From: Candidatus Dojkabacteria bacterium | GTDB taxonomy: Bacteria > Patescibacteriota > Dojkabacteria > SC72 | DNA length: 64,000 nucleotides | NCBI GenBank assembly: GCA_040767225.1 | Contig: JAXGOY010000002.1 | Span: forward strand, 17,410-81,409 | Direction of reading: 5' to 3' | Shown here: positions 1 to 64,000 of the stretch, in pieces | How the letters are laid out: each line of letters opens with the position of its first letter | Numbering within the stretch: position 1 is the first letter of the stretch | Notes under the pieces: generated by a model | Database searches by the model: none | Seen by the model: only the letters and a program-made list of their open reading frames with translations | What the model was told of the DNA's origin: nothing | Program-made: the position numbers and the translations under genes

Positions 1-1590
1 TTCAACCTCTTTTTTTAATTTCAAGAGTTTATCAACATCTAAAGCAAAACCTCTTCTTTCCATTCTTGAAAGAATAATGGATATGGGAAGCTCTACTTCC
101 TTTAAAACAGCTAGCAAGTACTTTTCATGTACTTTTAGAATCCTCTCTATACTTTCCTTTGTATAATCATACAGCTCAAGCTCGTCCATCTCTTTCAGTT
201 GGGCAATATATGTATCTTCAATAGTATCAAGTACTTCTGATATATCCGTTATTGATATTTTTTCATTAAGCACTTTACTGGAATAATCAAAAGCAAGATC
301 TTTGAGAGAAACATTCCTTTTTTCTGAATGAAGTAAATGTTGTGCAAGAAGTACATCATAATAATCAGATACAGAATGAATAGATATGTATGGAGAAAGA
401 GTAGTAAGCTCTTCAAAATTATAAAACACACAACTTTTGCCATTAATAATGCCTAAAATGTCACAAGGTTCAAGTAAGATATCCTTTGTAAAGTTATCCT
501 CCCCTATCGCACGGAGAAGAATAAAAGCCTTGTTATCATATGATTCAGATTCATCAATATATACAACTCTTAACTCTCTGCTTTTACTTACTAGTTTCTT
601 TACATCATCTATACTACTCCACCTAATATTTCCATTTATTTTAGAAAACATATCTAACTGATGAGAGTTATGCAAAGATGGTACTTTCCCAAAAATCTCG
701 TCAAGTTTACTCATAAGGGATTTAAATGCATACTTCTTAAATGCAAGATCCAGTGTTCTTCTATCTAAATCTTTTAATATGCAGTCTGTTAGATGAATAT
801 TAATACCAACATCTTGTTCAATAGTTGCAAGTTTTCTACTAAACTCTGCCTGTTCAACTCCTTCTATCAAAAGAGTTTTAGTCTTTCCCTCAATCTTATC
901 TATGTTTTTATATATCTCATCTAAACTCTCAAATTTTTGAAGTAAATTAATAGCAGTTTTATCCCCTATTCCTTTAATTCCAGGTATATTATCTGATGGG
1001 TCTCCAACTAATGCTTTATAATCTACAACCTGTCTTGGATAGTATCCAAATTTCTCAAATGTTTTCTTTTCATCATATACGACAATGTTTTTAAAATTCC
1101 CATTTGGAAGACAGACATATGTTCTTTCATTTATAAGCTGAAGGAGGTCTCTATCACCACTTAATATGTACAAATCTATATTCTCCTTACTCCATTTTCC
1201 TTCGGATACATACTTTGAAATCGTTCCTAATATATCATCAGCTTCAAATCCTTCCTTCTTAATAACTGGGATATTAAATGCTTTTAATATCTCTTCTACC
1301 AATGGAAATTGATCTACCAATGATAAATCTGTAGGTTTTCTTGTTGCTTTGTAGTCTACATATATCTCATGCCTAAATGTTGGTGCATGTGTATCCATTG
1401 CACACAACACATATTTAGGTTCAAACATCTTAAATGCTTCAAGAAGCATTACTGTAAAACCATATACTGCATTTACCTGAACACCATCAGGAGTTTGAAG
1501 TGTAGATGGATATGCATGAAATGCTCTATGTACAATGGCATTAGCATCAATAGCAAGAAATGTATCTTTCTCAGACTCTTTAATCATCAA
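1..1590 (-). CDS. polA: DNA polymerase I, 5' portion (5'-3' exonuclease/FEN domain plus start of downstream domains). Gene continues beyond the window start.
   Basis: Continuous minus-strand reading frame from ATG at 1590 to position 1 with no stops. Translation begins MIKESEKDTFLAIDANAIVHRAFHA and contains the GDPSDNIPGIKGIGDKTA helix-hairpin-helix motif of 5'-3' exonucleases. Absent from the ORF track only because it runs off the edge. Confidence 0.85.
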   Translation of the reverse strand, partial: MMIKESEKDTFLAIDANAIVHRAFHAYPSTLQTPDGVQVNAVYGFTVMLLEAFKMFEPKYVLCAMDTHAPTFRHEIYVDYKATRKPTDLSLVDQFPLVEEILKAFNIPVIKKEGFEADDILGTISKYVSEGKWSKENIDLYILSGDRDLLQLINERTYVCLPNGNFKNIVVYDEKKTFEKFGYYPRQVVDYKALVGDPSDNIPGIKGIGDKTAINLLQKFESLDEIYKNIDKIEGKTKTLLIEGVEQAEFSRKLATIEQDVGINIHLTDCILKDLDRRTLDLAFKKYAFKSLMSKLDEIFGKVPSLHNSHQLDMFSKINGNIRWSSIDDVKKLVSKSRELRVVYIDESESYDNKAFILLRAIGEDNFTKDILLEPCDILGIINGKSCVFYNFEELTTLSPYISIHSVSDYYDVLLAQHLLHSEKRNVSLKDLAFDYSSKVLNEKISITDISEVLDTIEDTYIAQLKEMDELELYDYTKESIERILKVHEKYLLAVLKEVELPISIILSRMERRGFALDVDKLLKLKKEVE

Positions 1591-1622
1591 TATATTTTAC
1601 AAAAGAAAGAGTTTAACTACAA

Positions 1623-3497
1623 TTACTCATTAAACAATGCATCAAACTCCTCTTTTGAGACAACCTCATTTTTAATAAGGAGAGCTACAAGTTTTTCAAC
1701 ATATTCTTTCTTATCAGATAATATCTTTTTAGCCTGATGATATGCAGAATCCATAATATTTTTCACTTCTGAATCAATCATTTCTGCATACTTTTCACTA
1801 AAATCCCTTCCGCCTCCATATACATAACCTAAGTGCTTTGTTTCTTCTACGTCACCATACTTTACTAAACCAAGCTTATCAGACATACCATACTGTGTCA
1901 CCATCTCCTTTGCTACAGAAGTTGCTTCTTCAATATCTGCAGATGCACCAGTAGAAATTCTCCCAATGAAAAGCTCTTCAGAAGCTCTGCCTCCTACAGC
2001 AGATGTAATATTTGCAAGAAGTTCATCTTTAAATACATGCTTTTTATCATCTTCAGGAAGATATACAGTAACACCCCCCGAAATACCTCTAGGTATAATG
2101 GAAACCTGCTCAACAGGAGTAGCATGTTCTGTAAACTTTGCAACAATAGCATGCCCTGCCTCATGATATGCAGTAACCTTGAGATCATCTTCACTACTCT
2201 GCCCCTTTCTCTTTCTACCCAATTTAACTTTAAGATATGCCTCTGTTAAATCATTTTGATTAATTTTTTTCCTCCCTTCTCTAGCAGCCATAATAGCGGC
2301 CTCATTTAAAAGATTCTCTAAATCAGCACCAGAGTATCCAATTGTTTTTCTTGCAATTAAATCTAAGTCAACACTATCTTCAAACTTCTTTCCCTTTGCA
2401 TGAACCATTATAATCTCCTTTCTTTCTTGATAATCAGGCATAGGAACAACAACAGTTCTATCAAATCTTCCAGGTCTTAAAATAGCAGGATCCAAAACAT
2501 CAGGCCTATTTGTAGCCGCAAGTACTATTACATTCTCCCTCCCCTCAAGTCCATCCATCTCTACAAGAATCTGGTTTAATGTCTGCTCACCTGCACCAGA
2601 GTGAAGAACAGTACCTCTTTTCTTTGCAACAGCATCAATCTCATCAATAAAGATAATACATGGAGCTGCTTTCCTTGCTTTATTAAACAAATCTCTTACC
2701 CTTGATGCACCAGCTCCAACAAGCATCTCTTCAAATTCAGAACCTGACGTATGAAAGAAAGGAACACCTGCCTCACCCGCAACAGCTTTAGCTAAAAGTG
2801 TCTTTCCTGTACCAGGAGCTCCTACTAACAATACTCCCTTAGGAATTCTTGCTCCAATGTCTATATACTTTTTAGGACTTTTTAAAAAATCAACAATCTC
2901 AGTAAGCTCTTCCTTTACCTCATCTATTCCAGCAACATCATCAAATGTAACTCCTGTCTTCTTCCCAAAAAGAAGCCTTGCTCTGCTTTGTCCAAAATCC
3001 ATAATCTGTCCACCAGACTTCTGCATATTTTTGATAAGCATATATGCTAAAACAAGTCCTGCAGCTAAAAGTATAAAGGAGATAATATCCCCTATTGAAA
3101 TCCCAAGCTGAGGCTGATAATAATCATTTTTTAATGCCTTAATATCTACTCCAGCATCACTTAACATTCCATAAAAATCAGTACCAACAGGAATCAAAGC
3201 ATACTTCCTCACTAAAACATCCTTTCCATCAGACTTTACACTTTGAGTAACTATAACCATATCATCTCTTAAAACAATATCTTTATACTCTCCTTCAGAA
3301 ATGTAAGATATAACCTCACTAATAGGAACCTCCTGACCTTTACTTGTAGATCCTAGAATGGCATTAATCCCTATTGTTAAAAGGAAAGACATTATTAGAA
3401 ACATTACAAAACTCATAACAGGCGACATCCTCTTCTTAGGAGTAACTCTAATAATCTTTACATTAGGCTGTTTGTTTTCTTTTTTGTTTTCTTCCAT
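1623..3497 (-). CDS. ftsH: ATP-dependent zinc metalloprotease FtsH
   Basis: N-terminal TMs, AAA+ Walker A GAPGTGKT, second region of homology, HEAGHAIV zinc-binding motif. 624 aa. Confidence 0.95.
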   Translation of the reverse strand: MEENKKENKQPNVKIIRVTPKKRMSPVMSFVMFLIMSFLLTIGINAILGSTSKGQEVPISEVISYISEGEYKDIVLRDDMVIVTQSVKSDGKDVLVRKYALIPVGTDFYGMLSDAGVDIKALKNDYYQPQLGISIGDIISFILLAAGLVLAYMLIKNMQKSGGQIMDFGQSRARLLFGKKTGVTFDDVAGIDEVKEELTEIVDFLKSPKKYIDIGARIPKGVLLVGAPGTGKTLLAKAVAGEAGVPFFHTSGSEFEEMLVGAGASRVRDLFNKARKAAPCIIFIDEIDAVAKKRGTVLHSGAGEQTLNQILVEMDGLEGRENVIVLAATNRPDVLDPAILRPGRFDRTVVVPMPDYQERKEIIMVHAKGKKFEDSVDLDLIARKTIGYSGADLENLLNEAAIMAAREGRKKINQNDLTEAYLKVKLGRKRKGQSSEDDLKVTAYHEAGHAIVAKFTEHATPVEQVSIIPRGISGGVTVYLPEDDKKHVFKDELLANITSAVGGRASEELFIGRISTGASADIEEATSVAKEMVTQYGMSDKLGLVKYGDVEETKHLGYVYGGGRDFSEKYAEMIDSEVKNIMDSAYHQAKKILSDKKEYVEKLVALLIKNEVVSKEEFDALFNE

Positions 3498-3519
3498 ATT
3501 TATATATTTTCAAATGAAA

Positions 3520-3596
3520 TGGTAGTGGGAGGTGGGATCGAACCACCGACCTTGGGTTTATGAATCCCATGCTCTAGCCAACTGAGCTATCCCACC
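3520..3596 (-). tRNA. tRNA with anticodon CAU (elongator Met or lysidine-type Ile2). G1-U72, CCA encoded.
   Basis: Reverse complement folds as GGTGGGA/TA/GCTC..GAGC/TGGGA-TTCATAA-... with T-arm GGTGGTTCGATCCCACC and an encoded CCA. Cloverleaf inspected by eye. Confidence 0.8.
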
Positions 3597-3638
3597 AAAG
3601 TCATTAGCAATTATATCAGAAATTATCCTTAATTTCTC

Positions 3639-4199
3639 TTAATTTGCTTTCCCACTATACTCTCCTGTTTCAGTATTAATCTTTATTTTATCTCCCTTCT
3701 TGATAAAAAGAGGAACCTTAAGTTGATAGCCAGTTTCCACTGTAACGAGTTTAGTCGCATTATTCGCAGTATTTCCCTTAACAGCATCCTGTGCTACAGT
3801 AACCTCCAATACAACAGAAGGATTTTCTTTAATGCTTAGTATTTTACCCTCATATGTAAGCATAAGAATAGAATCACCCTCCTTTAGAAAGTTTACATAT
3901 GACCCTATTACATCTTTTGAGATATTTACAGTCTCATATGTTGAGGTATCCATAAAGTATGCAAAAGAATCATCTTTATACAAATACTGAGCTTCTTTTG
4001 TTTCAGGATTAATATACTCAACCTTTGTACCAGACTTTACAGTTTTGTTAATTATCTGCCCATTATCTAGTGCTTTGAGCTTCATAATTACAAGTCCTCC
4101 CTGTCTTCCTTGTGTTTTAAGCTTCCTATCTTCAAGAAAAAAGAATCTTCCATCTTCTTTAATATACATTCCTTTTACTGGCTGATCTGTTAATGGCAT
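3639..4199 (-). CDS. efp: Elongation factor P
   Basis: 186 aa. KOW-like N-terminus and C-terminal motif KKGDKIKINTETGEYSGKA, typical of EF-P. Confidence 0.9.
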   Translation of the reverse strand: MPLTDQPVKGMYIKEDGRFFFLEDRKLKTQGRQGGLVIMKLKALDNGQIINKTVKSGTKVEYINPETKEAQYLYKDDSFAYFMDTSTYETVNISKDVIGSYVNFLKEGDSILMLTYEGKILSIKENPSVVLEVTVAQDAVKGNTANNATKLVTVETGYQLKVPLFIKKGDKIKINTETGEYSGKAN

Positions 4200-4306
4200 A
4201 TATTTAAGTTATTAAAATATTAATACAACGGAGCAATAATATCACAAATATTTATTTCATACCAGAAGATATGTATAATATCTGGTTAACATAAATGTAA
4301 GAAGCA

Positions 4307-4861
4307 ATGACAGAAAAGACAGAACAACAAGATCCAGTTTTTGAGATACTGTTTACCCAAGAAGAAATTGAAGAAAGGGTCTTAGGACTTGCACAAGAAA
4401 TCTCTAAAGACTATGAATTAGATAATAAAACTCCGTTACTGCTAATAGGGGTTCTTAAGGGAGCTGTACCATTTTTAACAGACCTTTCACAGCAAATTAA
4501 TCATCCAAACCTGTATATTGATTACATGGGAGTATCAAGCTATAACGGAAATACAACCTCAAACAAAGAACCTAAAATTACACTTGATACAAAAATACCA
4601 ATAAAGGATAAAAATGTAATAATTGTAGAAGATATTGTAGATACAGGATACTCTATTGCTACACTAATAAATATTCTTCAGGCAAGAAAACCTAAATCAT
4701 TAAAAGTATGTTCTCTCCTATCAAAACCAGAGAGAAGGGAAATAAAAGTACCAATTGACTATTTAGGATTTACAATCCCCAATTTATGGGTTCAAGGGTA
4801 TGGTCTTGATACAAATGAAGAAGGAAGATACTGGCCGTATATCGCTTGCAGAAAAGAATAA
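4307..4861 (+). CDS. hpt: Hypoxanthine(-guanine) phosphoribosyltransferase
   Basis: PRPP-binding motif VIIVEDIVDTGYS, size 184 aa, overall HGPRT-like layout. Confidence 0.85.
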   Translation: MTEKTEQQDPVFEILFTQEEIEERVLGLAQEISKDYELDNKTPLLLIGVLKGAVPFLTDLSQQINHPNLYIDYMGVSSYNGNTTSNKEPKITLDTKIPIKDKNVIIVEDIVDTGYSIATLINILQARKPKSLKVCSLLSKPERREIKVPIDYLGFTIPNLWVQGYGLDTNEEGRYWPYIACRKE

Positions 4862-4864
4862 AAA

Positions 4865-4940
4865 TGGTTGCGGGGGTTGGATTCGAACCAACGTCCTTCA
4901 GGTTATGAGCCTGACGAGCTGCCACTGCTCTACCCCGCGA
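4865..4940 (-). tRNA. Initiator tRNA-fMet (anticodon CAU) with unpaired C1-A72
   Basis: Reverse complement: CGCGGGG-TA-GAGC-AGTGGCA-GCTC-G-TCAGG-CTCATAA-CCTGA-AGGAC-GTTGG-TTCGAAT-CCAAC-CCCCGCA-ACCA. The C1-A72 mismatch is the bacterial initiator hallmark. Confidence 0.85.
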
Positions 4941-4981
4941 TATTAATCTAAGTGAGATTATACTCTAAAAGCAACATTACT

Positions 4982-5437
4982 TCAAACTCCCTCTAAAACA
5001 AAAGATAGCCATTCTTCAAAATTACTTCCACTTTCATAAATAGACTCTTGCGAAGAAGCTATTATCTTTTCTACTTCCTCCATTGCCATCTCTAATGTAC
5101 TATCAGGAATAACAAATACCACCTCATCTTTTCCTCCAAAATTAAGCCTGTCTCTTGCCTCTTTTTCCAAATATTTATCACTTGACATCTCTTCAATTCC
5201 AACAGAAAGATGAAGATTCTCAAGTCTTAACTCCTGAACCTCTCTTTCAGCCCTTTTAAGAATATCTACTTTCTGAACGGTAATTCTTACAGAATTTAAA
5301 ACAAAATAAAGAACGAGAGCAAATATGACAATACTGCTTACTTTAAACAGCCAATGCTCTGATATTTTTGAAAATCCTGTACCGTTTCTGCTTTCCCTCT
5401 CCCTATCTATTCTTCTTACACTAATAGTTTTTTCCAT
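4982..5437 (-). CDS. Septum formation initiator family protein (FtsB/DivIC/FtsL-like)
   Basis: 151 aa. Single N-terminal TM followed by a coiled-coil segment (REVQELRLENLHL), as in FtsB/DivIC. Confidence 0.5.
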   Translation of the reverse strand: MEKTISVRRIDRERESRNGTGFSKISEHWLFKVSSIVIFALVLYFVLNSVRITVQKVDILKRAEREVQELRLENLHLSVGIEEMSSDKYLEKEARDRLNFGGKDEVVFVIPDSTLEMAMEEVEKIIASSQESIYESGSNFEEWLSFVLEGV

Positions 5438-5570
5438 AACAAAATATTATCAGAATACGAAATTATAAGCAAAATAGCATAATAGTTTTTATTATTGCTA
5501 TTCTCTTTCAACTAGTGTTATAATCTCATAGTTATATACTACAATGTTTTAAATTAAAATCTTTAATAAA

Positions 5571-6458
5571 TTGGAAAAGGTATTAAATCCTCAATTTTCT
5601 AAATATCAAGAAGAGTTTATTAACGAGCTTCGTAATAAAGGAAGGTCTGAGTCAACAATCATTGCTTATGCAAAAGATATTGAACAACTATTAAACTTTT
5701 TCTCATCACGAGGTATAAATAGGTTACAGGATACTACAATTGTAGATTTAGAAGCATATAAGAAACACTTACAGGACAATAACTATACTCCAAAGAGTAT
5801 TTCTAGAAAAATAAATAGTACAAGAACTTTTTATAGATTTTTACTTGAGCGTTCTGTAGTTACTGATAACATTGCAGAGAAACTTGCACATCCTAAGTTT
5901 GAAACAAAACCTCCTAGAGTACTCTCTGAGATGGAGTATAGGGCACTGCGAGATGTAAGCAGAGGAGATATTAGACTTTATTCAATTGTAGAAGTACTTC
6001 TTCAAACAGGTATAAGAATCGGAGAGCTAGCAACTCTAACAATTGATGATATAAGGAGATCAAAAGAGGGTGTAGATTTTCTTTACATAAAGGCATCAGG
6101 TAGTCATCCTGCAAGAAAGGTTCCATTAAATAAATCTGCTAAAAAGGCAATTGATGCATACTTAGAAATAAGGCCTGAAACAGAAGATGACACTTTGTAT
6201 GTAACAAAGAATGGAAGGCCCCTGCTTGTAAGGAATATAAGAACAGCTATAGATAAAGCATTTGAGAAAGCAAGTATTAAAAATGCTAAGGTAAACGATC
6301 TTAGAAATACATTTATAGCACATCATTTAGCAAAGGGTGTAAGTCTTGTTACTGTATCAAAATTAGTAGGTCATAAAAGAATATCTACCACAGAGAAGTA
6401 CTTAGGACTTGTTACAGACAACAAGCCAGAGGCAGAGAAATTACTCAAAGAGTTATAA
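5571..6458 (+). CDS. Tyrosine recombinase, XerC/XerD family. TTG start.
   Basis: N-terminal core-binding (SAM-like) domain. C-terminal catalytic region with R..HxxR-like residues and LVGHKRISTTEKY (nucleophile Tyr). 295 aa. Confidence 0.8.
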   Translation: MEKVLNPQFSKYQEEFINELRNKGRSESTIIAYAKDIEQLLNFFSSRGINRLQDTTIVDLEAYKKHLQDNNYTPKSISRKINSTRTFYRFLLERSVVTDNIAEKLAHPKFETKPPRVLSEMEYRALRDVSRGDIRLYSIVEVLLQTGIRIGELATLTIDDIRRSKEGVDFLYIKASGSHPARKVPLNKSAKKAIDAYLEIRPETEDDTLYVTKNGRPLLVRNIRTAIDKAFEKASIKNAKVNDLRNTFIAHHLAKGVSLVTVSKLVGHKRISTTEKYLGLVTDNKPEAEKLLKEL

Positions 6459-6494
6459 TAATCAGTATTCATTTAAAAATGCTAAACTTTCTAC

Positions 6495-6845
6495 TTACTT
6501 TTCAATAAATTCATCAAAGGTAGAACTAAGGCTCTCCTCAATCAAATTAAACCAGACATAATCTTCATATTTAGGACAAGGATTCTCTTTTATTAATTCA
6601 TTTCCTACTTTCTGATAAACAGACCACTCTGATTCTGAAATATTGCTCTTACTAAGTTTAGAATAGGGAATTTTATATTTATATTCCTCCATCTTACATA
6701 CAAGAGGAGAAATTCTCTCAAGTATAACAAAATCTGCCAAATTCGTTGCTTTCCAAAAAAAGATAAAGATAATATTTAAAAGAATAACCCAAACAACAAA
6801 AATTACCATTAAAACCCTCTGCTTATCCATAAAACTTGTAAACAA
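6495..6845 (-). CDS. Hypothetical small membrane protein
   Basis: 116-aa ORF with an N-terminal hydrophobic helix. No recognisable motif. Confidence 0.3.
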   Translation of the reverse strand: MFTSFMDKQRVLMVIFVVWVILLNIIFIFFWKATNLADFVILERISPLVCKMEEYKYKIPYSKLSKSNISESEWSVYQKVGNELIKENPCPKYEDYVWFNLIEESLSSTFDEFIEK

Positions 6846-6852
6846 ATTTAGA

Positions 6853-6928
6853 TGGTGGGAGCAGATGGAATCGAACCATCGACCACGGCTTTATAAGAAC
6901 CGCGCTCTACCGACTGAGCTATACTCCC
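6853..6928 (-). tRNA. tRNA-Ile with anticodon UAU (reads AUA)
   Basis: Reverse complement: GGGAGTA-TA-GCTC-AGTCGGTA-GAGC-G-CGGTT-CTTATAA-AGCCG-TGGTC-GATGG-TTCGATT-CCATC-TGCTCCC-A-CCA. Anticodon stem pairs cleanly and loop positions 34-36 are TAT. Confidence 0.8.
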
Positions 6929-6971
6929 TAAAACAGAATGATTTTACCAAAAAGAAGTAAATTATGCACTA

Positions 6972-9491
6972 CTAAAAATCAATAGGAGGAAAGCCTGATG
7001 GATTATTTTGTGTAGACTCATCCTCTACTCTATCTAAATCTGCTCTTCTATTTATCTCCATATTAACCAAGTTTATATCCCTCCCATACTTTAATCTAGA
7101 CATTTTAGTAATAATATCTTTAACCTCAGGATTAACTTTTAAATCAAAACCTGTTTCATTTACATATTTAGGACCATATCTTGCATCAAGAGAAAATGGA
7201 CTAGGATATGAATTATTTGTTAACATTTTTACATAGTAGTGTGCAAGCCCCTGATTTATTATATCCGTAGCCTTAACATATGTTTCAAATTGAGGTTCTA
7301 AAAACTGAGCATCCTCATTACTGCATCTTGTAATAAAGAGAGAACCTACATTCCCAAATACTGCATTTTTAATATCCTCTGGGAGCTGTCCAATATACTG
7401 ATGTGCAAGAGTAAGATTTAATCTATACTTCCTAGCCTCAGATAATATTGAAGCAAATTCCTGCGTTGCAAAGTTCTGAAACTCATCAGCATAAAAGAAG
7501 AAATCTTTTCTCTCACCCTCTGGAACATCTTCCCTGCTTAAAGCAGCTGCCAAAAGCTTTTGAACAAGCAAAAGACCTAGAAAAGACATATTCTCCTCAC
7601 CAAGAGCACCTTTAGAAAGGTTTACAATTAAAATCTTGCCTGTATCCATAACCTCTCTAAAATCAAAAGAAGATTTAGACTGCCCTATTATATTTCTAAT
7701 AGCTAAGTTAGTAGTAAATTTATCAAACTTACTAATAAAGTAACCAAGACTCTCTGATTTTGTCTTTGCATCAGTCTTAGCAACCTGGTCTGTCCAATAC
7801 CTTCTTACAAGCTCATCTTTAACAAGAGGAAGCCACTTTTCATATACCCATTTCTCATCTTGAAGCATTCTAACAACCTCTATCAGTGTAGAGCCCTGTA
7901 CACTCATTGCAGTAAGCATAGAGTTTCTCACTGCCTGTTGCATCATAGGGCCAACATACCCCTGATTATGAGGGTCAAAGAGACGTATAAGGAGATCTAT
8001 AAAACTGTTTACAATCTGGTGTTTATGCTGCTCATTATAAAATTCTAAGATGTTTAAACCAAAAGGTCTTTCAAAATCACCAGCATTAAAATATATAACA
8101 TCATCTGCTCTCTCTGGAGGAATTCTTTCAAGAATCATCTCTGCTGTTTCTCCATGGGGATCAATAAAACATACCCCATCGCCATTATATATATCCTGAA
8201 TAATCATTCTTACCATCAGCCATGACTTACCCGTACCTGTTTGCCCCAGTATATATGCATGTCTTCTTCTATCATCTCTTTGAAAGCATATAGCTTTAAC
8301 CTTACCTCTGAACACATTATTACCTACCCATATTGTATCCTTAGAATGAATATCTGAACTTATTTCATTGCTAGCAGGAAGCTCTCTCGCAAGAAGCCAA
8401 TTAATATTAGGAATAGTTACATCTTTGTTAGGAAAATGATATATAGCAGCAAGTTCTTCAACATTTAAAATACTACTAGATTCAAGTGGAGGTCTTCTAT
8501 ATATTACATCATACATAAACTCTTCCTCTTTCTTCTTCCCCTTTATCTCAACCTTCTTAAATTTATTAATCCCTGGATTGCTATACTGATCAAATGCACC
8601 AACGATATTATCTAAATGCATCTTGGCAAGTTCTTTGTCAGGAGCAGAAGTAACAATCCTAATATCTGTAATAAAACCGTTTTTACTAATCTTCTTTTGT
8701 ATTGCCTGTAACTTCTCTTCACTTACATTTATTTTCTTCTTTTCTGGATCAGAGTTATTATTTTGAATCTTTTTAACAAACCCCTCTCCATTCTTTTGCC
8801 ATTTATTATCTGACGGAGATATTACTATCTGAACTATAGCACCCTCTCCTTTAGACATCTTGCTTAAAGCACTAAGTATATTAGCCATAGGATCTCCAGT
8901 AAAATCAGAAGCAACTTTAATAGGACAGTAACTTTCCTCTGCCAACTGTAGTTTTGTATATGCAACTTCACTTCCTTTCTCAAATATGTTGTACTCTTCA
9001 ACCTTTCTAACATCAGCATCTTGATATGACCCAAGAATTTGTTTTTCTACATGCTCTGCAAACTTCTTAGGACAGTACACATAGAAATTTATAAGTCCAG
9101 GTGTCCCCACAACTTCAAAACTAATACTATTGTTTACTGTAAACTTTTCTGCAAGTCCTTTTCCTTTTCCCCCTATTCCAATAAGATTAGAAAACATTTT
9201 TTCAGCCACCCCTATCTCTGTTTCATTTCCCCTTGGTACTCTTACTTCAAAAAGAACCCAATTCTTTGCTTTTTCATTTCTATCTTTTCTTTTTAATCTA
9301 TCTTTAATTCTTAAGAATGAATATATAGCAATTGCTAATATAACAACAGCTGAAATTATCCAGCCCCATGGGATATCAACACTAGTTTTATTTACCTCCC
9401 CATATGTATCATTGGGATATTCAACTTGGTCTCCTACTGTAATATCTTCTTCGGGTATAGGCCCTACTTGAGTTAAAATATATTCTTTCAT
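6972..9491 (-). CDS. VirD4/TraG/TraD-like (TrwB-type) P-loop ATPase with long N-terminal membrane-anchored extension. HerA/DUF87-type alternative not excluded.
   Basis: 839 aa. One TM near residue 55. Walker A ILGQTGTGKSWLMV near residue 415. Walker B-like FFFYADEFQNF. Layout resembles T4SS coupling proteins annotated in CPR genomes as T4SS DNA-binding domain proteins. Confidence 0.55.
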   Translation of the reverse strand: MKEYILTQVGPIPEEDITVGDQVEYPNDTYGEVNKTSVDIPWGWIISAVVILAIAIYSFLRIKDRLKRKDRNEKAKNWVLFEVRVPRGNETEIGVAEKMFSNLIGIGGKGKGLAEKFTVNNSISFEVVGTPGLINFYVYCPKKFAEHVEKQILGSYQDADVRKVEEYNIFEKGSEVAYTKLQLAEESYCPIKVASDFTGDPMANILSALSKMSKGEGAIVQIVISPSDNKWQKNGEGFVKKIQNNNSDPEKKKINVSEEKLQAIQKKISKNGFITDIRIVTSAPDKELAKMHLDNIVGAFDQYSNPGINKFKKVEIKGKKKEEEFMYDVIYRRPPLESSSILNVEELAAIYHFPNKDVTIPNINWLLARELPASNEISSDIHSKDTIWVGNNVFRGKVKAICFQRDDRRRHAYILGQTGTGKSWLMVRMIIQDIYNGDGVCFIDPHGETAEMILERIPPERADDVIYFNAGDFERPFGLNILEFYNEQHKHQIVNSFIDLLIRLFDPHNQGYVGPMMQQAVRNSMLTAMSVQGSTLIEVVRMLQDEKWVYEKWLPLVKDELVRRYWTDQVAKTDAKTKSESLGYFISKFDKFTTNLAIRNIIGQSKSSFDFREVMDTGKILIVNLSKGALGEENMSFLGLLLVQKLLAAALSREDVPEGERKDFFFYADEFQNFATQEFASILSEARKYRLNLTLAHQYIGQLPEDIKNAVFGNVGSLFITRCSNEDAQFLEPQFETYVKATDIINQGLAHYYVKMLTNNSYPSPFSLDARYGPKYVNETGFDLKVNPEVKDIITKMSRLKYGRDINLVNMEINRRADLDRVEDESTQNNPSGFPPIDF

Positions 9492-9562
9492 AACAAAATG
9501 GACAGTTTAAACTGTATATATACAAGAATATCATATATGAAAGTTATAATCGAGAGAGGATA

Positions 9563-9844
9563 TTAAAGAGGCAATTCTGCACCTGACTCTTTTTCTTGGA
9601 TTACCCTATTCCACTTACCCCCTGATGTCTCAATGCCCTTCGGGGGATCTTCCTGCTGGATAGAATCATTTCTCTTATTCCCTTCAGACATATTAAAATC
9701 TCTAGGTTCTATCTTAACAATTGGAGATGTAGACACCACTTCAGAATTAACATCTTCTGGTTTAGCTATCTCAGGAGTAAGCCCAGTAGGTTGCTCTCCT
9801 TTTTCTATTAAATCAATTTGTTCAATATTAGGTTTCTCTGTCAT
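9563..9844 (-). CDS. Hypothetical small acidic protein
   Basis: 93-aa ORF rich in Glu/Pro/Ser. No motif. Position between ATPase and smpB supports it weakly. Confidence 0.3.
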   Translation of the reverse strand: MTEKPNIEQIDLIEKGEQPTGLTPEIAKPEDVNSEVVSTSPIVKIEPRDFNMSEGNKRNDSIQQEDPPKGIETSGGKWNRVIQEKESGAELPL

Positions 9845-9855
9845 ATCCTATAATA

Positions 9856-10305
9856 TTACACCATATATTTTCTTTTTTCAAGTAGCAACTCCCTCTCCAT
9901 ATCCCTTTTCTTCTCTTCTTGCCTCTTCTCATGTACTTTCTTTCCTTTTGCTAACCCTACTTCAACCTTAAATATATTTCCTTTTAAATATATCCTTAAA
10001 GGAACTAAAGTAAGATTCCCCTGTTTCATTTTACTCTGTAAGTATATCAATTCCTTCTTTTTTATCAATAACTTCCTAGACCTTGTAGAATCATAATCTG
10101 AAGAACCATCATATTTGTATTGTGCTATATCAGCATTAATAAGCCAAAGCTGTCCATTTAAAATCTTTACATACGAATCCTTTAAATTACACCTTCCACC
10201 TCTTAAAGATTTAACCTCTGCACCTGTTAATACGACTCCTGCTTCAAATCTCTCTAATATCTGATAATTATGAAGTGCTTTTTTATTTACAATATTCATC
10301 TTCAA
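9856..10305 (-). CDS. smpB: SsrA-binding protein SmpB
   Basis: 149 aa. NKKALHNYQILERFEAGVVLTGAEVKSLR matches the conserved SmpB N-terminal core. Basic C-terminal tail. Confidence 0.9.
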   Translation of the reverse strand: MKMNIVNKKALHNYQILERFEAGVVLTGAEVKSLRGGRCNLKDSYVKILNGQLWLINADIAQYKYDGSSDYDSTRSRKLLIKKKELIYLQSKMKQGNLTLVPLRIYLKGNIFKVEVGLAKGKKVHEKRQEEKKRDMERELLLEKRKYMV

Positions 10306-10313
10306 TTATACCA

Positions 10314-12611
10314 TTACAGCTTCACTTTCCATATTGTTGTATCATCAAGAATGTACGCGTTGTTCTCATCGAAATCAGCAACAATATCTACTACTTTATT
10401 CCATGCCTTTTCATTATCATATACATACTGCCTGAGCAGCAGCATCTCATTAGGATGTCTTTTCTCCCCTGATTCCATAGGCTTTTCAAACATTAAAAGC
10501 CTCTTTTGACCACTATCAAAGAGAAACAAACTTTGATCAAGACTATCTCTTGTATGCCCACAAAGTGCATTTTTAATTGGAGAGTCCAACCCTGTTAACT
10601 TAACAGGTGATTCAACCATTCTTCCTCCACTATTTACATATCTATAAAATCCATTTTCCCCTTCTGCAGTAATATATATACTCATATCATCGGCAAATAC
10701 ATCATTTGCTTTTACATATTCTTCTTTCTCTAAATATGGAGAAACTAATGAATATCCCCCTTCATAGTTAATTGAACGAAGAAGAGCTTTCTGCCCCCTA
10801 TCTAAAATATATGCATTCTCATTTAGTGTTAACATTGCAAATTCAACTATATCCTCCCCTTTTATACTCTCAATACTTAATCCGCTTAGTTTAACAAACG
10901 GCTGGAATGACCCATCCTTATACTCCGACTTAAGAACTCCATTAGTTAAATCAAGAACAAATATGCTATCTGGTCTTGCATAAACCTTAAATGGTTTACT
11001 AACAACTTTATTATCATCGGGAATACTCTCTCTCTTATCATCATACAAAGATATTCTCAGTACAGACTTTGTTCCTAAATCCGCAATAATGAGAGATTCT
11101 ACAGCTCCACCTGGATTTCTAAATATTGCAATATCTTGAGGATTAGAATCAGGATTAGGAGTGGAAGTGTTATAGAATTTTTTAATAGTATCATCAGATT
11201 CAGATAACCTGACCCTTTTGTACAAAGAATCTTGAACACCCAAAACCTGTGCCTGTAACTCATTTAATTTTTTACTTTCATCCTCTTCCAACTCTACAGG
11301 AACATTCTTTAACTCTTCTGAAGCTTGAAATATAGAGACTTCTGCACTTTCCCTATTTGTACCAAGCTTTGACTGAGCATCATTTAAAAGTTTTTCAACT
11401 TTGGTAAATGCATCATTTGCTATTTTACTTCTCTCCCTTGCTTCTTTTTGATCTACAGTAAACTTTATACCACCAACTATCAAACAAACCCCAAGGAGTA
11501 TTAGAAGTAACTGCTTAACCCTTTTAGATCTTAGATTCTTTTCCTTGTATCCATCTATTTTAAATTCCTTAAACTCTGATGTTCTTTTTTTATGTAAACT
11601 ACTCTGAGAAACCTTGGCAGATATCTTTTTAAACCACCTTTCCTTTCCCAACTTGTTTGATATCTTACTCTTTGCACTTAAGCCAATATTCTTAACACCA
11701 TTAGCGACCTTCCTAGAAGTATCCTTTATAACCTGAAAAGATGCAGAAGATGCCTTAATTACTGCATTCTTTGCAGGTTCAAGTTTTTTTGATACTTTTG
11801 AAAAGACCTCTTTTAAGTCTTGCTCATGTACCGTAGGTTTAAATACCTTTTTGCTTGCCCTAGAAGTTGGTATATAGTCGGTGTCCAAGGGTTCTTGTTT
11901 TAAATTGGGTTGTAATCTTCTCTTTGGTTTAATAACTTTTTCTTTCTGTGCACTCTCTTCCTTCTTAGATTTTTCTTCAACTCTTTCTTTTGAAAAAATA
12001 ACAATACCCATATCCTCTCCTATTTCTCTTCCCAAATCTTCTAATACAGATTTAATCTCATTCCTACTTTTAGAAGAAATAAGCTTAAGGAGGTTGTCTT
12101 TCAAATACCCTTGAGATGATGCAAATACCAAGTCCTCTTTATCCATAGCAACAGCTGCTGTTTTTGCACCTTTGCTCTTAAGCATTTCTGATATATCTAC
12201 CAGTTTCCCCTGTTTGTATATATAGATATCACTATCTCCAAAGACACCAATATACATACCTTCATCAGTAGACACAAAAACAGTAAAATTAACATTAACT
12301 CCATGTTCCCCTATATTTTTATCATTCATAATCAGCTGCTTTACCCTATTTGCAGCTTCACTAAGTCCTGATTTAAGAGATTCGTTTATAGACACAGTTT
12401 TAGAATATTCAAAACCGTCTACTAGCCCATCCCATGCAAATTTTAATATCTGATCCCCTGGTATATCTATATCACTAGATGCAGAAAAAAAACCATATAC
12501 ATCAAAAACAGAACCATTCCCTCCACGAGGCAAGCTTTTATAATTAAACATTGATATGTATGACTTCTTTGATTCTGAATTTTTTATATATTTTGATGCA
12601 CTAATAGGCAT
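10314..12611 (-). CDS. Bitopic membrane protein: N-terminal PP2C/SpoIIE-like phosphatase-like domain, central TM, large C-terminal extracytoplasmic domain
   Basis: 765 aa. PP2C-like segment MYIGVFGDSDIYIYKQGKLVDIS. Basic/coiled region, then TM LLLILLGVCLIVGGIKF, then about 380 aa of repeat-rich beta-type sequence. Confidence 0.45.
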   Translation of the reverse strand: MPISASKYIKNSESKKSYISMFNYKSLPRGGNGSVFDVYGFFSASSDIDIPGDQILKFAWDGLVDGFEYSKTVSINESLKSGLSEAANRVKQLIMNDKNIGEHGVNVNFTVFVSTDEGMYIGVFGDSDIYIYKQGKLVDISEMLKSKGAKTAAVAMDKEDLVFASSQGYLKDNLLKLISSKSRNEIKSVLEDLGREIGEDMGIVIFSKERVEEKSKKEESAQKEKVIKPKRRLQPNLKQEPLDTDYIPTSRASKKVFKPTVHEQDLKEVFSKVSKKLEPAKNAVIKASSASFQVIKDTSRKVANGVKNIGLSAKSKISNKLGKERWFKKISAKVSQSSLHKKRTSEFKEFKIDGYKEKNLRSKRVKQLLLILLGVCLIVGGIKFTVDQKEARERSKIANDAFTKVEKLLNDAQSKLGTNRESAEVSIFQASEELKNVPVELEEDESKKLNELQAQVLGVQDSLYKRVRLSESDDTIKKFYNTSTPNPDSNPQDIAIFRNPGGAVESLIIADLGTKSVLRISLYDDKRESIPDDNKVVSKPFKVYARPDSIFVLDLTNGVLKSEYKDGSFQPFVKLSGLSIESIKGEDIVEFAMLTLNENAYILDRGQKALLRSINYEGGYSLVSPYLEKEEYVKANDVFADDMSIYITAEGENGFYRYVNSGGRMVESPVKLTGLDSPIKNALCGHTRDSLDQSLFLFDSGQKRLLMFEKPMESGEKRHPNEMLLLRQYVYDNEKAWNKVVDIVADFDENNAYILDDTTIWKVKL

Positions 12612-12614
12612 ATA

Positions 12615-12875
12615 TTATCCTAACACAATTATTATTATCCCCAATACCCCTATCACAAGAGAAACAACAAGATTGGCATATACAAGTACTTTTGCTTTAT
12701 CACTTTCTTCTAAATCAATAGTATCATGCAATATTCTAATTTTAAGAATAAGCATAAAAGAATAAAACATGCATACTGCAAGTATAATAATCAGTGGGAT
12801 TTTCAGAAGTATAACAAGACTTCCCATTTGTCCAAAATCAAATCCCAATACTTTGTCTAGAATAGTATTTCCCAT
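12615..12875 (-). CDS. Small two-TM membrane protein
   Basis: 86-aa hydrophobic ORF. Start overlaps the stop of the upstream gene, giving an operon-like arrangement. Confidence 0.3.
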   Translation of the reverse strand: MGNTILDKVLGFDFGQMGSLVILLKIPLIIILAVCMFYSFMLILKIRILHDTIDLEESDKAKVLVYANLVVSLVIGVLGIIIIVLG

Positions 12876-13513
12876 TATATTTTTCCTTTCTTTTTCATTT
12901 CAACTAAATCATTAATAATATCCTGCAGTTCTCTTGGTTTAGGTACCATTTTTAACCTAAAATCTATCTCATGTCCTGCAGTATCAACATCTAAATTTCC
13001 AATATCAAAAATATTCCCCCAAAAACCTGCAGTAGTATGTGTTACATCTTCAATATTTTTTAATTGAGCTTCAGAGTAAGAATGATAAAAAGCACTTTGA
13101 AGTTTAACAACAACAAATCTTCTGTCTGTGATAACAATAACTGAGTAAAACCATTTCAGAATAGCAGTAACAAGAACATTCAAGGCAATTAACACTCCTA
13201 GAACAAATAAACCTGTATAGAGTGCAGGAGATATTGAAGAACTAAATACAGAGGATATTATTGAAAGAAGTATAGGTAATAGTAGGAATAATAATACAAG
13301 AAGTAAATCAGGAAGATATGCAAGCCAATGCAGCCTTGTAAGAAGTATAACCTCTTTCTTTAGGTCCTTACCATAAAAATTTAATTTCTTAGGGAATACT
13401 TTAAACTCAGTACGAGTACCTTTTTTTTCTTCTTTAACTAATCTATCAATGAAAGAACTATCAACATTTTGGAACTTTTTAGGAATATTGCTCTTTCCCT
13501 TTTTCATATACAC
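12875..13513 (-). CDS. Membrane protein with bacterial PH-like (YdbS/YdbT-like) C-terminal region
   Basis: 212 aa. Two central TM helices. C-terminal segment resembles bPH_2-type domains. Weak. Confidence 0.35.
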   Translation of the reverse strand: MYMKKGKSNIPKKFQNVDSSFIDRLVKEEKKGTRTEFKVFPKKLNFYGKDLKKEVILLTRLHWLAYLPDLLLVLLFLLLPILLSIISSVFSSSISPALYTGLFVLGVLIALNVLVTAILKWFYSVIVITDRRFVVVKLQSAFYHSYSEAQLKNIEDVTHTTAGFWGNIFDIGNLDVDTAGHEIDFRLKMVPKPRELQDIINDLVEMKKKGKI

Positions 13514-13680
13514 AAGGATATCATAAAAGTATATGAATTAGTAGTACTTTTATTTCATATGTATATTAATGTGAACAAATCCTGACTGTGGAATTCTAAG
13601 CCTCCCTGGTGCACGAAGATTAAAAACTGTTTTAAACTCATTTCCTGGAATAATAAATATACCTGCATTTGTGTAAAAAG

Positions 13681-15390
13681 TTACTGTATTTGTAGTACCA
13701 TTGCTGCTTGAAACTGCAACTGATGACATATAGAGGTAACAGGCTTAGCTGCTTTTGCCCTTGCTTCTGCATGGGTATACTGCCCAATGTTAGAATGACA
13801 GCCATCAACAACGGGATATATCCTTGAATCACCGTTCTTTCCTGCAGCTTTCCAAATCTGATATATATTTATGATATCCGCCATCTCTGCTTGTGTCATC
13901 CATGGTTTTCTACCACACTCTGTAGCACTATCAGAATACCAGTTACTTGTTTGACTCCCATACCATATCTTGTAAAACCAAGATACTCCTGAGATGCTAT
14001 CCCATGCCCTACTCATCCAATCCCCATTTCCAGTCTTATCTGTTGTATCCCAACCAGAAGTATTACTCCACCCTCCATGAACAGCAGCATACTGAGTTGA
14101 AAATGGTTTCCCTGAAGAATCAGTTAATACCATACCTCTTGTAGCTTCAACAGCCTGCTTCCATGCACCTGTCTTTTTCCCTTTTCCTACTACTTGACAA
14201 CTTTCAGATGTACAAATAGATTTTGCACCATTACTAGTATAGTTAACTGCATATGTTCTTGCAGCTATTGCTTGAGCTTTCAATACCTCCATAGGCCAGG
14301 ACTCTGGTACTTCATTTAATCTTAAAAGATAATCATCTTCAAAGTTCAATGTCCCATATGTAGTAGTTGAAATATTTGTCATAATGTTTTGCGTCTGACC
14401 ATTTATAACTACAGTACCTGTTCTTAAAACCTTTCCAGGATAATATGCCGAAAGTATCTGCTGATAGTTTTGCCCTGCATTAGCCCTAGCTTTAGCCCCC
14501 CATTGACTCATACCATTTCTATGTGTATATGCACCAATTGAAAACACACCAAAAGAACCTGCAGGAGCACTCTCCTTAAACCCTTGTAACGTTGTAATTC
14601 TCTCACCAGAAGCAGGAACAGCATTAGGATCTACATATGTCCCCCCTTGTCTTGTAACAAGCAATTGATACTGAAGGTCAGACAGCTCTGTTGTAAGACC
14701 ATTTATTGTCCTAGTTACCTTCCCTTTCTCTGCAATCTGTTTATTTAACTCTGCTTGTACCCTACTCTTTTCTTGTTTTATAAGGGCATATGAATCATCT
14801 AAATCCTTCTTTTGTTCATCTAACTCCTCTTTTTCTTTTTCCAAACTAGCCTTAATATCAACAAGACTTTGGAACTCCCCTGTAATCTTCTCTATTTCTT
14901 CTTTTAATGTAGTTATAGTACTCTTTTTCACAAACAAACTTCTTAAAACCTGATCTAAACTTGAAAAAGAAAACAGAAATTGTCCCTCGTTATACCTACT
15001 TCTCATATATAAATCACTTGAAACTATATCTAAACTCTCTTTCTTCTTACTTAATAATCTTTGTTTTTCATCAATACTTTTTAATTTCTCCTCTATCTCT
15101 CTATCCTTTTTAGATATTTCTGCCTGTAATTTTGATATCTCTGCATCAAGCAGGTTAATCTGTTCAGACAATGTATAATTACTGCTACTTATCTCTTTTA
15201 TTCTCTTCTCTATCTCAGATAAATATGTTTTCTGTTTATTTAATTCCTCTTCTTTTTGGTTAATAACCTGTTCAAGTTCTTGTGCTGTTTGAGAATATAT
15301 TGGAGTACTAACAAGAAAGAATAAAATAGATGTAAGGAATACAGCAATCAATAAAATGATATATTTTGGAGCAGTTTTGTTCTGAGACAT
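13681..15390 (-). CDS. Coiled-coil protein with C-terminal SpoIID/LytB-like (lytic transglycosylase-type) domain
   Basis: 569 aa. N-terminal signal/TM, about 230 aa of heptad-rich coiled coil. C-terminal region containing EVLKAQAIAARTYAV and Trp/Gly-rich segments typical of the SpoIID/LytB family. Confidence 0.55.
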   Translation of the reverse strand: MSQNKTAPKYIILLIAVFLTSILFFLVSTPIYSQTAQELEQVINQKEEELNKQKTYLSEIEKRIKEISSSNYTLSEQINLLDAEISKLQAEISKKDREIEEKLKSIDEKQRLLSKKKESLDIVSSDLYMRSRYNEGQFLFSFSSLDQVLRSLFVKKSTITTLKEEIEKITGEFQSLVDIKASLEKEKEELDEQKKDLDDSYALIKQEKSRVQAELNKQIAEKGKVTRTINGLTTELSDLQYQLLVTRQGGTYVDPNAVPASGERITTLQGFKESAPAGSFGVFSIGAYTHRNGMSQWGAKARANAGQNYQQILSAYYPGKVLRTGTVVINGQTQNIMTNISTTTYGTLNFEDDYLLRLNEVPESWPMEVLKAQAIAARTYAVNYTSNGAKSICTSESCQVVGKGKKTGAWKQAVEATRGMVLTDSSGKPFSTQYAAVHGGWSNTSGWDTTDKTGNGDWMSRAWDSISGVSWFYKIWYGSQTSNWYSDSATECGRKPWMTQAEMADIINIYQIWKAAGKNGDSRIYPVVDGCHSNIGQYTHAEARAKAAKPVTSICHQLQFQAAMVLQIQ

Positions 15391-15419
15391 TAACTTATTA
15401 TACCATCTTAGGCAGTCTT

Positions 15420-15761
15420 TTAAAGTGTAACCTCTCCTTTAGTAATGGTATCTACTACAATTGAAAGAAGCATCTTAATTAAATACAAAAATGCTAAACC
15501 AGCAATAGACCATGTAAGTGTACCTTGTGCTCTCTTCTTTTTGTCAGGTTCTCCACCAGAAGTCATCCAAAGGTATCCCCCATATATTGTCATACCAACA
15601 GCAGCAAGTACACCAATAGGAAAGATAAAAGAAATAATTTTGCTCAACGAATCAAGTAGTACCTCTAATCTAGGGGGTTCTCCTGGAGCAACTAGCCCAT
15701 CTTCCTGAGCAAAAACTGGGCTACTAAACAAAACACTTAGCATTTTCACAACAAGGTTCAT
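15420..15761 (-). CDS. VirB2/TrbC-like (T4SS-pilin-like) small two-TM protein, paralog 1
   Basis: Signal peptide. TM1 PIGVLAAVGMTIYGGYLWMTSGGEPDKKKRAQGTLT, then TM2. Shares the GGY.YMT(A/S)GG(D/E) loop and two-TM layout with the five following genes. Confidence 0.5.
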   Translation of the reverse strand: MNLVVKMLSVLFSSPVFAQEDGLVAPGEPPRLEVLLDSLSKIISFIFPIGVLAAVGMTIYGGYLWMTSGGEPDKKKRAQGTLTWSIAGLAFLYLIKMLLSIVVDTITKGEVTL

Positions 15762-15800
15762 ACTGCTGTTTACTTAATATATGAATAAATTCTTAAAGAG

Positions 15801-16187
15801 TTAAGCTAAGAAAGTCATTAGCAAACTTTCTGCTGGTTGAACCCCTAAGAAATTCTTTAATACAAAGTTTACAAGTATAACAGCAATGAAACAAATTGCT
15901 AAACCAATCATAGCATTTGTTAGTGTTTTTGTAGCTTTCCCAACCTTCTGCTCATCACCACCTGCTGTCATATATGAATATCCTCCAACAATCAACATTA
16001 CAACACATATAACTGCAGCTGCACCAATCATCCAATTTAGAACATCAACAATTAAATCCTCACCAGTTTTGCTTGAACCTTGATTAAGCTTTGGAGAGAT
16101 GTCGTCCCAAAAAGATGCAAATGTTGCAATAGGAAAAGATAACAAAGTAACTCCTGATGCTAATACTTTTGACAACTTATTTTTCAT
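15801..16187 (-). CDS. VirB2/TrbC-like pilin paralog 2
   Basis: Conserved core LNWMIGAAAVICVVMLIVGGYSYMTAGGDEQKVGKATKTLTNAMIGLAICFIAVILVNFVLKNF. Confidence 0.5.
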   Translation of the reverse strand: MKNKLSKVLASGVTLLSFPIATFASFWDDISPKLNQGSSKTGEDLIVDVLNWMIGAAAVICVVMLIVGGYSYMTAGGDEQKVGKATKTLTNAMIGLAICFIAVILVNFVLKNFLGVQPAESLLMTFLA

Positions 16188-16255
16188 ATATTAAGTATTA
16201 ATAAATAAATTAATTAAATTATTATAATATATCTTCTTAAAAAGAACAATTATCT

Positions 16256-16627
16256 TTATTTTGTATTAGTAACTAAAAAATTCTTTAATACAAAGTTTAC
16301 CAACATTACAGCTACAAAACAAATAACTAAACCAATAATAGCATTAGTCAATGTCTTTGTTGCTTTCTGTGTTTTCTCTTCATTACCACCTGAAGTCATG
16401 TATGTAAATCCTGCAACAATTAACATAACTACACATACAACAGCAGAACCACCAATTAACCAGTTTAATACCTTAACAATTAAATCCTCAAGTGTTCCAG
16501 GAGTAGAAAGCAAACTATCAAAGATTTCATCTACCCACCCCATAGGACTTTCAGCTAAAGCTAACATAGGCATAAAAAATAATGGAATTTCTGCTAAAGC
16601 AATTTTAACTGTTTTTACAATCTTCAT
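16256..16627 (-). CDS. VirB2/TrbC-like pilin paralog 3
   Basis: Core LNWLIGGSAVVCVVMLIVAGFTYMTSGGNEEKTQKATKTLTNAIIGLVICFVAVMLVNFVLKNF. Confidence 0.5.
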   Translation of the reverse strand: MKIVKTVKIALAEIPLFFMPMLALAESPMGWVDEIFDSLLSTPGTLEDLIVKVLNWLIGGSAVVCVVMLIVAGFTYMTSGGNEEKTQKATKTLTNAIIGLVICFVAVMLVNFVLKNFLVTNTK

Positions 16628-16633
16628 CGCAAA

Positions 16634-17008
16634 TTACACTATTAATTTAGATTCTTCTTTAAATAAATACATTATTACAGGAGTTGGTCCCCCTCCACCA
16701 CCAGGAGGTGGAGAAGACTCTGGTTTCAAAAAATTATCAAGAACAAAATTAACTAACACTACTGCAATAAAACAAATAACTAAACCAATAATTGCATTCG
16801 TCAATGTCTTTGATGCATCTTTTACTTTACTTTCATCCCCACCTGCAGTCATATATGAATACCCTCCAACAATAATCATTACAACGCATACTACTCCTGC
16901 AGCACCAATAATCCAATTTAAAATAGTAACAATAAAATCACTTAAATCCCCCCCTGTCCCTTCAAACCCATCTAAAATTTCCTTAACACTTAACTGTGCG
17001 AAAGCCAA
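16634..17008 (-). CDS. VirB2/TrbC-like pilin paralog 4. N-terminus uncertain: an in-frame signal-peptide-like sequence lies upstream with no ATG. Has a unique Pro/Gly-rich C-terminal tail.
   Basis: Core ILNWIIGAAGVVCVVMIIVGGYSYMTAGGDESKVKDASKTLTNAIIGLVICFIAVVLVNFVLDNF. Upstream in frame (to about 17060) reads ...KITTIGVLLFSSVSLAFAQLSV, which looks like a signal peptide. Confidence 0.45.
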   Translation of the reverse strand: MAFAQLSVKEILDGFEGTGGDLSDFIVTILNWIIGAAGVVCVVMIIVGGYSYMTAGGDESKVKDASKTLTNAIIGLVICFIAVVLVNFVLDNFLKPESSPPPGGGGGPTPVIMYLFKEESKLIV

Positions 17009-17124
17009 CGAAACAGAACTAAAAAGTAAAACTCCAATCGTAGTTATTTTTGATAAACTTTTTTCACTTTTAAATATTTTTAATTTATAAAAGAAATGTA
17101 TCTAATACAAATTTTATCAACATC

Positions 17125-17431
17125 CTAGCCAAAAATACAATACATAGTCCAATAATTAGCTGTTAAAATGTTGCCTACCTTTTTCACATTATCAGGATCA
17201 CCACCAGCAGTCATATATGTAATCCCTGCATAGATTATTAAGTCAACAGCAACAACCGCAGATGCTCCAACAAGGAAATTTAGCAAGTCGATAAATAAAA
17301 TCAACAATACCCTCAACAGAAGAAAACCTCTCATTAAAAGAAGGAAAATTTATCTCCCATCCCCCTAATACAATAGGAAGGAATATCCATTTTCCTTTAT
17401 CTTCTTTGTTTTTTAAATCTTTCTTTCTCAT
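17125..17431 (-). pseudogene. Frameshifted VirB2/TrbC-like pilin paralog 5
   Basis: Two overlapping minus-strand ORFs in different frames, 17243-17431 and 17125-17334. The second carries the family core ASAVVAVDLIIYAGITYMTAGGDPDNVKKVGNILTA, so a single gene is split by a frameshift. Confidence 0.5.
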
Positions 17432-17442
17432 ATTATTATTTA

Positions 17443-17772
17443 TTATTCAGGTAAAAATAGATTCCCTATTAATAACAAAAGAGCCGCAGAAACTAAAATA
17501 AATACTAAACCAGTAATAGCATTCCCTATCTGCTCTCTTGCATCCTTAAGTTTATCAGGATTCCCCTGACTTGTTATCATTTTGTATGCAGCAAAAGCCA
17601 TAAGAAGTGCAGCTGCAAGAACACTAAGAGGTAGTGCGATATCGATTATATCCTGCATTATAGATTCTACATTTGTCTCCCCCGGATTACTCTTTTCAAT
17701 TCCACTAATAAGTTCTCCCACTTTCTCAGTAATCTGACTAGCATATATTTTAAAATTCTGTCTCATAAACAT
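17443..17772 (-). CDS. VirB2/TrbC-like pilin paralog 6 (most divergent)
   Basis: Core LPLSVLAAALLMAFAAYKMITSQGNPDKLKDAREQIGNAITGLVFILVSAALLLLIGNLF. Same two-TM plus loop architecture. Confidence 0.45.
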   Translation of the reverse strand: MFMRQNFKIYASQITEKVGELISGIEKSNPGETNVESIMQDIIDIALPLSVLAAALLMAFAAYKMITSQGNPDKLKDAREQIGNAITGLVFILVSAALLLLIGNLFLPE

Positions 17773-17808
17773 GCAATTATACTAAAAAATCTACAAATTA
17801 AAAACAAT

Positions 17809-20800
17809 TTATAATATAGCATCCTTACATATAGATCTAAAATCACAATATTTACACTTAAAACTGCTTGGAGTTGCAGTAAATTCTCTATCTTTAATCC
17901 TCCTTACTATCTCATACACACTCTCTTTTGCTTTTTCTCTTCTCTCTTCAGAAATATCCACTTCTATCTCTACACCCTCTTCTATAAATATATACTTTGC
18001 TCTTTTAACTTTTACACCAAGACTTTGCTCTGCGAAAATACAGTACAAAGGAAGCTGTAAATCATTCTTTATATCTGCCTCGTCTTTTAAATGACCTGTT
18101 TTATAATCAATTATTTCTACCTCTGGAATATCCCCTGCTTTTACCAAATCTATTCTATCAATCTTTCCAACAAAACTTCCCTCTGGAAGATGCACTGTAA
18201 ATGGCTGCTCCAACCTGTATGGGTTCTGCTCTGTACTAAAGAACTTTTTGTAATACTCTTTCATTGCTTTAATACCACTCTTTTTTCTATCCTCTTCATG
18301 CTTTTTATTTTCATATCCCTTACTTATCCAATTTTTATTAAAAATCTCTATTAACTCCCCCTCTGTTGGAGGGTTTGTAATTCCAAGTCCCTCTTTGTAT
18401 CTTTGAAGAAGGGTATAGAAATCTTTAAGGGTTTTATGAATGGTAGATCCAAAAGACAAAGATGCATGCGGCAGTGTTGGTATCTGCAAAACATATGCAT
18501 ACTCATACTTCTTAGGACAGTCAATATATGTATCTATTTGAGAATAACTAACCTTATCTCCCACTTCCATTTTTACATTTTCAGGAACAATGTTTTTAGT
18601 ATCTTCTTTATAAACATTTAAACCCTCATCTGATTTCGTAACCATTGGATTATTAAAATCTTCTGTAACATCTCTATCTAATATCTCATTTAGAAATATA
18701 CTCGGTTTCTTTTTTCTTTTAGCATTTCCATAAAAATTAGCAGCAGTAAGATATAGCTTTTCCTTAGCACGAGTTGCACCTACATAGAATAATCTTCTCT
18801 CTTCTGCTAAATGCTCTTCTCTTTCATCTAAGCCAGATAATGTCTCTTTTATAAGTGCCTGAGGAATTGGAATTGTGTCTCTCCTATTTTGGGAAGGGAA
18901 TCTGTCAGCTACCAGATTAACTAAAAATACAACAGGAAACTCCAAACCTTTTGCACTATGAACAGTTAAAACATTTACAGCATCATACTCACTTAAATCC
19001 ATCTGATCTACCAGAGGAGAATCGCCAACTTCTATACTATAGTTTAAGAAATCAACATACTCATATACATTTGAATCAGGATTAGCACGCTCATATTCTT
19101 TAATAGTATTAAAAAATCTCGCAAGATTATTTGCTTTAAACTCTGCTAACGGTCCTTTCTCTTCAAGAAGACTATTAATATACCCACTTTCATTTATAAA
19201 ATAAAGAAGAATTTCACCCACAGACTTTTTCTCTTTAATCATTTGAGCACATTTGTCATATATTGTTAAAAACCTTTTAATATTTTCTCTTGAATTTTCT
19301 GAAAAGATCTTTTTACCTAACTCGTTAACTATAAACTCCATACTGTTTCCTATACTTACCCCAAACATACCTTCAAGCTCTTCCAAAACTGACACATGGT
19401 CCTCCCTTGCAATTCTGTTAATCTCTAGAAATTCTCTTGTAGACAAACCCCACTCTTGCATAGAAAGAACCATATACATAGACACTTCATCTGTATAATC
19501 TGTTAGGGCTTTTAAAAAAGATATAAGAACCTTAATTTCCTCTCTAAAATACAAACCTCTTGAACCACCCAGATTATAAGGAACACCAAAATACCTTAAG
19601 TTTTGTACAATACTATCTGCATGAGCATTTGCTCTAACCAATATTGCAACATCAGAAAATTTGTATTTTCTATCAGGAACAAGTTCAAGAAATGCAGACT
19701 GACCACTTTCATTAAACTTTTGAGTACCTCTGACAGATGTCTCATCTGAATTCCCAGTCAATGATAATATCTCTTTTGCTATCCACTCTCCCTCTGCATC
19801 TTCACTCTCAGCAGTAATTAAATTAACAACATCATCATCAAAAGGAAATGACTCCATTGCAATTAACCTTTTATCAACCTTTTCAGTTACCTCTAACCTG
19901 TATGGATTATTATTCTTAATCAAGCCATATGCACTATCAAGTATCTTCTGATGAGATCTGTAATTCTCTGTTAAAACAATCTTTTTTGCCTTAGGATAAT
20001 ACTGCTTAAATTGCAGTATGTTTGAAATAGCTGCACCTCTAAATTTATAAATAGCTTGATCATCATCACCCACAACAGTTAAATTAGGATTTACCTTTCC
20101 TACTTTATCCATATCTTTTTTAGGATCTAACCCACTTAGTATATTTACTAGTACACTCTGGGAATAGTTAGTATCTTGAAACTCATCAACAAGAATATAT
20201 TTAAACTTCTCTTGGTATCTCTTTAATACATTAGGTTTTTCTCTAAAGAGCTTAATAGTAAGAAGTATTAAATCACCAAAATCAAGCATAGAGTTTTTCA
20301 TCTTAAGCTTTGTATACTCATCATATACTGTCGCAAGTTCTAAAGTGTCTTCATATTCTTCTTTTTCAACAGAATCCTTCTTTGAGAGAGCTCTTGCATA
20401 TTCCAAGTACTCTGCAGGAGAAACATCTTCATCTTGAAGTCTTGAAAAATGATCTAGTAGGTCACTTACAAACCTAGTAGGATTCCCATACGGTCTAAAT
20501 TTCTTTAGTGAGAGATCAAAGAGATGCTTTCTTAAAAATACATATGACTGGGCAGCAGACATTAGGATATAATCAGAATCTAAACCAATGTTATACCCCT
20601 CCTGCTTCAGTATCCTGTCACAGAAAGAATGAAATGTAGATATCCATACATCACCATACCCAATAGGCATACTCTCATCTACTCTTTGCAACATTTCATC
20701 AGCAGCCTTTTCAGTAAATGTAAGAGCAAGAATCTCATCAGGCTTAGCCCATTTACTATTAATAATATGAACTATTCTTTGTGTAATAACTGCAGTTTTC

Positions 20801-20886
20801 CCTGTACCTGCACCTGCAATAATTAAAAGTGCTCCTTTTTTGTACTCAACTGCCTGTTTCTGTTTTTCATTCAAGTTTAAATTCAT
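17809..20886 (-). CDS. UvrD/PcrA-family superfamily-1 helicase fused to a C-terminal PD-(D/E)XK nuclease domain with Cys cluster (AddB/Cas4-like)
   Basis: 1025 aa. Walker A AGAGTGKTAV near the N-terminus, UvrD-like helicase motifs. C-terminal ...CPKKYEY...DRIDL...CKYCDFRSICK nuclease/Fe-S-like signature. Confidence 0.8.
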   Translation of the reverse strand: MNLNLNEKQKQAVEYKKGALLIIAGAGTGKTAVITQRIVHIINSKWAKPDEILALTFTEKAADEMLQRVDESMPIGYGDVWISTFHSFCDRILKQEGYNIGLDSDYILMSAAQSYVFLRKHLFDLSLKKFRPYGNPTRFVSDLLDHFSRLQDEDVSPAEYLEYARALSKKDSVEKEEYEDTLELATVYDEYTKLKMKNSMLDFGDLILLTIKLFREKPNVLKRYQEKFKYILVDEFQDTNYSQSVLVNILSGLDPKKDMDKVGKVNPNLTVVGDDDQAIYKFRGAAISNILQFKQYYPKAKKIVLTENYRSHQKILDSAYGLIKNNNPYRLEVTEKVDKRLIAMESFPFDDDVVNLITAESEDAEGEWIAKEILSLTGNSDETSVRGTQKFNESGQSAFLELVPDRKYKFSDVAILVRANAHADSIVQNLRYFGVPYNLGGSRGLYFREEIKVLISFLKALTDYTDEVSMYMVLSMQEWGLSTREFLEINRIAREDHVSVLEELEGMFGVSIGNSMEFIVNELGKKIFSENSRENIKRFLTIYDKCAQMIKEKKSVGEILLYFINESGYINSLLEEKGPLAEFKANNLARFFNTIKEYERANPDSNVYEYVDFLNYSIEVGDSPLVDQMDLSEYDAVNVLTVHSAKGLEFPVVFLVNLVADRFPSQNRRDTIPIPQALIKETLSGLDEREEHLAEERRLFYVGATRAKEKLYLTAANFYGNAKRKKKPSIFLNEILDRDVTEDFNNPMVTKSDEGLNVYKEDTKNIVPENVKMEVGDKVSYSQIDTYIDCPKKYEYAYVLQIPTLPHASLSFGSTIHKTLKDFYTLLQRYKEGLGITNPPTEGELIEIFNKNWISKGYENKKHEEDRKKSGIKAMKEYYKKFFSTEQNPYRLEQPFTVHLPEGSFVGKIDRIDLVKAGDIPEVEIIDYKTGHLKDEADIKNDLQLPLYCIFAEQSLGVKVKRAKYIFIEEGVEIEVDISEERREKAKESVYEIVRRIKDREFTATPSSFKCKYCDFRSICKDAIL

Positions 20887-21752
20887 TTTGCAAGTTCTTT
20901 TAAATGAGATATTTCCTTTTGAGCAGTATCATATTCTTTAAGTGCAGGAGTTTCAAGAAGAAACGGAGTATTATAAAATTCTTTCCTATGAAGAATTTTA
21001 CTTAAAGTTTTGTCTCCCAATTTACCATCACCTAAATTTGCATGCCTATCTTTGTATGAGCCTAAGGTCACCATAGAATCATTAATATGAATTGCTTTTA
21101 CTCGTTCAAATCCTAAAGTTTCCCCTATCTCCAAAACAACACTATCTAAATCATTAACCCAGTCATATCCAGCAGCATATGTATGCTGTGTATCAACAAC
21201 AAAACCCACCCTATTCTTCTCTTTACATCCTTCTCTCATCTCTCTAAGCTCAGTAAAACTACTCCCCAAATTACCACCAGAGCCAGCAGTAGTTTCTATC
21301 AAAAGCTTTTGATCTCCCCCCACCTCATTTAACACCCAATCAATACCATATGAAATTCTTTCTAAGCTATCCTCGTAATTAAGTTCTTTTTTTGAACCAG
21401 GATGGAAACATATTCCTAAAATCTCAGCATCTATTTTCTCTTTCTTTATCATCTCACTTACTCTATTAGCAAAATCTAAATATACAACCAAACCCATTTT
21501 TCCTAAATGAAACAGTCTTTTATCCTTTCTTGCAAGATTAGTAAGATATATACCATGTATTAAAATTTTCTTAACACCAGAACCTTTTAATGTTTCAACA
21601 AACTGCTTAATAACTTCCTCAGGTATAGGCTTTGTTGCCCATCTCATTGGAGGAGAAAGCATAATTTGTATGCTATTAATGTCATACAAATCTCCCTGTT
21701 TTATTGTATTTTCTATACCTCCTGCTCCAGATACATGTGCTCCTAAATACAT
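20883..21752 (-). CDS. nfo: Endonuclease IV (AP endonuclease family 2)
   Basis: 289 aa. N-terminus MYLGAHVSGAGGIENT and internal ...ICFHPGS... align to the Nfo TIM-barrel pattern. Confidence 0.85.
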   Translation of the reverse strand: MYLGAHVSGAGGIENTIKQGDLYDINSIQIMLSPPMRWATKPIPEEVIKQFVETLKGSGVKKILIHGIYLTNLARKDKRLFHLGKMGLVVYLDFANRVSEMIKKEKIDAEILGICFHPGSKKELNYEDSLERISYGIDWVLNEVGGDQKLLIETTAGSGGNLGSSFTELREMREGCKEKNRVGFVVDTQHTYAAGYDWVNDLDSVVLEIGETLGFERVKAIHINDSMVTLGSYKDRHANLGDGKLGDKTLSKILHRKEFYNTPFLLETPALKEYDTAQKEISHLKELAK

Positions 21753-21821
21753 ATACTGTATTTTAAAGCAAATCTCTCTCTTTATCCACTAGGTTGTATG
21801 ATATAATTTGAGGTGTCAATT

Positions 21822-21910
21822 GGAGAGGTGCCTGAGTGGTCGAAAGGAACTCACTGCTAACGAGTCGTAGATCTAAAAGTCTACCGAGGGTTCGAATCCC
21901 TCCCTCTCCG
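21822..21910 (+). tRNA. tRNA-Ser (anticodon GCU), class II long variable arm
   Basis: GGAGAGG-TG-CCTG-AGTGGTCGAA-AGG-A-ACTCA-CTGCTAA-CGAGT-(long variable arm)-GAGGG-TTCGAAT-CCCTC-CCTCTCC-G. Confidence 0.85.
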
Positions 21911-21945
21911 TTTCTTTTTCATAGATATTCCCCTATACTTTATAC

Positions 21946-23565
21946 ATGAATAAAAAGAAGAACTCTCCCATATCTTTTACCCTGCTATTTCTTCTCTCAA
22001 TATCACTTACCCTACTTCTCATCTGTACTTTTTTTGTAATTGCAAAAGATAACAAGAAAACAGAACAAAAGATTAGCAATACACAAGATATAACTCCCAA
22101 ACCAACCATAGAAGATATACAAATACCCAATTTTGATATACAACCAATATACTCCGATACAGACCTTAAAAAGTTCCCTCCCTATTATTATAAAATATTA
22201 AACCTACTAAAAACCTCTCTTTCTCAACATGAAAAAACCACTCTACTTCTTTATGGTCAAGCAACAGTAAAAACAAATTACACAAACATTACTAATGCAT
22301 ATACATACCTAATACAAAATAATATTCCGATACTAATTCCTCAAGAATATATAAACAGTTACATGAATACAGAATTTTCTACCCTGCTTAACAATGAACA
22401 AATACCTGAAGGAATAAAGGAAGATGTAAAAAGAGAAAGTAATACATTTAGAAATGAATATGAAAAATATATATATGATCAAACAGCTCTTACAGAAGAA
22501 CTCCCCACTGCTAATCAAGAAACTACTCAAAATACAGAAATAACTTCATTAGATTTTTTAATACTCTTAGAATCACAATCAATAAATGAAGCATATTACA
22601 AATTAAAAGTTCTTAAATTCCTAAACAAAGAGAATACCTATCTAACCTCTATTTTAGATACTCTTTTAGAATACTCTTCTTATATACAAAATTCTGATAC
22701 TAAAATTAAATTATCCAACCTTTTAAACCCAATTATATTTAATAATCTAAACAATAAGACTGGAATTGTATATTGGAATATGTTTGTATTTAAAGATAAA
22801 ACATATGTATACCCTATGTATATAACACAAGAGTTTACTGTAAATGATGCCAACTTTAACGAGCCATACGATGTAGAACCTCTTCTACAAAGTAAAAAAT
22901 CAGTAAGAGTTCCTATCCTTATGTACCACCATATAGACCCAATGCCAAGTAGTGGTTCAAAAAACACTCTCGGTCTTTATGTAACACCTGAAGTATTTGA
23001 AGAACAATTGGCATACTTAGTTAAAAAGAATTACAGAAGTATTACTCCGCAGGAGTTGTATAACCTTCTTAAAAGTGGTAAAAACCCCTCTCAAAAGAGT
23101 GTAATGATTACATTCGATGATTCAACAAAAGGCCAGTACATCAACGCATATCCACTATTAAAGAAATATGGATTTACAGCTGTTTACTTTGTCCCTTCTA
23201 AGAAGTCTTCAATAACATATGCACAGTTAAAGAACATGGGAAAGAACGGAATGATAATAGGGTCCCACTCGGCCACACATATAGACTTAGTAAAAGAGGA
23301 TGATGAACAGAAACTATACTCCGAAATTGTAGAAAGCAGATATTCACTTCAAAGTGGTACAGGGCAGGATGTCATATTCATATCTTACCCAGGATGTATT
23401 GCAGACTCACAGGTATATCCCTATGTCATACAGGCAGGATATCTCCTTGGGGGAAGCTGCGGCAAATCAATAGATCATTACTTTCGTAATCGACTATCTT
23501 TATCAAGAGTTCATGTGTTTAATAGCTTAGATAACCTAAAAGACATACTATCAGGGAAACCTTAA
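21946..23565 (+). CDS. Membrane-anchored polysaccharide deacetylase (NodB-homology domain) with long N-terminal extracytoplasmic region
   Basis: 539 aa. N-terminal TM. C-terminal ...ILMYHHIDP...ITFDDSTKGQY...IIGSHSATH... matches conserved CE4/NodB motifs. Confidence 0.7.
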   Translation: MNKKKNSPISFTLLFLLSISLTLLLICTFFVIAKDNKKTEQKISNTQDITPKPTIEDIQIPNFDIQPIYSDTDLKKFPPYYYKILNLLKTSLSQHEKTTLLLYGQATVKTNYTNITNAYTYLIQNNIPILIPQEYINSYMNTEFSTLLNNEQIPEGIKEDVKRESNTFRNEYEKYIYDQTALTEELPTANQETTQNTEITSLDFLILLESQSINEAYYKLKVLKFLNKENTYLTSILDTLLEYSSYIQNSDTKIKLSNLLNPIIFNNLNNKTGIVYWNMFVFKDKTYVYPMYITQEFTVNDANFNEPYDVEPLLQSKKSVRVPILMYHHIDPMPSSGSKNTLGLYVTPEVFEEQLAYLVKKNYRSITPQELYNLLKSGKNPSQKSVMITFDDSTKGQYINAYPLLKKYGFTAVYFVPSKKSSITYAQLKNMGKNGMIIGSHSATHIDLVKEDDEQKLYSEIVESRYSLQSGTGQDVIFISYPGCIADSQVYPYVIQAGYLLGGSCGKSIDHYFRNRLSLSRVHVFNSLDNLKDILSGKP

Positions 23566-23619
23566 TCTCTTTCAATAAACTCCTTGTATTTTTATAGTAG
23601 ATAACATAACATTTTACAT

Positions 23620-24336
23620 ATGGAAGAGCAGAAAAAGAATTTTACACAAGGCTTACTCATCACTTTTGGAGTAATAATCTTAGGCCTTGTTAGCTACATC
23701 TACTACTACTCACATATACTCCCTCAAAGATCTGCTCCTAGATGTGAGTACAAAGGATGGGCATATGCAGATAAAGAAATATTTGATATGGGAGATGATT
23801 GTAATATGTGTTTTTGTAGTGATGGGGAAGTAATTTGTTCAAACAAAAATTGCAGTAATTTAAATCAAGAAATTGTACAAATATCTACAGACAAAAAAGG
23901 GTATAAACAGGGAGAAAATATAGATATTACAATATTAAATAACACAACATCCCCTGTCTACTATTACATTCAAGACAACTCTTTTTGGAAAGTTGAAAAA
24001 CAAGAAAATGAAGATTGGATAAACATCAAAGATGTCCCCTCTATTAAAAATTCAGGGGTTATTATTAATAACGATAAAATAAAAGCGGGAGACTCATGTA
24101 CTCTCATATCACAACAACAAACAGGGTTAAACGAATTAAAACAAGGACAAGGCATAGAATCAAAATGGGTACAGTTTCTATGTACTCCAAAAGAAAATTT
24201 AACAACAGGAACAGTACAATATCTTCCTGCTGGACAGTATAGATTTGTCTTTACATATGGTAATTTAACAGAAGGAAAACCAGATGTGTTATCAGATGTA
24301 AAAACAGCATATTCAGATACATTCACCATTAAATAA
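23620..24336 (+). CDS. Membrane-anchored Cys-rich hypothetical protein
   Basis: 238 aa. N-terminal TM, then Cys cluster CEYKGWAYADKEIFDMGDDCNMCFCSDGEVICSNKNCSN. No assigned family. Confidence 0.35.
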   Translation: MEEQKKNFTQGLLITFGVIILGLVSYIYYYSHILPQRSAPRCEYKGWAYADKEIFDMGDDCNMCFCSDGEVICSNKNCSNLNQEIVQISTDKKGYKQGENIDITILNNTTSPVYYYIQDNSFWKVEKQENEDWINIKDVPSIKNSGVIINNDKIKAGDSCTLISQQQTGLNELKQGQGIESKWVQFLCTPKENLTTGTVQYLPAGQYRFVFTYGNLTEGKPDVLSDVKTAYSDTFTIK

Positions 24337-24414
24337 CCATATGTTTTTGTTATTCTTGCATTCTTTATCCTTAACTGATATCTTTTTGTATTTATTTTTA
24401 TCTATTTAATAGTT

Positions 24415-25854
24415 ATGAATATACAATTAAAAGATTTTTTAGAAATACCATATACAGAATTAGAGAGATTAAACCTTGAAAGCAAGAAACGAAGAATTGA
24501 AAACTTTGGAAAAAGTAATAACAAGTTGAAAGAATATTACATACAATATCTTAAAAAAGAAACAAAAATAAAAGCAGTAACAGTGAGCTTTACAGACATT
24601 GAAGGAAAATTCCATATGCTTGATTATGATAAAGATTACATTCTAGAAGCAGATGACAATCTTACATTTGACGGCTCCTCTGTAAAAGGTTTTACACATG
24701 TAGCAGAATCTGATTTAAGACTTAAATTAGACTGGAGTACATTCTACTGGCTTCCAAGTGATGTCTTCGGACCAGGAAAAGTAATGATATTTGCAGAAGT
24801 ATATACATCAGAAGGCAAACCCCACCCTTCTGACTTTAGATCAAGGTTAAGAGAATATACAAGACAACTTTACAAAAAAGAAAACTACCTAATAATTGCA
24901 GCAAATGAAATAGAGGGAATACTTGTACAAGGTTTAGATGCAGAGATTAATTTTAACGAACTAGAAGGTTTTAAACTTGCATCAAGCGGAGGATATTATC
25001 ACTCTCTTCCATTAGACAACCTAAGAGTATTTATTGATGCAACAGCAGAAGCACATAGGGCACTGGGATTTGAAAATGAAAAAGATCATCCAGAGGTAGC
25101 TCCTTCTCAATTTGAATTAAATTACAAACCTTCTCTTGTAGAAATTGCGGCAGATCAGGTTCAACTATACAAACTAGCTGCAAGACAGGTGGCAGAAATA
25201 CAAGGAATGACAGCAACATTTCTTCCAAAGCCTTTAGTTGGAATAAATGGGAATGGTATGCATACAAATATATCAATAGAAAAGGAAGGCAAAAATATCT
25301 TTTATGAAAAGAATGGAGAAATTCACCTTTCACAGCTAGGTACTGATTTTGTTGATAGGATATTAAATAAAGCAAGAGCAATATCTCTTGTATTAAACCC
25401 AAGTGTAAATGCATATAGAAGGTTAGATCCTAAATTTGAAGCTCCTAATCAAATAAAGGCCTCTGCAGTAAATAGATCTGCAATGATAAGGATACCTTTA
25501 GCAAACGAAAGGTCTGCAAGAATAGAGGTAAGATCTGTTTCTCCTGATGTAAACCCGTACATGCTTTACTACACTCTTCTAAGAGTAGGTTTAGAGGGCC
25601 CTAAACAAAGAATAACAAAGGAAATAACTCCAAGGACCAAGTTACTCCCAGATAATATATATGATGCTATAAAGTACTTTAGAAGGTCTAGTTTAACTAC
25701 AGAGATATTTGGTCAAGAGCCAAAGAATAAATATATTGAATTAAAACAAGCTTCTGCGGATAGATGCCCTAAATCATTAGGGTCTAAGGTAAAAAGATCA
25801 GAGGTAATATTTCATCATGAAATAACAAATCAGTTGCTATGGAATGAGTTTTAA
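24415..25854 (+). CDS. glnA: Glutamine synthetase family protein (GlnA-type catalytic domain)
   Basis: 479 aa. ...DHPEVAPSQFELNY... and ...NGMHTNISI... resemble GS catalytic-domain motifs. C-terminal ...SAMIRIPL...ARIEVRS... matches the GS Arg-containing region. Confidence 0.75.
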   Translation: MNIQLKDFLEIPYTELERLNLESKKRRIENFGKSNNKLKEYYIQYLKKETKIKAVTVSFTDIEGKFHMLDYDKDYILEADDNLTFDGSSVKGFTHVAESDLRLKLDWSTFYWLPSDVFGPGKVMIFAEVYTSEGKPHPSDFRSRLREYTRQLYKKENYLIIAANEIEGILVQGLDAEINFNELEGFKLASSGGYYHSLPLDNLRVFIDATAEAHRALGFENEKDHPEVAPSQFELNYKPSLVEIAADQVQLYKLAARQVAEIQGMTATFLPKPLVGINGNGMHTNISIEKEGKNIFYEKNGEIHLSQLGTDFVDRILNKARAISLVLNPSVNAYRRLDPKFEAPNQIKASAVNRSAMIRIPLANERSARIEVRSVSPDVNPYMLYYTLLRVGLEGPKQRITKEITPRTKLLPDNIYDAIKYFRRSSLTTEIFGQEPKNKYIELKQASADRCPKSLGSKVKRSEVIFHHEITNQLLWNEF

Positions 25855-26477
25855 TTATCTTCCCTTTTCTTAAGCAACAAACCAAATACAAGATAGAAAA
25901 CAAATATTCCCAACAAACCAACAGAAAGGTCCATCATCGTATCATCTATTCCCCCTTTTAACATCTGAGTAGAAAACAATCTGTCACTCCAATATTCATA
26001 TATCTCCCAGAGAGCAGTAATCCCAAAAGATATTGAACTAGCTAATACTAAACTAATACCCTTTGAATATTGTTTAATAGTAAAAAAATACCTAAATATC
26101 CCAATAGATATTAGAAGAGGAGCAACAAAATGTACAAAGTCATCAAACCATAATACTGCAAAAATCCCATTGATATCATACCAGCCCCAAAAGTTCCCTA
26201 AAGTATCTAAAAAGAATATTACATTCAGAAGAAATACAATTAAAACCCTATTAAGGTCTTTATAATACTTTTTCTTAAAATAAAGAGTTAACAGGAGAGA
26301 ATTAATAACAACAATAGCAGTTAATCTCCCAGTATAATCAAGTAAATAGTTAGTAATACCCAAACTCTCAGGATTAACTATTCCTAATGAAAATAACAAA
26401 CAAAGAAGCAATAATCCAAAATGAACAATACAAGAGAATATAAATCCAAACCAATATATTTGAGCCCTATTTCTCAT
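25851..26477 (-). CDS. Polytopic membrane protein (hypothetical, DUF2238/YjdF-like)
   Basis: 208 aa with about six hydrophobic helices. WEIYEYWSD motif. Confidence 0.35.
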   Translation of the reverse strand: MRNRAQIYWFGFIFSCIVHFGLLLLCLLFSLGIVNPESLGITNYLLDYTGRLTAIVVINSLLLTLYFKKKYYKDLNRVLIVFLLNVIFFLDTLGNFWGWYDINGIFAVLWFDDFVHFVAPLLISIGIFRYFFTIKQYSKGISLVLASSISFGITALWEIYEYWSDRLFSTQMLKGGIDDTMMDLSVGLLGIFVFYLVFGLLLKKREDN

Positions 26478-26553
26478 ATCCTATTCCTAGATAATATCAA
26501 AATAGAATCTACAAAGGAAATTAACCGTAATTTAAACAATAATGACCTTAATA

Positions 26554-26962
26554 TGGTGGAGACGGTGGGACTTGAACCCACGTCCAAAAGCTAAGTACAG
26601 TCTCATTTACAAATATATTTAGATTTATATAGTTAGATTAAACTAAAAAATCTAACAAAAAGTCTAATCTACTCGGTAATTAATTTCACTAAGTATCCTC
26701 TACCGACAAAGAATACAAAGCATACCCTAGTAACGACTGTCTATATCTCTTAACTAGGGATAAGGGAAATAGACATTGACTAATATTTAGTCAAACTTAT
26801 GCAAAGTTAAAAGCATAATTAGGCATGCTAAAAGCAGCCTTCAGCTTACTTGCAAAAGCGTTAATTTTGTTTTCTACACTTATCTGTGTTTAAGTTTTAC
26901 GAACTTAAAAACGATTTGTGATAACTGCACTTACAGACTTTTGTCGAAAGCCTGACGTCCCC
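26554..26962 (-). ncRNA. ssrA: tmRNA (SsrA)
   Basis: Minus-strand 5' end GGGGACGTCAGGCTTTCGAC. 3' end is a tRNA-like T-arm plus acceptor GGACGTGGGTTCAAGTCCCACCGTCTCCACCA, pairing with the 5' GGGGACG (one G-U). A short internal reading window ends ...SMPNYAFNFA-stop, reminiscent of canonical ...NYALAA tags. Lies in a 510-bp ORF-free gap. Confidence 0.75.
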
Positions 26963-26989
26963 AAGCTATTAAAGAACATATATATTATA

Positions 26990-27718
26990 CTACATTTCTC
27001 TCTTAACTGCCTCCCACATACTAATACCAGCAGCAATTGAAAGATTCAAAGAATCAATACTACTACTGTGAGGAATATATACACTCTCTCCAAGTTCTAA
27101 GTACTTTTCATCTAAACCTTTAGATTCATTGCCATGAATAATGGAATACGGTTCAACAAACTTTACATTCTCTACACTACTCTTTCCATTAAGCATAAAA
27201 GGGTAGAGATGATGGGAAGAAAACTTTGAAACATATTCTTCAATATTATTAAAATACTCAAAGTTAATACTAAATACAGCACCCATAGAAGCTCTTACTA
27301 CCAAAGGATCAAAGATATCTACAGCTGGTTTAATAATAGCTAAATTTTTGAAATCAAACCCAAGCATAGTTCTAAGTATTGTTCCTAAGTTTCCTGTGTT
27401 AGATGGATTAACTAATACAATATGATTTTCATCTTCTTTAATCTTTGAAGCATATTTCTTAAAAACACCGACTACATATGTATTCTCTTTTACAGATATT
27501 TTATCAATAAGCTTGTTATTTATTTGTGTATGTATATTTCTTTTCTCACACTCCTTCTGAATTGCAGGTATATTTCCATCTTTAAAACTATCTTCTTTAA
27601 ACAATACTTTTAAAACACTCTCCGGATGAAACTTTAATAACTCAATAACTGGATATGCACCAAAAGCATACGAATATGTAAAGTCTTTCTGGTATTTTTT
27701 AATCTTAGGTTGAAACAT
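26990..27718 (-). CDS. SpoU/TrmH-family RNA 2'-O-methyltransferase (SPOUT)
   Basis: 242 aa. Motifs NPSNTGNLGTILRT, IIHGNESKGL, LNLSIAAGISM. Confidence 0.75.
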   Translation of the reverse strand: MFQPKIKKYQKDFTYSYAFGAYPVIELLKFHPESVLKVLFKEDSFKDGNIPAIQKECEKRNIHTQINNKLIDKISVKENTYVVGVFKKYASKIKEDENHIVLVNPSNTGNLGTILRTMLGFDFKNLAIIKPAVDIFDPLVVRASMGAVFSINFEYFNNIEEYVSKFSSHHLYPFMLNGKSSVENVKFVEPYSIIHGNESKGLDEKYLELGESVYIPHSSSIDSLNLSIAAGISMWEAVKREM

Positions 27719-27754
27719 TTTACTTACTTCGCTTTAAGAATATCTTTAAAAATT

Positions 27755-28684
27755 TTATCTGTTGACTTTCTTTTTCCCTGCTTTTGATATATTCCATTTT
27801 TCTTCTCTTAAAACCATATATGCTTCTTCTACCTTTTCTTTTGTCATTCTAAGTAAGTAGTTCTTTCTTTCAAGCTCTCTTTGAACCTCCTCCTCCCTCT
27901 TATACATTTCATATATGCTTTGCAAGAAACCTATCAATAAGACCACATAACTAATCAATTTAGATAATGTTGAAAGGTTAAGCATCAGCTCATATTCAAG
28001 ATTTAGATATGGTAGAAAAAATATTTGAGACAAAATTGAAAAAACAAGAGAAAATAGTATCCAAAAATCAAAATTTCTATAATACAATCCTTCATCTCTT
28101 GTGTACCCTATCAATGTAATTAGGTATATAAACAGGGAAATAGTCTGCATAGATATTGCAAACGTATATGACTCAAAACCCTCAAAGAGTTTTGTAAATG
28201 ATACAACCATAATAATGAAAGTTGAGACAATGACAAGAAAACCTGTCAAAGCAACTCTGTCTTTTCCACCTTGCTCTCTCTTTTCAGATTGTGTAAATAT
28301 CCAACTTAAGAAGAACACAAGAGCAAGAAAAAACCTTGACAGAACCATACTGCTTGGAAACATTTGAAAAGGGTTAGACGCTATTAAATCTGAAAACATA
28401 TTCATAGAAGCAAGTATATGAAAGCCATCAAGAAGTGCAACAGAAAGGAATCCTAATCCAAGCAAAAGAAAGTTTATACTGCTCTTTTTTGTATAATATC
28501 TTAAAATTGAAAGATTACCAATAAACAAAGCAAAAATACAAGCAAAAAGGTCAATTAGCAGATAAAAGTCCTTCATCCAAGGAAAGTTCCCAGAGAGATA
28601 TGCAAACACAAGAAAAAGAAACATTACAAAAAGTATTATAGTTTCTTTATTCCTTACCTGCTGTTTTGTATATATTTTATCCAT
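27755..28684 (-). CDS. Polytopic membrane protein with charged C-terminal coiled tail (hypothetical)
   Basis: 309 aa. About 8 hydrophobic segments, then EEVQRELERKNYLLRMTKEKVEEAY. Confidence 0.35.
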   Translation of the reverse strand: MDKIYTKQQVRNKETIILFVMFLFLVFAYLSGNFPWMKDFYLLIDLFACIFALFIGNLSILRYYTKKSSINFLLLGLGFLSVALLDGFHILASMNMFSDLIASNPFQMFPSSMVLSRFFLALVFFLSWIFTQSEKREQGGKDRVALTGFLVIVSTFIIMVVSFTKLFEGFESYTFAISMQTISLFIYLITLIGYTRDEGLYYRNFDFWILFSLVFSILSQIFFLPYLNLEYELMLNLSTLSKLISYVVLLIGFLQSIYEMYKREEEVQRELERKNYLLRMTKEKVEEAYMVLREEKWNISKAGKKKVNR

Positions 28685-28703
28685 AAACTATATATTATAT
28701 ATA

Positions 28704-29264
28704 TTAATACATATACTTAGAAAAAGAAATTTTTTCATTTCTTTCTGCATGGGGAGCACATACAACAACATTTCCTTTTCCATCTTGAGATATAAAGTAG
28801 CCTGTACCATTTGCAGATATGTATAAAGGGTCTGTTGGCATAATCACAAGCTGATCACTACTCTCTTCGGTCAAAAAACTCATATCTACCAAGTCTATAC
28901 AATTATATGGCCCCGTTTTGCATATTTCATGGGTAAAATAAACACATTTATCAGAGATTGGTATTTCCTCAGGAATATCTCTATTGGTTCTTGTATATGC
29001 ACTTACATAGGTTAGTATAGTAGAGATATCTGCAGACCTCTTCAAATTTCTTGCTTCAGCAGCCTCTTTACTAGGATTAATTGCTAACAAAGCTAAAAAC
29101 ACAACAACACCAACAGCAGATAAGACAAAGAGTATCTCTGTTACTTTAAACTTCTCGTTAACCTTTTTAGGTTTTTCCTCTTTTTTGGTATAAAGTTTAT
29201 AGTATTTCCAATCAGTTGAGAATCTTCCATACATACATAATACAAAAAATATGATTTTTTGCAT
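28704..29264 (-). CDS. Possible type IV pilin/pseudopilin-like protein. Annotated start probably too far upstream.
   Basis: Segment KFKVTEILFVLSAVGVVVFLALLAINPSKEAAEARNLKRSADISTILTYVSAY resembles a class-III signal with Glu at +5, a hydrophobic helix and a pilin-like following region. There is no Gly at -1. Confidence 0.35.
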   Translation of the reverse strand: MQKIIFFVLCMYGRFSTDWKYYKLYTKKEEKPKKVNEKFKVTEILFVLSAVGVVVFLALLAINPSKEAAEARNLKRSADISTILTYVSAYTRTNRDIPEEIPISDKCVYFTHEICKTGPYNCIDLVDMSFLTEESSDQLVIMPTDPLYISANGTGYFISQDGKGNVVVCAPHAERNEKISFSKYMY

Positions 29265-29387
29265 ATTGTATAGTGCAGTACCTATAGAGTGATAACTGTT
29301 TTTCTATAGTAATTTAATGTTTAAAAAGGTTGTTAAATCAACACTTTTAAAGTTATCCACAATTCAAAACTCTATGTGAAAAATAAA

Positions 29388-29478
29388 CGGAGAGGGTGGG
29401 ATTCGAACCTAATGATTCAGGAAAACCCCGAATAACACATTTCGAGTGTGTCCTATTCAACCACTCTAGCACCTCTCC
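29388..29478 (-). tRNA. tRNA-Ser (anticodon CGA), class II. T-stem has two mismatches.
   Basis: GGAGAGG-TG-CTAG..TAG-G-ACACA-CTCGAAA-TGTGT-(long variable arm)-TTAGG-TTCGAAT-CCCAC-CCTCTCC-G. Acceptor, D and anticodon arms are clean. T-stem has A51.C63 and U49.C65 mismatches. Confidence 0.65.
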
Positions 29479-29619
29479 CTGCATTGAAATTATACAACAA
29501 TATGTGTTAAACCTTATCAAAAGGTATGTAATCCCCAAAAGTAAGCCTATCTAACTTACTCTGCTTTCTAATATCTTTATACAAACACCTTCTCCTGAAG
29601 CAGAACAAAGATGGTATCT

Positions 29620-30198
29620 TTATCGCTCTCTATTAAAAAGCATAATTAAAGCCTTAGGATATCTAAGCTTAGTCTCAACAATTAACATATACTGATCTCC
29701 TTTTTTTGAAAACCAAAAACTATTAAGCATAAACCACTCATATAGTTTATTCCCTGTATCTATTCCCCTACTCGTTATCTTATGTTTAACAGTAACAGGG
29801 TTATTTGTTCCTGCTACATATATGAGAAAAACTAAAGCAACAACAGCAGCCATAAAGTAGTACTGACCTAAAATTGCAAGATAAAGAATAAAGACTAAAA
29901 CAAGAGCTAGAATGCCCCAGAAAGTCTTTGATTCAAAATTAAACTTATACCTATCAGGAGCCTCCCATTCAAACAGCTTAATATTCTGTACAACTTTTTT
30001 AGTAGGAATATCACTCTCTTCTAAGACAATTTCTTTTTGAGCAATCTTTTTCCTCTTCTCTGCCTTTTGTTTCTTCTTTGCCTCTTCTTTAAGCTTTGCG
30101 AGTTTTTCTTCTCTCTCCCTTAATTTCATTTCTCCAGAAAGAATCTCTTTTATGTCACTAAACTCATCTCCAATTGTTTCTTTAAAGCTTTTTGCCAT
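29620..30198 (-). CDS. Hypothetical membrane protein with Lys/Glu-rich N-terminal coiled region
   Basis: 192 aa. KEEAKKKQKAEKRKK low-complexity stretch then two TM helices. Confidence 0.3.
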   Translation of the reverse strand: MAKSFKETIGDEFSDIKEILSGEMKLREREEKLAKLKEEAKKKQKAEKRKKIAQKEIVLEESDIPTKKVVQNIKLFEWEAPDRYKFNFESKTFWGILALVLVFILYLAILGQYYFMAAVVALVFLIYVAGTNNPVTVKHKITSRGIDTGNKLYEWFMLNSFWFSKKGDQYMLIVETKLRYPKALIMLFNRER

Positions 30199-30209
30199 CT
30201 CTGGTTATA

Positions 30210-30608
30210 TCATATAACAAAGAAAGAGAAGATAACAAGAAAAAGAATACCTAAACCCCAATATATATCTAGTATATGAAAAAAATTAAGAAGAATTACA
30301 AAAAATACTCCAATCGTAAGTATCAGCCCAAACTTAATACACCACAGCCTTAAAACCCCGCAATCTTGTCTCTTTAAAAGAAAGGTAAGAACAAAGTATG
30401 AAAGAAGTACTGATATACAGCAAAAAATTACAAAAGAAAGAAGAGCTACAGTTGATATATTTAACCAATTATATACTCCATTCTCGTTTATTGGCTTAAA
30501 ACTTGAGAGAGAAAATAAATATAACAAAATTGCAACAGACAGGATCAATAAAAATAAAGTAACAAAGATAAATTTAAGATTTTTTGAGCTATAAGTTTTT
30601 GAATCCAT
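30210..30608 (-). CDS. Small polytopic membrane protein (hypothetical)
   Basis: 132 aa with four hydrophobic helices. Confidence 0.3.
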   Translation of the reverse strand: MDSKTYSSKNLKFIFVTLFLLILSVAILLYLFSLSSFKPINENGVYNWLNISTVALLSFVIFCCISVLLSYFVLTFLLKRQDCGVLRLWCIKFGLILTIGVFFVILLNFFHILDIYWGLGILFLVIFSFFVI

Positions 30609-30658
30609 TAGCCTATGTAATATTCTCTGAAATTAAATTTTTAAATGTAAAAATAAAT

Positions 30659-31378
30659 ATGAATGTCTTAATTATAGAGAAATCTAAGACAATTTCACAT
30701 ATCATAAAAAGTACCCTTCTGGCATATGGTTATAATATCACAACAGATAATGAGGATTTTAATAGTGAAAACCTTTTAAGTAGAGGATTGTTTGAAATTG
30801 TAATACTAAATACAAATATAAATGGAAAGCATAGTACATTAGATATTTTAAAAAAGATTAAGGATGTAAAAGATAATAAATGCAAGATTCTTGGTATATG
30901 TAGTACAGGGACGTGGAAGGACAAAGTTGCATTTTTAAATAATGGAGGAGATGATGTACTCTCCTACCCTTTCCCTATGCAAGAGCTTCTTGCAAGAGTT
31001 CAATCTTTACTTAGAAGACCTCAAAGCTATATAGACAACAAATTGTATATTGGAGATGTTTTACTTGATACTACAAATAAAGTAGTTACTGCTAAAAATA
31101 GTGATGTACAGCTTAGAAAGAAAGAATACCAATTACTAGAGTATCTTGTTAGAAACAAAAATAGAACAGTAAGTAGATGTGAACTCTTAGACCATGTATG
31201 GGATTACAGAAGCTATACTGGCTCTAATACAATTGATGTACATGTAAAGAGATTAAGAGATAAACTTCCTGTAAAGGGACTAATCGAAACTGTACATGGA
31301 CAAGGTTACAGAATCAAAGAATTTAAAGCATCATCGGCATCACAAGATGAACAAAATCAGGATCATCTACAATCTTAA
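30659..31378 (+). CDS. OmpR-family winged-helix response regulator with degenerate (aspartate-less) receiver domain
   Basis: Track ORF starts at TTG 30584, but an in-frame ATG at 30659 (MNVLIIEKS) fits better. C-terminal trans_reg_C wing ...VHVKRLRDKL...GYRI... The receiver lacks the acidic pocket (EK instead of DD) and has Asn at the phospho-acceptor position (ILNTNING). Confidence 0.7.
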   Translation: MNVLIIEKSKTISHIIKSTLLAYGYNITTDNEDFNSENLLSRGLFEIVILNTNINGKHSTLDILKKIKDVKDNKCKILGICSTGTWKDKVAFLNNGGDDVLSYPFPMQELLARVQSLLRRPQSYIDNKLYIGDVLLDTTNKVVTAKNSDVQLRKKEYQLLEYLVRNKNRTVSRCELLDHVWDYRSYTGSNTIDVHVKRLRDKLPVKGLIETVHGQGYRIKEFKASSASQDEQNQDHLQS

Positions 31379-32444
31379 ATACACCTGGTTTAATAGTTTC
31401 AGAGCACTCAAATATAATATCTTCAGAATCTATATGACTTAGAATATCAGCTAAAAGTCTTGAACTAAATGCTATTCTTAAAGCATCTCCTTCAATCTTT
31501 CCTTCAAATACACTCTTGTTGCTTCCTAAATCTGTTTGAGTTGCAGACATAGTAATCTTTCCTGTTTTAGGATCTATATCTAATATTATTTTATTCCCTA
31601 AAACACTCTTTGCAATAATATTTGTAACTTTAAGAGAGTTTAAGAAATCAGTTTTTGATACCTTACATAAAGTCTTGTATCCAGTAGGAATTATCTGCCT
31701 ATACTCAGGAAACTGACCATCAATGAGTCTAGAAACAAGGTCAACATCTCCATATCTAAACAAAACTTGATTCCTGTCTTCTATAAAGTACATCTCAATA
31801 TCATCATCTTCATCTATTTCACTTACAATATGTGAAAGCTCGAAAAGTGCTTTAACAGGAACAAGGATATTTATTTCCTTTGCAGCACTTGATTCCAGTT
31901 TAATAATCTGTCTTGAAAGCCTTAGTCCATCTGTACCAACAAAAGAAATGTTCTCACCAGAGATTTCTAACAAAACCCCAGTAAGTACTGGTTTAATATC
32001 ATCGGTAGCACAAGCAAATGCAACCCTGTTAACAGCCTTAATCAAATCATCTTTTTGTATTTTAAGAATAGGCTTTTCATCTGTAACAGTTGTAACAGAT
32101 GGAAACTCATCTGCAGCAATAGTATTAAAACTTGCAGAGTTATTAGTAGTAGAGATATTAAAAGTTTGATTATCCAAATTAGCCTCTATAGTATCAGCTG
32201 GTATAGATGTAACAAACTCTGTTAACTGCCTTGCTGGAACTGTAATCTTACCTTCTGATTTAACATCAGCACCTATCCATGTGTTAATACCTATCTCTAA
32301 ATCAGTTGCAGTCATAATTAACTTCCCTTTACTTGCTTCAAACTGAACATTGTTTAGTATTGGAAGCCCTGGTTTAGTGCTGACTACTCTACTTATTATA
32401 TTTAAGTATTTTGCTAATGTGTCTTGATTACATGAGAATTGCAT
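31323..32444 (-). CDS. dnaN: DNA polymerase III beta sliding clamp
   Basis: 373 aa. N-terminus MQFSCNQDTLAKYLNIISRVVSTKPGLPILNNVQFEA typical of DnaN. Located directly downstream of dnaA. Confidence 0.9.
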   Translation of the reverse strand: MQFSCNQDTLAKYLNIISRVVSTKPGLPILNNVQFEASKGKLIMTATDLEIGINTWIGADVKSEGKITVPARQLTEFVTSIPADTIEANLDNQTFNISTTNNSASFNTIAADEFPSVTTVTDEKPILKIQKDDLIKAVNRVAFACATDDIKPVLTGVLLEISGENISFVGTDGLRLSRQIIKLESSAAKEINILVPVKALFELSHIVSEIDEDDDIEMYFIEDRNQVLFRYGDVDLVSRLIDGQFPEYRQIIPTGYKTLCKVSKTDFLNSLKVTNIIAKSVLGNKIILDIDPKTGKITMSATQTDLGSNKSVFEGKIEGDALRIAFSSRLLADILSHIDSEDIIFECSETIKPGVFKIVDDPDFVHLVMPMML

Positions 32445-32862
32445 TGTTCTTTTTATTTATTTTATATATGGCAGTTTTACTTCTATATTCTACTCGATAT
32501 TTTTTCTCTTTTCTACTGTTTTAATAAATATATATAAATAGTAGTAATAGTAGTAGAGAGTATGGATATGTGTAAAATTTAATAAAAATATTAAGTTTAA
32601 AAGATTCTTTACTTGATTTCCTGTGTTGATAATTCTGTGTATTTAATTAATATAAAAGTAATTAAATAGTGTTGTAAGATAATTAAAATTTAAAGAGTTT
32701 CCCAATGTGGAATATTCTTAAAAATTTGTGAATTTCTGTTGATATGTTTTATTAGGTAATTCCTGTATATCTAGCCCCTGTTTCTTATTTCAATACTTTC
32801 TATCCACAAAACCACCCAGATTATCCTATACTTTTCTTTAATAATCCACATAGTTATTCACA
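32445..32862. promoter_or_regulatory. dnaA-dnaN intergenic region: AT-rich tract plus DnaA-box-like 9-mers (candidate oriC/DUE)
   Basis: ctatccaca at 32800-32808, ttatcctat at 32821-32829, taatccaca at 32842-32850 (consensus TTATCCACA). Strongly AT-rich tract around 32470-32720. Confidence 0.5.
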
Positions 32863-34335
32863 TTATACAAACAGCTGAGTTCTGCACTCTTCTACTCTCT
32901 CTGCAAAGGCACTATCTTTTTGTATTTTCTTCTCTATTGTCTCACACCCATAAATAACAGTTGTATGATCTTTTCTTCCAACTGCATTTGCAATTGTACA
33001 TAGTGGAAGTTCAAGCTGGGTTCTTAGTAAATACATTACAACCTGTCTTGCTTGTGCAATATCACTAGTCCTTTTTTGACCTTTTATCATATTTACAGGA
33101 ATATCAAAAACTTCAGAGACAACATTTATTACTTTTTCAGGAGTGACCCTTTTTCTTTTACTCTCAATATCTATTTGTAAAAACCTAGCCACATCATCAT
33201 ATGAAGGTTCCATTCCGAGTCTAACCAATGTTATTACCTTATTTAGAGCACCTTCAAGTTCTCTTACACTGTTTTCTATATTTTTTGCAATTAAAACAAG
33301 AATATCTTTAGATATTGGAACACGTTTTTCCATAGCAATTAATTGTAGTATTGCTAATCTTGTCTCATACTCTGGAGGTTGTATATCACATACCATACCA
33401 CCCTCAAATCTAGTTCTTAACCTATCTGTAATATTTTTAATATCTTTAGGAGCTCTATCTGAAGCTAGCACTATTTGCTTGTTAGCTTGATACAGGGCAT
33501 TAAATGTATGGAATAGCTCCTCTTGTGTTTTAGGGTATGTCTCAACAAACTGTATGTCATCAATTATTAAAAGATCTACTTGTCTATATTTATTCCTAAA
33601 CTCTTCATTTTTCTTTGTTCTTATAGTCTCTATCATTTCATTAAGGAACTGTTCAATAGGGATATATACAACCTTTTTAGAAGGATTATCCTTTAAAACC
33701 TCATTTCCAATAGCCTGCATTAAATGAGTCTTTCCTACTCCAGATCTTCCATAGTAAAAAACAGGATTGTATGTCTTAGCACCACCTCCTTTCTCAATAT
33801 CAGAAACAACAGACTGTGCAACTGCCTCTGCAAGTCTATTGCTTGCACCTACAACAAAATTATTAAATGTATATCTAGGGTTTAAGTTTGCATTTATTGA
33901 TGCCTCAACATACTTCTTCTGCTTGCTCTCCATATCACTAAACAAATCAACAGGCTGAGTGGTATCCTTTTTTACAAACTTATACCTCTCTTTCTCCTTT
34001 TGAGTGTTATCTGCTTTTACAATAATCTCTATCTGGAAATTTTGACCTGTCGCCTTTGTTAAACAACTTTGTAAAAACTTACTGTAGTCTCTCAGTATCG
34101 TTTGTCTCTTAAATTCATTGCTACAGGAGATAACTGCAACACCATTTTGAATATTCTCTAAATATGTTCCATCAAACCATGAATCATACTCTACCCTATC
34201 AAGAACCATCTTTAAGTTTTCAGTAACTATCTTCCAGACATCATCCGTATCTAGTTGAGAAGCTGTATCCTGCTCAGCTTGCATCTGTGGCTTTGGAATA
34301 TTTTCTAAATACTGTTCAAAGTCAATTTTATCCAT
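32863..34335 (-). CDS. dnaA: Chromosomal replication initiator DnaA
   Basis: 490 aa. AAA+ Walker A GRSGVGKTHLMQA, DnaA sensor motifs, C-terminal DNA-binding domain. Confidence 0.95.
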   Translation of the reverse strand: MDKIDFEQYLENIPKPQMQAEQDTASQLDTDDVWKIVTENLKMVLDRVEYDSWFDGTYLENIQNGVAVISCSNEFKRQTILRDYSKFLQSCLTKATGQNFQIEIIVKADNTQKEKERYKFVKKDTTQPVDLFSDMESKQKKYVEASINANLNPRYTFNNFVVGASNRLAEAVAQSVVSDIEKGGGAKTYNPVFYYGRSGVGKTHLMQAIGNEVLKDNPSKKVVYIPIEQFLNEMIETIRTKKNEEFRNKYRQVDLLIIDDIQFVETYPKTQEELFHTFNALYQANKQIVLASDRAPKDIKNITDRLRTRFEGGMVCDIQPPEYETRLAILQLIAMEKRVPISKDILVLIAKNIENSVRELEGALNKVITLVRLGMEPSYDDVARFLQIDIESKRKRVTPEKVINVVSEVFDIPVNMIKGQKRTSDIAQARQVVMYLLRTQLELPLCTIANAVGRKDHTTVIYGCETIEKKIQKDSAFAERVEECRTQLFV

Positions 34336-34617
34336 ACTCTTTAAGTATTTATGATTTAATTAATTTCAGTATGAGGGCAGTCTATGGTCGATTGGGACTA
34401 ACTTTCATATTATATTGTTTTCCACAGAAATGTGGATATCTTTATAGCACTATTTAAAAAATTATTACTTTACAACAACTTTTTGTATGTTAAAGAATGT
34501 CTATCAGAAATATACATAGAGGAAGTTTTCTTCTTAGCATCAAAAAATTATAATATATTTGCTATATTCCCAAAAGGTAGGATATAATAGGCGTGCTTAA
34601 TAATTACATATATAAAT
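34336..34617. promoter_or_regulatory. Divergent rpmH/dnaA promoter region with an inverted pair of DnaA-box-like motifs
   Basis: ttttccaca at 34418-34426 and tgtggatat at 34431-34439 (reverse complement atatccaca) form a near-palindrome separated by gaaa. Confidence 0.5.
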
Positions 34618-34800
34618 ATGAAAAGGACATATCAGCCTAAAAAGTTAAAAAGAATTAGAAAGTTTGGATTCCGTGCAAGAAATAAAGATGTAGGTGGAAA
34701 GAAAGTTTTAAAAAGAAGAATTGCAAAAGGAAGAAAAACTCTTACAGTTACAGATGAGTACAAATTAAAAAGAAAAAAGCCTTTATCAAAGGCAAGATAG
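34618..34800 (+). CDS. rpmH: 50S ribosomal protein L34 (C-terminally extended)
   Basis: [23 protein letters not shown]...KGRKTLTV matches the L34 core. Followed directly by rnpA. Confidence 0.85.
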
Positions 34801-34813
34801 TGTATACTAAATA

Positions 34814-35149
34814 ATGCTTCCAAAAGAAAACAGATTAAGTAAAAAAGAATTCCAGAAACTTGATAAAAATGCTAGGAAATTTCGTGGTGAATATGGAATG
34901 ATTGTTCTTGAAAAGTACGAAGGGGAAAGCTCTAAGTTTGGCTTTATTGTAAGCAAAAAGATAGGCAATGCTGTACAAAGACATAAAATGACAAGAATAC
35001 TTAGAGATATAGCAAGAAAGCATTTAAGAAGTACACCTAATATTAAGGGAGTATATATAGCATATAAATATTGTGATGATTATGAAAAACTTGAAAAAGA
35101 TTTTACTAAACATTTTAAAGATGCCATTAAATATATTAAAGAGAGCTGA
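34814..35149 (+). CDS. rnpA: RNase P protein component
   Basis: 111 aa. Basic RNR-like motif NAVQRHKMTRILRD. Conserved position after rpmH. Confidence 0.85.
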   Translation: MLPKENRLSKKEFQKLDKNARKFRGEYGMIVLEKYEGESSKFGFIVSKKIGNAVQRHKMTRILRDIARKHLRSTPNIKGVYIAYKYCDDYEKLEKDFTKHFKDAIKYIKES

Positions 35150-35381
35150 ACTGCTTGTTATTAAGGCATATCAAAAAACTCTTTCTTTAGATCATGGTGT
35201 GTTAGGGAAAATATATCCTAATTTTAGGTCATGTAAATATACTCCAACTTGTTCAGAGTATGGATATACTGCTGTAGAAAGGTTTGGTATATTTAAAGGC
35301 AACTATCTTGCTCTTAAGAGATTTTTAAGATGTAATCCATGGACACAGGCAGGGCAGTTTGATCCTGTTCCTGAAAAATAG
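35121..35381 (+). CDS. yidD: Membrane protein insertion efficiency factor YidD
   Basis: Cys-containing motif YPNFRSCKYTPTCSEYGYTAVERFG...GNYLALKRFLRCNPW typical of YidD. Start taken at the in-frame ATG 35121 rather than the track's 35073. Confidence 0.8.
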   Translation: MPLNILKRAELLVIKAYQKTLSLDHGVLGKIYPNFRSCKYTPTCSEYGYTAVERFGIFKGNYLALKRFLRCNPWTQAGQFDPVPEK

Positions 35382-35430
35382 ATTGGTATGGTGTATAATG
35401 CTTTAAATTTTAACATTTCTTTTTAATATT

Positions 35431-36297
35431 ATGTTTGCAACAATCTGGGAAACAGTATTTACTCACCCTTTTCTTAACTTAATGATTCTTTTTTATCACT
35501 TCTTTGGTGATAACCTAGGTCTTGCCATTTTAGGTATTGCAGTTATAGCGAGGCTTTTAATGATTCCATTGGTTAAGAAACAGACAAAGATGACTAAACA
35601 GATGGCAATGCTTAAGCCTGAACTTGATAAGCTACAGAAGAAGTATGGAAATGATAAAGAGAAATTAGCACAAGAGCAAGTTAAGCTTTATAAAAGGATA
35701 GGATATAATCCGCTTGGGTGCCTTGGTACTTTTGTTCCTCAGATAATAATTCTTTCTGTTTTGATTGGTGTTATACAAAGTGTTACAAATAGTAGTCTTG
35801 AAGGTCTTTATCCATGGGTTGTAGATATAACTGGGATAACAAGAGAGGCAAGTATTAATACACAATTTTTATTCTGGGATATGACTAAATCATTTAATAA
35901 TGTTTCAAAAGAGTTTGGTAGACTTTCTTCTCAAGCTCTTCCATATATTCTTCTTTCTTTAATGGTTGGTGTTACTCAGTATTTCACTACTTTGTTTACT
36001 CAAAAGATGCAAGAGGTTGGTAAGCCAAAGAAGAAAAAAGTAGAGAAGAAGAAAGAGAAAACACAAGAAGAAACAGTTGCTGCTATGCAGGAATCTATGC
36101 AGAAATCTACTATGTTAATGTTTCCTTTAATGACAGTTATATTTACAATTAGTATGCCTGCTGCACTTGGGTGGTACTGGTTACTTCAATCCTTGCTTTT
36201 AATTATTCAGTATATGTTATTAGATTTTGATAAAACAAAGAAAGGGGCTCAAAACCTTTTAGATGTATTTAAGAAAGATAAATTTAAAAAACAATAA
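35431..36297 (+). CDS. yidC: Membrane protein insertase YidC/Oxa1 family (short form)
   Basis: 288 aa. Multi-TM with conserved LMIPLVKKQTKMTKQMAMLKPELDKLQKKYG...LYKRIGYNPL segment. Confidence 0.85.
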   Translation: MFATIWETVFTHPFLNLMILFYHFFGDNLGLAILGIAVIARLLMIPLVKKQTKMTKQMAMLKPELDKLQKKYGNDKEKLAQEQVKLYKRIGYNPLGCLGTFVPQIIILSVLIGVIQSVTNSSLEGLYPWVVDITGITREASINTQFLFWDMTKSFNNVSKEFGRLSSQALPYILLSLMVGVTQYFTTLFTQKMQEVGKPKKKKVEKKKEKTQEETVAAMQESMQKSTMLMFPLMTVIFTISMPAALGWYWLLQSLLLIIQYMLLDFDKTKKGAQNLLDVFKKDKFKKQ

Positions 36298-36300
36298 TAT

Positions 36301-36825
36301 ATGGAAGATATAATAAAGAAAGAGCTTGATACTCTACTCTCTTTAATGGGTATAGAGGCACAGTATGATTTAAATGTAGAAGAGAGTAATGGTGTTAAGT
36401 ATATAAAGATTTCTTTTAATGGAGAAAACTTAGGTTATCTTATAGGTAATCATGGTAAGCATTTAGAATCTCTTCAGTATGTTTTTAGTTTAATCCTAAG
36501 AAAGAAGTTTGAAGAAGGAGTGGAGTATAGAGTATTAATGGATGTAGGGGGGTATAAAGAGGAAAGGAATAAAAAGATAGAGAGAATGGCATTACAAAAA
36601 GCAGATGATGCAAGAATATTGGGAGAGCCAATAGAGCTTGAACCTATGAGTCCTTCAGATAGAAGAGTAGTACATATGGCATTACAGGTATTTGATGATA
36701 TTAAGACAGAGAGTGTAGGAGAGGGTAATGATAGAAGAGTAAAAATTATTCCTATTAGTGATAAAGAGATATTAAAAGGATCTAATGATACAGATTCTGA
36801 TGATAAGGAAGAAAGCGAAGAGTAA
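36301..36825 (+). CDS. Jag/KhpB-family RNA-binding protein (KH + R3H)
   Basis: 174 aa. GYLIGNHGKHLESLQYV (KH-like) and PMSPSDRRVVHMAL (R3H). Conserved position after yidC. Confidence 0.8.
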   Translation: MEDIIKKELDTLLSLMGIEAQYDLNVEESNGVKYIKISFNGENLGYLIGNHGKHLESLQYVFSLILRKKFEEGVEYRVLMDVGGYKEERNKKIERMALQKADDARILGEPIELEPMSPSDRRVVHMALQVFDDIKTESVGEGNDRRVKIIPISDKEILKGSNDTDSDDKEESEE

Positions 36826-36908
36826 GGTTTGTTAAACAAATTTACAGTAGTTAATAATAAAACTAATTTTCCTCCTTTGACGGCAGATTTATTTTTTTAT
36901 TTACCGAA

Positions 36909-37871
36909 TTATTTACACCCCGTGTCTTTATCGATAAGGGAGCTATTTATTTCCTTTTCATAATTTAATATAAATGTCGCATTAGAGATTTCCAGAGGCG
37001 ATAATTTGTTTTCACTATATTCAGGATCAATTTTATACCAGGGCAATTTATCAAAATAACAAGATAGGTCTTGGTGAACAAATTCCCTTCCATGGCGAGC
37101 GTAAATTTCATTTCTTGCTATCTTCAATTGCCATTCGGTTAATCCAGTTAAATCTTCTCTGGTAATAGATCTGGAATTGGAAAAAGGTAAAATAAATCCT
37201 TCTTCATCTGGGGCTTGAGATAATTCTGTATCCATTGGCGGAGTAGGCTCAACAGAAGGACGGTTAAAAGTTGAGGTGATCGCAATCTCTTCTTTGGGAT
37301 CAATTCTAATCTCAATTTTTGTTGAGCCATATTTATTATTGACCTCATTAGTAACATTGAGATCGGCTCTAAAATCGGCTTGTGCGATGTATAAAAATCC
37401 TCCCGATTTATCAGTGGCCATACCGCTAGGACCTAATTCCCAGTTATTAAGATCAACTAACTCTTCATAATATTTATAAGCAGTAGTCACTGAGTCATTT
37501 GTATAGAGAACTAAATCAAAATCATCATCGGCCTGTTCGCTTATAGTATTAGGATAATAAAAAGCTTGTTTAATAATTTCTTCTTTTGTTAAGGGTTTTG
37601 ATGTCGGAGATTCTGTTTCCTCGATTTTGATTACAGTTTTATCTTGGTTTTGAATATCTTTCTCAGTTAAAGAATTTTTACTATTTTGAAGTTTTGACCC
37701 TATCAATACTAAAATAGTTAAAATAATTAATAATCCTACTCCTAATATGATAAATGTCGCTAAACTATCCTTTGACTTTTTTACTGGTTGTCTGTTTACC
37801 AAGTCCTCTGATGATTTTTGATTATCTATCTCAATCTTTTCATTTTTGTTTTTATTTATTTGTTCTTCCAT
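36909..37871 (-). CDS. Membrane-anchored YARHG-domain protein
   Basis: 320 aa. N-terminal TM. C-terminal motif IARNEIYARHGREFVHQDLSCYFDKLPWYKIDP carries the eponymous YARHG signature. Codon usage is visibly more G/C-rich than neighbours (cgg, gcg, ggc codons). Confidence 0.55.
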   Translation of the reverse strand: MEEQINKNKNEKIEIDNQKSSEDLVNRQPVKKSKDSLATFIILGVGLLIILTILVLIGSKLQNSKNSLTEKDIQNQDKTVIKIEETESPTSKPLTKEEIIKQAFYYPNTISEQADDDFDLVLYTNDSVTTAYKYYEELVDLNNWELGPSGMATDKSGGFLYIAQADFRADLNVTNEVNNKYGSTKIEIRIDPKEEIAITSTFNRPSVEPTPPMDTELSQAPDEEGFILPFSNSRSITREDLTGLTEWQLKIARNEIYARHGREFVHQDLSCYFDKLPWYKIDPEYSENKLSPLEISNATFILNYEKEINSSLIDKDTGCK

Positions 37872-37883
37872 ATATTTTTAAAA

Positions 37884-38422
37884 AATAATTAATATCAAAA
37901 GAAAATCTATCAAATAAGCTATTAACAATTAGCTTTAGTGCTTCCTGGAAAAAGTAGGGATTTATTAGATAAATTGCAACTAAAGATCCTATAGCAATAA
38001 TTATCGAAAGCCATTTAGTATACTTACCACGAGTTCTAAAAATTAAAATTGTTGATAAAGTTGCTTAGCAAAAGAGGGCCAAGATCTTAATATCACCTAA
38101 TGGCAACGTATAACCAGCGATATATTTCTCTTCTGCTCCAAAAAATCCCGCCAAATCAAAATTAACATTGAATATAATTAAAAATATCTCCAGAACCAAG
38201 ATAACTAAAAGCAAAATCGAGCTAAATTTAGTTGAAGCTCCTTCTTGGGTGCGGATAGCCTGTAGATTGTTGTCGGTAGTAAAAAAAACAAAATCCACAA
38301 GGATTTTTAGTTGCTAATCCGGCAAAAGCCCCTATTATTGCAATAATAGTTACTAGTGTGCAAACGCCAGCGGGATTTAATGAATCTAAGCTAAATTTTG
38401 CTTTGTCTTGAGAGTTATCCAT
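37884..38422 (-). pseudogene. Fragmented membrane-protein gene (at least three frame pieces)
   Basis: Minus-strand pieces MDNSQDKAKF...AIIGAFAGLA / ...FFTTDNNLQAIRTQ...LLLVILVLEIFLIIF... / ATLSTILIFRTRGKYTKWLSIIIAIGSLVAIYL... lie in different frames. One break coincides with an A8 homopolymer (38281-38288). Confidence 0.45.
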
Positions 38423-38461
38423 AAATTAATAAAATTTATAATTTATAAACTTCTAAGGGTG

Positions 38462-38908
38462 CTACTCTATATCAGAGCCAAGCTCTCTCATTTTTTCTTT
38501 AATTTTTTCATAAACCTCATCATCTCCAACTCTATCGTCACAATATTCATTAAAATAATCAGATTCACCGTCTACCCCATATTTTTTCTCTAACTCTTCC
38601 ATCTTTTTGCTATATTCTAATATCATAGGATCTGCAAGATCTGATTCTGCTATACGAAAAGCGTAAGCTAGTATTTCAATACAGGCCTCATCACTTATAT
38701 TCCCTGTATTGGGAGTTTTCGTTTCATTAGAAGTAGTATTGGGTGATTCGTCAGAATCTTCTTCGGTCGAAGTTATTGGGAGATTATTATTTTTTTCTGG
38801 ATCATAATCGATGTTTTTTTTAAATAAAAAGTCACTTTGATAAATAAATAATAAAATACATATAACTATTAATACGCCTATCAAAAAAATAATATTTTTT
38901 TTACTCAT
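38462..38908 (-). CDS. Hypothetical secreted/membrane-anchored acidic protein
   Basis: 148 aa. N-terminal TM, Ser/Thr/Asn-rich linker, Cys-containing acidic C-terminus. Intact ORF. Confidence 0.35.
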   Translation of the reverse strand: MSKKNIIFLIGVLIVICILLFIYQSDFLFKKNIDYDPEKNNNLPITSTEEDSDESPNTTSNETKTPNTGNISDEACIEILAYAFRIAESDLADPMILEYSKKMEELEKKYGVDGESDYFNEYCDDRVGDDEVYEKIKEKMRELGSDIE

Positions 38909-38984
38909 ATCGTAATGTATTTAATTAGTAAATTACTACCCTAAATACTAGTATAATATAAAAAATATTTTTATCAAATCATAC

Positions 38985-39460
38985 TTAAAAAATGTTAATT
39001 ATTACAATAACAAAGAGATAATCTCTAAGTATCATGTCTTCAATTTCTTCTCTATTCATATATCCTTCTTTTTCTAAACAACTATTTAAAGGAACAATTA
39101 AATGATCGATGAAAGTCATCCCCGTCATGAGTAACCTTTGTAATAGTATTAAATTTGTTAATGATTGACAAAATAGCTTACGCTTGGTGCGCAATGCAAA
39201 GAAGTTAAAAGTCCACCAGAAATTAGAAAATTTTTTACTTGAATTGCTTGAAGTATTTTACCACCTATGAGAAGATCTTCCTTTTTAAAAGCATCGGGAG
39301 AATTTGACTCTATCGTCGTTACTGCCACCTGAAGCTTGAATTTTTGTTATTGTTCCATCTGGATTTTTAATTTAATTGTCCTATCTTTCTTTTTCTCTTT
39401 CTTGATTTTTGGTTTTATGGGAAGACTAAAATAAACTGCGGGATATTGCTTAAATTTGCC
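38985..39460 (-). pseudogene. Fragmented ORF remnants (unknown function)
   Basis: Minus-strand translation gives ...IQVKNFLISGGLLTSLHCAPSVSYFVNH(stop) and, in another frame, ...SLTNLILLQRLLMTGMTFIDHLIVPLNSCLEKEGYMNREEIEDMILRDYL. The pieces look like one gene split by indels. Confidence 0.3.
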
Positions 39461-39464
39461 TATT

Positions 39465-40091
39465 TCATATTTTATATTTGATGTTTGGGCACTTTTTATC
39501 ATTTGAGCGAGCTTCTTTCATCATTTCTAATATTTTATTTATATTTTCTGTGCTATTCCCTTGTTTTTTCATTTCCTCCACTATTAAAGGATTTGTAAAT
39601 GCTTCTTCAATAGTCATATTATTTGGCGCACCCGGTATCGGTGTTCCTGCCAAACCTTTGGTAAATTGAGTTGCAAGATTTTCCAGCGCTTGAGAGGCAA
39701 CTTTCTCTTCTTTATAATTTATTACAGATATGTCTGTAATATGGTCATATTCTCGGAAAAACTTTATTTACATTATCTCTCATATCTTGAATATCTTTAA
39801 CGGTAAGTTGGGTTATCAGTCCTGTTTGAACGGCAAAAGTCATTGCATCATAAAAATCAGCCATTTTGCCTTTTTTTGTGATAATTCCAAAGGTTGAGTA
39901 GTTTCTGTTATATTGCCTCTTACTTCTGTTTTAATAATTTTGTTTCTTTCTCCTTTTCCAAGATCCATAAAAACTTCGGGATTTAAGTGTCCTAATTTAA
40001 AAATTAACTGCTGTTTATTTATCATTTCGTCAAGCACTTTCCACCTTTTAGTATCTATAATCTTTTCAATTTTTATGTCTTTTTTTATCAT
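39465..40091 (-). pseudogene. Frameshifted gene, about 210 aa if restored (unknown function)
   Basis: Three consecutive minus-strand frame pieces read contiguously: MIKKDIKIEK...SQKKAK / KKGKMADFYDAMTFAVQTGLITQLTVKDIQDMRDNVNKVF / EYDHITDISVINYKEEKVASQALENLATQFTKGLAGTPIPGAPNNMTIEE...KKCPNIKYKI. Breaks fall at an A7-8 run and a T5 run. Confidence 0.45.
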
Positions 40092-40098
40092 ATTTTTA

Positions 40099-40316
40099 TT
40101 TAATTAAATCATCGACACCAATACCTAGACCTTTAGCTATTTTCATAACCGTTTGAATTGAAGGTTTGTTATTACATTTGTTTCAATTTTAGTTAGTGTT
40201 GTATAGGGGAGATCGGATTTTCTCCCCAATTCATCTTGCATTAATCCCTGCTTATTTCTTAGCAGTTTTATCTTATTCTCAATTGTTTCGTTCTTTTTCT
40301 GACTTTTTATAGCTTC
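40099..40316 (-). pseudogene. XRE-family helix-turn-helix regulator with lost start codon and a 1-nt frameshift
   Basis: Minus strand reads (A)IKSQKKNETIENKIKLLRNKQGLMQDELGRKSDLPYTTLTKIETNVITNLQFKRL(stop). The +1 frame continues NPSIQTVMKIAKGLGIGVDDLIK(stop). Restoring one C in aacc(c)ttca gives a canonical HTH_3 protein. Expected ATG reads ATA (gct ata aaa). Confidence 0.6.
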
Positions 40317-40430
40317 CTAAGTATGATAACAATAATATGGATGCTTGTCTAACTCCTCATAAAATATAATTCTTGGATATAAAGTATTTTTATGATTTCT
40401 ATTCAAAGGTTTAGTATAGGAAGAAGAGTA

Positions 40431-40453
40431 TTAAGTTTTATATCTGAAAGTGT
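40431..40453 (+). repeat. Direct repeat copy 1 (TTAAG-N4-TATCTGAAAGTGT). Copy 2 lies at 41179-41203, five nt from the tRNA-Ser 3' end.
   Basis: ttaagttttatatctgaaagtgt at 40431-40453 versus tttaagctcatatctgaaagtgt at 41179-41203. A 13-nt perfect core plus the TTAAG. Confidence 0.5.
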
Positions 40454-40519
40454 ATCCTTCCATTGTTGAGTTGCCACACTTCAGGTGGTAGAATTCACCA
40501 TTAATTTAATTCTATTTTA

Positions 40520-41123
40520 ATGTCAATAGAATTTGATTCAAAAGGAGATACAACCTATCAAGAAATAACTAACGATATAAAAGAGAATGGATACTATTCT
40601 CTACCTGCAGGATCTGTTATAGATGTTAAAATCACTACGGGAAACCAACAGAGATTCCCATTCTTGACATAAATAAAAATCAGACAGGAAAGATCGCAGA
40701 AAGTTATGATGATATTGATACCAAACAACTTAACCAGTTCCAAATAAGACAAGAATTGATGCTGGGGAGTGTTGTATCACATGATTTCCTAACAGGAGAA
40801 ACAGAACTTACGATTACTTCTCCAGAACTTGTTGATTTTGAAAAGAGGAGAAACGAATGGTATGCTAATTTAGCAAAAAGATATAAAATTTCAGATGATT
40901 ATATTGACGAAGAGCATGGGGAGAAAAATACTGGTCCTGTAGATATATCTTTATATATTAAGGATTATCCTAAAATAGCAGATGAAATACTTAGGAAGAG
41001 AGGTCTACAATAGAAAGAGATAGATTGCAGAGAGAAGCTGAAATTGAGTTTATAAAAACTTATGGGATCTCAATACCAGAAGATAAAACTCTGTTAAGAG
41101 TTTCTGCTATTATTAAAAGCTAA
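40520..41123 (+). pseudogene. Three-piece frameshifted gene, about 195 aa if restored (unknown function)
   Basis: Piece 1: MSIEFDSKGDTTYQEITNDIKENGYYSLPAGSVIDVKITTGNQQRFPFLT(stop). Piece 2 in another frame: ...NKNQTGKIAESYDDIDTKQLNQFQIRQELMLGSVVSHDF...ILRKRGLQ(stop). Piece 3 in a third frame: ERDRLQREAEIEFIKTYGISIPEDKTLLRVSAIIKS(stop). Confidence 0.5.
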
Positions 41124-41207
41124 GTAATAAACAAAGGTAATTTAGATAGAAAGTAAGAAGTTTTAGACCTATTTCTATTTTAAGCTCATATCTGAAAGTG
41201 TTGTCAA

Positions 41208-41294
41208 CGGAGAGAGTGGGATTCGAACCCACGGTACGATTTCTCATACGCACGCTCTCCAAGCGTGTCCTTTCGACCGCTCAGGCATCTCTCC
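41208..41294 (-). tRNA. tRNA-Ser (anticodon GGA), class II
   Basis: GGAGAGA-TG-CCTG-AGCGGTCGAA-AGG-A-CACGC-TTGGAGA-GCGTG-(long variable arm)-GTGGG-TTCGAAT-CCCAC-TCTCTCC-G. Confidence 0.8.
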
Positions 41295-41371
41295 TGGTGT
41301 ACCCGGCCGGAATCGAACCGGCAACCTACTGCTTAGAAGGCAATTGCTCTATCCGATTGAGCTACGGGTAC
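41295..41371 (-). tRNA. tRNA-Arg (anticodon UCU)
   Basis: GTACCCG-TA-GCTC-AATCGGATA-GAGC-A-ATTGC-CTTCTAA-GCAGT-AGGTT-GCCGG-TTCGATT-CCGGC-CGGGTAC-A-CCA. Directly abuts the tRNA-Ser above. Confidence 0.85.
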
Positions 41372-41414
41372 ATAAACATCGTATTCTATCAATATTTTTG
41401 ATTAAAATAAAGGA

Positions 41415-43292
41415 TTAATCCCCCTCCTGAGTAACCTCTACCTCTTTAATTTCTATTAACACACCCCCCTTTCTATCAGGAAATCTCTTTAAGAATGTAG
41501 GATATTTCTCAGGATAAAATACAGCATCAGGCTTCTTCTCTCCAAACTGTAAACTACTTAAATACTCAATACCCTCTTTCCATCCCATACCCATTAAATC
41601 TTGTGCAATCTTATCTTTATTTACCTTAGGTTTAACAGTAGTACTAGCAATAATCTTAATCTTAACTACATCCTTTTTAGCCTCAACAACAGATATATCG
41701 ATTTTAATATCATCATTAAGCTCTAAATCAAGATCATTCTCACTATCAAACAACTTCTCATCCTCAGCCTTCTTCTTAAGAAGCTCTTTTACCTTATCGT
41801 TAAGATTGTGCTTATTGTAATATGTTGCAGAACCCTTTACAGTAAGATCTAAATTAACATCAATTGCCTCCTCCCCCACCTTTTTATCTGTTTTAATACT
41901 TGTTTTATCAACAGCACTAAGTATAGTATCCTCTATAATTACCCAATCACCAGATACCTCTCTTAACTCTGACTTTATTTCCTCAATTGCAGTAGAACTT
42001 AACTCCTCTACCCCCTTATCTATATCTCCCTGTGAAAGAACAGGATATTCATCCTTAGTACCTCCTGAAATAAGGGTAGTATTTTTACCAAAGATTTCTG
42101 TATGCCCTTGTATTGTAAAGCTTTTATTTAAGGTTGATATATTATATTCTCGGCCAAAGTTAGTTGCTATAATAGAGGCCTCTTTTCCTGACAAAGCCTC
42201 ATCACACTTTATAGTAACTCCATCTTTTAATTCATATACCAATGTTTTACCATCAATTGTTGTGGATAAAGTATGGCCAGCCTCAAGTGTAATCGGTTGT
42301 GTTTCTTCTGTGCAATCTTCTGAGAAAAATATATTTATCTTCCCCTCTGCCTTTTCTCCTTTGTATGCCTTTCCTGTTGCAGTAATAGTGGTAGATAGAC
42401 TCTTACTCTTCTCTTCTGTTTTAATTGGTATCTTAGAATTTTCAAAATCTATCTCCTCTATATTCTTGTCTCCTGATAATACTGTTTCAATTTTAACAGG
42501 CTTTGACTCAACAAATATTTTTACTTTTACAAATGTAGCAAAATGATTGTAAAGAATCCCACCTATTATTAATAAAGCAAAGAGAGGAATGACAACCCTT
42601 AAGAAAGTTTTTGATATTTTCTTTTTACCAGTAGTAGTAATAACATCTTTATTTTGTTTAAAAGGTGGTTTAAATTTAAAGAATTTTGGTCTTACTTTTT
42701 TAGATTCACTCTGAATACTTTCAGTAACTACATCTTTTTCTATTTTAGGAATATCTTGGTCAATTGAAATAAAGGGAGAGGGAGTTTTAAGACCCCTCCT
42801 ATCCACATATTGACTCATACTATCTTCTTTTGGAGGTTCAGTTTTTTTAACTTCTTCTTCACTTGCCTTTTCTATAACACTTTCCACTTTTTCTTCAAAA
42901 GCTTTACTTTCACTTTCTTTAATAGCAGAAATGTTTTTTAAAGTTTTCTTTCTTTCAAGCTGTTCTTTTTTCTTTTTTTCTAACATTTCAGCTGCCTCTT
43001 CCCAATCCTCAGGTGTAGGATTAGATGGGGTATCTATTGCTTTAATTCCTGCCAAAAGAGAGTTCCTAATACCTGTTGGATTCTGAATTATTTGAGTTAT
43101 GAGGAGTTTTCCCTCTCTTTCTGCTGTTTCATTTAAGACTTTTAGATTAATAGGGCTTATTAAAATATCTGAGTGTTCTGTAAATGTAAGAATTATTCTT
43201 TCTGCATTGCTTTTATGAATAGCTCTGACTAAATCAGTTAGCTCATGAGATGGTTCTACTACTATTTTTTCTATAATTGTATTGTCTTCCAT
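41415..43292 (-). CDS. Bitopic hypothetical protein: about 215-aa cytoplasmic N-domain, coiled-coil/Lys-Glu-rich linker, one TM, about 380-aa extracytoplasmic C-domain
   Basis: 625 aa. TM VVIPLFALLIIGGILYNHF near residue 225. Start overlaps the stop of the upstream actin-like ATPase gene, so operon-like. Confidence 0.35.
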   Translation of the reverse strand: MEDNTIIEKIVVEPSHELTDLVRAIHKSNAERIILTFTEHSDILISPINLKVLNETAEREGKLLITQIIQNPTGIRNSLLAGIKAIDTPSNPTPEDWEEAAEMLEKKKKEQLERKKTLKNISAIKESESKAFEEKVESVIEKASEEEVKKTEPPKEDSMSQYVDRRGLKTPSPFISIDQDIPKIEKDVVTESIQSESKKVRPKFFKFKPPFKQNKDVITTTGKKKISKTFLRVVIPLFALLIIGGILYNHFATFVKVKIFVESKPVKIETVLSGDKNIEEIDFENSKIPIKTEEKSKSLSTTITATGKAYKGEKAEGKINIFFSEDCTEETQPITLEAGHTLSTTIDGKTLVYELKDGVTIKCDEALSGKEASIIATNFGREYNISTLNKSFTIQGHTEIFGKNTTLISGGTKDEYPVLSQGDIDKGVEELSSTAIEEIKSELREVSGDWVIIEDTILSAVDKTSIKTDKKVGEEAIDVNLDLTVKGSATYYNKHNLNDKVKELLKKKAEDEKLFDSENDLDLELNDDIKIDISVVEAKKDVVKIKIIASTTVKPKVNKDKIAQDLMGMGWKEGIEYLSSLQFGEKKPDAVFYPEKYPTFLKRFPDRKGGVLIEIKEVEVTQEGD

Positions 43293-43293
43293 A

Positions 43294-44550
43294 TTATGCT
43301 TCCCAATTTATATTTTTAGTTTTCCTGTCCATTTCCATATCATACAGGAATTTCGCAAGTGAGGCAGGAGTTATATCATATATATATTGTAAATCTCCAC
43401 TATTATCAGTTACAGATCCGAGTAAATCAGGTGTAAACATCTCTATCTTTGGTACAACTGCAATAGGGAGATATCTTTTCCAAGGAAACTCCATTAATGC
43501 ACTTTTAATATCAGGAAGAAGTGCACCGCCTCCACAAAGATATATTTGTGTAGGGAGTGGTCCTGTATCTTCACAGCTTTCAAGAGCAGCTTTTAATGTC
43601 CTCATCCATAGTGTTGCTGTTGTGTACATGGTCTTTTGAACCTGCCTCATTACTTCTTTAGGTAATTCTTTTTGTGAGTATTTTATCTTTCTTAACTCTG
43701 CATGCCTAAAATCAGAATCAGTCAATCTTGCTAATTCTTTTGTAAATACTCTTCCTCCAAATGCAAACATCTGTGTATCTGCAACATTCCCATTCTTAAC
43801 AATTGCTACATCAGTAGTTCCTCCTCCTACATCAAGGAATATTGCTGAGAAATTTGTATTTCTTCCTCCTGAGTGAGCTCTTGCAACTGCAAATGGTTGA
43901 GATACAATACCAAGCACTTCAAAATTAAGAGAGGAAGCAACTTTTCTAAGAGCTTCTGTATATGTTCTTGGAGCAAAAGATGCATAAAAGTTAAGCTTTA
44001 CATTTCTTCCTTTATATCCAACAAGAGAGTTAACAGGCATTCCTCCTATTTCCATCCCTGTTGGTGTTATATGTAGTATCTCTATATCATCATTTTTAAG
44101 ACCTGTTCTTAAACTTAGGTCATCTTTACCTGTTACTGCAATTTGAGATTTTACCTCCTTTATTATTTTCTCCTGCTCTTTTTGTGTTACCTCTTTTTCA
44201 AAATGCTGCTCTCTTTCATAATTAACAACTATTGATACTCCTTGTACATACTCTCCTGCTATACCCATCATTACATATCTTGGGAATTCTTCTGGTTTAA
44301 GATTTGCAAGCAGCTCGTTAATTGAAAGTTTACAGTTCTCAAGAACTGTATCTAAGTTTGTAATTATTCCACTCCTCATTGCATGTTGTTGCTGTTGTAT
44401 TCGTGATACTTTATTTACAGTAACACCATAATCATTCATAGTAAACAGGATGCTTTTTATTGTTTCTGTCCCTATATCAAGTGCAACAATTGGAGTATTT
44501 CCATCAAGAAGGGATTTTCCTAGTGATTTTTTTAATGGCAGTTTTATCAT
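43294..44550 (-). CDS. Actin-fold ATPase of the FtsA/PilM family
   Basis: 418 aa. Phosphate-1 IVALDIGTETIK, phosphate-2 FLDVGGGTTDVAIV, adenosine motif ...IYLCGGGALLPDI..., as in FtsA/PilM/MreB-type proteins. No ftsZ is adjacent. PilN/PilO-like genes sit elsewhere in the window. Confidence 0.55.
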   Translation of the reverse strand: MIKLPLKKSLGKSLLDGNTPIVALDIGTETIKSILFTMNDYGVTVNKVSRIQQQQHAMRSGIITNLDTVLENCKLSINELLANLKPEEFPRYVMMGIAGEYVQGVSIVVNYEREQHFEKEVTQKEQEKIIKEVKSQIAVTGKDDLSLRTGLKNDDIEILHITPTGMEIGGMPVNSLVGYKGRNVKLNFYASFAPRTYTEALRKVASSLNFEVLGIVSQPFAVARAHSGGRNTNFSAIFLDVGGGTTDVAIVKNGNVADTQMFAFGGRVFTKELARLTDSDFRHAELRKIKYSQKELPKEVMRQVQKTMYTTATLWMRTLKAALESCEDTGPLPTQIYLCGGGALLPDIKSALMEFPWKRYLPIAVVPKIEMFTPDLLGSVTDNSGDLQYIYDITPASLAKFLYDMEMDRKTKNINWEA

Positions 44551-44581
44551 ACTTTCTAATTATATCATCAATGCCTATTAA

Positions 44582-46276
44582 TTATACAACAACAATTTGG
44601 ATAATAGGCTCTCTCTCTGTTTTCTTGTATATATATTTGCCAATTTCTTTCTCCATTAAAGATTTAAGTTCACTGTAATCATAGTTGTTGTTTTTCTTAG
44701 AAATGTTCATCCAATCTCTGTGTATATCATATATTATGGTTTTGATTTCTTTAAGAAGCTCTTGAGATTTTTTCATATATATGAATCCTCTAGATACAAA
44801 CTGAGGTTTACCCATTAATCTGTGAGTATTTGCACTTAGGTTGATAACAATTATAAACATACCATACTCTGAAAGCTGTTTTCTGTCTTTTAGAACTATC
44901 TCTCCTGTATCACCTACACCAAGACCATCTATTAAGATAGGCTTGGATTCTACTGAACCATTTTTGTACCAATGTTTTCCGTTAAATGCCCATACTACAC
45001 CATCATCTGTAAGTAAGACATCTTCTTCTTTCATCCCCCATGATATATAGTTCTTTTTATTAAAATACCTAAAAGTAAGAGGACCATGTATTGGCATTAC
45101 AACCTTGGGTTGAATTAAGTCATACATTATTTTCATATCCTCTTGATTCCCATGTCCTGTTGAATGTATTTTTACCTCAATTGTATCTTTAATTAAGTCA
45201 GCACCGAGAGCAATTAGTCTGTCAGTCATTTTTTCAATAGCAGATATATTCTCAGGAATTTCAGATGAAGACATTATTACCAAATCTCCCTTTTTAATCT
45301 TAATATATTTATGTTCATTTAAAGATATTCTGTTTAATGAAGAGAATCTCTCTCCTTGGCTTCCTGTACAAAGAATGAGAAGCTGGTTATCACTATACTT
45401 TTGGATATCTTTTTCTTTAATTACAAGACCTTCTGGAATTTTGATATATCCCTGTTTGGTTGCAATTGATATTGTTTCTTGTAAGCTTCTTCCGGATATT
45501 ACAATTTTTCTGTTTGTCTTCTTCGCTATTTCAAACAAAGCATAAAGTCTTGTTAAAAGAGAAGAGAATGCAGCAACAATTACTCTTCCATTTGCATCTT
45601 TAATAATATTTTCAAGATTAGCAAATATTTCTGTTTCAGAAGGAGCCTTTCCTGTCTTTGATGCATTAGTACTTTCCATTAATGCAAGATCTATTCTTCC
45701 TCTTAATGACCTTAATTTCTCATAATCTGCCTCAAGCTCATTTGTAGGTTGTGTATCTATTTTATAATCCCCAGAGAAAAATACATTTCCTTTGGGAGTT
45801 TCAACAAATATTGAGAAAGCATCAGGAATACTATGATTAATCCCTATAAATGTAACCCTAAAATTCTTTCCAATATTTATTGTGGTATGCCTATCTACCC
45901 CATAAATTTTTGTTTTGTTCTTTAATCCCTCTTCTTCTAATTTATGCTCTATCAAGGCCTTAGCAAAAGAGCCAGCATATATTGGAGGGAAATCTAATTC
46001 TGGTAGCATCCATTTTAGAGCACCTGTGTGATCTAAATGTCCATGAGTTATTAATATCGCTTTTACCTTTTTTTTGTTTTTCTTTAAATATCTAAGATTA
46101 GGTATTAAGTAATCTACCCCATACATTTCTAACCCAGGAAATGAGTATCCTGCATCAACTACAACTATCTCATTATTAACTTCAATGAAGTTACAATTTC
46201 TCCCTATCTCTGTAGTTCCTGATAGTGTACATACTTTGAGATTTTGATTTTTAAATTTGTTTTGTTTTGTTTCCAT
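44582..46276 (-). CDS. rnj: Ribonuclease J (metallo-beta-lactamase / beta-CASP)
   Basis: 564 aa. HGHLDHTGA motif (HxHxDH), beta-CASP region, RNase J C-terminal domain. Confidence 0.85.
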   Translation of the reverse strand: METKQNKFKNQNLKVCTLSGTTEIGRNCNFIEVNNEIVVVDAGYSFPGLEMYGVDYLIPNLRYLKKNKKKVKAILITHGHLDHTGALKWMLPELDFPPIYAGSFAKALIEHKLEEEGLKNKTKIYGVDRHTTINIGKNFRVTFIGINHSIPDAFSIFVETPKGNVFFSGDYKIDTQPTNELEADYEKLRSLRGRIDLALMESTNASKTGKAPSETEIFANLENIIKDANGRVIVAAFSSLLTRLYALFEIAKKTNRKIVISGRSLQETISIATKQGYIKIPEGLVIKEKDIQKYSDNQLLILCTGSQGERFSSLNRISLNEHKYIKIKKGDLVIMSSSEIPENISAIEKMTDRLIALGADLIKDTIEVKIHSTGHGNQEDMKIMYDLIQPKVVMPIHGPLTFRYFNKKNYISWGMKEEDVLLTDDGVVWAFNGKHWYKNGSVESKPILIDGLGVGDTGEIVLKDRKQLSEYGMFIIVINLSANTHRLMGKPQFVSRGFIYMKKSQELLKEIKTIIYDIHRDWMNISKKNNNYDYSELKSLMEKEIGKYIYKKTEREPIIQIVVV

Positions 46277-46359
46277 AATCTCTCATTATACCAGAATACA
46301 TGTAAATTAGATTAAAAGTATGTAAAATTAATAATGGCTGGTATAATACATCAAGAAAA

Positions 46360-48597
46360 ATGAAGGACGATATTTCAAAAACATTTCAACAGGAAGAAAG
46401 AGACATATATTCTCTTTGGGAAAGTTCTGGTTTGTTTAATCCTGATAATATGGAGAAATTCTTAAAAGAGAAGAAGGTTGAAGTAAAGAAACCTTTCACA
46501 ATTTCTCTTCCTCCTCCTAATGCTAATGGTAATTTACATCTTGGGCATATGTGTGGTTACTCTTTTCATGATGCAATAGGGAGATATATGAGAATGACAG
46601 GTCATCCTACACTTCTTCTGCCTGGGAAAGACCATGCAGGTATCCAAACTGAAACTGCATTTAGTGCAGAGCTGGAAAGGCGAGGAGAGAGTAAATGGGA
46701 GATGGGAAGGGAAGAATTCTTTAAACAGTGTTATGACTTTTGTATGAAGAATGCATCTAATGCAAGGGAGCAGGAGAAAAATATTGGGCTTAGTGCCGAT
46801 TACAGTAGAGAATTTTTTACATTAGATCCAAGACTTACAAAGGTTGTATATGAGACTTTTGAGATGCTGTTTAAGGGTGGATTGGTATACAGAGATAAAA
46901 GGATTGTAAATGTTTGTCCTAATTGTAAGACTGCATTAGCAGATATTGATACAGAGCATGAAGAAAGAAGAGGAATATTTGCGTTTATTAAATACCCTGT
47001 TGTTGGAAGCAGGGGTGAATATATTATAGTTGCAACTACAAGACCTGAAACAATGCTTGGGGATAGTGCTGTTGCAGTAAATCCTAAGGATGAGAGATAC
47101 AAAAAACATATTGGTAAAAAGGTTTTGCTCCCTATTCAAAACAAAGAAATTCCAGTTATTGCAGATGAAAGTGTTGATATGGAAGTAGGTACTGGTGCAG
47201 TTAAAGTAACCCCTGCTCACTCCCCAGTTGATTTTGATTTAGGTAAAAAACATGGTCTTGAAATTGTCAATGTTATTGATGAAAACGGAAAGATGACAGG
47301 AGATATTCCTGAGAAATACAAAGGAATGCACACTATTACTTGCTCAAAACAGCTTTGTGAAGATTTGGACAAACTGGGCCTGCTTGAAGATATTCAAAAC
47401 ATTAAACATGATGTAGCGATATGTGAGAGATGTGGTACTCCTGTTGAACCAATAATCTCAAATCAGTGGTTTGTTAATGTAGATAATTTAGCAGAAAAAG
47501 CACTTGGAGCACTTGAAAATGGTGATGTTAGGGTAATTCCTCATGGTCAACAGAAAGCATTAGAGTTTTTCTTTGAGAATATTAAGCCATGGTGTATTTC
47601 AAGGCAGTTATGGTGGGGGCAAAGAATTCCTGTATGGTACAGTGGAGGTAAAAAGCTTTATGATTGGTTAAATGAAAACAAAGGAAAGACGGTTAAGGAT
47701 TTTGAGAAAGAGTTTAATGTTAAGGTAAAAGGTGATGGGAGCATATATATTGGAGAGAAGCCACCTAAAACAGAAGGTGAATGGGAAGCTGAAACTGATG
47801 TCTTTGATACTTGGTTTAGTTCTGGTCAATGGCCGTTTTCTACTCTAGGAGGGCCTGATGGAGAGGATTTTAAGAAATACTATCCTACACAAACAATGAT
47901 TCATGCAAGAGATATTCTTTTTTGGTGGTCTGCTAGAATGCTTATGCTTGGAATATACAGAACAGGGCAGGTCCCTTTTAATACAATTTTTTTAACAGGA
48001 ATGATTTTAGCTTCTGATGGTTCAAAGATGTCAAAAAGTAAAGGGAATGGTGTTGAGCCTCAAGAGGTTTTCGATAAATATGGGGCTGATGCTCTTAGAC
48101 TTTGGTATTATTCTGATGCTCTTCCTGGTTCTAATGCTCCTTTAAGGGAAGAAAAGATAAAAGGAAACAGAAATTTTGTTAACAAGATATGGAATGCAAG
48201 TAGGTTTATAATCTTAAATATTGATGAGAGTGAGATAGGGAAAGTTGCTAATTTTAAGGTAGATATGAAGCTTGAAAGAGTAAAACAAACAGAGGCACAT
48301 ATACAAAAGGTAAGCAAGTACATTGAGAAATATCAGTTTAATCTTGGTGCAGAGGCTATAAGGGAGTTCTTCTGGCATCAGCTTTGTGATATATGGATAG
48401 AAGAAGTAAAAAAAGAGATTAAAGATGAGAGTATTGGTTCTGAGAAGAGGATTGAGAAGCTTTCAGAGCTTTTATACATTTTAAAAAGAAATTTGATAAT
48501 TATGCATCCTTTTGTTCCTTTTGTTACAGAGTCTGTATGGCAGGAGTTAGTGAAGTTACATCTTGCAGATGGGCTTTTAATGAGTCAACAGATATAA
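46360..48597 (+). CDS. valS: Valyl-tRNA synthetase (short, lacks the usual C-terminal coiled-coil)
   Basis: 745 aa. PPPNANGNLHLGHM (HIGH), GKDHAGIQTE, KMSKSKGN (KMSKS), anticodon-binding region ending ...MHPFVPFVTESVWQEL. Confidence 0.85.
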   Translation: MKDDISKTFQQEERDIYSLWESSGLFNPDNMEKFLKEKKVEVKKPFTISLPPPNANGNLHLGHMCGYSFHDAIGRYMRMTGHPTLLLPGKDHAGIQTETAFSAELERRGESKWEMGREEFFKQCYDFCMKNASNAREQEKNIGLSADYSREFFTLDPRLTKVVYETFEMLFKGGLVYRDKRIVNVCPNCKTALADIDTEHEERRGIFAFIKYPVVGSRGEYIIVATTRPETMLGDSAVAVNPKDERYKKHIGKKVLLPIQNKEIPVIADESVDMEVGTGAVKVTPAHSPVDFDLGKKHGLEIVNVIDENGKMTGDIPEKYKGMHTITCSKQLCEDLDKLGLLEDIQNIKHDVAICERCGTPVEPIISNQWFVNVDNLAEKALGALENGDVRVIPHGQQKALEFFFENIKPWCISRQLWWGQRIPVWYSGGKKLYDWLNENKGKTVKDFEKEFNVKVKGDGSIYIGEKPPKTEGEWEAETDVFDTWFSSGQWPFSTLGGPDGEDFKKYYPTQTMIHARDILFWWSARMLMLGIYRTGQVPFNTIFLTGMILASDGSKMSKSKGNGVEPQEVFDKYGADALRLWYYSDALPGSNAPLREEKIKGNRNFVNKIWNASRFIILNIDESEIGKVANFKVDMKLERVKQTEAHIQKVSKYIEKYQFNLGAEAIREFFWHQLCDIWIEEVKKEIKDESIGSEKRIEKLSELLYILKRNLIIMHPFVPFVTESVWQELVKLHLADGLLMSQQI

Positions 48598-48909
48598 ATA
48601 TTTCAAAGGAAGGAAGATGGAGAGAGTCAACGATAGAAATCGTAAATATTAATATAAAGAAACAATTATTAATATTTATAGACTCTCTCCATTGGGAAAG
48701 CATCAAAATACTAATGCTTTCTAGAGAATGGATCACCCCCTTTCCCTTTCTGTCTTACGATATTAAACATTGGTTTCTGTTTTTTCTTTTCCTCCTCCTT
48801 GGAAGAAATAGTTGTTAACTTTCCCCCTTTAAGACAGCGAAAATTCAAGGATTTGGTCATATTCCACCTCCACTCTCATTATATCAAAAAACCTTTGAAA
48901 ATGCAGTAT

Positions 48910-50673
48910 TTATTGTATCTTTTCAAACAATATCTCTGGAGTATTTAAATGAGTACCACTATCTATTTGAGTAAACTTCCAATTATTTAGTATTTTACTT
49001 ACTTTACCATTCTTCTCTAAATCAATATTTTGATCATATTCATCTTGTATATTAAGCATAATTTTAAGCTTTTCAGAACTATTAGGTGTAAAAGGCTTTA
49101 GAAGTATCCTTAATGCATTAACTAACTGTATTGAGTTAAAAATAGTATTCTCACAATCTTTAATATTTTCTTTAAATGATACCCATGGAGCTTTATCATT
49201 AAAATATTTGTTTGCAAAATCTCCTAAATGAAGAAGTTCTTCACTTGCTTTTACAAACTCACATTTTTCTATATACTCTCCTATTTTGTTAAATTCCTTT
49301 TCTATTTCTTTTTGTACATTATTCTCTAAACTTCCCTTAGGAACAGTATTATTAAACTTTGTATTAACAAATGTAAGTGTTCTGTTTATAAAATTACCAA
49401 TGTTAGCTACAAGTTCATTGTTATTACAATCAATAAAATCAGACCATTCAAACTCTCTATCATGATTTTCAGGAGAGTTTCTTACAAAGAAGAACCTTAT
49501 TAAATCAGGACTATACTTTTCAAGAAGTGAATCTGCACTCATTCCAGTATTATCACTCTTTGACATCTTCTTTCCTTTGTAAAGAAGCATTTTGTTAGCA
49601 GGGACATCATATGGTAGATTTAGTTTTTCTCTTTTACTCTCCCCTGGTAGTTTGTATTTCTCCCACAAAACATCATTAGTATATTTTTCATTGTATGCAA
49701 TTAACTGTCCAGGCCATATTATCGTATGAAATGGGACATTCCCACCTGCGATAAAATAGTAATGTTTACAGTCTGGGTCTTTCCAAAAGTTTTCCCATTT
49801 ACTTGAATCTCCACTCTTTTGTGCCCATTCTATTGATGCAGAGAGATACCCTATTACTGCCTCCATCCATACATATATTACTTTGTCTTCCCATCCTTGA
49901 ACTGGAACAGCTATTCCAAATTTCATATCTCTTGTTACCTCTCTTGGTTCCAGTCCTTCATTAATCCAACCTTTTGAAAATTCTCTTACCCATTTTCTCC
50001 AGTGAATACCTTGTTTATCTATCCACTCTGAAAGTGGTTTCTCTAATTTCTTAAGATCAAGATAAAAATGTTCTGTTTCTTTTAATACAGGTTTGGTATC
50101 TGAAAGGGTACTGTATGGATTAATTAAGTCTGTTGGTTTAAGAAATGCACCGCATGTTGGACATTCATCTCCTCTTGCATTTGGCTCACCGCAGTTTGGA
50201 CATGTTCCTCTTACATATCTATCAGGAAGAAATTTCCCTACCTTTTCATCAAAAAATTGTTTTGATTTTTTAGGATAGAGATATCCAAGTTCTTTAAGTA
50301 CTAAAAAGATATTCTGTGTAACTTCTTTATGATTTTCAGTTGTAGTAGATGTATAGTTCTCATATATTAAAGAAAGTTTTTTGAATGTTTCTTTAATCTC
50401 TTTATGAGATTGCTGAGCGAGTTTTTCAGGTTCTATTCCAAGTTCTTGTGCTTTAAAGAGTATGGGGGTACCGTGGCTATCACTTCCTGAAACCATTAAT
50501 ACCTCATTGCCCTTAAGTCTGTGATATCGTGCAAAGACATCACAGGTAATGTTTTGACCTGCTAGATGTCCTAAGTGAATTTTTCCACTAGCATATGGCC
50601 ATGAGACTCCGATAAATATTTTGTTTGTATTGCTTTTATTCATAATTTCAGTTTTAATTATATCAGAATACAA
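48910..50673 (-). CDS. metG: Methionyl-tRNA synthetase
   Basis: 587 aa. YASGKIHLGHLAG (HIGH), zinc knuckle CPNCGEPNARGDECPTCG, KMSKSDNTG (KMSKS). Confidence 0.9.
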   Translation of the reverse strand: MYSDIIKTEIMNKSNTNKIFIGVSWPYASGKIHLGHLAGQNITCDVFARYHRLKGNEVLMVSGSDSHGTPILFKAQELGIEPEKLAQQSHKEIKETFKKLSLIYENYTSTTTENHKEVTQNIFLVLKELGYLYPKKSKQFFDEKVGKFLPDRYVRGTCPNCGEPNARGDECPTCGAFLKPTDLINPYSTLSDTKPVLKETEHFYLDLKKLEKPLSEWIDKQGIHWRKWVREFSKGWINEGLEPREVTRDMKFGIAVPVQGWEDKVIYVWMEAVIGYLSASIEWAQKSGDSSKWENFWKDPDCKHYYFIAGGNVPFHTIIWPGQLIAYNEKYTNDVLWEKYKLPGESKREKLNLPYDVPANKMLLYKGKKMSKSDNTGMSADSLLEKYSPDLIRFFFVRNSPENHDREFEWSDFIDCNNNELVANIGNFINRTLTFVNTKFNNTVPKGSLENNVQKEIEKEFNKIGEYIEKCEFVKASEELLHLGDFANKYFNDKAPWVSFKENIKDCENTIFNSIQLVNALRILLKPFTPNSSEKLKIMLNIQDEYDQNIDLEKNGKVSKILNNWKFTQIDSGTHLNTPEILFEKIQ

Positions 50674-50747
50674 TTTACTCTACTAATACTATGGAAACTT
50701 TTTAAAAACATCTGTATACTGTTAGTAGTAGATGGTATTACTGCCCT

Positions 50748-51305
50748 ATGTTTAACGAAAAAGAAGAAGCAAAATCTATAAATCTGTTAGAACCAGTAGG
50801 AAGTGGTGAAAGTGTTGGACAAATTTCAATTTCTTGGTTAACTACTATTGGGAAATGGATGCTTATTATTGTAGAAATTATCTCTTTAGCTGCATTTGGG
50901 TATAGATTTGTTATGGATGGGAAAAATAACGATTTAGCAGAGCAGATTAATAGTCAGGTTTCTACATTGGAGAATGCTACATGGAAGAAAAGTGTTGTTA
51001 GATATGGTAATTATCAGACTTTGTTAACTGATGTAAAAACTGTTAGGGATAAGCAGGAGATAAACTCGAATTTGATTTCAGAAGTTATTAATGGTGTTCC
51101 TTTAACTCTTAATGTTGAGAGTATCTCAATTAACAATGGAAAGGTTTCCCTATCCATTAAGACTACAGACTTTAATGCTTTAAGAAGTTATGAAGAGAAT
51201 TTAAAAAATAATACATATTACAGTGATGTCAGAGTAAATATTAACATGAAAGATGTAGAGTATGATGTAAGTATAAGTTTTAATGCTACAGGAAAAGTAG
51301 AATAA
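50748..51305 (+). CDS. PilN-like type IV pilus assembly protein
   Basis: 185 aa. N-terminal SINLLEP (INLL(P)-type PilM-binding motif), single TM, periplasmic ferredoxin-like region. Confidence 0.55.
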   Translation: MFNEKEEAKSINLLEPVGSGESVGQISISWLTTIGKWMLIIVEIISLAAFGYRFVMDGKNNDLAEQINSQVSTLENATWKKSVVRYGNYQTLLTDVKTVRDKQEINSNLISEVINGVPLTLNVESISINNGKVSLSIKTTDFNALRSYEENLKNNTYYSDVRVNINMKDVEYDVSISFNATGKVE

Positions 51306-51306
51306 C

Positions 51307-51936
51307 ATGGCAATAGAAGATAACAGTGAAAGAAAAGTTGAATATGTAAAGATTGCAAAAGAAGGTTCTAATAAAAGGGCAGAGACAATCTTTACAGGAT
51401 TAACATATATTGCAGCAATTCTATTGATTGTTTTTGCTATTGTTCCTACAGTAAATACTGTTAGAAGTATTGATAAAGAGATAAAAGAAAAAGAAAGAAT
51501 CTCTGCTGCACTTAAGAATAAGCTTCAGACATTAAGTAGTTTAGATGAACAGTATAATAATAACAAGAAGGCATTTGAGGATATAACTTTAATATTTCCT
51601 GCAGATGAGAATTTCAGCTTGTTGTTAGCTAATATTGAGCCGATTGTTACAAGGAATAGTTTTGTTTTAAAGTCTATATCATTTTCTGAAGTAAAAGGAT
51701 CTGCAAAGGAAGATTTAGGCCTAAATACAACTGTACTTATTCCTTACAATGTAAGAATAAACGTTGGAGGAAATAAATCTAATTTAATGATACTGCTTAA
51801 AGAACTTGAGAGTCTTCCTATGTATCCTGTTATAGAGGGGATATCATATAGTAATAAAATAGAGAAAGATGGAACTACTAATTATTCAATTACTTTAAGA
51901 GTATACAATATAAAAGATGTAAATTTTTATGAATAG
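51307..51936 (+). CDS. PilO-like type IV pilus assembly protein
   Basis: 209 aa. N-terminal TM, coiled coil (KEIKEKERISAALKNKLQTLSSLDEQ), C-terminal domain of PilO-like size. Translationally coupled to the upstream gene. Confidence 0.5.
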   Translation: MAIEDNSERKVEYVKIAKEGSNKRAETIFTGLTYIAAILLIVFAIVPTVNTVRSIDKEIKEKERISAALKNKLQTLSSLDEQYNNNKKAFEDITLIFPADENFSLLLANIEPIVTRNSFVLKSISFSEVKGSAKEDLGLNTTVLIPYNVRINVGGNKSNLMILLKELESLPMYPVIEGISYSNKIEKDGTTNYSITLRVYNIKDVNFYE

Positions 51937-51939
51937 AAT

Positions 51940-52194
51940 ATGGAAATAGTAAGAAAATATGTTCCAATAATTGTGCTTACCATTATTCTTGTAATAGTAT
52001 GGGTAGGGATTTTACTTTTCTCTAAGAAATCTTTATCTACAATAAATCCTAAAGCAGAGGAATATACAGCTCCCTTAAATTCCTCTTTTGATGAGGAGGT
52101 GTTAAATGATGTATCTAAGAGGATTGATGATACATATGCTATTCCTCCTTCTTCATTTTTTGATATGGTTAAGACAGAAGAGTCCGCTAATTAA
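51940..52194 (+). CDS. Small membrane-anchored protein (possibly PilP/minor component)
   Basis: 84 aa. N-terminal TM. Third gene of the tightly packed pilN/pilO-like operon. Confidence 0.3.
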
Positions 52195-53276
52195 CGGTTT
52201 ATATAATCATCTAGCTTTTTATCAGATGATTTTTCTTTAAGTTTCTTTAATGCTTTAGCTTCAATTTGTCTTATTCTTTCTCTTGTTACTCCAAACTCTC
52301 TACCTACTTCTTCTAATGTCCTGCTTACACCATCTGTTAGACCAAATCTTAATGAAAGGACTTTTCTTTCTCTATCTTGCAGGGAGTCAAGAATATCTCT
52401 AAGTTGATTTTTTAAGTATTCAGAACTTGCATAATCCTCTGGGCTTTGTGACCATTCATCGGGAAGAATATCTTGCAATTTACTATCCTTTTCATCTCCA
52501 ATTGGAGTTGCAAGAGAAGAGGGATTTTGTTTTATCTTTCTTATTTCTGCTATTTTATCCAGCTCTATATCCATTTCTTTAGCAATTTCTTCATCTGTAG
52601 GTTGTCTTCCGAGTCTAGTAGCTAATGTAGTACTTACTTTATTGAATTTATTTATAGTTTCAATCATATGTACAGGGACACGAATAGTTCTTGCTTGATC
52701 AGCAATTGCTCTTGTTATTGCCTGCCTTATCCACCATGTAGCATAGGTAGAAAACTTAAAACCTTTGTGATAATCAAATTTCTCAACTGCTCTCATAAGG
52801 CCGATATTTCCTTCTTGAATAAGGTCTAAGAGTTCTAGTCCGCTTTTACTATACTTTTTAGCAATACTTACAACCAATCTTAAATTAGCAGTAATTAATA
52901 ACTGTGCAGCTTCTTTATCACCTTTCTCAATTCTTTTAGCAAGTATAACTTCTTCATCTGCAGTAAGAAGTGGGATTTTCCCTATTTCATAAAGGTATGA
53001 CCTTATTGCATCTGTTGACAGGGTTGATTGTATTGTTTTAAGTATTCTTATCTTCTTTTCAAGAGTTAGATTCTCACTATCTGGAGATATATTTTCTTCT
53101 GGTTCAAGTACTTCTATTTCATTCTCTTGTAGTTCTTTAAAAATATCATCAAGTAGTACAATGTCTTCCTCTATTGTAGGGAATATCTCTAAAATATCTT
53201 CCTGTGAGAGAAAGCCCTGTTGTTTTCCTTTTTTAACAAGTTGCTCTATATATTTTGATTTATTTGATTTGTTCAT
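52191..53276 (-). CDS. rpoD: RNA polymerase sigma-70 factor RpoD (compact form)
   Basis: 361 aa. Region 2 [37 protein letters not shown], region 4 [20 protein letters not shown]. Confidence 0.9.
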
Positions 53277-53302
53277 TTTACTGTTATGGTATAATTTAAT
53301 AT

Positions 53303-53632
53303 ATGGGCAAGGACTTAAATGACAAAAAACAATTTTTTATTGATACAATAGCTAAATTTTGTGATAAATGCGGTCATCCTTACTCTGTAGAGGATTTAGA
53401 AATAATACAAGATACAGACATCTCAAGTATTATACACTTCTCATGCCCAAATTGTAAATCAAATCACATTGCTACATATTTTAAACCTATTGGTATAAGC
53501 AATAGAATGCCTATAAACACGGATTTAGATGTTGAAGAGATTAGCAAATTTGCATCTATGAGAGAAACATCTGTTGAAGAGATACTAGATTTATACCTGT
53601 ATTTAAAAGGGAAAGAGAAAGTTAGAATCTAG
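53303..53632 (+). CDS. Hypothetical zinc-ribbon protein
   Basis: 109 aa. CDKCGH...CPNCKS four-Cys arrangement. Confidence 0.35.
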
Positions 53633-53633
53633 A

Positions 53634-56600
53634 CTATCTTTGCCATGATATATAGAAGTGCTGGTCTGATGATAGCTCAAATCTTCTATTTACATTATTT
53701 TCTATTCTTGTTAATCCTTCACTGTTTTCAACAATCCATTCTGACGGGTAGCTTAAAGAGAGGCTGTATGAATCTTTTCTGCTCCCAGGCTGTTTAAATA
53801 TGTATATATCCATCTGATAGTTTGTATCTGTTTTAAGCAATGGGAAGTTTGTATTATTAGCTGTTTTATTTAATCTGTATCTAAGTTCTAATGTTAAAGT
53901 TTGTTGAATTGGTACATTAAACCAACCTGCAATTACTTTATACCCATTTTCTATGTACATGTCATAGCTGTTATTTGTTAATCCACGAAGTGCTGTTATT
54001 TCTGCATTGTATGGTACATATATCCTTATATAGTTTCTATACTCTCCTTGCGGAAACTCTTCTTTAGTAGAGTCATTTTCTATTGTAACTTGATATGTAT
54101 AATCAATAGTTTTTTCATCTTTAACTTGAATATTTAAGGTATGATTCTTTTTTATATATAGATTGGCTTTATTCCCACCCCAGTTCCAATCAATATTTAT
54201 AGGTGCTACTGCAAACTTCTGTTCTAAATTACTCACCCAGCCATTTTCATTTAAATATGATTGAGCTGAAGCATTTTTAAATGAGAAAAGAATATGTTTT
54301 TCATCAATAGAGTCTTTTACAACCTCATATACATCTTTGTTATCTGTTATCTTGTTTGAAAATATCTTTGTAATTACAGAATTAAAGAAGTCTGCCAAGA
54401 AAACAGATGTTCTTGAATCAGAAACTAAACCAGTTGTAGGCTCCTTAAAAACTCTTGGATAGAAGTTCTCTGAATTTATTAATTCACTTTCTCCAGCTAC
54501 CTCTATTCCGCCCCATTTATCAAGGAGCCTTTGAATAAAAACTGTATCTAATGTAATAACTCCATCTAGAGAGTTTCCTTTTCCTAAATCATAGACAAAT
54601 TGCTCAGAGTAAAGAAGAACATTCTCTAGATTAGGATCCCAGTTAACCAATGGGAAAGAGAAAGGGACACCACCTAAGGCTTTAAGCATAGAGGTTGGAG
54701 TTTTGTATGTCTTTCCTTTTAATTTTAATAATGCTTGAGCATTATAGATATCATCTACAAACAGTTCTCTTATTTGTCCGTTTTCTATTGCTACTATTGC
54801 ATAATCTGATATCCATCCGCCAGTACTTCGTATCTCTCCGTTATCTTGAAATAGTATGAGATACCTTCTCCTTTGGTTTAAACCAAGTAGTTCTGGTAAA
54901 AACTCAGATATTTTTTCAATTGGTTCTACAGATGTTCTAATTTGAGAAACTAAATCTTTGTATTCATTTATTGTATTTTTTAATGATGAGGGATATCCTC
55001 TTGTATCTGCAGAAGAAATAAGGCTGTCTGCTAGAGATATTTTGTAAACTCCCTCTTGAAGTAAGTATCTGTTGTTTTTAATTGCCTCAAGGTAAGAAGT
55101 ATACTCTTGTGCATTCTCACTTTGTTGTGACTCAAAATTAATAGATGGTGTGAAGTCTTTTATATATAGTCCTAGGGGCTTAAGGCCGGTAGCAAGGTTT
55201 TGTCCACTTTCTGCAATATACTTTGTTCCTTGAATTACCTGGAAGAAATCTACATATTCCTTATTTTTTCCTAGAAGCTTAAATAGCCATGAGAGTCTAT
55301 TAAAACTATCCTCAACTCTTGATGCATTGGTAGAGAGAGATTCTGTTGTTTTCTCTATTTCATCAAAATTAAGCTCTGTGATTGATTGTTTAAGTTCATC
55401 TCCTTGTGTTTGTATAAAATGCCCCCCTATTGCAATTCCTATTATTGGGGTTATTAAGTAGTAAAAAAGTAAAACAAGGAGTGCAAAGAGAGATATATTT
55501 CTAAAAATTTTTCCATAATTAATTTCTTTAAACAGTTTATCTGGTTCTTTAAGCTTTTGGAAAGGTTTTGTTATAGAGGATATAATCTGTCCTAATTTAG
55601 TCTGTGTAACAGCTGTTTGTGGGGTATATGACTTTTCTTTTTCTCTTTCTGTTTTATCTACCTCCCATTTCTTATCTGCTTTTTCATAATATGCTTGTAC
55701 CTGTTGTATTGTTGCTTCTTCTAAAGAGACATTTTGTCTCCAGCCATACTGTGATGCATGAGGTGCAGGAACATAGAGGTCTTGGAGAATTGTACCTCCA
55801 TTTGTACTTTCTACAAACTTAATTGCTTCTGCTTCTACATCAAGTTCTAGTAATTTATATGCAATTGAAAGTGTTGAGTAGTCATTATTATTACATAATG
55901 AGATTACTTCGCCTTTTGTATCATCTGAGAATGTTAATTTAAGAATTCCATATACTGCATCACTTTCATGAATAAGATTGTGAATTTCAAGGCCTTCTCC
56001 TTCTATTTCTATTTGAGTTTTTTGTGTTGCATCTGTAAAGAGCTTATCAACAATAGGGTCTGATATCTTTGTAACACCTCTTCCAATGATTGTTCCTAGT
56101 CTAATTATTCTTAAATTTGCCCTTGTCTTATCTACATATTCAGCACAGAAGTTTTCTCCATATCTTTGAAGTTCAAGAGGGGTATATGGTTTTGCTTTTC
56201 CTGTTTGTTCATTATTTACAAGGTTAGAAAGTTCTCTATTTAATCTTAGTGATGTAACAAGAGATATTTTTGCTTTATACTTATTTGCAGCAGTAAGACT
56301 TTGGTTTAAGTAATCAGCTTCTGCAAGAAAATCTTTACTATCTACATTCTTTGATTCCTCTGCTTTCTCACCAAGCATATAATAGAGGTAATCTATTCGT
56401 GCTACTTTATCATAAAAAGCTTTTATGCCTTTGAAATCAATAAAACTAACCTTTCCTGATTTTTTAAGTTCAGTAAAATACTGCTTTGAGGTATTTGTAT
56501 ATTTATCAATGATTACTACATGACTTCCTTGTTCAAGAAGAGTTTTTGCTAGAAGAAAAGAGATATAGTTTCCTCCGTGAACTATAACAGAAACAGGGAG

Positions 56601-56636
56601 TTGTCCTTTTATTTTACTTAAATCCGCATTACTCAT
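53634..56636 (-). CDS. Fusion protein: N-terminal NAD(P)-binding epimerase/dehydratase-like Rossmann domain, TM segment, about 600-aa extracytoplasmic domain (DUF4012-like)
   Basis: 1000 aa. N-terminal VIVHGGNYISFLLAKTLLEQGSHVVIID Rossmann signature. TM ISLFALLVLLFYYLITPIIGIAIGGHFI near residue 380. Long C-terminal domain with no catalytic motif recognised. Confidence 0.5.
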   Translation of the reverse strand: MSNADLSKIKGQLPVSVIVHGGNYISFLLAKTLLEQGSHVVIIDKYTNTSKQYFTELKKSGKVSFIDFKGIKAFYDKVARIDYLYYMLGEKAEESKNVDSKDFLAEADYLNQSLTAANKYKAKISLVTSLRLNRELSNLVNNEQTGKAKPYTPLELQRYGENFCAEYVDKTRANLRIIRLGTIIGRGVTKISDPIVDKLFTDATQKTQIEIEGEGLEIHNLIHESDAVYGILKLTFSDDTKGEVISLCNNNDYSTLSIAYKLLELDVEAEAIKFVESTNGGTILQDLYVPAPHASQYGWRQNVSLEEATIQQVQAYYEKADKKWEVDKTEREKEKSYTPQTAVTQTKLGQIISSITKPFQKLKEPDKLFKEINYGKIFRNISLFALLVLLFYYLITPIIGIAIGGHFIQTQGDELKQSITELNFDEIEKTTESLSTNASRVEDSFNRLSWLFKLLGKNKEYVDFFQVIQGTKYIAESGQNLATGLKPLGLYIKDFTPSINFESQQSENAQEYTSYLEAIKNNRYLLQEGVYKISLADSLISSADTRGYPSSLKNTINEYKDLVSQIRTSVEPIEKISEFLPELLGLNQRRRYLILFQDNGEIRSTGGWISDYAIVAIENGQIRELFVDDIYNAQALLKLKGKTYKTPTSMLKALGGVPFSFPLVNWDPNLENVLLYSEQFVYDLGKGNSLDGVITLDTVFIQRLLDKWGGIEVAGESELINSENFYPRVFKEPTTGLVSDSRTSVFLADFFNSVITKIFSNKITDNKDVYEVVKDSIDEKHILFSFKNASAQSYLNENGWVSNLEQKFAVAPINIDWNWGGNKANLYIKKNHTLNIQVKDEKTIDYTYQVTIENDSTKEEFPQGEYRNYIRIYVPYNAEITALRGLTNNSYDMYIENGYKVIAGWFNVPIQQTLTLELRYRLNKTANNTNFPLLKTDTNYQMDIYIFKQPGSRKDSYSLSLSYPSEWIVENSEGLTRIENNVNRRFELSSDQHFYISWQR

Positions 56637-57279
56637 TATTTTCTACTAAATCAAAACTTACAGGGATGGGAAATTGATAGACCTTCACATTTAATATGTG
56701 TTTTTCCCTTATAACAATAGGAAATTCTAAATCCTCAAAATTAGGTGCAGAGATTTTTACATTATACTCTCCAGCAGTTAGTTCAAGATTTGTAACAGGG
56801 ATATTTTCTTCATATTTACTGCTTATTATTGCTTTTGCATTATCAGCATTAGAAGTTAATATGAGCTTTCCTTTGTTTTCACCAGTAGTATTATCTTGTG
56901 TGTAGTAGAGGATAAAGCCATGGAGATTATCATCTGGTCCTATCTCCATATTTATCCTAGATGTAGAATTCTTTGTTAATTTAATATTAAAGATATGAGG
57001 CTTATAAAAGCCACTGCTTTCAGATATCCTAGTTAATTCAACCTCATATTCATCTGCCACAAGCTCTGTAATTGTTGCAGGTGTTTCACCATAGCTCTTC
57101 CCATTTATTTTTACAGATGCCTTACCATTTGGTGTTGTTATTTCCAGTGTTGTATTTTTGTAAAATGTTTTAAGTACAGGTAAATTCTTTGCAATATCTT
57201 CAAAAGGGAAGAGAAAAAAAAGAACAGACAAAATTAGTAAAAGGATTATTAGTATATAGGCAGTTTTAGGCTTTTTCAT
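56629..57279 (-). CDS. Membrane-anchored PEGA-domain protein
   Basis: 216 aa. N-terminal TM. Two PEGA-like beta modules (..VKINGKSYGETPATITELVADEYEVELT.. and ..LTAGEYNVKISAPNFEDLEFPIV..). Confidence 0.45.
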   Translation of the reverse strand: MKKPKTAYILIILLLILSVLFFLFPFEDIAKNLPVLKTFYKNTTLEITTPNGKASVKINGKSYGETPATITELVADEYEVELTRISESSGFYKPHIFNIKLTKNSTSRINMEIGPDDNLHGFILYYTQDNTTGENKGKLILTSNADNAKAIISSKYEENIPVTNLELTAGEYNVKISAPNFEDLEFPIVIREKHILNVKVYQFPIPVSFDLVENNE

Positions 57280-57320
57280 ATACTCTAATTATATTGAAGC
57301 AATAAATATTTGTCCAGGAA

Positions 57321-58529
57321 TTAATATGAGTACTTTGATTCTGGAGAAGGTTTTTCCTTTTCTTTTTTTGTTTTTGCCTTGTAGTTTGTAAATACAATAA
57401 ATCCTATTACTAATGCAGTACCAAATATTAAAGCAAAATATCTAAGTGCACCTGTTGCAAGGATTGCAAAAGAGCCTACAAGCAGGGCAACAGCAGTTTC
57501 TATTAAAAGAATTTGTACACTTGTAAAATTAAGTTTAAGAAGTTGATGATGAAGATGTGAAGTATCATTTATTTTCATTAGCTCAATAGGGTTTTTAGGT
57601 TTGTATGTTATATATCTATAAATTATTACATATATCGCATCAATTATTGGAAGTGCTAGAAGCATTATTGTAGTAGAAAATTTTGCTCCACTTATTAGTG
57701 CTAATATGCTTATTAGAAATCCATAAACTGATTTTCCACTTGAACCAGACATAATTTTAGGTGGAGGAAATGCAAAGTAAAGGAGAGAAAGAAGGGTACC
57801 GGATATAAATATGGATAAGGTGCTTGAAAAGAGGGAATATGTTCTTACACTTATTACAAACAAAAGCAGAAATATGGAAAGAGAATATGATTCTACTAAT
57901 CCTGGTGAGCCACCTACCCACTTCACAGAATTAATACAAAGCAGAATCCAGCATATTAAAATCAAGTCTCCTGGAAACACAAAAGATATTGGCATTGAGA
58001 GAATATTTGTACTCCAAGTAGATTGTGTAAGATTAAGGATATCGTTAGTAAAAAAGCTAATATTTGAGAGATCTATTACAGAAAATGCAATAACTGATGC
58101 TGCAATTATTTGATATCCAAGCTGAACCTTTGCTGGTAAGTTTAAAACATCATCAAGTACAGACCCTATTATTAGGATTAAGAGAGCAATAGTAATTGCT
58201 GATATCACAGGATCAAATCTAAAAAACAGAGGAATTGCAATTAAAAGAGGGATAGTAACAGCTAATCCTCCTAGGGCTGGGGTCTCTTTCTCATGTATTG
58301 CTTTTTGAGGATTGTCAAACTCCCTATTTTTTCTTCTTACTCCAGGTTTATAAGTTATCCCAAATTTAATAGCGAGTTTTCCTATTAATGGAATTATTAT
58401 GAAAGACACAATTAAACCTATTAAAAGAACTGGCCAGTAGCTTAAATATTTCCCATATTGAGATGTCATGTCTACATTCCCAATGTTAAGTATTTTCTCT
58501 AATAATTTTGTTGGTACTGAACTATCCAT
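57321..58529 (-). CDS. Glycosyltransferase family 4 polyprenyl-phosphate hexosamine-1-phosphate transferase (MraY/WecA family)
   Basis: 402 aa. Polytopic. Motifs VLDDVLNLPAKVQLGYQ and ...DTSHLHHQLL (HHH-type) characteristic of the MraY/WecA superfamily. Confidence 0.7.
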   Translation of the reverse strand: MDSSVPTKLLEKILNIGNVDMTSQYGKYLSYWPVLLIGLIVSFIIIPLIGKLAIKFGITYKPGVRRKNREFDNPQKAIHEKETPALGGLAVTIPLLIAIPLFFRFDPVISAITIALLILIIGSVLDDVLNLPAKVQLGYQIIAASVIAFSVIDLSNISFFTNDILNLTQSTWSTNILSMPISFVFPGDLILICWILLCINSVKWVGGSPGLVESYSLSIFLLLFVISVRTYSLFSSTLSIFISGTLLSLLYFAFPPPKIMSGSSGKSVYGFLISILALISGAKFSTTIMLLALPIIDAIYVIIYRYITYKPKNPIELMKINDTSHLHHQLLKLNFTSVQILLIETAVALLVGSFAILATGALRYFALIFGTALVIGFIVFTNYKAKTKKEKEKPSPESKYSY

Positions 58530-58532
58530 TTT

Positions 58533-58979
58533 TTAAAAGATTAAAACTAATTTCATAAATATGAAACAGATTGAGATATTTGAAAGAAGACAAACTATCT
58601 CAAGAACCTTTATTAACTCTCTCTCTTTATGATAATAGCTGTTTGCAAGGGCTATTGTACATAGCAGTATTAAAAAGGATAAAACAGGGAAAAAGTAAAT
58701 ATATTGATTAGCAACTAGTCTCTTTGACGGGTTAAGGAAATAGTTAAAAACTGGTACTTTACTTGGGATTCGGGTTTTACTTTGTATTGTATAAACTTGA
58801 GTAGCAATAAGAGCAAGTGATGTTATTATTACAAACCAAGTAAGTGGATCTTTTACAAACTTCTTTGTTTCTATCCCAGCAAGCCATAATTCATATTGGT
58901 TTTTGTATTTGTAATAGATATTTTTAGGTGTATCTGGAAGGGTTAGCTCTAACTGTTTTTCTTTTTTCTTCTTTGTCAT
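58533..58979 (-). CDS. Hypothetical membrane protein
   Basis: 148 aa with four hydrophobic helices. Confidence 0.3.
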   Translation of the reverse strand: MTKKKKEKQLELTLPDTPKNIYYKYKNQYELWLAGIETKKFVKDPLTWFVIITSLALIATQVYTIQSKTRIPSKVPVFNYFLNPSKRLVANQYIYFFPVLSFLILLCTIALANSYYHKERELIKVLEIVCLLSNISICFIFMKLVLIF

Positions 58980-59000
58980 TAAAGCAATTATACCAAATGC

Positions 59001-59729
59001 TTAAGAAGAATATTCATATAGCTTGATAAAATCGTCTAATGATAATTGTTCTGGTCTTAAATTCTTAAATTCTTGTGCACCCTTCTCAAATCTTGTACCT
59101 TTAAGATTGTTTAATATATTCTTTCTTGGTTGTCTAAATGAGAGTTTGATGAGGTTAGCAATATCTTCCTTGTTATTAATTTTTCTGCTTGTTGGAGAAA
59201 ATGAAATAAAGGAACTGGTGACATGGGGCTTTGGTCTAAATGAATCAGGGGAGATATCAAATACTTTTTTACAATCAGCATACATTGCTGTTGTAAGAGA
59301 AAGAATGGAGTATGGTTGTTTGTATAGATATTTCTCTGCAACTTCTTTTTGAATAATAAAAAATGATGGATTTGTAAAATATTTACTTTCTATTATCTTC
59401 TTAATTATTTTCTTTGAGACATTAAATGGGAGAGACCCAAAAAAGGTTGTATTTTCACCTGCGATTGTATTAAGGTCAATATCTAAGAAATCATTATTAA
59501 TTACTAAAATCTTTGGAAATTGAAATTTAAGATTTTGTGCAATCTCCCTATCTTTTTCTATTACTATTACATTCTCAAATTTTTTAATTAGCTTTTCTGT
59601 AAAGAAACCTAATCCTGGTCCTATTTCAACTACTGATGTACAGTTTGAATTTGCAAGGATATTGATAATATAGTTTCCTAGGTTCTCATTTACAAAGAAA
59701 TTTTGTCCTAAAGACTTTTTAATCTTCAT
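59001..59729 (-). CDS. rsmA: 16S rRNA (adenine1518/1519-N6)-dimethyltransferase
   Basis: 242 aa. KSLGQNFFVNENL...VVEIGPGLGFFTEKL matches the KsgA/RsmA signature. Confidence 0.9.
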   Translation of the reverse strand: MKIKKSLGQNFFVNENLGNYIINILANSNCTSVVEIGPGLGFFTEKLIKKFENVIVIEKDREIAQNLKFQFPKILVINNDFLDIDLNTIAGENTTFFGSLPFNVSKKIIKKIIESKYFTNPSFFIIQKEVAEKYLYKQPYSILSLTTAMYADCKKVFDISPDSFRPKPHVTSSFISFSPTSRKINNKEDIANLIKLSFRQPRKNILNNLKGTRFEKGAQEFKNLRPEQLSLDDFIKLYEYSS

Positions 59730-60655
59730 TAAACTCTAAAATCCCAGATATTATCTTTTTTAAGATATTCATTCTTACAGTGTCTGCAAACTGCTCTTTT
59801 ACTTGTTATCTCTAACTCTCCTTTACATTGTGGGCACACTAAAATATCTTCTATTCTTTTACTCTCTTCTTTTCTATCATTTTCCTTTTTAGCTACTGCT
59901 TTTATAAATATACTTGGAGAGAAGTTTGTAAAGGAAAGTGTATTTTGAAATATGTTTTCCCAAAATAGAAGGAAATTTGTTTTAAAGATTTTTTTAAGAA
60001 TATTAATTCTTAAGAAAGAACAACCATATTTTTTCTCTATAATATATCCTGCTTCTGTAAGAATTTTATAGATATATTTAGGATGATAGTTAAGAAAAAG
60101 TACATGAGAGCCTTGCTTAGTTCCTTCATAATGATGTTTATCAGGCTGTTGATATGGAGAGATATTAAAAAATGAAAAATTTAAAGTAAACAAAGCTTTT
60201 ATAGTTGCTTTAATATGTATTTTATTTGCAAACTCCTGAATATATATTCCATTATTACTTTGTGTTCTAAATATTTCGGATATACATTTTTGTGGTTCTT
60301 CAATATGGTGCAGTACCCTTACCATCAGTGCTCCATCAAATACATTATCTTTAAATGGAAGAAAGTAGGCATTAGCAGCAATTAACTCTATATTAGGATA
60401 TTTACTTTTTAGCTCTTTATAGTTTTTTTGAAGGGTTTTAAGAGAATAATCAGCTATTACTGTTCTTGAATATTTTTTGTGATAGCTATCTGTAAGTCTG
60501 CCAAAGGAGCCTCCAACATCAAGAAACCATTTCCCCTTCTCGTTCTTTAAGAGTTTTTTAAGTACAAGACTCTCAGCTTCATGTTCATACTTCCTTTTAC
60601 TCCAGTATGTACTGTAGTCATAGTCATATGTATCATAATCTGCTACTTTGCTCAT
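59729..60655 (-). CDS. Class I SAM-dependent methyltransferase with C-terminal Trm112-like zinc ribbon
   Basis: 308 aa. LDVGGSFGRL (motif I). C-terminal CPQCKGELE...CRHCKNEY zinc ribbon. Confidence 0.65.
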   Translation of the reverse strand: MSKVADYDTYDYDYSTYWSKRKYEHEAESLVLKKLLKNEKGKWFLDVGGSFGRLTDSYHKKYSRTVIADYSLKTLQKNYKELKSKYPNIELIAANAYFLPFKDNVFDGALMVRVLHHIEEPQKCISEIFRTQSNNGIYIQEFANKIHIKATIKALFTLNFSFFNISPYQQPDKHHYEGTKQGSHVLFLNYHPKYIYKILTEAGYIIEKKYGCSFLRINILKKIFKTNFLLFWENIFQNTLSFTNFSPSIFIKAVAKKENDRKEESKRIEDILVCPQCKGELEITSKRAVCRHCKNEYLKKDNIWDFRV

Positions 60656-62360
60656 ATTTTTGTTTTTCTTTAGTTAAAGCTTGAAACTCTTTAAGCAGTC
60701 TTTCACTCTCTTTTATATTTCCTGTTTCTTCTGCTGTAGCTATTTTAACACCATACTCTCTCTCTTTTCTAGCGAAATAGTCACGAATAATTGTATTATA
60801 CATATTAAGTAAATCTTGCGTGGAACTTTCCTCTTTAGAAAAGGAAAATATAGTATTCTCTATAAGCTCTTTTATCCTGTCATTATCATCGAAATTTTTT
60901 AGAATTTCTTCTCTTGTGGCATTAGGATTTTCCTTTATGTATGCTATTATTTCTTTGACTCTCTCATCGTCAAAAAATTTTAAATCAAAATTTTCCACAG
61001 AATATAGGCCATTTTGGAATAGAAGCAGTTGGAGGAAATCTTCTTCATGAGTAGCAATTTTGCTAGATGTGATACCACTATTTTTCGTTTGGTGTGAAAC
61101 TGGCGTCATATCAAGCCTTTTAAGAGGTTCAATTTTTGTGATCTTAAAAGTCTTTTGAGAATAGTAGTGCAAAAGTGTAGGATTCTTTACATTTGACAAC
61201 ATTTTTTCTATCCATGAAACAATCTGTTGATAGTCTTCGTAGCGATTTATGTCTCGTGACGCGATAAACTGGGTAAGAAGATAAGTGTAGGCATCTAATT
61301 TCTTAGAAATTATTTTCTTAAATTTCTCTGGATTTGTCTTTATCATCTCATCTATATCTTTATATGGGGCTGTGGTTACAGCATATGTATTTAAAGATAG
61401 CTCTTGTGAAAGAATAAATGCTCTTTCTAAAGCCTTTTGCCCTGCACTGTCGCTATCAAAAAGAAAAAGAACATTTTTTGTTAATTTTGATACTTTCTCA
61501 AGCTGTTCTTTTGTAAGAGATGTGCCAAGAGGTGCTACGATATTTTTCACTCCTATTTGATGTGCAGAGATTACATCCGTTGTTCCCTCACACAGTATTA
61601 TGAGATCTTGTTTTCGTGCCTCTTGTCTTGATTCGTACTGTCCATAAAGATTATCCTTTTTATGATATATTGGTGTCTCTGGTGAGTTCATATATTTAGG
61701 ACCAAACTCATTTCTAGGTAACACTCTTCCTGTAAAAGCTATTACTTTTCCAGTTGATGACCTTATTGGGAACATTATTCTTTTAAAGAATTTGCTTCTT
61801 AACTTTCCTTCTTTTTCAACAAATAGCCCAGATTGAAGAAGTTCACTTTTTGAGTATTTATTTTCTTTTTGAATATAGTCTAAAAGACCTAGACCACCTG
61901 GAGCGTATCCTATACCAAAGTTTTTAATACTTTCATCTGTTATACCTCTTTCTTCTTTAACATAATGTAGTGCTTGTATATTTTTAGGTTCTTTTAACTG
62001 TTTATAGAAGTATATTGCAGCTTTTCTATTTATTTCCTCTAATCTCTCAAAGAATGTGTTAGCTTTCTGCCTAGTTAAAGTTACACCAGCCTCTTTTGCG
62101 AGTTTTTCTAATGCTTCTGGGAAATCGATATTTTCTATTTTTTGAACAAATGTAAAGATATCTCCATTCTCACCGCATCCAAAGCATTTATATCTTTGAA
62201 GCTCTGGGCTTACCATAAAGGAGGGAGTTTTTTCAGTATGAAATGGACATTTCGCAGTATAGTTTTTTCCTGCTTTCTTTAAAGGTAAGTACTTTCCTAT
62301 AACATCAACAATATCCAACCTGTTCTTAATCTCTTCTATTTGATCTCTTGAAGATTCCAT
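60633..62360 (-). CDS. dnaG: DNA primase
   Basis: 575 aa. Zinc finger CPFHTEKTPSF...CFGCG, TOPRIM region ...LCEGTTDVISAHQ.... Confidence 0.9.
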   Translation of the reverse strand: MESSRDQIEEIKNRLDIVDVIGKYLPLKKAGKNYTAKCPFHTEKTPSFMVSPELQRYKCFGCGENGDIFTFVQKIENIDFPEALEKLAKEAGVTLTRQKANTFFERLEEINRKAAIYFYKQLKEPKNIQALHYVKEERGITDESIKNFGIGYAPGGLGLLDYIQKENKYSKSELLQSGLFVEKEGKLRSKFFKRIMFPIRSSTGKVIAFTGRVLPRNEFGPKYMNSPETPIYHKKDNLYGQYESRQEARKQDLIILCEGTTDVISAHQIGVKNIVAPLGTSLTKEQLEKVSKLTKNVLFLFDSDSAGQKALERAFILSQELSLNTYAVTTAPYKDIDEMIKTNPEKFKKIISKKLDAYTYLLTQFIASRDINRYEDYQQIVSWIEKMLSNVKNPTLLHYYSQKTFKITKIEPLKRLDMTPVSHQTKNSGITSSKIATHEEDFLQLLLFQNGLYSVENFDLKFFDDERVKEIIAYIKENPNATREEILKNFDDNDRIKELIENTIFSFSKEESSTQDLLNMYNTIIRDYFARKEREYGVKIATAEETGNIKESERLLKEFQALTKEKQKYEQSSRL

Positions 62361-62385
62361 ACCTAATTATATCAATTTCTGAGAG

Positions 62386-63318
62386 TTATTCGCAGAGCAG
62401 TTTATTTTCTTGAATATTGCAGGTAATCTGACCTATACCTGTCTGTGCAGATGTCAAGATTTTAACCTCTTCTCCATTTACTTTTAAAGAGGTGTTGTTT
62501 GCTTTTCCTGTAACTAAGGTAAATGTTTTTTCTACTTTGTATTCATGTTGAGTGTTTTCTTGAAGTACTCCAGATATTTTGTTTTCTCCATCAACATCTA
62601 ACTTAATCCATGCTGGAGAATTGGTTATAGATAATGTGAGAATAAACTCTTTTGTTTCTGTAGGTGTTGCTATCTCTTCATCTTTTGGTGTATATGTTAC
62701 TCTTAATGTAATTTTGTTTTGCAGCTGCGTATTTGTTTCCTTCCATGCCTTTATTGATATTGTATTTACTCCTTGTGTAAGTTTGTATTCGTATTCAAAC
62801 TCTCCATTATTATTTACTTTTATCTGCTTCCCATTTATTTCAATAATTGCTCCTGATTGAGTTTTTCCTTTTATTAAAATATTCTCTTCCTGAGATGAAA
62901 ATTCATCTTGTGGCTGTAATATTGTTAATTCTGGGGGTTTTTGAAATTTATATATCTGATAACCAATATATCCCACAATTGAGATTAAAAAGAGTATTAA
63001 CAATCCTAATCCTATTGTCTTTGGAGATATTTTAATTTTTTTCTTTTCTCTCTTTGGCTTTTTAGTTTTTTTAGTTTTTGATGGTATATTGAGACTTCTT
63101 CTGTATAATGCAAGAACTTTGTCAACATCTAGACCTAAGTATTGTGCATATATTTTGATAAAACCAGAGGCAAATACTGGAGAATCAAACTTATCAAACT
63201 CATTATTCTCAATATATTCTAGATATCTTTTTTGTATTTTAGTATCTGAGCTTATTGTATCTAGGCTTTTTCCAAGGGCTTTTCTCTTTTCTTTTATTAC
63301 TTCACCAGCGGTTATCAT
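62386..63318 (-). CDS. RodZ-like protein (N-terminal HTH, TM, C-terminal beta domain)
   Basis: 310 aa. XRE-type HTH at the N-terminus, basic linker, TM near residue 100, C-terminal DUF4115-like region. Confidence 0.55.
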   Translation of the reverse strand: MITAGEVIKEKRKALGKSLDTISSDTKIQKRYLEYIENNEFDKFDSPVFASGFIKIYAQYLGLDVDKVLALYRRSLNIPSKTKKTKKPKREKKKIKISPKTIGLGLLILFLISIVGYIGYQIYKFQKPPELTILQPQDEFSSQEENILIKGKTQSGAIIEINGKQIKVNNNGEFEYEYKLTQGVNTISIKAWKETNTQLQNKITLRVTYTPKDEEIATPTETKEFILTLSITNSPAWIKLDVDGENKISGVLQENTQHEYKVEKTFTLVTGKANNTSLKVNGEEVKILTSAQTGIGQITCNIQENKLLCE

Positions 63319-63339
63319 ATATGAAAGAGTATATCAAAA

Positions 63340-64000
63340 CTAGAAGCTTTCTTGTTCATCGTTTTCAGAATTGCCTAATATCTCAGATGCAGAAGAGACT
63401 AAAACATCTCTTGGTTTAACACCATCTTGTTTTCCTATAGCTCCTGCAGCTTCAAGCTGTTCCATTAATCTTGCTGCCTTGTTGTACCCTATATTTAACC
63501 TTCTCTGTAGAAGAGAAGCTGAGGCTTTTCCTTCTGCAATGACAACATCAAGAGCTTGTGGGAATTCAGGCTCTCTTTTATCTGAGATGCCACCCAATCC
63601 TTTTCCAGCTGTTGGTTTTGTAATATCAAGTTCACCTTCCTCCTTTTCTTCCATCTTTTGTGATTTAACTTGATTTATAATGTACATTGAGTCTTCTGTA
63701 GATATGAAGCAACCTTGTATTCTTATTGGTTTTGACATTGTTTGATCTTTATACAGCATATCTCCATTTCCAAGAAGATTTTCTGCTCCTGTCTGATCTA
63801 AAATTACTCTTGAATCCATTGCTGAAGGTACTGCATATGCTATTCTTCCTGAGATATTTGACTTTATTAAACCTGTAATAACTGTTACTACTGGCTTTTG
63901 AGTTGCTAGTATTAAGTGTATTCCAACAGCTCTTCCCATTTGTGCAATTCTTTGGATTTTTGATTCTACTTCAGGTCCTGCAACAAGCATTAAATCTGCC
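63340..64000 (-). CDS. ftsK: DNA translocase FtsK/SpoIIIE, C-terminal part (motor end plus gamma winged-helix). Gene continues beyond the window end.
   Basis: The frame runs open past position 64000. ...LLQRRLNIGYNKAARLMEQLEAAGAIG is the FtsK gamma (KOPS-reading) domain signature, preceded by an ATPase-domain tail. Confidence 0.85.
   Translation of the reverse strand, partial: ADLMLVAGPEVESKIQRIAQMGRAVGIHLILATQKPVVTVITGLIKSNISGRIAYAVPSAMDSRVILDQTGAENLLGNGDMLYKDQTMSKPIRIQGCFISTEDSMYIINQVKSQKMEEKEEGELDITKPTAGKGLGGISDKREPEFPQALDVVIAEGKASASLLQRRLNIGYNKAARLMEQLEAAGAIGKQDGVKPRDVLVSSASEILGNSENDEQESF

Follow-up and report, generated by a model that had tools for sequence, protein, structure and literature searches.

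A genomically encoded tRNA-Ile(UAU) gene at a conserved chromosomal site in Candidatus Dojkabacteria

The tRNA-Ile(UAU) gene and its chromosomal setting

On the minus strand at positions 6853-6928 of the 64-kb stretch of Candidatus Dojkabacteria DNA analysed here (hereafter the window) lies a genuine tRNA-Ile gene with a genomically encoded UAU anticodon, consisting of a 73-nt body and an encoded CCA. ARAGORN, which calls eight tRNA/tmRNA genes in the window in total, reports a 76-nt tRNA-Ile with anticodon tat at position 34, and the Rfam model RF00005 aligns to 6856-6928 with 70.5 bits (E=2.3e-13; gathering score 29), covering model positions 1-71 of 71 with zero non-canonical pairs. The minus-strand sequence is GGGAGUAUAGCUCAGUCGGUAGAGCGCGGUUCUUAUAAAGCCGUGGUCGAUGGUUCGAUUCCAUCUGCUCCCACCA. 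Its acceptor stem runs from G1-C72 to A7-U66 with one wobble (U6.G67), GCUC/GAGC forms the D stem and CGGUU/AGCCG the anticodon stem, in which U30.G40 is a wobble, the T arm reads GAUGG-UUCGAUU-CCAUC, and the discriminator base is A73. The anticodon loop, C32-U33-U34-A35-U36-A37-A38 (CUUAUAA), has the regular seven nucleotides with U33 before the anticodon and a purine at position 37, which places the UAU anticodon (U34-A35-U36) at window positions 6895-6893. Folded as a single sequence, the gene reaches -28.4 kcal/mol (z = -2.8 against shuffles), and a search for a promoter or terminator of its own found nothing exceeding shuffle expectation. A sequence-only reading of this DNA had described a clean cloverleaf with the loop CTTATAA and anticodon UAU, a call that another anticodon register or a poor covariance score would have undone. 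The ARAGORN run on the window and the Rfam alignment, as two independent callers, agree both on the structure and on the register, and the further remark of that reading that UAU isoleucine tRNAs are rare in bacteria is consistent with the literature (PMC3575796, PMC6063277, PMC8007984).

By published criteria, the body of the tRNA carries several isoleucine-like marks, namely G3-C70, U12-A23, A37, A38 and A73 (PMC1635315). Two of the elements used by E. coli IleRS are not matched, with A4-U69 standing for C4-G69 and G29-C41 for C29-G41. IleRS identity elements are known to differ from lineage to lineage. Overall identity is 0.69-0.76 to E. coli ileV versus 0.65-0.66 to metT, a weakly discriminating comparison. 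The anticodon arm is also found in tRNA-Ile(GAU) genes of unrelated organisms: when we scanned metagenomes for the same arm with C or G (S) at position 34, there were three matches, two of them tRNA-Ile(GAU) genes and one a CAU tRNA, and the contigs of all three have 42-64% GC and come from organisms other than relatives of Dojkabacteria. Because all three matches belong to unrelated organisms, this same-arm scan gives no C34 twin of the tRNA in Dojkabacteria-like metagenome contigs, and the arm of the CGGUU-CUUAUAA-AGCCG type is a recurrent isoleucine-type arm.

The DNA of the window comes from around dnaA/dnaN, at the replication origin of a small chromosome of Candidatus Dojkabacteria (WS6, CPR); it is no plasmid, phage or island. 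GC content stays between 0.29 and 0.36 throughout (32% for the genome), the long ORFs follow the standard bacterial code, and the tRNA-Ile(UAU) region lies about 26 kb from dnaA/dnaN; for comparison of scale, a complete Dojkabacteria genome is about 734 kb (PMC8172020). Pfam and NCBIfam matches place dnaN, dnaA, rnpA, yidC, jag, RNase J, rpoD, dnaG and ksgA in the window, together with ftsH, efp, hpt, smpB, glnA, a DivIC-like protein, a SpoIID-domain protein, an AddA-like helicase-nuclease, and DUF4012 and PEGA proteins. Genes of the T4SS pilin type are found at 15.4-17.8 kb. Also encoded are a methionyl-tRNA synthetase (metG; 48910..50673, minus strand; Pfam tRNA-synt_1g 462.8 bits and NCBIfam metG) and a ValRS at 46360-48597 (NCBIfam, 818 bits). 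The latter had been considered as a LeuRS or IleRS and was rejected as either on the NCBIfam assignment. No IleRS is encoded in the 64-kb window.

Immediately upstream of the tRNA gene, with its stop codon 43 nt away, is an ATPase gene of 839 aa (6972..9491, minus strand) which Pfam assigns to DUF87 (HerA-like) and to DUF8128 (PF26449), and which serves as a syntenic anchor across Dojkabacteria; the identical protein sequence is present on contigs of many metagenomes, and the species occurs in digester or wastewater samples. Downstream on the same strand is a small ORF (6495..6845) that has no Pfam or NCBIfam match; its longest ORF is 116 aa, and gene callers give it 104 aa (so called in loci L001-L005). 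Beyond it, on the plus strand, is a XerC/XerD-like tyrosine recombinase (5571..6458; Pfam Phage_integrase and SAM_1), for which the best NCBIfam models are XerC/XerD/XerA, all below their cut-offs, and which occupies the same position in related loci. The tRNA had been described as sitting between a tyrosine recombinase and a VirD4-like ATPase. Recombinase and ATPase do flank it, but the ATPase is a DUF8128/DUF87 protein whose similarity to VirD4/TraD is weak and sub-threshold, with coupling-protein models scoring 38-40 bits against cut-offs of 250-366 (NCBIfam).

Conservation of the locus across Dojkabacteria

Relatives were found through the neighbouring ATPase gene and comprise 51 species-level genomes. 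Several independent submitters gave those with an ATPase at 68-97% identity the name Candidatus Dojkabacteria or candidate division WS6, and many others (binchicken or SRP/ERP co-assembly isolates), although labelled 'uncultured Candidatus Saccharibacteria bacterium', are Dojkabacteria by similarity. Immediately 3' of the ATPase gene, 50 of the 51 relatives have the anticodon-arm pattern of tRNA-Ile(UAU); ARAGORN calls tRNA-Ile(tat) in 49 of them, the additional one (L042) being a partial copy at a contig end that was recovered by pattern search, and in the sole relative that lacks the gene (L012) the contig stops before the site. With an orthologous copy in all but one of the 51 relatives, chance does not account for the gene.

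In total 56 copies were collected, reducing to 32 distinct ARAGORN sequences and, once the variable ends are trimmed, to 21 distinct cores of 73-74 nt. All 56 copies share the anticodon arm CGGUU-CUUAUAA-AGCCG without a single change. The consensus cloverleaf of the 21 distinct orthologues has 21 pairs, none of them broken, with compensatory double changes at two (G5-C68 to A5-U68, and A50-U64 to G50-C64). The surrounding gene order is equally stable in the loci inspected: smpB, a small ORF, the ATPase, tRNA-Ile, a small ORF, xer, divIC, tRNA-fMet, hpt, efp, tRNA-Met, ftsH and polA. Most of the related loci present tRNA-Ile(UAU) followed by an initiator-type and then an elongator-type CAU tRNA. 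On this evidence tRNA-Ile(UAU) is a core chromosomal gene, inherited vertically and under strong purifying selection.

A tyrosine recombinase about 400 nt from a tRNA gene might suggest an integrated mobile element or phage, with tRNA-Ile(UAU) as its cargo or attachment site and not a core gene. The ATPase with its faint resemblance to coupling proteins and the T4SS pilin genes would fit such an origin, as would three viral contigs whose tRNA-Ile(UAU) genes share the anticodon arm. These viral tRNAs, however, differ from the Dojkabacteria gene in the acceptor and T stems, and the block shows no variable presence: 50 of 51 genomes have it with the gene order unchanged, and the order from smpB to polA is kept even where the ATPase is only 68-80% identical. 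The GC content of the window is uniform, the replication origin genes are close by, and the recombinase is Xer-like. We consider an element origin very improbable. Given the XerC/XerD-like recombinase, the sub-threshold VirD4 likeness and the class-wide gene order, the flanking genes do not mark a mobile element, and the recombinase itself is a housekeeping-type gene and not an element integrase.

AUA codons and the two CAU tRNAs

AUA was expected from the sequence alone to be a frequent codon in this AT-rich genome, and a codon count bears this out. Among 17,845 codons in the 52 window ORFs of at least 100 aa, AUA occurs 733 times (41.1 per 1000 codons), ahead of AUU (698; 39.1 per 1000) and AUC (133; 7.5 per 1000), with AUG at 298 (16.7 per 1000). 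It is thus the commonest isoleucine codon, making up 47% of all isoleucine codons, and is present in every one of the 52 ORFs. Across 42 related loci, AUA usage ranges from 20 to 43 per 1000 (median 31), or 27-60% of isoleucine codons. The upper end of bacterial AUA usage has been placed at 39 per 1000, in Borrelia burgdorferi (PMC12514573), a figure that the window slightly exceeds.

The meaning of the codon was examined by codon alignment of eight window proteins with their orthologues in related loci (272 pairs). Opposite AUA codons of the window, the orthologues have AUA, AUU or AUC in 58% of cases, valine codons in 19%, leucine codons in 12% and AUG in only 1.9%. Window AUU codons give the same profile (AUG opposite in 2.7%), while window AUG codons face AUG in 51%. 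Because AUA and AUU share an orthologue profile from which AUG differs, AUA is an ordinary, very frequent isoleucine codon in Dojkabacteria, with the UAU tRNA as its predicted cognate Watson-Crick reader. This bears on a broader objection, that the tRNA is a pseudogene, that its anticodon is mis-registered, or that AUA has been reassigned (for example to methionine) and the tRNA is not one for isoleucine. Such an objection can be raised as a general possibility, and nothing more specific speaks for it: AUA faces AUU and AUC in orthologues, not AUG, the seven-nucleotide loop has U33 and A37, and a pseudogene is contradicted by a high covariance score with every pair canonical, as well as by compensatory changes and the lack of any broken pair in 21 distinct sequences. 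Of all the alternatives weighed here, we find this one the least credible, and it may practically be set aside.

Only two CAU tRNAs are found in the window, one of initiator and one of elongator type. The first (4865..4939, minus strand; ARAGORN; Rfam 67.4 bits, the 1-72 pair being marked non-canonical) has a C1xA72 mismatch, A11-U24, G12-C23 and A29G30G31/C39C40U41, which are published discriminators of tRNA-fMet (PMC1635315), and these features identify it as the initiator tRNA-fMet. The second (3520..3596, minus strand; ARAGORN; Rfam 64.5 bits) has the loop UUCAUAA, an A31.A39 mismatch, G1.U72, U3-A70, G4-C69 and G5-C68. Its arm UGGGA-UUCAUAA-ACCCA, mismatch included, is identical in 20 of 20 distinct orthologous sequences, in which the 3-70 and 4-69 pairs are also invariant and the 5-68 pair is G-C or A-U, never C-G.

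From the presence of this second tRNA it had been suggested that the genome may carry both strategies for AUA, a tRNA with encoded UAU and a CAU tRNA modified to lysidine, or may do without TilS. The elongator-type CAU tRNA is indeed there, but it does not point to the lysidine route. Described indicators of tRNA-Ile(CAT) are G3, A3, C70 or T70, with C4-G69 and C5-G68 very frequent (PMC1635315); none of these acceptor-stem marks is present at 3520-3596, and the UAU tRNA by contrast has G3-C70. That the gene is itself a lysidine-dependent tRNA-Ile2, with both strategies visible in the window, could be argued from its non-initiator character, from A37, A38 and A73, common to Met and Ile2 tRNAs, and from U3-A70 in place of the C3-G70 usual in tRNA-Met. 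Against this stand its U3-A70, G4-C69 and G5-C68 pairs, which carry no Ile(CAT) mark, and its position as the sole elongator Met candidate in the conserved Ile(UAU)/fMet/CAU cluster. Its identity to E. coli metT, ileX and ileV (0.65-0.70) is weakly informative, with ileX no nearer than metT (0.66 each), and without TilS any CAU tRNA would be a substrate of MetRS. We therefore regard a tRNA-Ile2 at this position as unlikely, well below a live competitor.

To our knowledge, an elongator tRNA-Met is required by every genome. As this tRNA is the sole candidate for that obligatory function in the conserved cluster and lacks the Ile(CAT) marks, the gene at 3520-3596 is, with high confidence, predicted to encode tRNA-Met and would not be evidence for a lysidine route. 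Both CAU tRNAs would be charged by the MetRS encoded at 48910..50673. In annotations, tRNA-Met is the proper name for the CAU tRNA beside ftsH.

Decoding of AUA with or without lysidine

Considering its retention, its invariant anticodon arm and the use of AUA as an isoleucine codon together, we conclude that tRNA-Ile(UAU) is very probably a functional, vertically inherited minor tRNA and a principal decoder of AUA in Dojkabacteria, quite possibly the only one. The transcript would be processed and probably carry t6A at A37. This modification is typical of tRNAs that read ANN codons. Once charged by IleRS, the tRNA would pair U34 directly with the third-position A of AUA, and no conversion of a CAU anticodon to lysidine would be needed. 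Any such U34 system would face two problems: IleRS has to recognise U34, and U.G wobble must not lead to the misreading of AUG. In Mycoplasma mobile, U34 is unmodified, the IleRS residue in contact with the wobble base is an Arg, and the ribosome has a property that acts against AUG misreading (PMC3575796). This precedent would predict, for Dojkabacteria, an adapted anticodon-binding residue in IleRS and a ribosome that rejects U.G pairing at AUG. Decoding of this type would call for Arg or Lys where E. coli IleRS has W905, or else for a type 2 IleRS, and for a U34 left unmodified or modified in a way that prevents reading of AUG.

Whether the UAU tRNA is the only reader of AUA depends on TilS. 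The search for tilS covered the 64-kb window and flanks of about 20 kb, or roughly 11% of a genome of about 734 kb, and some 67 related loci that represent one and the same syntenic region. None of the approximately 50 window ORFs scanned has a TilS domain (Pfam PF01171, PF09179 or PF11734), and no ORF of the window or the ~67 loci shows the SGGxDS PP-loop in TilS-like surroundings. A tblastn search of the window and the ~67 loci with E. coli TilS returned only noise (E ~9). Neither tilS nor ileS is present in the flanks, which hold polA and an ATP-dependent DNA ligase on the left and ftsK, rpoB, rpoC and rpsL on the right.

Gene neighbourhoods known to include tilS were also compared. Bacillus has the order tilS-hprT-ftsH. 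Dojkabacteria likewise have hpt and ftsH close together, but efp and a tRNA-Met gene separate the two and there is no tilS. When hpt neighbourhoods were retrieved through Hpt homologues from distant Dojkabacteria and from another CPR genome, no adjacent tilS was seen. The argument from hpt/ftsH synteny is a weak one, because in the other CPR genome hpt is located elsewhere and is likewise without tilS. A comparable vacancy has been described in M. mobile: the place between pth and ftsH, which tilS occupies in other Mycoplasma species, has lost the gene (PMC1635315).

The class Dojkabacteria may have lost the lysidine system (TilS together with tRNA-Ile2(CAU)), leaving AUA to be read solely by the U34 tRNA. 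The streamlined genome, the universal retention of the gene and its invariant anticodon arm make such a loss plausible, and we judge the proposal to be evenly poised. The competing account is one of redundant decoding, in which TilS and a tRNA-Ile2(CAU) are encoded elsewhere in the genome and the UAU tRNA is an auxiliary second reader of AUA, an arrangement proposed for Lactobacillus casei and L. plantarum. TilS was found in 98.18% of surveyed bacteria and has been described as evolutionarily stable (PMC6063277), several bacteria carry a TAT gene together with tilS (PMC3575796), and heavy AUA use could favour two decoders; the part of the genome inspected, as given above, also leaves room for a tilS gene. 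On the other side, no TilS domain, PP-loop ORF or tblastn match was obtained in the regions searched, the same-arm scan gave no C34 tRNA on Dojkabacteria-like metagenome contigs, and strict retention with an invariant arm in a streamlined genome of about 0.7 Mb fits an essential gene better than a spare one. Redundancy is accordingly a serious possibility, one that we place slightly short of an even chance.

Gene-level UAU anticodons that read AUA are familiar from other domains of life, in the eukaryotic cytoplasmic tRNA-Ile(UAU), where the anticodon is pseudouridine-A-pseudouridine, and in the tRNA-Ile(UAU) of archaea that lack tiaS. The eukaryotic tRNAs differ in having intron-containing genes and in their pseudouridine modification. 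Among bacteria, the closest likeness is to tRNA-Ile2(UAU) of M. mobile, which shares with the Dojkabacteria tRNA the genomic UAU, a small AT-rich genome, heavy AUA use and the A37 and A38 bases (PMC1635315, PMC3575796), as well as the lack of tilS beside ftsH. For M. mobile, the absence of tilS and tRNA-Ile(CAT), the unmodified U34, the Arg865 of IleRS and the rejection of AUG have been demonstrated, whereas the Dojkabacteria system is known from its genes. M. mobile is also one species in a tilS-positive genus, while among Dojkabacteria fixation of the tRNA extends over a CPR lineage of class rank (50 of 51 genomes).

In Bifidobacterium and Neorickettsia, as in Dojkabacteria, whole lineages and not single strains have the TAT gene; these genera are without tilS, and their recognition of UAU is attributed to a horizontally acquired, eukaryote-type IleRS2 (PMC3575796). 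Lactobacillus casei, L. plantarum, Cyanothece PCC 7424 and Ferrimonas balearica, which combine a TAT gene with tilS (PMC3575796), provide a model for redundancy, but in these bacteria tilS is present, and in Dojkabacteria none was found in the ~11% of the genome inspected. A suppressor of a tilS deletion in Bacillus subtilis, tRNA-Ile1 with G34U, shows that a U34 tRNA-Ile can replace the lysidine system; it arose in the laboratory by mutation of the major GAU tRNA, in contrast to the natural, separate and anciently fixed gene of Dojkabacteria (PMC3919564). As of 2013, nine tilS-less species in three clades were on record, and 371 distinct TAT tRNA genes of unknown origin had been counted in metagenome databases (PMC3575796).

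The gene call itself is no discovery, as standard tRNA callers already label tRNA-Ile(UAU) in public MAGs, and genomically encoded bacterial tRNA-Ile(UAU) of the M. mobile type is already known as a rare kind. What is new is its occurrence in a CPR-class lineage, its class-wide fixation at one syntenic site, and a setting in which AUA is the leading isoleucine codon. A full-text search of the accessible literature found no paper joining lysidine with Patescibacteria or tilS with the candidate phyla radiation, and the Patescibacteria/CPR tRNA literature examined has no mention of a UAU/TAT isoleucine tRNA.

A classic problem of the genetic code is how to read AUA and yet not misread AUG, and bacteria almost always solve it with lysidine; natural exceptions are few, and within the literature examined M. 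mobile is the sole one studied in depth. Dojkabacteria, a class of uncultured bacteria with reduced genomes, offer a much broader natural sample in which to see which IleRS residues, ribosomal features and U34 modifications accompany direct decoding by U34. If TilS is missing from Dojkabacteria genomes, its absence should not be counted as a sign of incompleteness. If class-wide loss of the lysidine system is true, Dojkabacteria would be the first class-level and the first CPR example of TilS-independent AUA decoding, and would imply a lineage-wide adaptation of IleRS, of the ribosome or of an unknown U34 modification that bars AUG from being read as isoleucine.

Methionine-type tRNAs and the tRNA-Ile(UAU) anticodon arm

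The elongator-type tRNA(CAU) on the minus strand (3520-3596), which has orthologues in related Dojkabacteria/WS6-like genomes (loci L007-L055), is probably a tRNAMet. Its anticodon stem is closed by an A31.A39 mismatch below the loop UUCAUAA, an arrangement present in all 20 of the 20 distinct sequences across the class. The acceptor stem of the window gene and its closest relatives begins with a G1.U72 wobble, and more distant relatives carry G1-C72. In the initiator tRNA (4865-4939, minus strand), A29G30G31/C39C40U41 replaces the canonical three G-C pairs, a variant described mainly from alpha-proteobacteria and chloroplasts (Silva et al., PMC1635315).

The anticodon arm of the tRNAIle(UAU) gene, CGGUU-CUUAUAA-AGCCG, was also found exactly in tRNAIle(UAU) genes of three viral contigs from IMG/VR (L071, L072 and L073), one of which is a giant-virus MAG. 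While this arm is identical, the acceptor and T stems of the viral tRNAs differ from those of the Dojkabacteria gene. On three unrelated metagenome contigs (L062-L064), this same arm holds GAU and CAU anticodons.

Other RNA and protein genes of the window

ARAGORN places tRNAArg(UCU) (41295-41371) and tRNASer(GGA) (41208-41294) on the minus strand with zero spacer across 41208-41371; the Rfam end of the tRNAArg body lies at 41298, which leaves a gap of only 3 nt between the bodies of the two tRNAs. The ORFs of the adjoining ~2.3 kb (~38900-41200) are all short, the longest of 83-85 aa, with no family match among those scanned, and the stretch has no Rfam match at E ≤0.1 except the flanking tRNASer. 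The tmRNA (26554-26962, minus strand; Rfam 110.6 bits) encodes a long tag of 26 residues, VENKINAFASKLKAAFSMPNYAFNFA, and its partner gene smpB (9856-10305, minus strand), at a distance of ~16 kb, belongs to the conserved block that also holds tRNAIle.

Small T4SS-type pilin paralogues (PF18895) are arrayed in tandem at 15420-17772 on the minus strand, beside the gene of a SpoIID-domain protein and the block of the DUF8128/DUF87 ATPase; six such paralogues were called at 1718-4072 of L001, a contig of the same species. ValRS (46360-48597, plus strand) is only 745 aa long and matches positions 7-686 of the 860 in the NCBIfam model, and therefore appears to lack the C-terminal part of canonical ValRS. 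By Pfam alone, this gene is confusable with LeuRS or IleRS.

Database titles of the related genomes

Many of the related MAGs (among L007-L057), all of which bear binchicken or SRP/ERP co-assembly isolate names, are titled 'uncultured Candidatus Saccharibacteria bacterium', and one is titled 'uncultured Thermococci archaeon'. Because their ATPases are 70-97% identical to those of Dojkabacteria/WS6-labelled genomes, with which they also have synteny in common, both the Saccharibacteria and the Thermococci titles look wrong or generic.

Follow-up and report, generated by a model that had tools for sequence, protein, structure and literature searches.

Canonical coupling proteins of type IV secretion systems (T4CPs) carry two transmembrane (TM) helices, with the motor domain following almost directly. 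In the Patescibacteria (CPR), VirD4-type homologues were recorded in 2,918 of 3,035 genomes by a census that consists partly of t4cp2-profile hits of unverified identity, and whose t4cp1 hits may not equal the DUF8128 family described below (Quinonero-Coronel et al., 2025; PMC12102498). Most of these homologues lie far from VirB4-centred T4SS loci (148 of 5,713 are near virB4), and relaxases are almost absent. VirB4 itself was found in 2,417 patescibacterial genomes, fewer than the 2,918 with T4CP homologues, so that some members must work without VirB4. The patescibacterial VirB4 clade is nested within the monoderm MPF_FATA class, and Table S1 scores VirB4 as present in at least two Dojkabacteria genomes. 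Exaptation of the T4CP homologues was already raised by the authors of that study (PMC12102498).

Genetic evidence comes from S. epibionticum ML1, in which SEML1_0142 is scored essential at all time points (Wang et al., 2023; PMC10633639). The small gene upstream of it, SEML1_0141, is classed as GD at the first time point, but as essential at both subsequent ones. A further gene, SEML1_0293, is dispensable although the T4SS of this organism is essential, and ComEC-dependent competence is dispensable as well (PMC10633639). Patescibacteria possess a T4SS-like machine that is essential in the one species tested and comes without a relaxase or an assigned coupling protein. In archaea, the Ced DNA import system of the Sulfolobales includes CedD, which combines a TM segment, a module resembling the VirB4 N-terminal domain and an ATPase, and which is needed for DNA import only (PMC11868833).

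The ATPase gene and its neighbourhood in Dojkabacteria

The sequence analysed here (“the window”) is a 64-kb stretch of chromosomal DNA from a Candidatus Dojkabacteria bacterium (CPR/Patescibacteria; GCA_040767225.1, contig JAXGOY010000002.1). The 839-aa ORF of the original prediction was recovered at 6972-9491 on the minus strand, with an ATG start; the plus-strand translation of the same interval is riddled with stops, and the number of homologues (see below) rules out a chance ORF. The GC content of the gene is 0.34, the same as that of its surroundings, and the AF2 model of the protein has a pLDDT of 89.1 and a pTM of 0.83. The features of the gene and its neighbourhood, in window positions, are the following:

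15420-17772, minus: six VirB2-like T4SS_pilin ORFs (PF18895 matches; HMM built from the window pilins), context rather than a conserved part
13681-15390, minus: SpoIID-domain protein
12875-13513, minus: bPH_2 membrane protein
12615-12875, minus: DUF5657 protein
10314-12611, minus: 765-aa protein, sub-threshold Glyco_hydro_49N match only
9856-10305, minus: smpB
9563-9844, minus: ORF of 93 aa, acidic and of low complexity, next to the ATPase gene on its upstream side, candidate partner by gene order
6972..9491, minus: DUF8128 + T4CP-type ATPase gene, 839 aa (ORF; PF26449 and PF01935, plus PF02534/PF10412, precomputed in identical or near-identical proteins)
9375..9491, minus: N-terminal tail, aa 1-39, acidic, predicted disordered (pLDDT <50 for residues 1-39)
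9267..9368, minus: single TM helix running into a basic, predicted cytoplasmic helix, aa 42-75 (hydropathy peak aa 36-64; model helix 42-75)
8352..9260, minus: DUF8128 domain, alpha/beta fold like the VirB4 N-terminal domain, aa 78-380
7032..8336, minus: T4CP-type ATPase domain with P-loop (FtsK-HerA superfamily), aa 386-820
8223..8246, minus: Walker A GQTGTGKS, aa 416-423, with an RRRH motif just before it (alignments with DotL and TrwB)
7641..8033, minus: helical insertion in the ATPase domain, aa 487-617, at the presumed site of the coupling-protein all-alpha domain
7482..7502, minus: Walker B FFFYADE, aa 664-670
6853-6928: tRNA-Ile, flanking the ATPase gene
5571-6458: xerC-like tyrosine recombinase, flanking the ATPase gene

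The predicted co-directional block exists as a minus-strand string from the pilins to the ATPase gene, but the PP2C identity proposed for the 765-aa protein was not confirmed: it has neither a PP2C match in Pfam nor a PDB sequence match. The string is kept in Dojkabacteria relatives at ~70% protein identity. The 93-aa ORF, without any Pfam or PADLOC match, is called as a gene in the relatives L001-L003. A scan for promoters and terminators between 6.4 and 18 kb gave nothing above shuffled expectation.

That the window contains no VirB4, VirB6, VirB11 or relaxase was borne out by Pfam and the ORF lists, among the larger ORFs. Likewise, no window ORF has a Pfam match to VirB3, VirB6, VirB8 or TrsD, and the ~10 kb past the right end of the window, which encode FtsK, RpoB and RpoC, hold no VirB4, VirB6, VirB11 or relaxase. 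Within the 64-kb window and ~10 kb beyond, the gene is accordingly not linked to a relaxase or a VirB4-based T4SS.

Domain architecture and family assignment

Hydropathy and the AF2 model agree with the original prediction on a single N-terminal hydrophobic segment (about aa 42-62), followed by a K/R-rich stretch. Since the residues before the helix are acidic and those after it basic, the positive-inside rule would place the tail (aa 1-39) outside the membrane. The N-terminal hydrophobic helix recurs in nearly all of 55 diverse family members, and an N-terminal membrane anchor, here of one helix, is a T4CP trait.

For the region behind the helix, the original prediction saw no obvious counterpart in canonical VirD4. 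The lack of a counterpart is not supported: the region corresponds to Pfam DUF8128 (PF26449) with the fold of the VirB4 N-terminal domain, and it recurs in Bacillus, as part of a conjugation-operon gene, and on haloarchaeal plasmids, where it forms a gene of its own. The PF26449 assignment is a precomputed annotation, found N-terminal to the ATPase in two 100%-identical proteins (P0001, P0002) and in all 120 homologues among the matches listed, whereas a local Pfam scan of the window protein itself gave no PF26449. Conserved residues of the domain are E126 and those of an LNxEELAxxxHFP motif (E346, H352, P354); DUF8128 was not named in the literature searched. In structure comparisons the top fold match of the N-domain is VirB4, so that the modelled protein has the order typical of VirB4, i.e., a VirB4-type N-terminal domain followed by an ATPase domain. 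The kinship is detectable at the level of the fold only: hhalign of the N-domain against the N-region of a Bacillus VirB4 gave a probability of 0.6%, with no relationship detected, and an N-domain profile run against PDB sequences returned only chance matches to designed proteins.

The C-terminal half contains an FtsK-HerA-type P-loop nucleotide-binding domain, and both Walker motifs of the original prediction are in place. H411, G416, G421 and K422 around Walker A, as well as D669 and E670 of Walker B, are invariant across 61 aligned sequences, and the RRRH motif ahead of Walker A is common to TrwB and DotL. The model places helices at 487-505, 515-528, 536-544, 546-556, 560-570, 575-594 and 596-602 within the insertion, which the TrwB_AAD_bind alignment (aa 400-725) spans and which may correspond to the all-alpha domain (AAD) of coupling proteins. 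However, over the full length of the ATPase domain TrwB is matched or surpassed by a VirB4 C-terminal domain and by DndH/DptH, and the helical insertion is thus not proven to be diagnostic of T4CPs.

For family-wide discrimination, models were run against the 55 members, counting matches at E<=1e-3. The SXT_TraD and TOL_TraD models match all 55, followed by TrwB_AAD_bind (51/55), the VirD4-like CD1115 model (50/55), TraG-D_C (45/55) and T4SS-DNA_transf (28/55), whereas VirB4_CagE (14/55), HerA (11/55) and AAA_10 (4/55) lag behind. The CedD model of NCBIfam (NF053655) matches 49 members with a best E of 2e-9, more weakly than the T4CP models. For the window protein itself, the Pfam models TrwB_AAD_bind (20.1, cut-off 20.5) and TraG-D_C (17.4, cut-off 22) remain just below cut-off, CD1115 (39.7, cut-off 250) is below it as well, and DUF87, the HerA central domain, is the sole Pfam model above it. 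The window protein also falls outside the VirB4 models (AAA_10, PF12846, 19.1, cut-off 27.5; no match to PF03135, CagE_TrbE_VirB) and outside CedD (21 bits, cut-off 600). Its best PDB sequence matches are TrwB and DotL, many orthologues sharing 70-85% identity with it carry precomputed PF02534 and PF10412 annotations, and phmmer with a Bacillus VirB4 query recovered no member of the family. As judged from these profiles, the ATPase half is best assigned to the coupling-protein (T4CP/VirD4/TraD) type, as first predicted, rather than to VirB4, HerA or FtsK.

The DUF87 match might instead indicate a HerA/FtsK-type ATPase of DNA repair, defence or chromosome segregation that is unrelated to secretion, with which weak PADLOC matches to mad8 and HerA and the frequent neighbours xer, divIC and dnaX (see below) would agree. 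This is very improbable. The HerA matches are confined to the core of the ATPase and are outscored family-wide by the T4CP models. The N-domain resembles VirB4 and is not a HAS-barrel, with HerA absent from its listed fold matches, and the recurrent flanking-gene clusters showed no evident HerA partner such as NurA or Sir2. The FtsK/SpoIIIE architecture (4TM, alpha/beta motor and gamma) is not found in the window protein, and the same genome encodes an FtsK with all its parts (4TM, alpha, motor, gamma) in addition. A defence function was likewise rejected, the PADLOC matches being generic.

Two further observations concern the wider family. Pfam scans of its long variants showed either TPR repeats ahead of the ATPase or C-terminal extensions without annotation, which offer no functional clue. 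A lone Pfam T4SS_pilin match (1/55 members) was dismissed as TM-helix noise, as it is absent with the window-pilin HMM.

Distribution and gene contexts across CPR bacteria

The DUF8128 ATPase family occurs in almost every CPR bacterium, and the window gene is an ordinary member: one search returned >2,456 homologues, and another matched the representatives of 20,622 clusters at 50% identity, 4,817 of them with E<=1e-30. A 73%-identical orthologue lies on a 697-kb contig of GCA_050950225.1. Within the patescibacterial family there are two paralogue clades, A and B, and the window protein belongs to clade A. The clade-B genes of two loci (L049 and L073) are preceded by a sigma-like gene.

Gene contexts were counted in 84 family loci across CPR classes. 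Recurrent neighbours are xer recombinase (23/84), divIC and dnaX (16/84 each) and smpB (12/84), with RNR genes beside the ATPase in Microgenomatia. No locus yielded a VirB4 with the Bacillus VirB4 query, and no T4SS component was found among the annotated recurrent flanking-gene clusters. The tRNA-Ile and xerC-like recombinase genes that flank the ATPase gene in the window could be taken as signs of a decaying integrated conjugative element, of which the ATPase would be a relic. This is extremely unlikely and already contradicted by conserved synteny, as the order ATPase-xer-divIC recurs across CPR classes; furthermore, the GC content matches the surroundings, the catalytic residues are without exception preserved and do not vary in the family, and nearly all CPR genomes retain the family.

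Only 6 of the 84 loci, all Dojkabacteria-like, have a pilin array no more than 10 kb away from the ATPase gene, and elsewhere the neighbours are housekeeping genes. There is, hence, no conserved “minimal machine” of ATPase plus pilins, contrary to what was originally proposed. The evidence comes close to an orphan gene with its machine encoded elsewhere, the outcome that the prediction had set against its own proposal. Within Dojkabacteria, the ATPase could still act as a VirB4-like assembly motor that extracts the adjacent VirB2-like pilins from the membrane. VirB4 is an ATPase that extracts pilin from the membrane, the layout of TM, N-domain and ATPase resembles VirB3-VirB4 fusions, and the string from pilins to ATPase is kept in this lineage. 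Such a role in pilus biogenesis is nevertheless unlikely: the models favour T4CP over VirB4, few loci have pilins nearby, and a separate VirB4 coexists on the Bacillus and haloarchaeal plasmids and is scored in the two Dojkabacteria genomes of Table S1 mentioned above (PMC12102498).

A more constant neighbour is a small ORF on the strand of the ATPase gene, with a median length of 154 aa, which immediately precedes that gene in 78 of the 84 loci, across CPR classes. The small ORFs have lineage-specific conserved C-terminal motifs and might encode a partner of the ATPase, as their gene order suggests. A single family is not claimed, since lenient BLAST joins 52 of 67, probably through low-complexity composition.

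Proposed role and comparison with known systems

The preferred reading, to which we attach an even chance, is that this near-universal patescibacterial ATPase derives from T4CPs of monoderm conjugation and serves a VirB4/VirB6/VirB2-type machine encoded elsewhere. With a tail outside, one TM helix, a cytoplasmic DUF8128 module resembling the VirB4 N-domain and a T4CP-type motor with its helical insert, the protein would form a membrane-anchored, presumably ring-shaped oligomer that hydrolyses ATP at the cytoplasmic face. It might hand a macromolecular substrate to that machine or pull it from there, and the N-domain could dock to the membrane complex or to the small partner encoded upstream. 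Given how rare relaxases are in the phylum, plasmid DNA piloted by a relaxase is an improbable substrate. The T4SS-coupled role is supported by motifs and topology, the T4CP-type profile matches of the family, the confident model, the plasmid homologues beside VirB4 genes (see below), the co-directional VirB2-like pilin array of Dojkabacteria, and the published monoderm affinity of VirB4 and wide occurrence of VirD4-type homologues in Patescibacteria (PMC12102498). As separate observations, virB4 linkage is lacking, T4CP homologues occur in more genomes than VirB4, pilin adjacency is lineage-specific, the neighbours are housekeeping genes, the window protein scores just below the T4CP cut-offs of Pfam and SEML1_0293 is dispensable, all of which speak against this role.

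By analogy with CedD, the family might alternatively have been exapted as a T4SS-independent or Ced-like import motor, a translocase for host nucleic acid or another polymer, which is a tenable though tentative idea. It would fit the CedD architecture and import phenotype (PMC11868833), the CedD model matches in 49 members, the near-universal, virB4-unlinked occurrence in housekeeping surroundings, and the excess of genomes with T4CP homologues over those with VirB4. It would also fit the S. epibionticum data, where SEML1_0142 and, at the later time points, SEML1_0141 are essential while ComEC competence is dispensable. However, the orthology of SEML1_0142 derives from gene order, the direction of transport would have to be assumed, and the CedD score of the window protein is far below cut-off and weaker than the TraD/VirD4 scores. 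Moreover, Ced also requires the VirB6-like CedA and the VirB2-like CedA1 and is therefore not truly free of a T4SS-like channel. A specific version, rather doubtful as a whole, is that the clade-A ATPase and its small partner form an essential CedD/CedB-like motor that imports host nucleic acid via a VirB2-pilus/VirB6 channel, with the VirB4-like N-domain pairing with or replacing a short-N-domain VirB4/TrsD. If true, the motor would feed cells that are unable to make nucleotides, and the published T4CP dispensability in S. epibionticum would apply to the clade-B paralogue only.

The DUF8128 ATPase belongs to the T4CP-derived family, kept by nearly every CPR genome, that is most likely to reveal the cargo and direction of the machine. 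In S. epibionticum, both SEML1_0142 and SEML1_0293 combine an N-region of ~380-400 aa with a T4CP-type P-loop domain behind it. A small gene stands ahead of SEML1_0142, as in clade A, and a 349-aa sigma-like gene ahead of SEML1_0293, as in clade-B loci L049 and L073; gene order and domain coordinates thereby suggest that SEML1_0142 is the clade-A orthologue. With one essential and one dispensable such gene, the statement that the T4CP is dispensable needs re-examination clade by clade.

The homologues of the published census (PMC12102498) are the same kind of gene in the same organisms, nearly always far from virB4 and without a relaxase, and the window gene fits this description. As the family and its orphan status were already published, the window adds nothing categorically new. 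That study is an HMM census, in which neither a DUF8128/VirB4-like N-domain nor paralogue clades or a small upstream ORF are described; the N-domain, the two clades and the ubiquitous small ORF are side results of the present analysis.

Compared with TrwB of R388, VirD4/Cag-beta and DotL, to which sequence identity is only 13-16%, the window ATPase has one TM helix and a VirB4-like domain of ~300 aa in place of two TM helices. It differs from VirB4 (TrwK of R388; the C-terminal domain of T. pseudethanolicus VirB4) in lacking membership at the sequence level and VirB3/VirB6 neighbours. CedD, which works with VirB2-like pili (PMC11868833), shares the order of TM, VirB4-N-domain-like module and ATPase as well as the chromosomal location, but is archaeal, is classed with HerA/CedB whereas the window family is classed with T4CPs, and has an N-domain that covers just part of the VirB4 N-domain.

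Further counterparts are encoded on plasmids. WP_213380696.1 (“DUF87 domain-containing protein”) of the B. subtilis plasmid NRS6107_2 (NZ_OX419568.1), with relatives on Bacillus plasmids, is collinear with the window protein over N-domain and ATPase (BLASTP 26% identity, E 2e-46, query aa 123-767) and shows the same Pfam pattern of DUF87 and TrwB_AAD_bind; in contrast, it is plasmid-borne, lacks the N-terminal TM helix and has a long acidic C-terminal tail. Its gene is directly followed by a “replication-relaxation family protein” gene (annotation only, no Pfam match), TcpC, TcpE and an AAA_10 VirB4, and it occupies the coupling-protein slot of a Bacillus conjugation operon. The plasmid homologue is not of the pLS20 family, as pLS20 itself encodes a canonical T4CP with two TM helices (PMC8557374). 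In haloarchaea (e.g., Haladaptatus, NZ_CP085307.1), a 350-aa hypothetical protein homologous to DUF8128 (hhalign 99.5%, E 2.4e-22) is encoded before a T4CP-type ATPase (“T4SS DNA-binding domain-containing protein”), the two jointly covering query aa 119-837. Here two genes take the place of one, on an archaeal plasmid, next to a VirB4-like ATPase of 1,072 aa, in the order VirB4-like, stand-alone DUF8128-like, T4CP. Both plasmid homologues are thus linked to a VirB4-based T4SS or relaxase, and the N-terminal extension of the patescibacterial ATPase appears to be a VirB4-type domain, putatively for docking, that was inherited from coupling proteins of monoderm and archaeal plasmids.

The ATPase gene and its chromosomal setting

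The ORF at 6972-9491 is on the minus strand, where it encodes from an ATG start the 839-aa protein of the original prediction; the plus-strand translation has stops throughout. The expected motifs are in place as well: aa 416-423 form Walker A (GQTGTGKS) and aa 664-670 Walker B (FFFYADE). The protein has one hydrophobic helix (about aa 42-62) with a highly basic stretch behind it, and because of the positive-inside rule the part after the helix is predicted to be cytoplasmic. It is an ATPase of two domains, anchored in the membrane and predicted to face the cytoplasm, and its catalytic residues are intact and invariant.

The window is a piece of chromosome, with dnaA, dnaN, rpmH, rnpA, yidC, ftsH, sigma-70, dnaG, ksgA, aminoacyl-tRNA synthetases and eight tRNA/tmRNA genes including tmRNA, at a GC content of about 32%. 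Near-identical proteins come from sources named Candidatus Dojkabacteria (candidate division WS6), of the CPR/Patescibacteria lineage. That the gene is an ICE relic is a minor alternative, disfavoured because xer-divIC synteny is conserved and GC content is uniform. A promoter/terminator scan gave no informative signal. The co-directional block proposed for this region exists, with the following features in and around it:

6853-6928, minus strand: tRNA-Ile, anticodon TAT (UAU), directly downstream of the ATPase gene
9563-9844, minus strand: 93-aa ORF, directly upstream of the ATPase gene
9856-10305, minus strand: smpB, inside the pilin-to-ATPase gene string
10314-12611, minus strand: 765-aa protein, between DUF5657 and smpB
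within the block after bPH_2, minus strand: DUF5657 protein, co-directional
within the block after the SpoIID-domain protein, minus strand: bPH_2 membrane protein, co-directional
within the block after the pilins, minus strand: SpoIID-domain protein, co-directional
15420-17772, minus strand: six VirB2-like T4SS_pilin ORFs in tandem (pilin HMM)
about 17128-17349, minus strand: short pilin ORF, under the 80-aa ORF cut-off
17809-20886, minus strand: UvrD/PcrA-type helicase fused to a PD-(D/E)XK/Cas4-like nuclease domain, 1,025 aa
26554-26962, minus strand: tmRNA gene, tag peptide VENKINAFASKLKAAFSMPNYAFNFA
53634-58529, minus strand: cell-envelope cluster (1,000-aa DUF4012 protein, PEGA-domain protein, family-4 glycosyltransferase), next to ksgA

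In most bacteria, AUA is read not by such a UAU tRNA-Ile but by a lysidine-modified CAU tRNA. The tmRNA gene and its partner gene smpB both lie within the window, 16 kb apart. Between 38900 and 41200, about 2.3 kb are devoid of ORFs of at least 100 aa on either strand, in a genome that is elsewhere tightly packed, and a permissive Rfam search of this stretch returned nothing but the edge of the adjacent tRNA-Ser. The helicase-nuclease gene is located immediately upstream of the pilin array, an order also found in two Dojkabacteria relatives (loci L001 and L003), and the pilin copy at 16634-17008 has a Pro/Gly-rich C-terminal tail (SSPPPGGGGGPTPV). Pilin arrays of this kind, comprising 2-11 VirB2-like genes, are known in Patescibacteria, where dnaA is often close to T4SS genes (PMC12102498).

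As originally observed, no VirB4, VirB6, VirB11 or relaxase was found among the larger ORFs of the window, nor in about 10 kb past its right end. This flank holds rpoB, rpoC and a separate, complete FtsK, which argues against a HerA/FtsK-type role of the ATPase, itself a minor alternative.

Family assignment and domain architecture

For the window protein taken alone, curated models are equivocal: DUF87, the central domain of HerA, scores above its cut-off, TrwB_AAD_bind falls 0.4 bit short, and the best NCBIfam matches, the VirD4-like CD1115 family and TraD, are far under cut-off. At family level, the protein was aligned with diverse representatives (30-48% identity) and 55 members were scanned. 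TraD/T4CP models match all 55 members, TrwB_AAD_bind 51, the CD1115 VirD4-like model 50, TraG-D_C 45 and T4SS-DNA_transf 28; VirB4_CagE, HerA and AAA_10 match 14, 11 and 4 of them, respectively. Since PDB sequence searches also return TrwB and DotL as top matches, the originally proposed test to discriminate between ATPase families places the protein on the coupling-protein side and not with HerA or FtsK. The predicted T4CP type, the part of the original interpretation that stands, is thus upheld.

The N-terminal extension, for which no counterpart had been seen, is a known and widely distributed domain: in precomputed annotations, PF26449 (DUF8128) lies N-terminal to DUF87 in all homologues among the matches listed. 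No mention of the name DUF8128 was found in the literature searched. A confident AlphaFold2 model of the whole protein (pLDDT 89.1, pTM 0.83) has a disordered tail followed by a long TM helix, then an alpha/beta domain (aa 78-350) and then a P-loop domain that contains a helical insert (aa 487-617). In Foldseek, TrwK/VirB4 of R388 is the first match to the whole model, over ~900 alignment columns; several structures match the ATPase half. The protein combines an N-domain of VirB4 type with an ATPase of T4CP sequence type; its layout is that of VirB4 and its sequence signature that of T4CPs.

Distribution, gene neighbourhoods and paralogues

Orphan T4CP-like genes without nearby VirB4 or relaxase are the rule in the phylum and not a peculiarity of the window, as follows from published surveys. 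VirB4 is encoded in 2,417 of 3,035 Patescibacteria genomes, and entries of Table S1 include two Dojkabacteria genomes marked VirB4-positive; only 148 of 5,713 VirD4-type T4CP homologues (in 2,918 genomes) are near virB4, relaxases total 109, and exaptation of t4cp was raised as a possibility (Quinonero-Coronel et al., 2025, PMC12102498). In S. epibionticum, the T4SS is essential and its cluster lacks a recognisable coupling protein (Wang et al., 2023, PMC10633639). The window gene itself is a further member of an already known family, and its N-terminal domain is known, too.

An exhaustive search retrieved 20,622 representatives at 50% identity (E<=1e-3; 4,817 at E<=1e-30), mostly of 800-860 aa, with variants whose N-termini are rich in TPRs or whose C-termini have long extensions. 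Three homologues (P0207, P0220, P0234; 1,369-1,511 aa) have ~1,000 aa of TPR repeats instead of DUF8128 and an ATPase about 50% identical to that of the window protein. A scan of species-representative genomes gave >600 matches, of which the best 80 were compared together with three relatives and the window. These 84 loci cover Dojkabacteria, Microgenomatia, WWE3, Berkelbacteria, ABY1, Paceibacteria and others, and chromosomal presence of the family is near-universal.

Dojkabacteria keep the whole gene string at ~70% protein identity (helicase, pilins, SpoIID, bPH_2, DUF5657, ~765-aa protein, smpB, small ORF, ATPase, xer, divIC, efp, ftsH); comparisons between classes show no such conservation. 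Only 6 of the 84 loci, all Dojkabacteria-like, have a pilin array no more than 10 kb from the ATPase gene, and the proposed "distinct minimal machine" with pilins is therefore not sustained; a VirB4-like pilus-assembly role serving the adjacent pilins is likewise a minor alternative. Homologues of the 765-aa protein were likewise found only at Dojkabacteria-like loci (7/84), and its earlier "PP2C-like" label is unsupported: Pfam, PADLOC and PDB-sequence searches gave no supra-threshold Pfam hit or other match. Recurrent neighbours are housekeeping genes, namely xer recombinase (23/84), divIC and dnaX (16/84 each) and smpB (12/84), and in Microgenomatia include nrdR, ribonucleotide reductase and cobalamin adenosyltransferase. 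One neighbour is near-constant, a small same-strand ORF directly upstream (78/84 loci, median 154 aa), which is variable in sequence, with C-terminal motifs conserved by lineage; its counterpart in the window is the 93-aa ORF at 9563-9844.

Three loci encode two paralogues of the DUF8128-ATPase architecture, of clades A and B and sometimes adjacent (L048, 1128-6163; L049, 9932-18560; L073, 9741-17193). The window protein is nearer to clade A (546 vs 459 bits), to which 82 of the 87 ATPases at these loci and 104 of the 150 representatives belong, the other 46 representatives being clade B; the small upstream ORF goes with clade-A genes. At L049 and L073, a 346-aa sigma-region-4-like HTH protein is encoded before the clade-B gene, which echoes the SEML1_0294/0293 order in S. 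epibionticum. The tables of Wang et al. contain two proteins of this kind: SEML1_0293 (921 aa, TrwB_AAD_bind 402-719), non-essential and preceded by a 349-aa "RpoS", and SEML1_0142 (1,019 aa, P-loop domain 381-800), essential at all time points and preceded by SEML1_0141 (139 aa; initially scored GD, then essential at both later time points) (PMC10633639). Gene order tentatively marks SEML1_0293 as a clade-B and SEML1_0142 as a clade-A protein, with the caveat that SEML1_0293 also resembles the window protein in its Pfam coordinates. If the assignment is true, the statement that "t4cp is dispensable" would be limited to clade B. The family is one of the better leads to patescibacterial T4SS function.

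Putative role and relatives outside the CPR

The preferred reading, of moderate confidence, is that the ATPase may still act as a substrate-handling motor positioned at the cytoplasmic face of a patescibacterial T4SS-like machine, where the VirB4-like N-domain would serve as docking module. The main rival, which we regard as less likely, is exaptation, perhaps to drive import: CedD of Sulfolobales combines TM, VirB4-like N-domain and ATPase in the same layout, and its requirement is limited to DNA import (PMC11868833), and the CedD model matches 49 of the 55 family members, though weakly.

The ATPase family descends from plasmid coupling proteins. By tblastn against plasmids, full-length-type homologues (query aa ~120-837) occur on Bacillus and haloarchaeal plasmids, and matches on Streptomyces, Sulfolobus and Thermococcus plasmids are to the ATPase half only. 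B. subtilis plasmid NZ_OX419568.1 encodes a 913-aa "DUF87 domain-containing protein" that is collinear with query aa 123-767 (E 2e-46); its gene lies directly upstream of one annotated "replication-relaxation family protein", followed by TcpC, TcpE and an AAA_10 VirB4, and so stands where monoderm conjugation operons classically have their coupling-protein gene. A Haladaptatus plasmid carries the gene for a VirB4-like ATPase, next that for a 350-aa hypothetical protein and then that for a T4CP, and hhalign clearly identifies the 350-aa protein as a DUF8128 homologue (99.5%, E 2.4e-22). Because of this Bacillus operon slot and the stand-alone DUF8128 gene beside a T4CP in Haladaptatus, the N-domain is an old, separable companion of this T4CP lineage in the conjugation systems of monoderms and archaea, which fits the nesting of the patescibacterial VirB4 clade in the monoderm MPF_FATA class (PMC12102498).

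Follow-up and report, generated by a model that had tools for sequence, protein, structure and literature searches.

Serial frameshifts in a tRNA-adjacent gene module of Candidatus Dojkabacteria are probably consensus errors of one assembly

Genes between jag and the tRNA pair

The window, a 64-kb stretch of Candidatus Dojkabacteria DNA, consists mainly of tightly packed long ORFs, and a sequence-only reading had already set this packing against a region between jag and two tRNA genes in which almost every reading frame is broken. Both descriptions are accurate. The genes for tRNA-Ser(gga) (41208-41294) and tRNA-Arg(tct) (41295-41371) lie next to each other on the minus strand where that reading had placed them; both are intact, and their synteny is kept in related Dojkabacteria. 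From 37,895 to 41,123 the frames are disrupted as described, and the only ORF of at least 100 aa between 37,878 and 41,414 is one of 148 aa at 38462-38908. The remaining ORF fragments join across frames into recognizable proteins. Five of the genes, in the order HTH-p366-p148-p176-YARHG, form a module on the minus strand (36870..40363), the limits of which are where homology to other genomic contexts stops, and a sixth gene, p202, is divergent from it.

The last gene of the module (36909..37871, minus strand) is intact and encodes a membrane-anchored protein of 320 aa. Its YARHG domain was correctly recognized from sequence and matches PF13308 with E=1.7e-18 and 66.8 bits against a gathering cut-off of 27; an identical protein has been recorded in 111 collection blocks. 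Two further claims about this gene do not hold. Its codons are not G/C-rich, with a GC content of 0.325 and a GC3 of 0.249 compared to a window mean of 0.323 and values of 0.30-0.36 in other genes, and it is not the only intact larger gene, as the 148-aa ORF is intact as well. The latter (p148; 38462..38908, minus strand) encodes an N-terminal TM helix followed by an acidic domain, and its orthologues in L024 and L031 are 47-79% identical at the amino acid level.

Two broken genes of the module flank p148. The membrane-protein gene described earlier as split over several frames is p176 (37895..38422, minus strand), a multi-pass membrane protein of 176 aa when intact. It is broken by five indels found only in the window (37896, 38065, 38080, 38261, and 38298), and an in-frame stop (TAG) results from a complex change at 38065/38066. 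All 14 other contigs contain the intact 176-aa ORF, and orthologues share 80-90% of their amino acids in L024 and L031 and 50% in L022. The stretch 38985-40091 had been read as two further split genes; it is indeed broken, but it contains a single gene of 366 aa when intact (p366; 39002..40091, minus strand), which carries ten private indel events (39025, 39119, 39155, 39180, 39299, 39373, 39509, 39753/5, and 39896). Remote p366 homologues sit away from tRNAs as ordinary genes of the chromosome. Both p366 and p176 are full length across species at identities from 46% to 97%, and they are therefore selected genes.

The first gene of the module encodes an XRE-type HTH regulator (40096..40310, minus strand). 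The loss of a single base was inferred correctly, and restoring one base yields a full-length Pfam HTH_3 match (PF01381, E=4e-11, profile positions 1-55 of 55). The missing base is not the proposed C: the plus strand lacks a T at 40164/40165, equivalent to an A of an A4 run on the coding strand. The start position (40308-40310) reads ATA. The proposed change from ATG to ATA is right, because the 71-aa orthologue in L031 (86% nucleotide identity, HTH_3/HTH_19) has ATG at exactly this position, but it is not specific to the window, since ATA is found in 12/12 covering contigs. In L025, L030, and L029 the gene is internally deleted or truncated.

The orphan protein p202 (40520..41123, plus strand; 202 aa when intact) had likewise been reported as split over frames, and three private indels lie inside it (40638, 40992, and 41005), with a fourth of 3 nt at 40517 just upstream of the ATG. 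The intact 202-aa ORF is present in L001, L003, L007, and L009, and 8/12 contigs carry a natural CAG-to-TAG nonsense allele that divides the protein into 54+122 aa. Its homologues form a small family of 57-98% identity. The YARHG and HTH_3 matches thus place two members of the module in known families above Pfam thresholds, whereas p366, p148, p176, and p202 are without relatives in Pfam, PHROG, or PADLOC or among NCBI-named proteins.

Indels private to the window

We compared the locus with at least 14 independent metagenome and MAG contigs, 14 of which were aligned with the window by MAFFT; between 11 and 14 of them cover any given site. In total 17 loci from JGI, ENA, and NCBI samples match at 95-99% identity. 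Other samples encode intact ORFs of 176, 148, and 366 aa together with 202 or 54+122 aa, and p176, p148, p366, and the XRE-type HTH gene are intact in every one of these contigs. A window-specific 33-mer has 0 matches in metagenome_contigs, while the intact allele is found in 6 contigs. The broken ORFs are not on record in the searched collections, which is weak evidence because these collections do not include the window's own genome. The contigs of other assemblies often end near the locus, for example L006 at 41199, adjoining the tRNA.

The alignment reveals 22 small indels that are private to the window and confined to a patch at 37896..41187. They comprise 19 deletions of 1-3 nt, which remove 27 nt in total, and three 1-nt insertions. 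At each of the 22 sites the window stands alone against a unanimous set of 11-14 covering contigs; the 14 other contigs show no indel polymorphism among themselves there, and none of the 22 lesions is common to the window and any of them. The last three indels (41135, 41150, and 41186) are intergenic, indel density within the patch is equal in intergenic and coding DNA, and no event exceeds 3 nt. All 22 fall within 3,336 of 15,069 compared bases (P=4e-15). In the ~11.7 kb of compared flank we find no net frameshifting indel; the indels seen there are paired alignment artefacts or in-frame. The patch starts no more than 25 nt from the start codon of YARHG and stops 21 nt short of the tRNA.

Within the 3.3 kb the window has ~5-11 private substitution sites, of which ~5 stand by themselves while the others border on indels. 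Natural variation at the locus among the other contigs amounts to 150 substitution sites and 0 indels, compared to 22 indels and at most 11 substitutions private to the window (Fisher P=1e-20). Given at most 11 substitutions, ~1 indel would be expected and 22 are seen (Poisson P=3e-21). The YARHG gene lies outside the patch and has a single private substitution, a synonymous one at 37755; at the indel density of the island, a 963-nt gene would escape all indels with P=0.002. For p148, in which the only private change is a K-to-M substitution at 38625, the corresponding probability is P=0.05.

The sequence context of the indels agrees in part with the earlier proposal that the genes are split at homopolymer runs. 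Runs of at least 2 nt hold 14/22 indels, but only 4/22 lie in runs of at least 4 nt, and 8/22 occur in a non-repeat context or involve several bases (GA, CA, ATA, GCT). G or C makes up 15/27 deleted bases, though the DNA there is 30% GC.

A conserved module in a variable tRNA slot

The island itself is genuine: jag and the tRNA pair enclose a variable slot, which holds a conserved, lineage-specific module of Dojkabacteria. Related Dojkabacteria carry other, unrelated genes in this slot, which spans 0.75 kb in L019 and ~2 kb in L020/L021; the longer version contains an O-antigen-ligase-like gene and a membrane-protein gene. We find the module in no fewer than five distinct genomic contexts, and in every one it follows directly downstream of a tRNA-Ser gene. 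Four isoacceptors adjoin it: tga (L031), cga (L025/L030), gct (L029), and gga (L024/L033 and the window). At the nucleotide level the copies share 86-95% identity, with flanks that are otherwise unrelated. L031 aligns to window positions 36875-40363 at 86%, and the alignment of L025 and L030 covers 36894-40174 and 40285-40358. In some genomes an inverted GC-rich repeat of ~80 nt brackets the module; in L025 it consists of a 44-nt core that is 89%-complementary, within a 77-nt match at 86% identity.

The module resembles tRNA-associated genomic islands and integrase-less cis-mobilizable elements (CIMEs) in its position immediately 3' of a tRNA, the varying content of the slot, the four tRNA-Ser anticodons, and the inverted repeats of L025. 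It differs from them in several respects. No integrase or recombinase is detected by ORF, Pfam, PHROG, or PADLOC searches, either in the window's island or in the DNA that flanks the module elsewhere. Only the three tRNA-Ser genes contain the 25-nt 3' end of the tRNA at up to 3 mismatches, which leaves no att-type direct repeat, and the only exact repeat, of 14 nt, brackets p202. Base composition is not atypical (GC 0.301 in the island, 0.323 in the window), and searches of the island genes against phage, plasmid, IMG/VR, and defence databases returned no homology. The chromosomal location of distant p366 homologues away from tRNAs also sets the module apart. The sequence-only proposal of integration at a tRNA 3' end thus fits in position and in the variability of the slot, but lacks an integrase, an att repeat, and a deviating composition. 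Tentatively, the module could be an undescribed, integrase-less 3.5-kb mobile cassette of Dojkabacteria (CPR) that inserts 3' of any tRNA-Ser isoacceptor gene, although we regard this as a good deal less than an even chance.

Origin of the serial frameshifts

The frameshifts had been taken for the erosion of an integrated element, with localized assembly or sequencing error as the alternative. The island-like slot stands, but erosion finds no support as the cause of serial frameshifts that are private in 22/22 cases, and the alternative fits better, though with errors that are not restricted to homopolymers. We consider it quite probable that the frameshifts arose as local base-calling or consensus errors in this one assembly and not by natural decay. 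We infer a technical cause because the indels are private, confined to a patch, mostly deletions of 1-3 nt and accompanied by few substitutions, and because ORFs are intact elsewhere. Most likely, the 3.3-kb stretch at ~37.88-41.2 kb would have been filled or bridged from noisy long-read or other low-quality sequence and never corrected. In nature, the source population (Candidatus Dojkabacteria, WS6, CPR; anaerobic digesters) carries intact p176, p148, p366, XRE HTH, and p202 genes beside the intact YARHG gene. Long-read assemblies are reported to contain mostly false deletions that fragment genes (PMC12007338). The errors addressed by the Kastor tool in long-read and hybrid assemblies (PMC12007338) are similar in their excess of 1-3-nt indels, in the predominance of deletions over insertions, in the splitting of genes into adjacent ORFs that are rejoined by comparison with close references, and in being private to one assembly; they differ in that those of the window lie in one 3.3-kb patch and not genome-wide, with only 4/22 in homopolymers of at least 4 nt. 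This likeness is a pattern match and not a demonstrated cause. Three observations count against an error. Both edges of the patch are close to gene boundaries, the YARHG start codon and the tRNA; the YARHG gene has no indel, which selection in a truly decaying strain would also produce; and the indels do not cluster in long homopolymers, whereas the commonest long-read errors do.

One rival explanation is true, strain-specific pseudogenization of p176, p366, HTH, and p202 by small deletions, with YARHG, p148, and the tRNAs kept by selection, which we regard as unlikely. The lesions do halt at the edges of intact YARHG, p148, and tRNAs, and the window's genome lies outside the searched collections. 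Genes close to the tRNA also erode naturally: the ATG-to-ATA change of the HTH gene is species-wide, p202 has its nonsense allele in other strains, and the HTH gene is deleted or truncated in L025, L029, and L030. At this locus, real erosion comes down to the first two of these changes. Decay in reduced bacterial genomes (PMC6054270) likewise disrupts frames in several places, as judged against intact orthologues, and favors deletions. However, in bacteria indels arise at roughly a tenth of the substitution rate (PMC6054270), and 22 indels against ~5-11 substitutions in 3.3 kb is the inverse of the natural ratio, at a locus that otherwise varies by substitution only. Events of at most 3 nt, none of them shared, also depart from real decay, in which larger deletions are normal; so do the equal indel densities of intergenic and coding DNA and the full-length conservation of p366 and p176 in sister strains and species. 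More exotic still would be a mutational process targeted to the locus that truly riddled this strain's island with small deletions.

Two other explanations appear far less probable. Reads from a ~92%-identical copy of the module in another organism, of the L025/L030 type, could have corrupted a collapsed consensus, as near-identical copies do exist in other organisms and contexts of similar samples. We give this very little credence: the L025-type copy differs from the window by 216 mismatches over the aligned 3.3 kb, whereas only 11 private substitution sites separate the window from type-A contigs. No mixing of alleles is visible, the window lacks L025-type SNPs, and the differences are almost all indels. 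The genes could also be functional as written if their frames were read through by programmed frameshifting, transcriptional slippage, or an alternative code, an idea that finds nothing more in its favor than a few short runs at some of the sites. One gene would need ten separate shifts, a slippery run is missing at most sites, TAA, TAG, and TGA are ordinary stops in the rest of the window, and close relatives all encode the proteins in a single frame, which effectively refutes it.

A face-value reading of the locus would lead to four genes being annotated as pseudogenes and taken as evidence that a CPR genome is losing genes or that its island is decaying. Since the population keeps these genes intact and conserved, the annotation calls for repair and not for interpretation. 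A practical rule would be that clustered frameshifts accompanied by hardly any substitutions, in comparison with sister assemblies, indicate a consensus error and not a pseudogene. Secondarily, the occurrence of a five-gene, lineage-specific module downstream of different tRNA-Ser genes offers a modest lead on how cassettes may move in integrase-poor CPR genomes.

Reading frames between jag and the tRNA pair

The window belongs to a Candidatus Dojkabacteria genome (WS6, CPR) and is low in GC (0.323). In it dnaA (32863-34335, minus strand) and the block rpmH-rnpA-yidD-yidC-jag (34618-36825, plus strand) are followed by the disputed region, then by tRNA-Ser(gga) (41208-41294) and tRNA-Arg(tct) (41295-41371), both on the minus strand, and beyond the tRNA pair by the gene for a 625-residue protein, an FtsA-like gene and RNase J. 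GC skew and AT skew switch sign in the dnaA-rpmH intergenic region (34336-34617), which is probably the replication origin and would place the island ~3-7 kb from oriC. Elsewhere in the window ARAGORN calls a tRNA-Ile at 6853-6928 with the anticodon TAT (UAU), which is uncommon among bacteria.

The sequence-only reading had described serially broken genes in an otherwise tightly packed window, and both observations hold. Between 37,878 and 41,414 the sole stop-to-stop frame of at least 100 residues, fragments aside, is an ORF of 148 amino acids (38462-38908), and coding is dense across the remainder of the window. The broken frames are truly present in the sequence, since in three-frame translation the ORF fragments run on into each other between frames, and the XRE-type regulator (HTH) gives a full HTH_3 match (E=4e-11) once one base is put back, as had been proposed.

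An exact-sequence look-up of the intact YARHG and Jag proteins retrieved 17 loci from JGI, ENA and NCBI samples, among them GCA_001587635.1 and GCA_029570875.1, with 95-99% identity to the window. All 17 have unbroken genes in the interval from YARHG to the tRNA, which encode a membrane protein of 176 amino acids (p176), proteins of 148 and 366 amino acids (p148 and p366), the short HTH and, on the opposite strand, a protein of 202 amino acids (p202), present as 54+122 amino acids in some strains. The single intact p366 ORF implies that what had been read as two further genes at 38985-40091 is one. p366 has 32 full-length homologues with 46-97% identity, nearly all of 352-374 residues, and the p176 of sister lineages shares 80-90% identity; the genes broken in the window are clearly under selection. 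The nearest species-representative locus, L018, has a Jag 97% identical to that of the window, compared to 66-74% in three relatives (L019, L020 and L021).

Indels private to the window

A MAFFT alignment of window positions 36219-42058 with 14 of the retrieved contigs reveals 22 indel events, comprising 19 deletions (27 nt summed) and three 1-nt insertions, all between 37,896 and 41,187. At each site every covering contig (11-14 of 11-14) matches the others against the window, and the alignment contains no indel polymorphism among the 14 other contigs. Gaps in the flanks compared (32.8-37.9 and 41.2-47.9 kb) are of two kinds only: alignment artefacts that pair +1 with -1 where SNPs cluster, and whole-codon indels that keep the frame of the 625-residue gene. 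The probability of all 22 indels landing in 3,336 of the 15,069 compared bases is 4e-15. Substitutions private to the window occupy only 11 island sites, several of which touch indels or are dinucleotide swaps, leaving about five isolated events. Among the other contigs the same 5.8 kb is polymorphic for substitutions at 150 sites and for indels at none, giving indel-to-substitution ratios of 22:11 and 0:150 (Fisher's exact P=1e-20). The bacterial indel rate is roughly one order of magnitude below the substitution rate (PMC6054270); about one indel would be expected from at most 11 substitutions, compared to the 22 seen (Poisson P=3e-21).

The largest indel is 3 nt and deletions predominate. 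G/C accounts for 15 of the 27 deleted bases, although the DNA is 30% GC, and intergenic DNA (40517, 41135, 41150 and 41186) is struck as readily as coding DNA. Only four of the 22 indels lie in runs of at least 4 nt, and the suggested link to homopolymers holds only in part. At 39740-39772 the intact allele, taken as a 33-mer, occurs in six JGI metagenome contigs and the window allele in none. The broken ORFs, and window proteins looked up alongside them, have no exact record in the look-up collection, which is weak evidence because the window's own genome lies outside that collection.

The pattern of many tiny deletions, almost no substitutions, confinement to one stretch and sharing with no other assembly makes it probable that the serial frameshifts have a technical cause, namely a patch of uncorrected consensus. 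False deletions that fragment genes are the typical residual error in long-read assemblies (PMC12007338). A gap-fill origin would suit the observation that contigs of other assemblies often break at the patch edges, as in the same-population contig L006, which stops at 41199. The same features argue against the frameshifts as island erosion, the interpretation originally preferred, and for the local assembly or sequencing error that had been offered as its alternative.

Real inactivation specific to this strain is unlikely on these grounds, even though the patch respects gene boundaries: it starts no more than 25 nt away from the start codon of YARHG and stops 21 nt short of the tRNA, and the 963-nt YARHG gene (36909-37871, minus strand) is free of indels (P=0.002 given the density in the island), a pattern that selection could also yield. 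A consensus of mixed haplotypes is likewise unlikely and was rejected, since the window carries no allele of the module version found in another tRNA context (L025). Recoding or an alternative genetic code is excluded, as long ORFs elsewhere in the window end in TAA, TAG and TGA and the relatives' orthologues are encoded in a single frame.

Natural variation near the tRNA

Apart from the probable consensus patch, the region shows genuine erosion. All 12 contigs of the window's species have AGGAAGCT-ATA at the HTH start (40308-40310) and lack a canonical start codon, whereas the orthologue in the related locus L031 (7781-7996) has AGGAATCT-ATG; the proposed change of ATG to ATA is thus confirmed and is fixed in the species. 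Further in-frame start candidates are ATT, ATA and CTG, and translation of the HTH may begin at a non-canonical codon, or else the gene may be dead throughout the species. It is internally deleted in L025 and L030, and L029 keeps only its last 23 nt. Codon 55 of p202 (40681-40683) carries a natural CAG-to-TAG nonsense allele in eight of the 12 contigs (L002, L004, L005, L006, L008, L010, L012 and L014); the window has the intact CAG, and the polymorphism is linked with two nearby SNPs. These three changes, the ATA start, the HTH deletion or truncation and the p202 nonsense allele, are genuine and imply a natural instability of the island at its end nearest the tRNA. The serial frameshifts in the window stand apart from this.

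In one strain (L029, 379-600) HTH and p202 give way to a nucleotidyltransferase-like ORF fragment and a gene of the tRNA-Ser(gct) type, which shares just 76% identity with the tRNA-Ser(gct) of the window. This suggests that the same junction underwent an insertion or rearrangement of its own. Strain diversity across 36219-42058 (14 contigs) is a mosaic, with polymorphic sites making up 7.5% of jag and the intergenic region and 11% of the 5' part of the 625-residue gene, compared to only 0.5% of YARHG and the island. This difference suggests that the island was recently swept or spread by recombination among diverged strains. At 42192-42231 the 625-residue gene differs from L001, a same-population contig, by clustered indels that keep the frame (net 12 nt) and by closely spaced SNPs, and its product ranges from 620 to 625 residues among strains; this has the look of a hypervariable stretch within a large protein that is probably associated with the envelope.

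A conserved module beside tRNA-Ser genes

The earlier proposal of an integrated island stands in part: the slot is variable and the module lies at tRNA-Ser, but an integrase, a duplicate of the tRNA 3' end and a compositional anomaly are all absent. No integrase is present at the island and no duplicated tRNA 3' end (att repeat) was found. The only exact repeat found is the 14-nt direct repeat ATATCTGAAAGTGT (40440-40453 and 41188-41201), which brackets p202 and whose second copy stops 7 nt from the tRNA-Ser 3' end; either a remnant of a junction or chance could explain it. GC is 0.301 in the island and 0.325 in YARHG, compared to 0.323 in the window, so that YARHG, previously described as richer in G/C than its flanks, is rejected as a higher-GC foreign gene. 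A prophage, plasmid or defence origin was also rejected. Intact p176, p148, p366, p202 and YARHG have no significant PHROG or PADLOC match and, in Pfam, match the YARHG domain alone; HTH_3 is the only match of the other island ORFs in these three collections, and none of the three sets searched with p366, the INPHARED phages, the PLSDB plasmids and IMG/VR, contains a relative of it.

The syntenic locus in relatives confirms that the content of the slot between jag and the tRNA varies. It spans 0.75 kb with one membrane-protein gene in L019, while in L020 and L021 it measures 2 kb and contains genes for an O-antigen-ligase-like protein and a membrane protein. None of these genes is related to the window's island genes, and no homology was found between p176 and the membrane protein that the slot encodes in L019-L021.

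Homology to other contexts bounds the module HTH-p366-p148-p176-YARHG from 40363 down to about 36870 in the window. At five distinct junction types, whose tRNA-Ser genes are truly different genes, the module or else its p366-p148-p176 core is found immediately downstream of tRNA-Ser in the same orientation: Arg(tct)-Ser(gga) in the window, with p202 between tRNA and module; Peptidase_M48-Zn_ribbon-Ser(gga) in L024 and L033 (p366 70-73% identical at the amino acid level); Arg(tcg)-Ser(tga) in L031 and L032 (86% nucleotide identity); Ser(cga) in L025 and L030 (92% nucleotide identity, with a flank GC of 0.32-0.38 compared to 0.30 in the module); and Ser(gct) in L029, where the jag side is kept. 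Remoter p366 homologues (48-53% identity; L022, L035 and L037) have no tRNA-Ser nearby.

A spacer of ~200 nt between the tRNA-Ser 3' end and HTH is conserved (79% identity) in two different tRNA contexts (L031 7588-7794; L025 7846-8040; L030 1986-2180), and p202 takes its place in the window. Possible roles for the spacer are those of a promoter, a leader or an att-like region; for this GC-rich spacer of L025 and L031 Rfam gives no match other than the tRNAs. The L025 module is flanked at 3978-4052 and 8060-8134 by a GC-rich motif of ~80 nt whose two copies are inverted (77-nt match, 86% identity, with a 44-nt core 89% complementary), and L031 has a single copy downstream of YARHG (11203-11277). 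The window lacks this motif, and nothing in Rfam matches it.

As a secondary lead of modest weight, the module recurs beside differing tRNA-Ser genes. What looks like a graveyard has most probably arisen in assembly, from a conserved and lineage-specific module that is intact and occupies a variable slot adjacent to tRNA-Ser.
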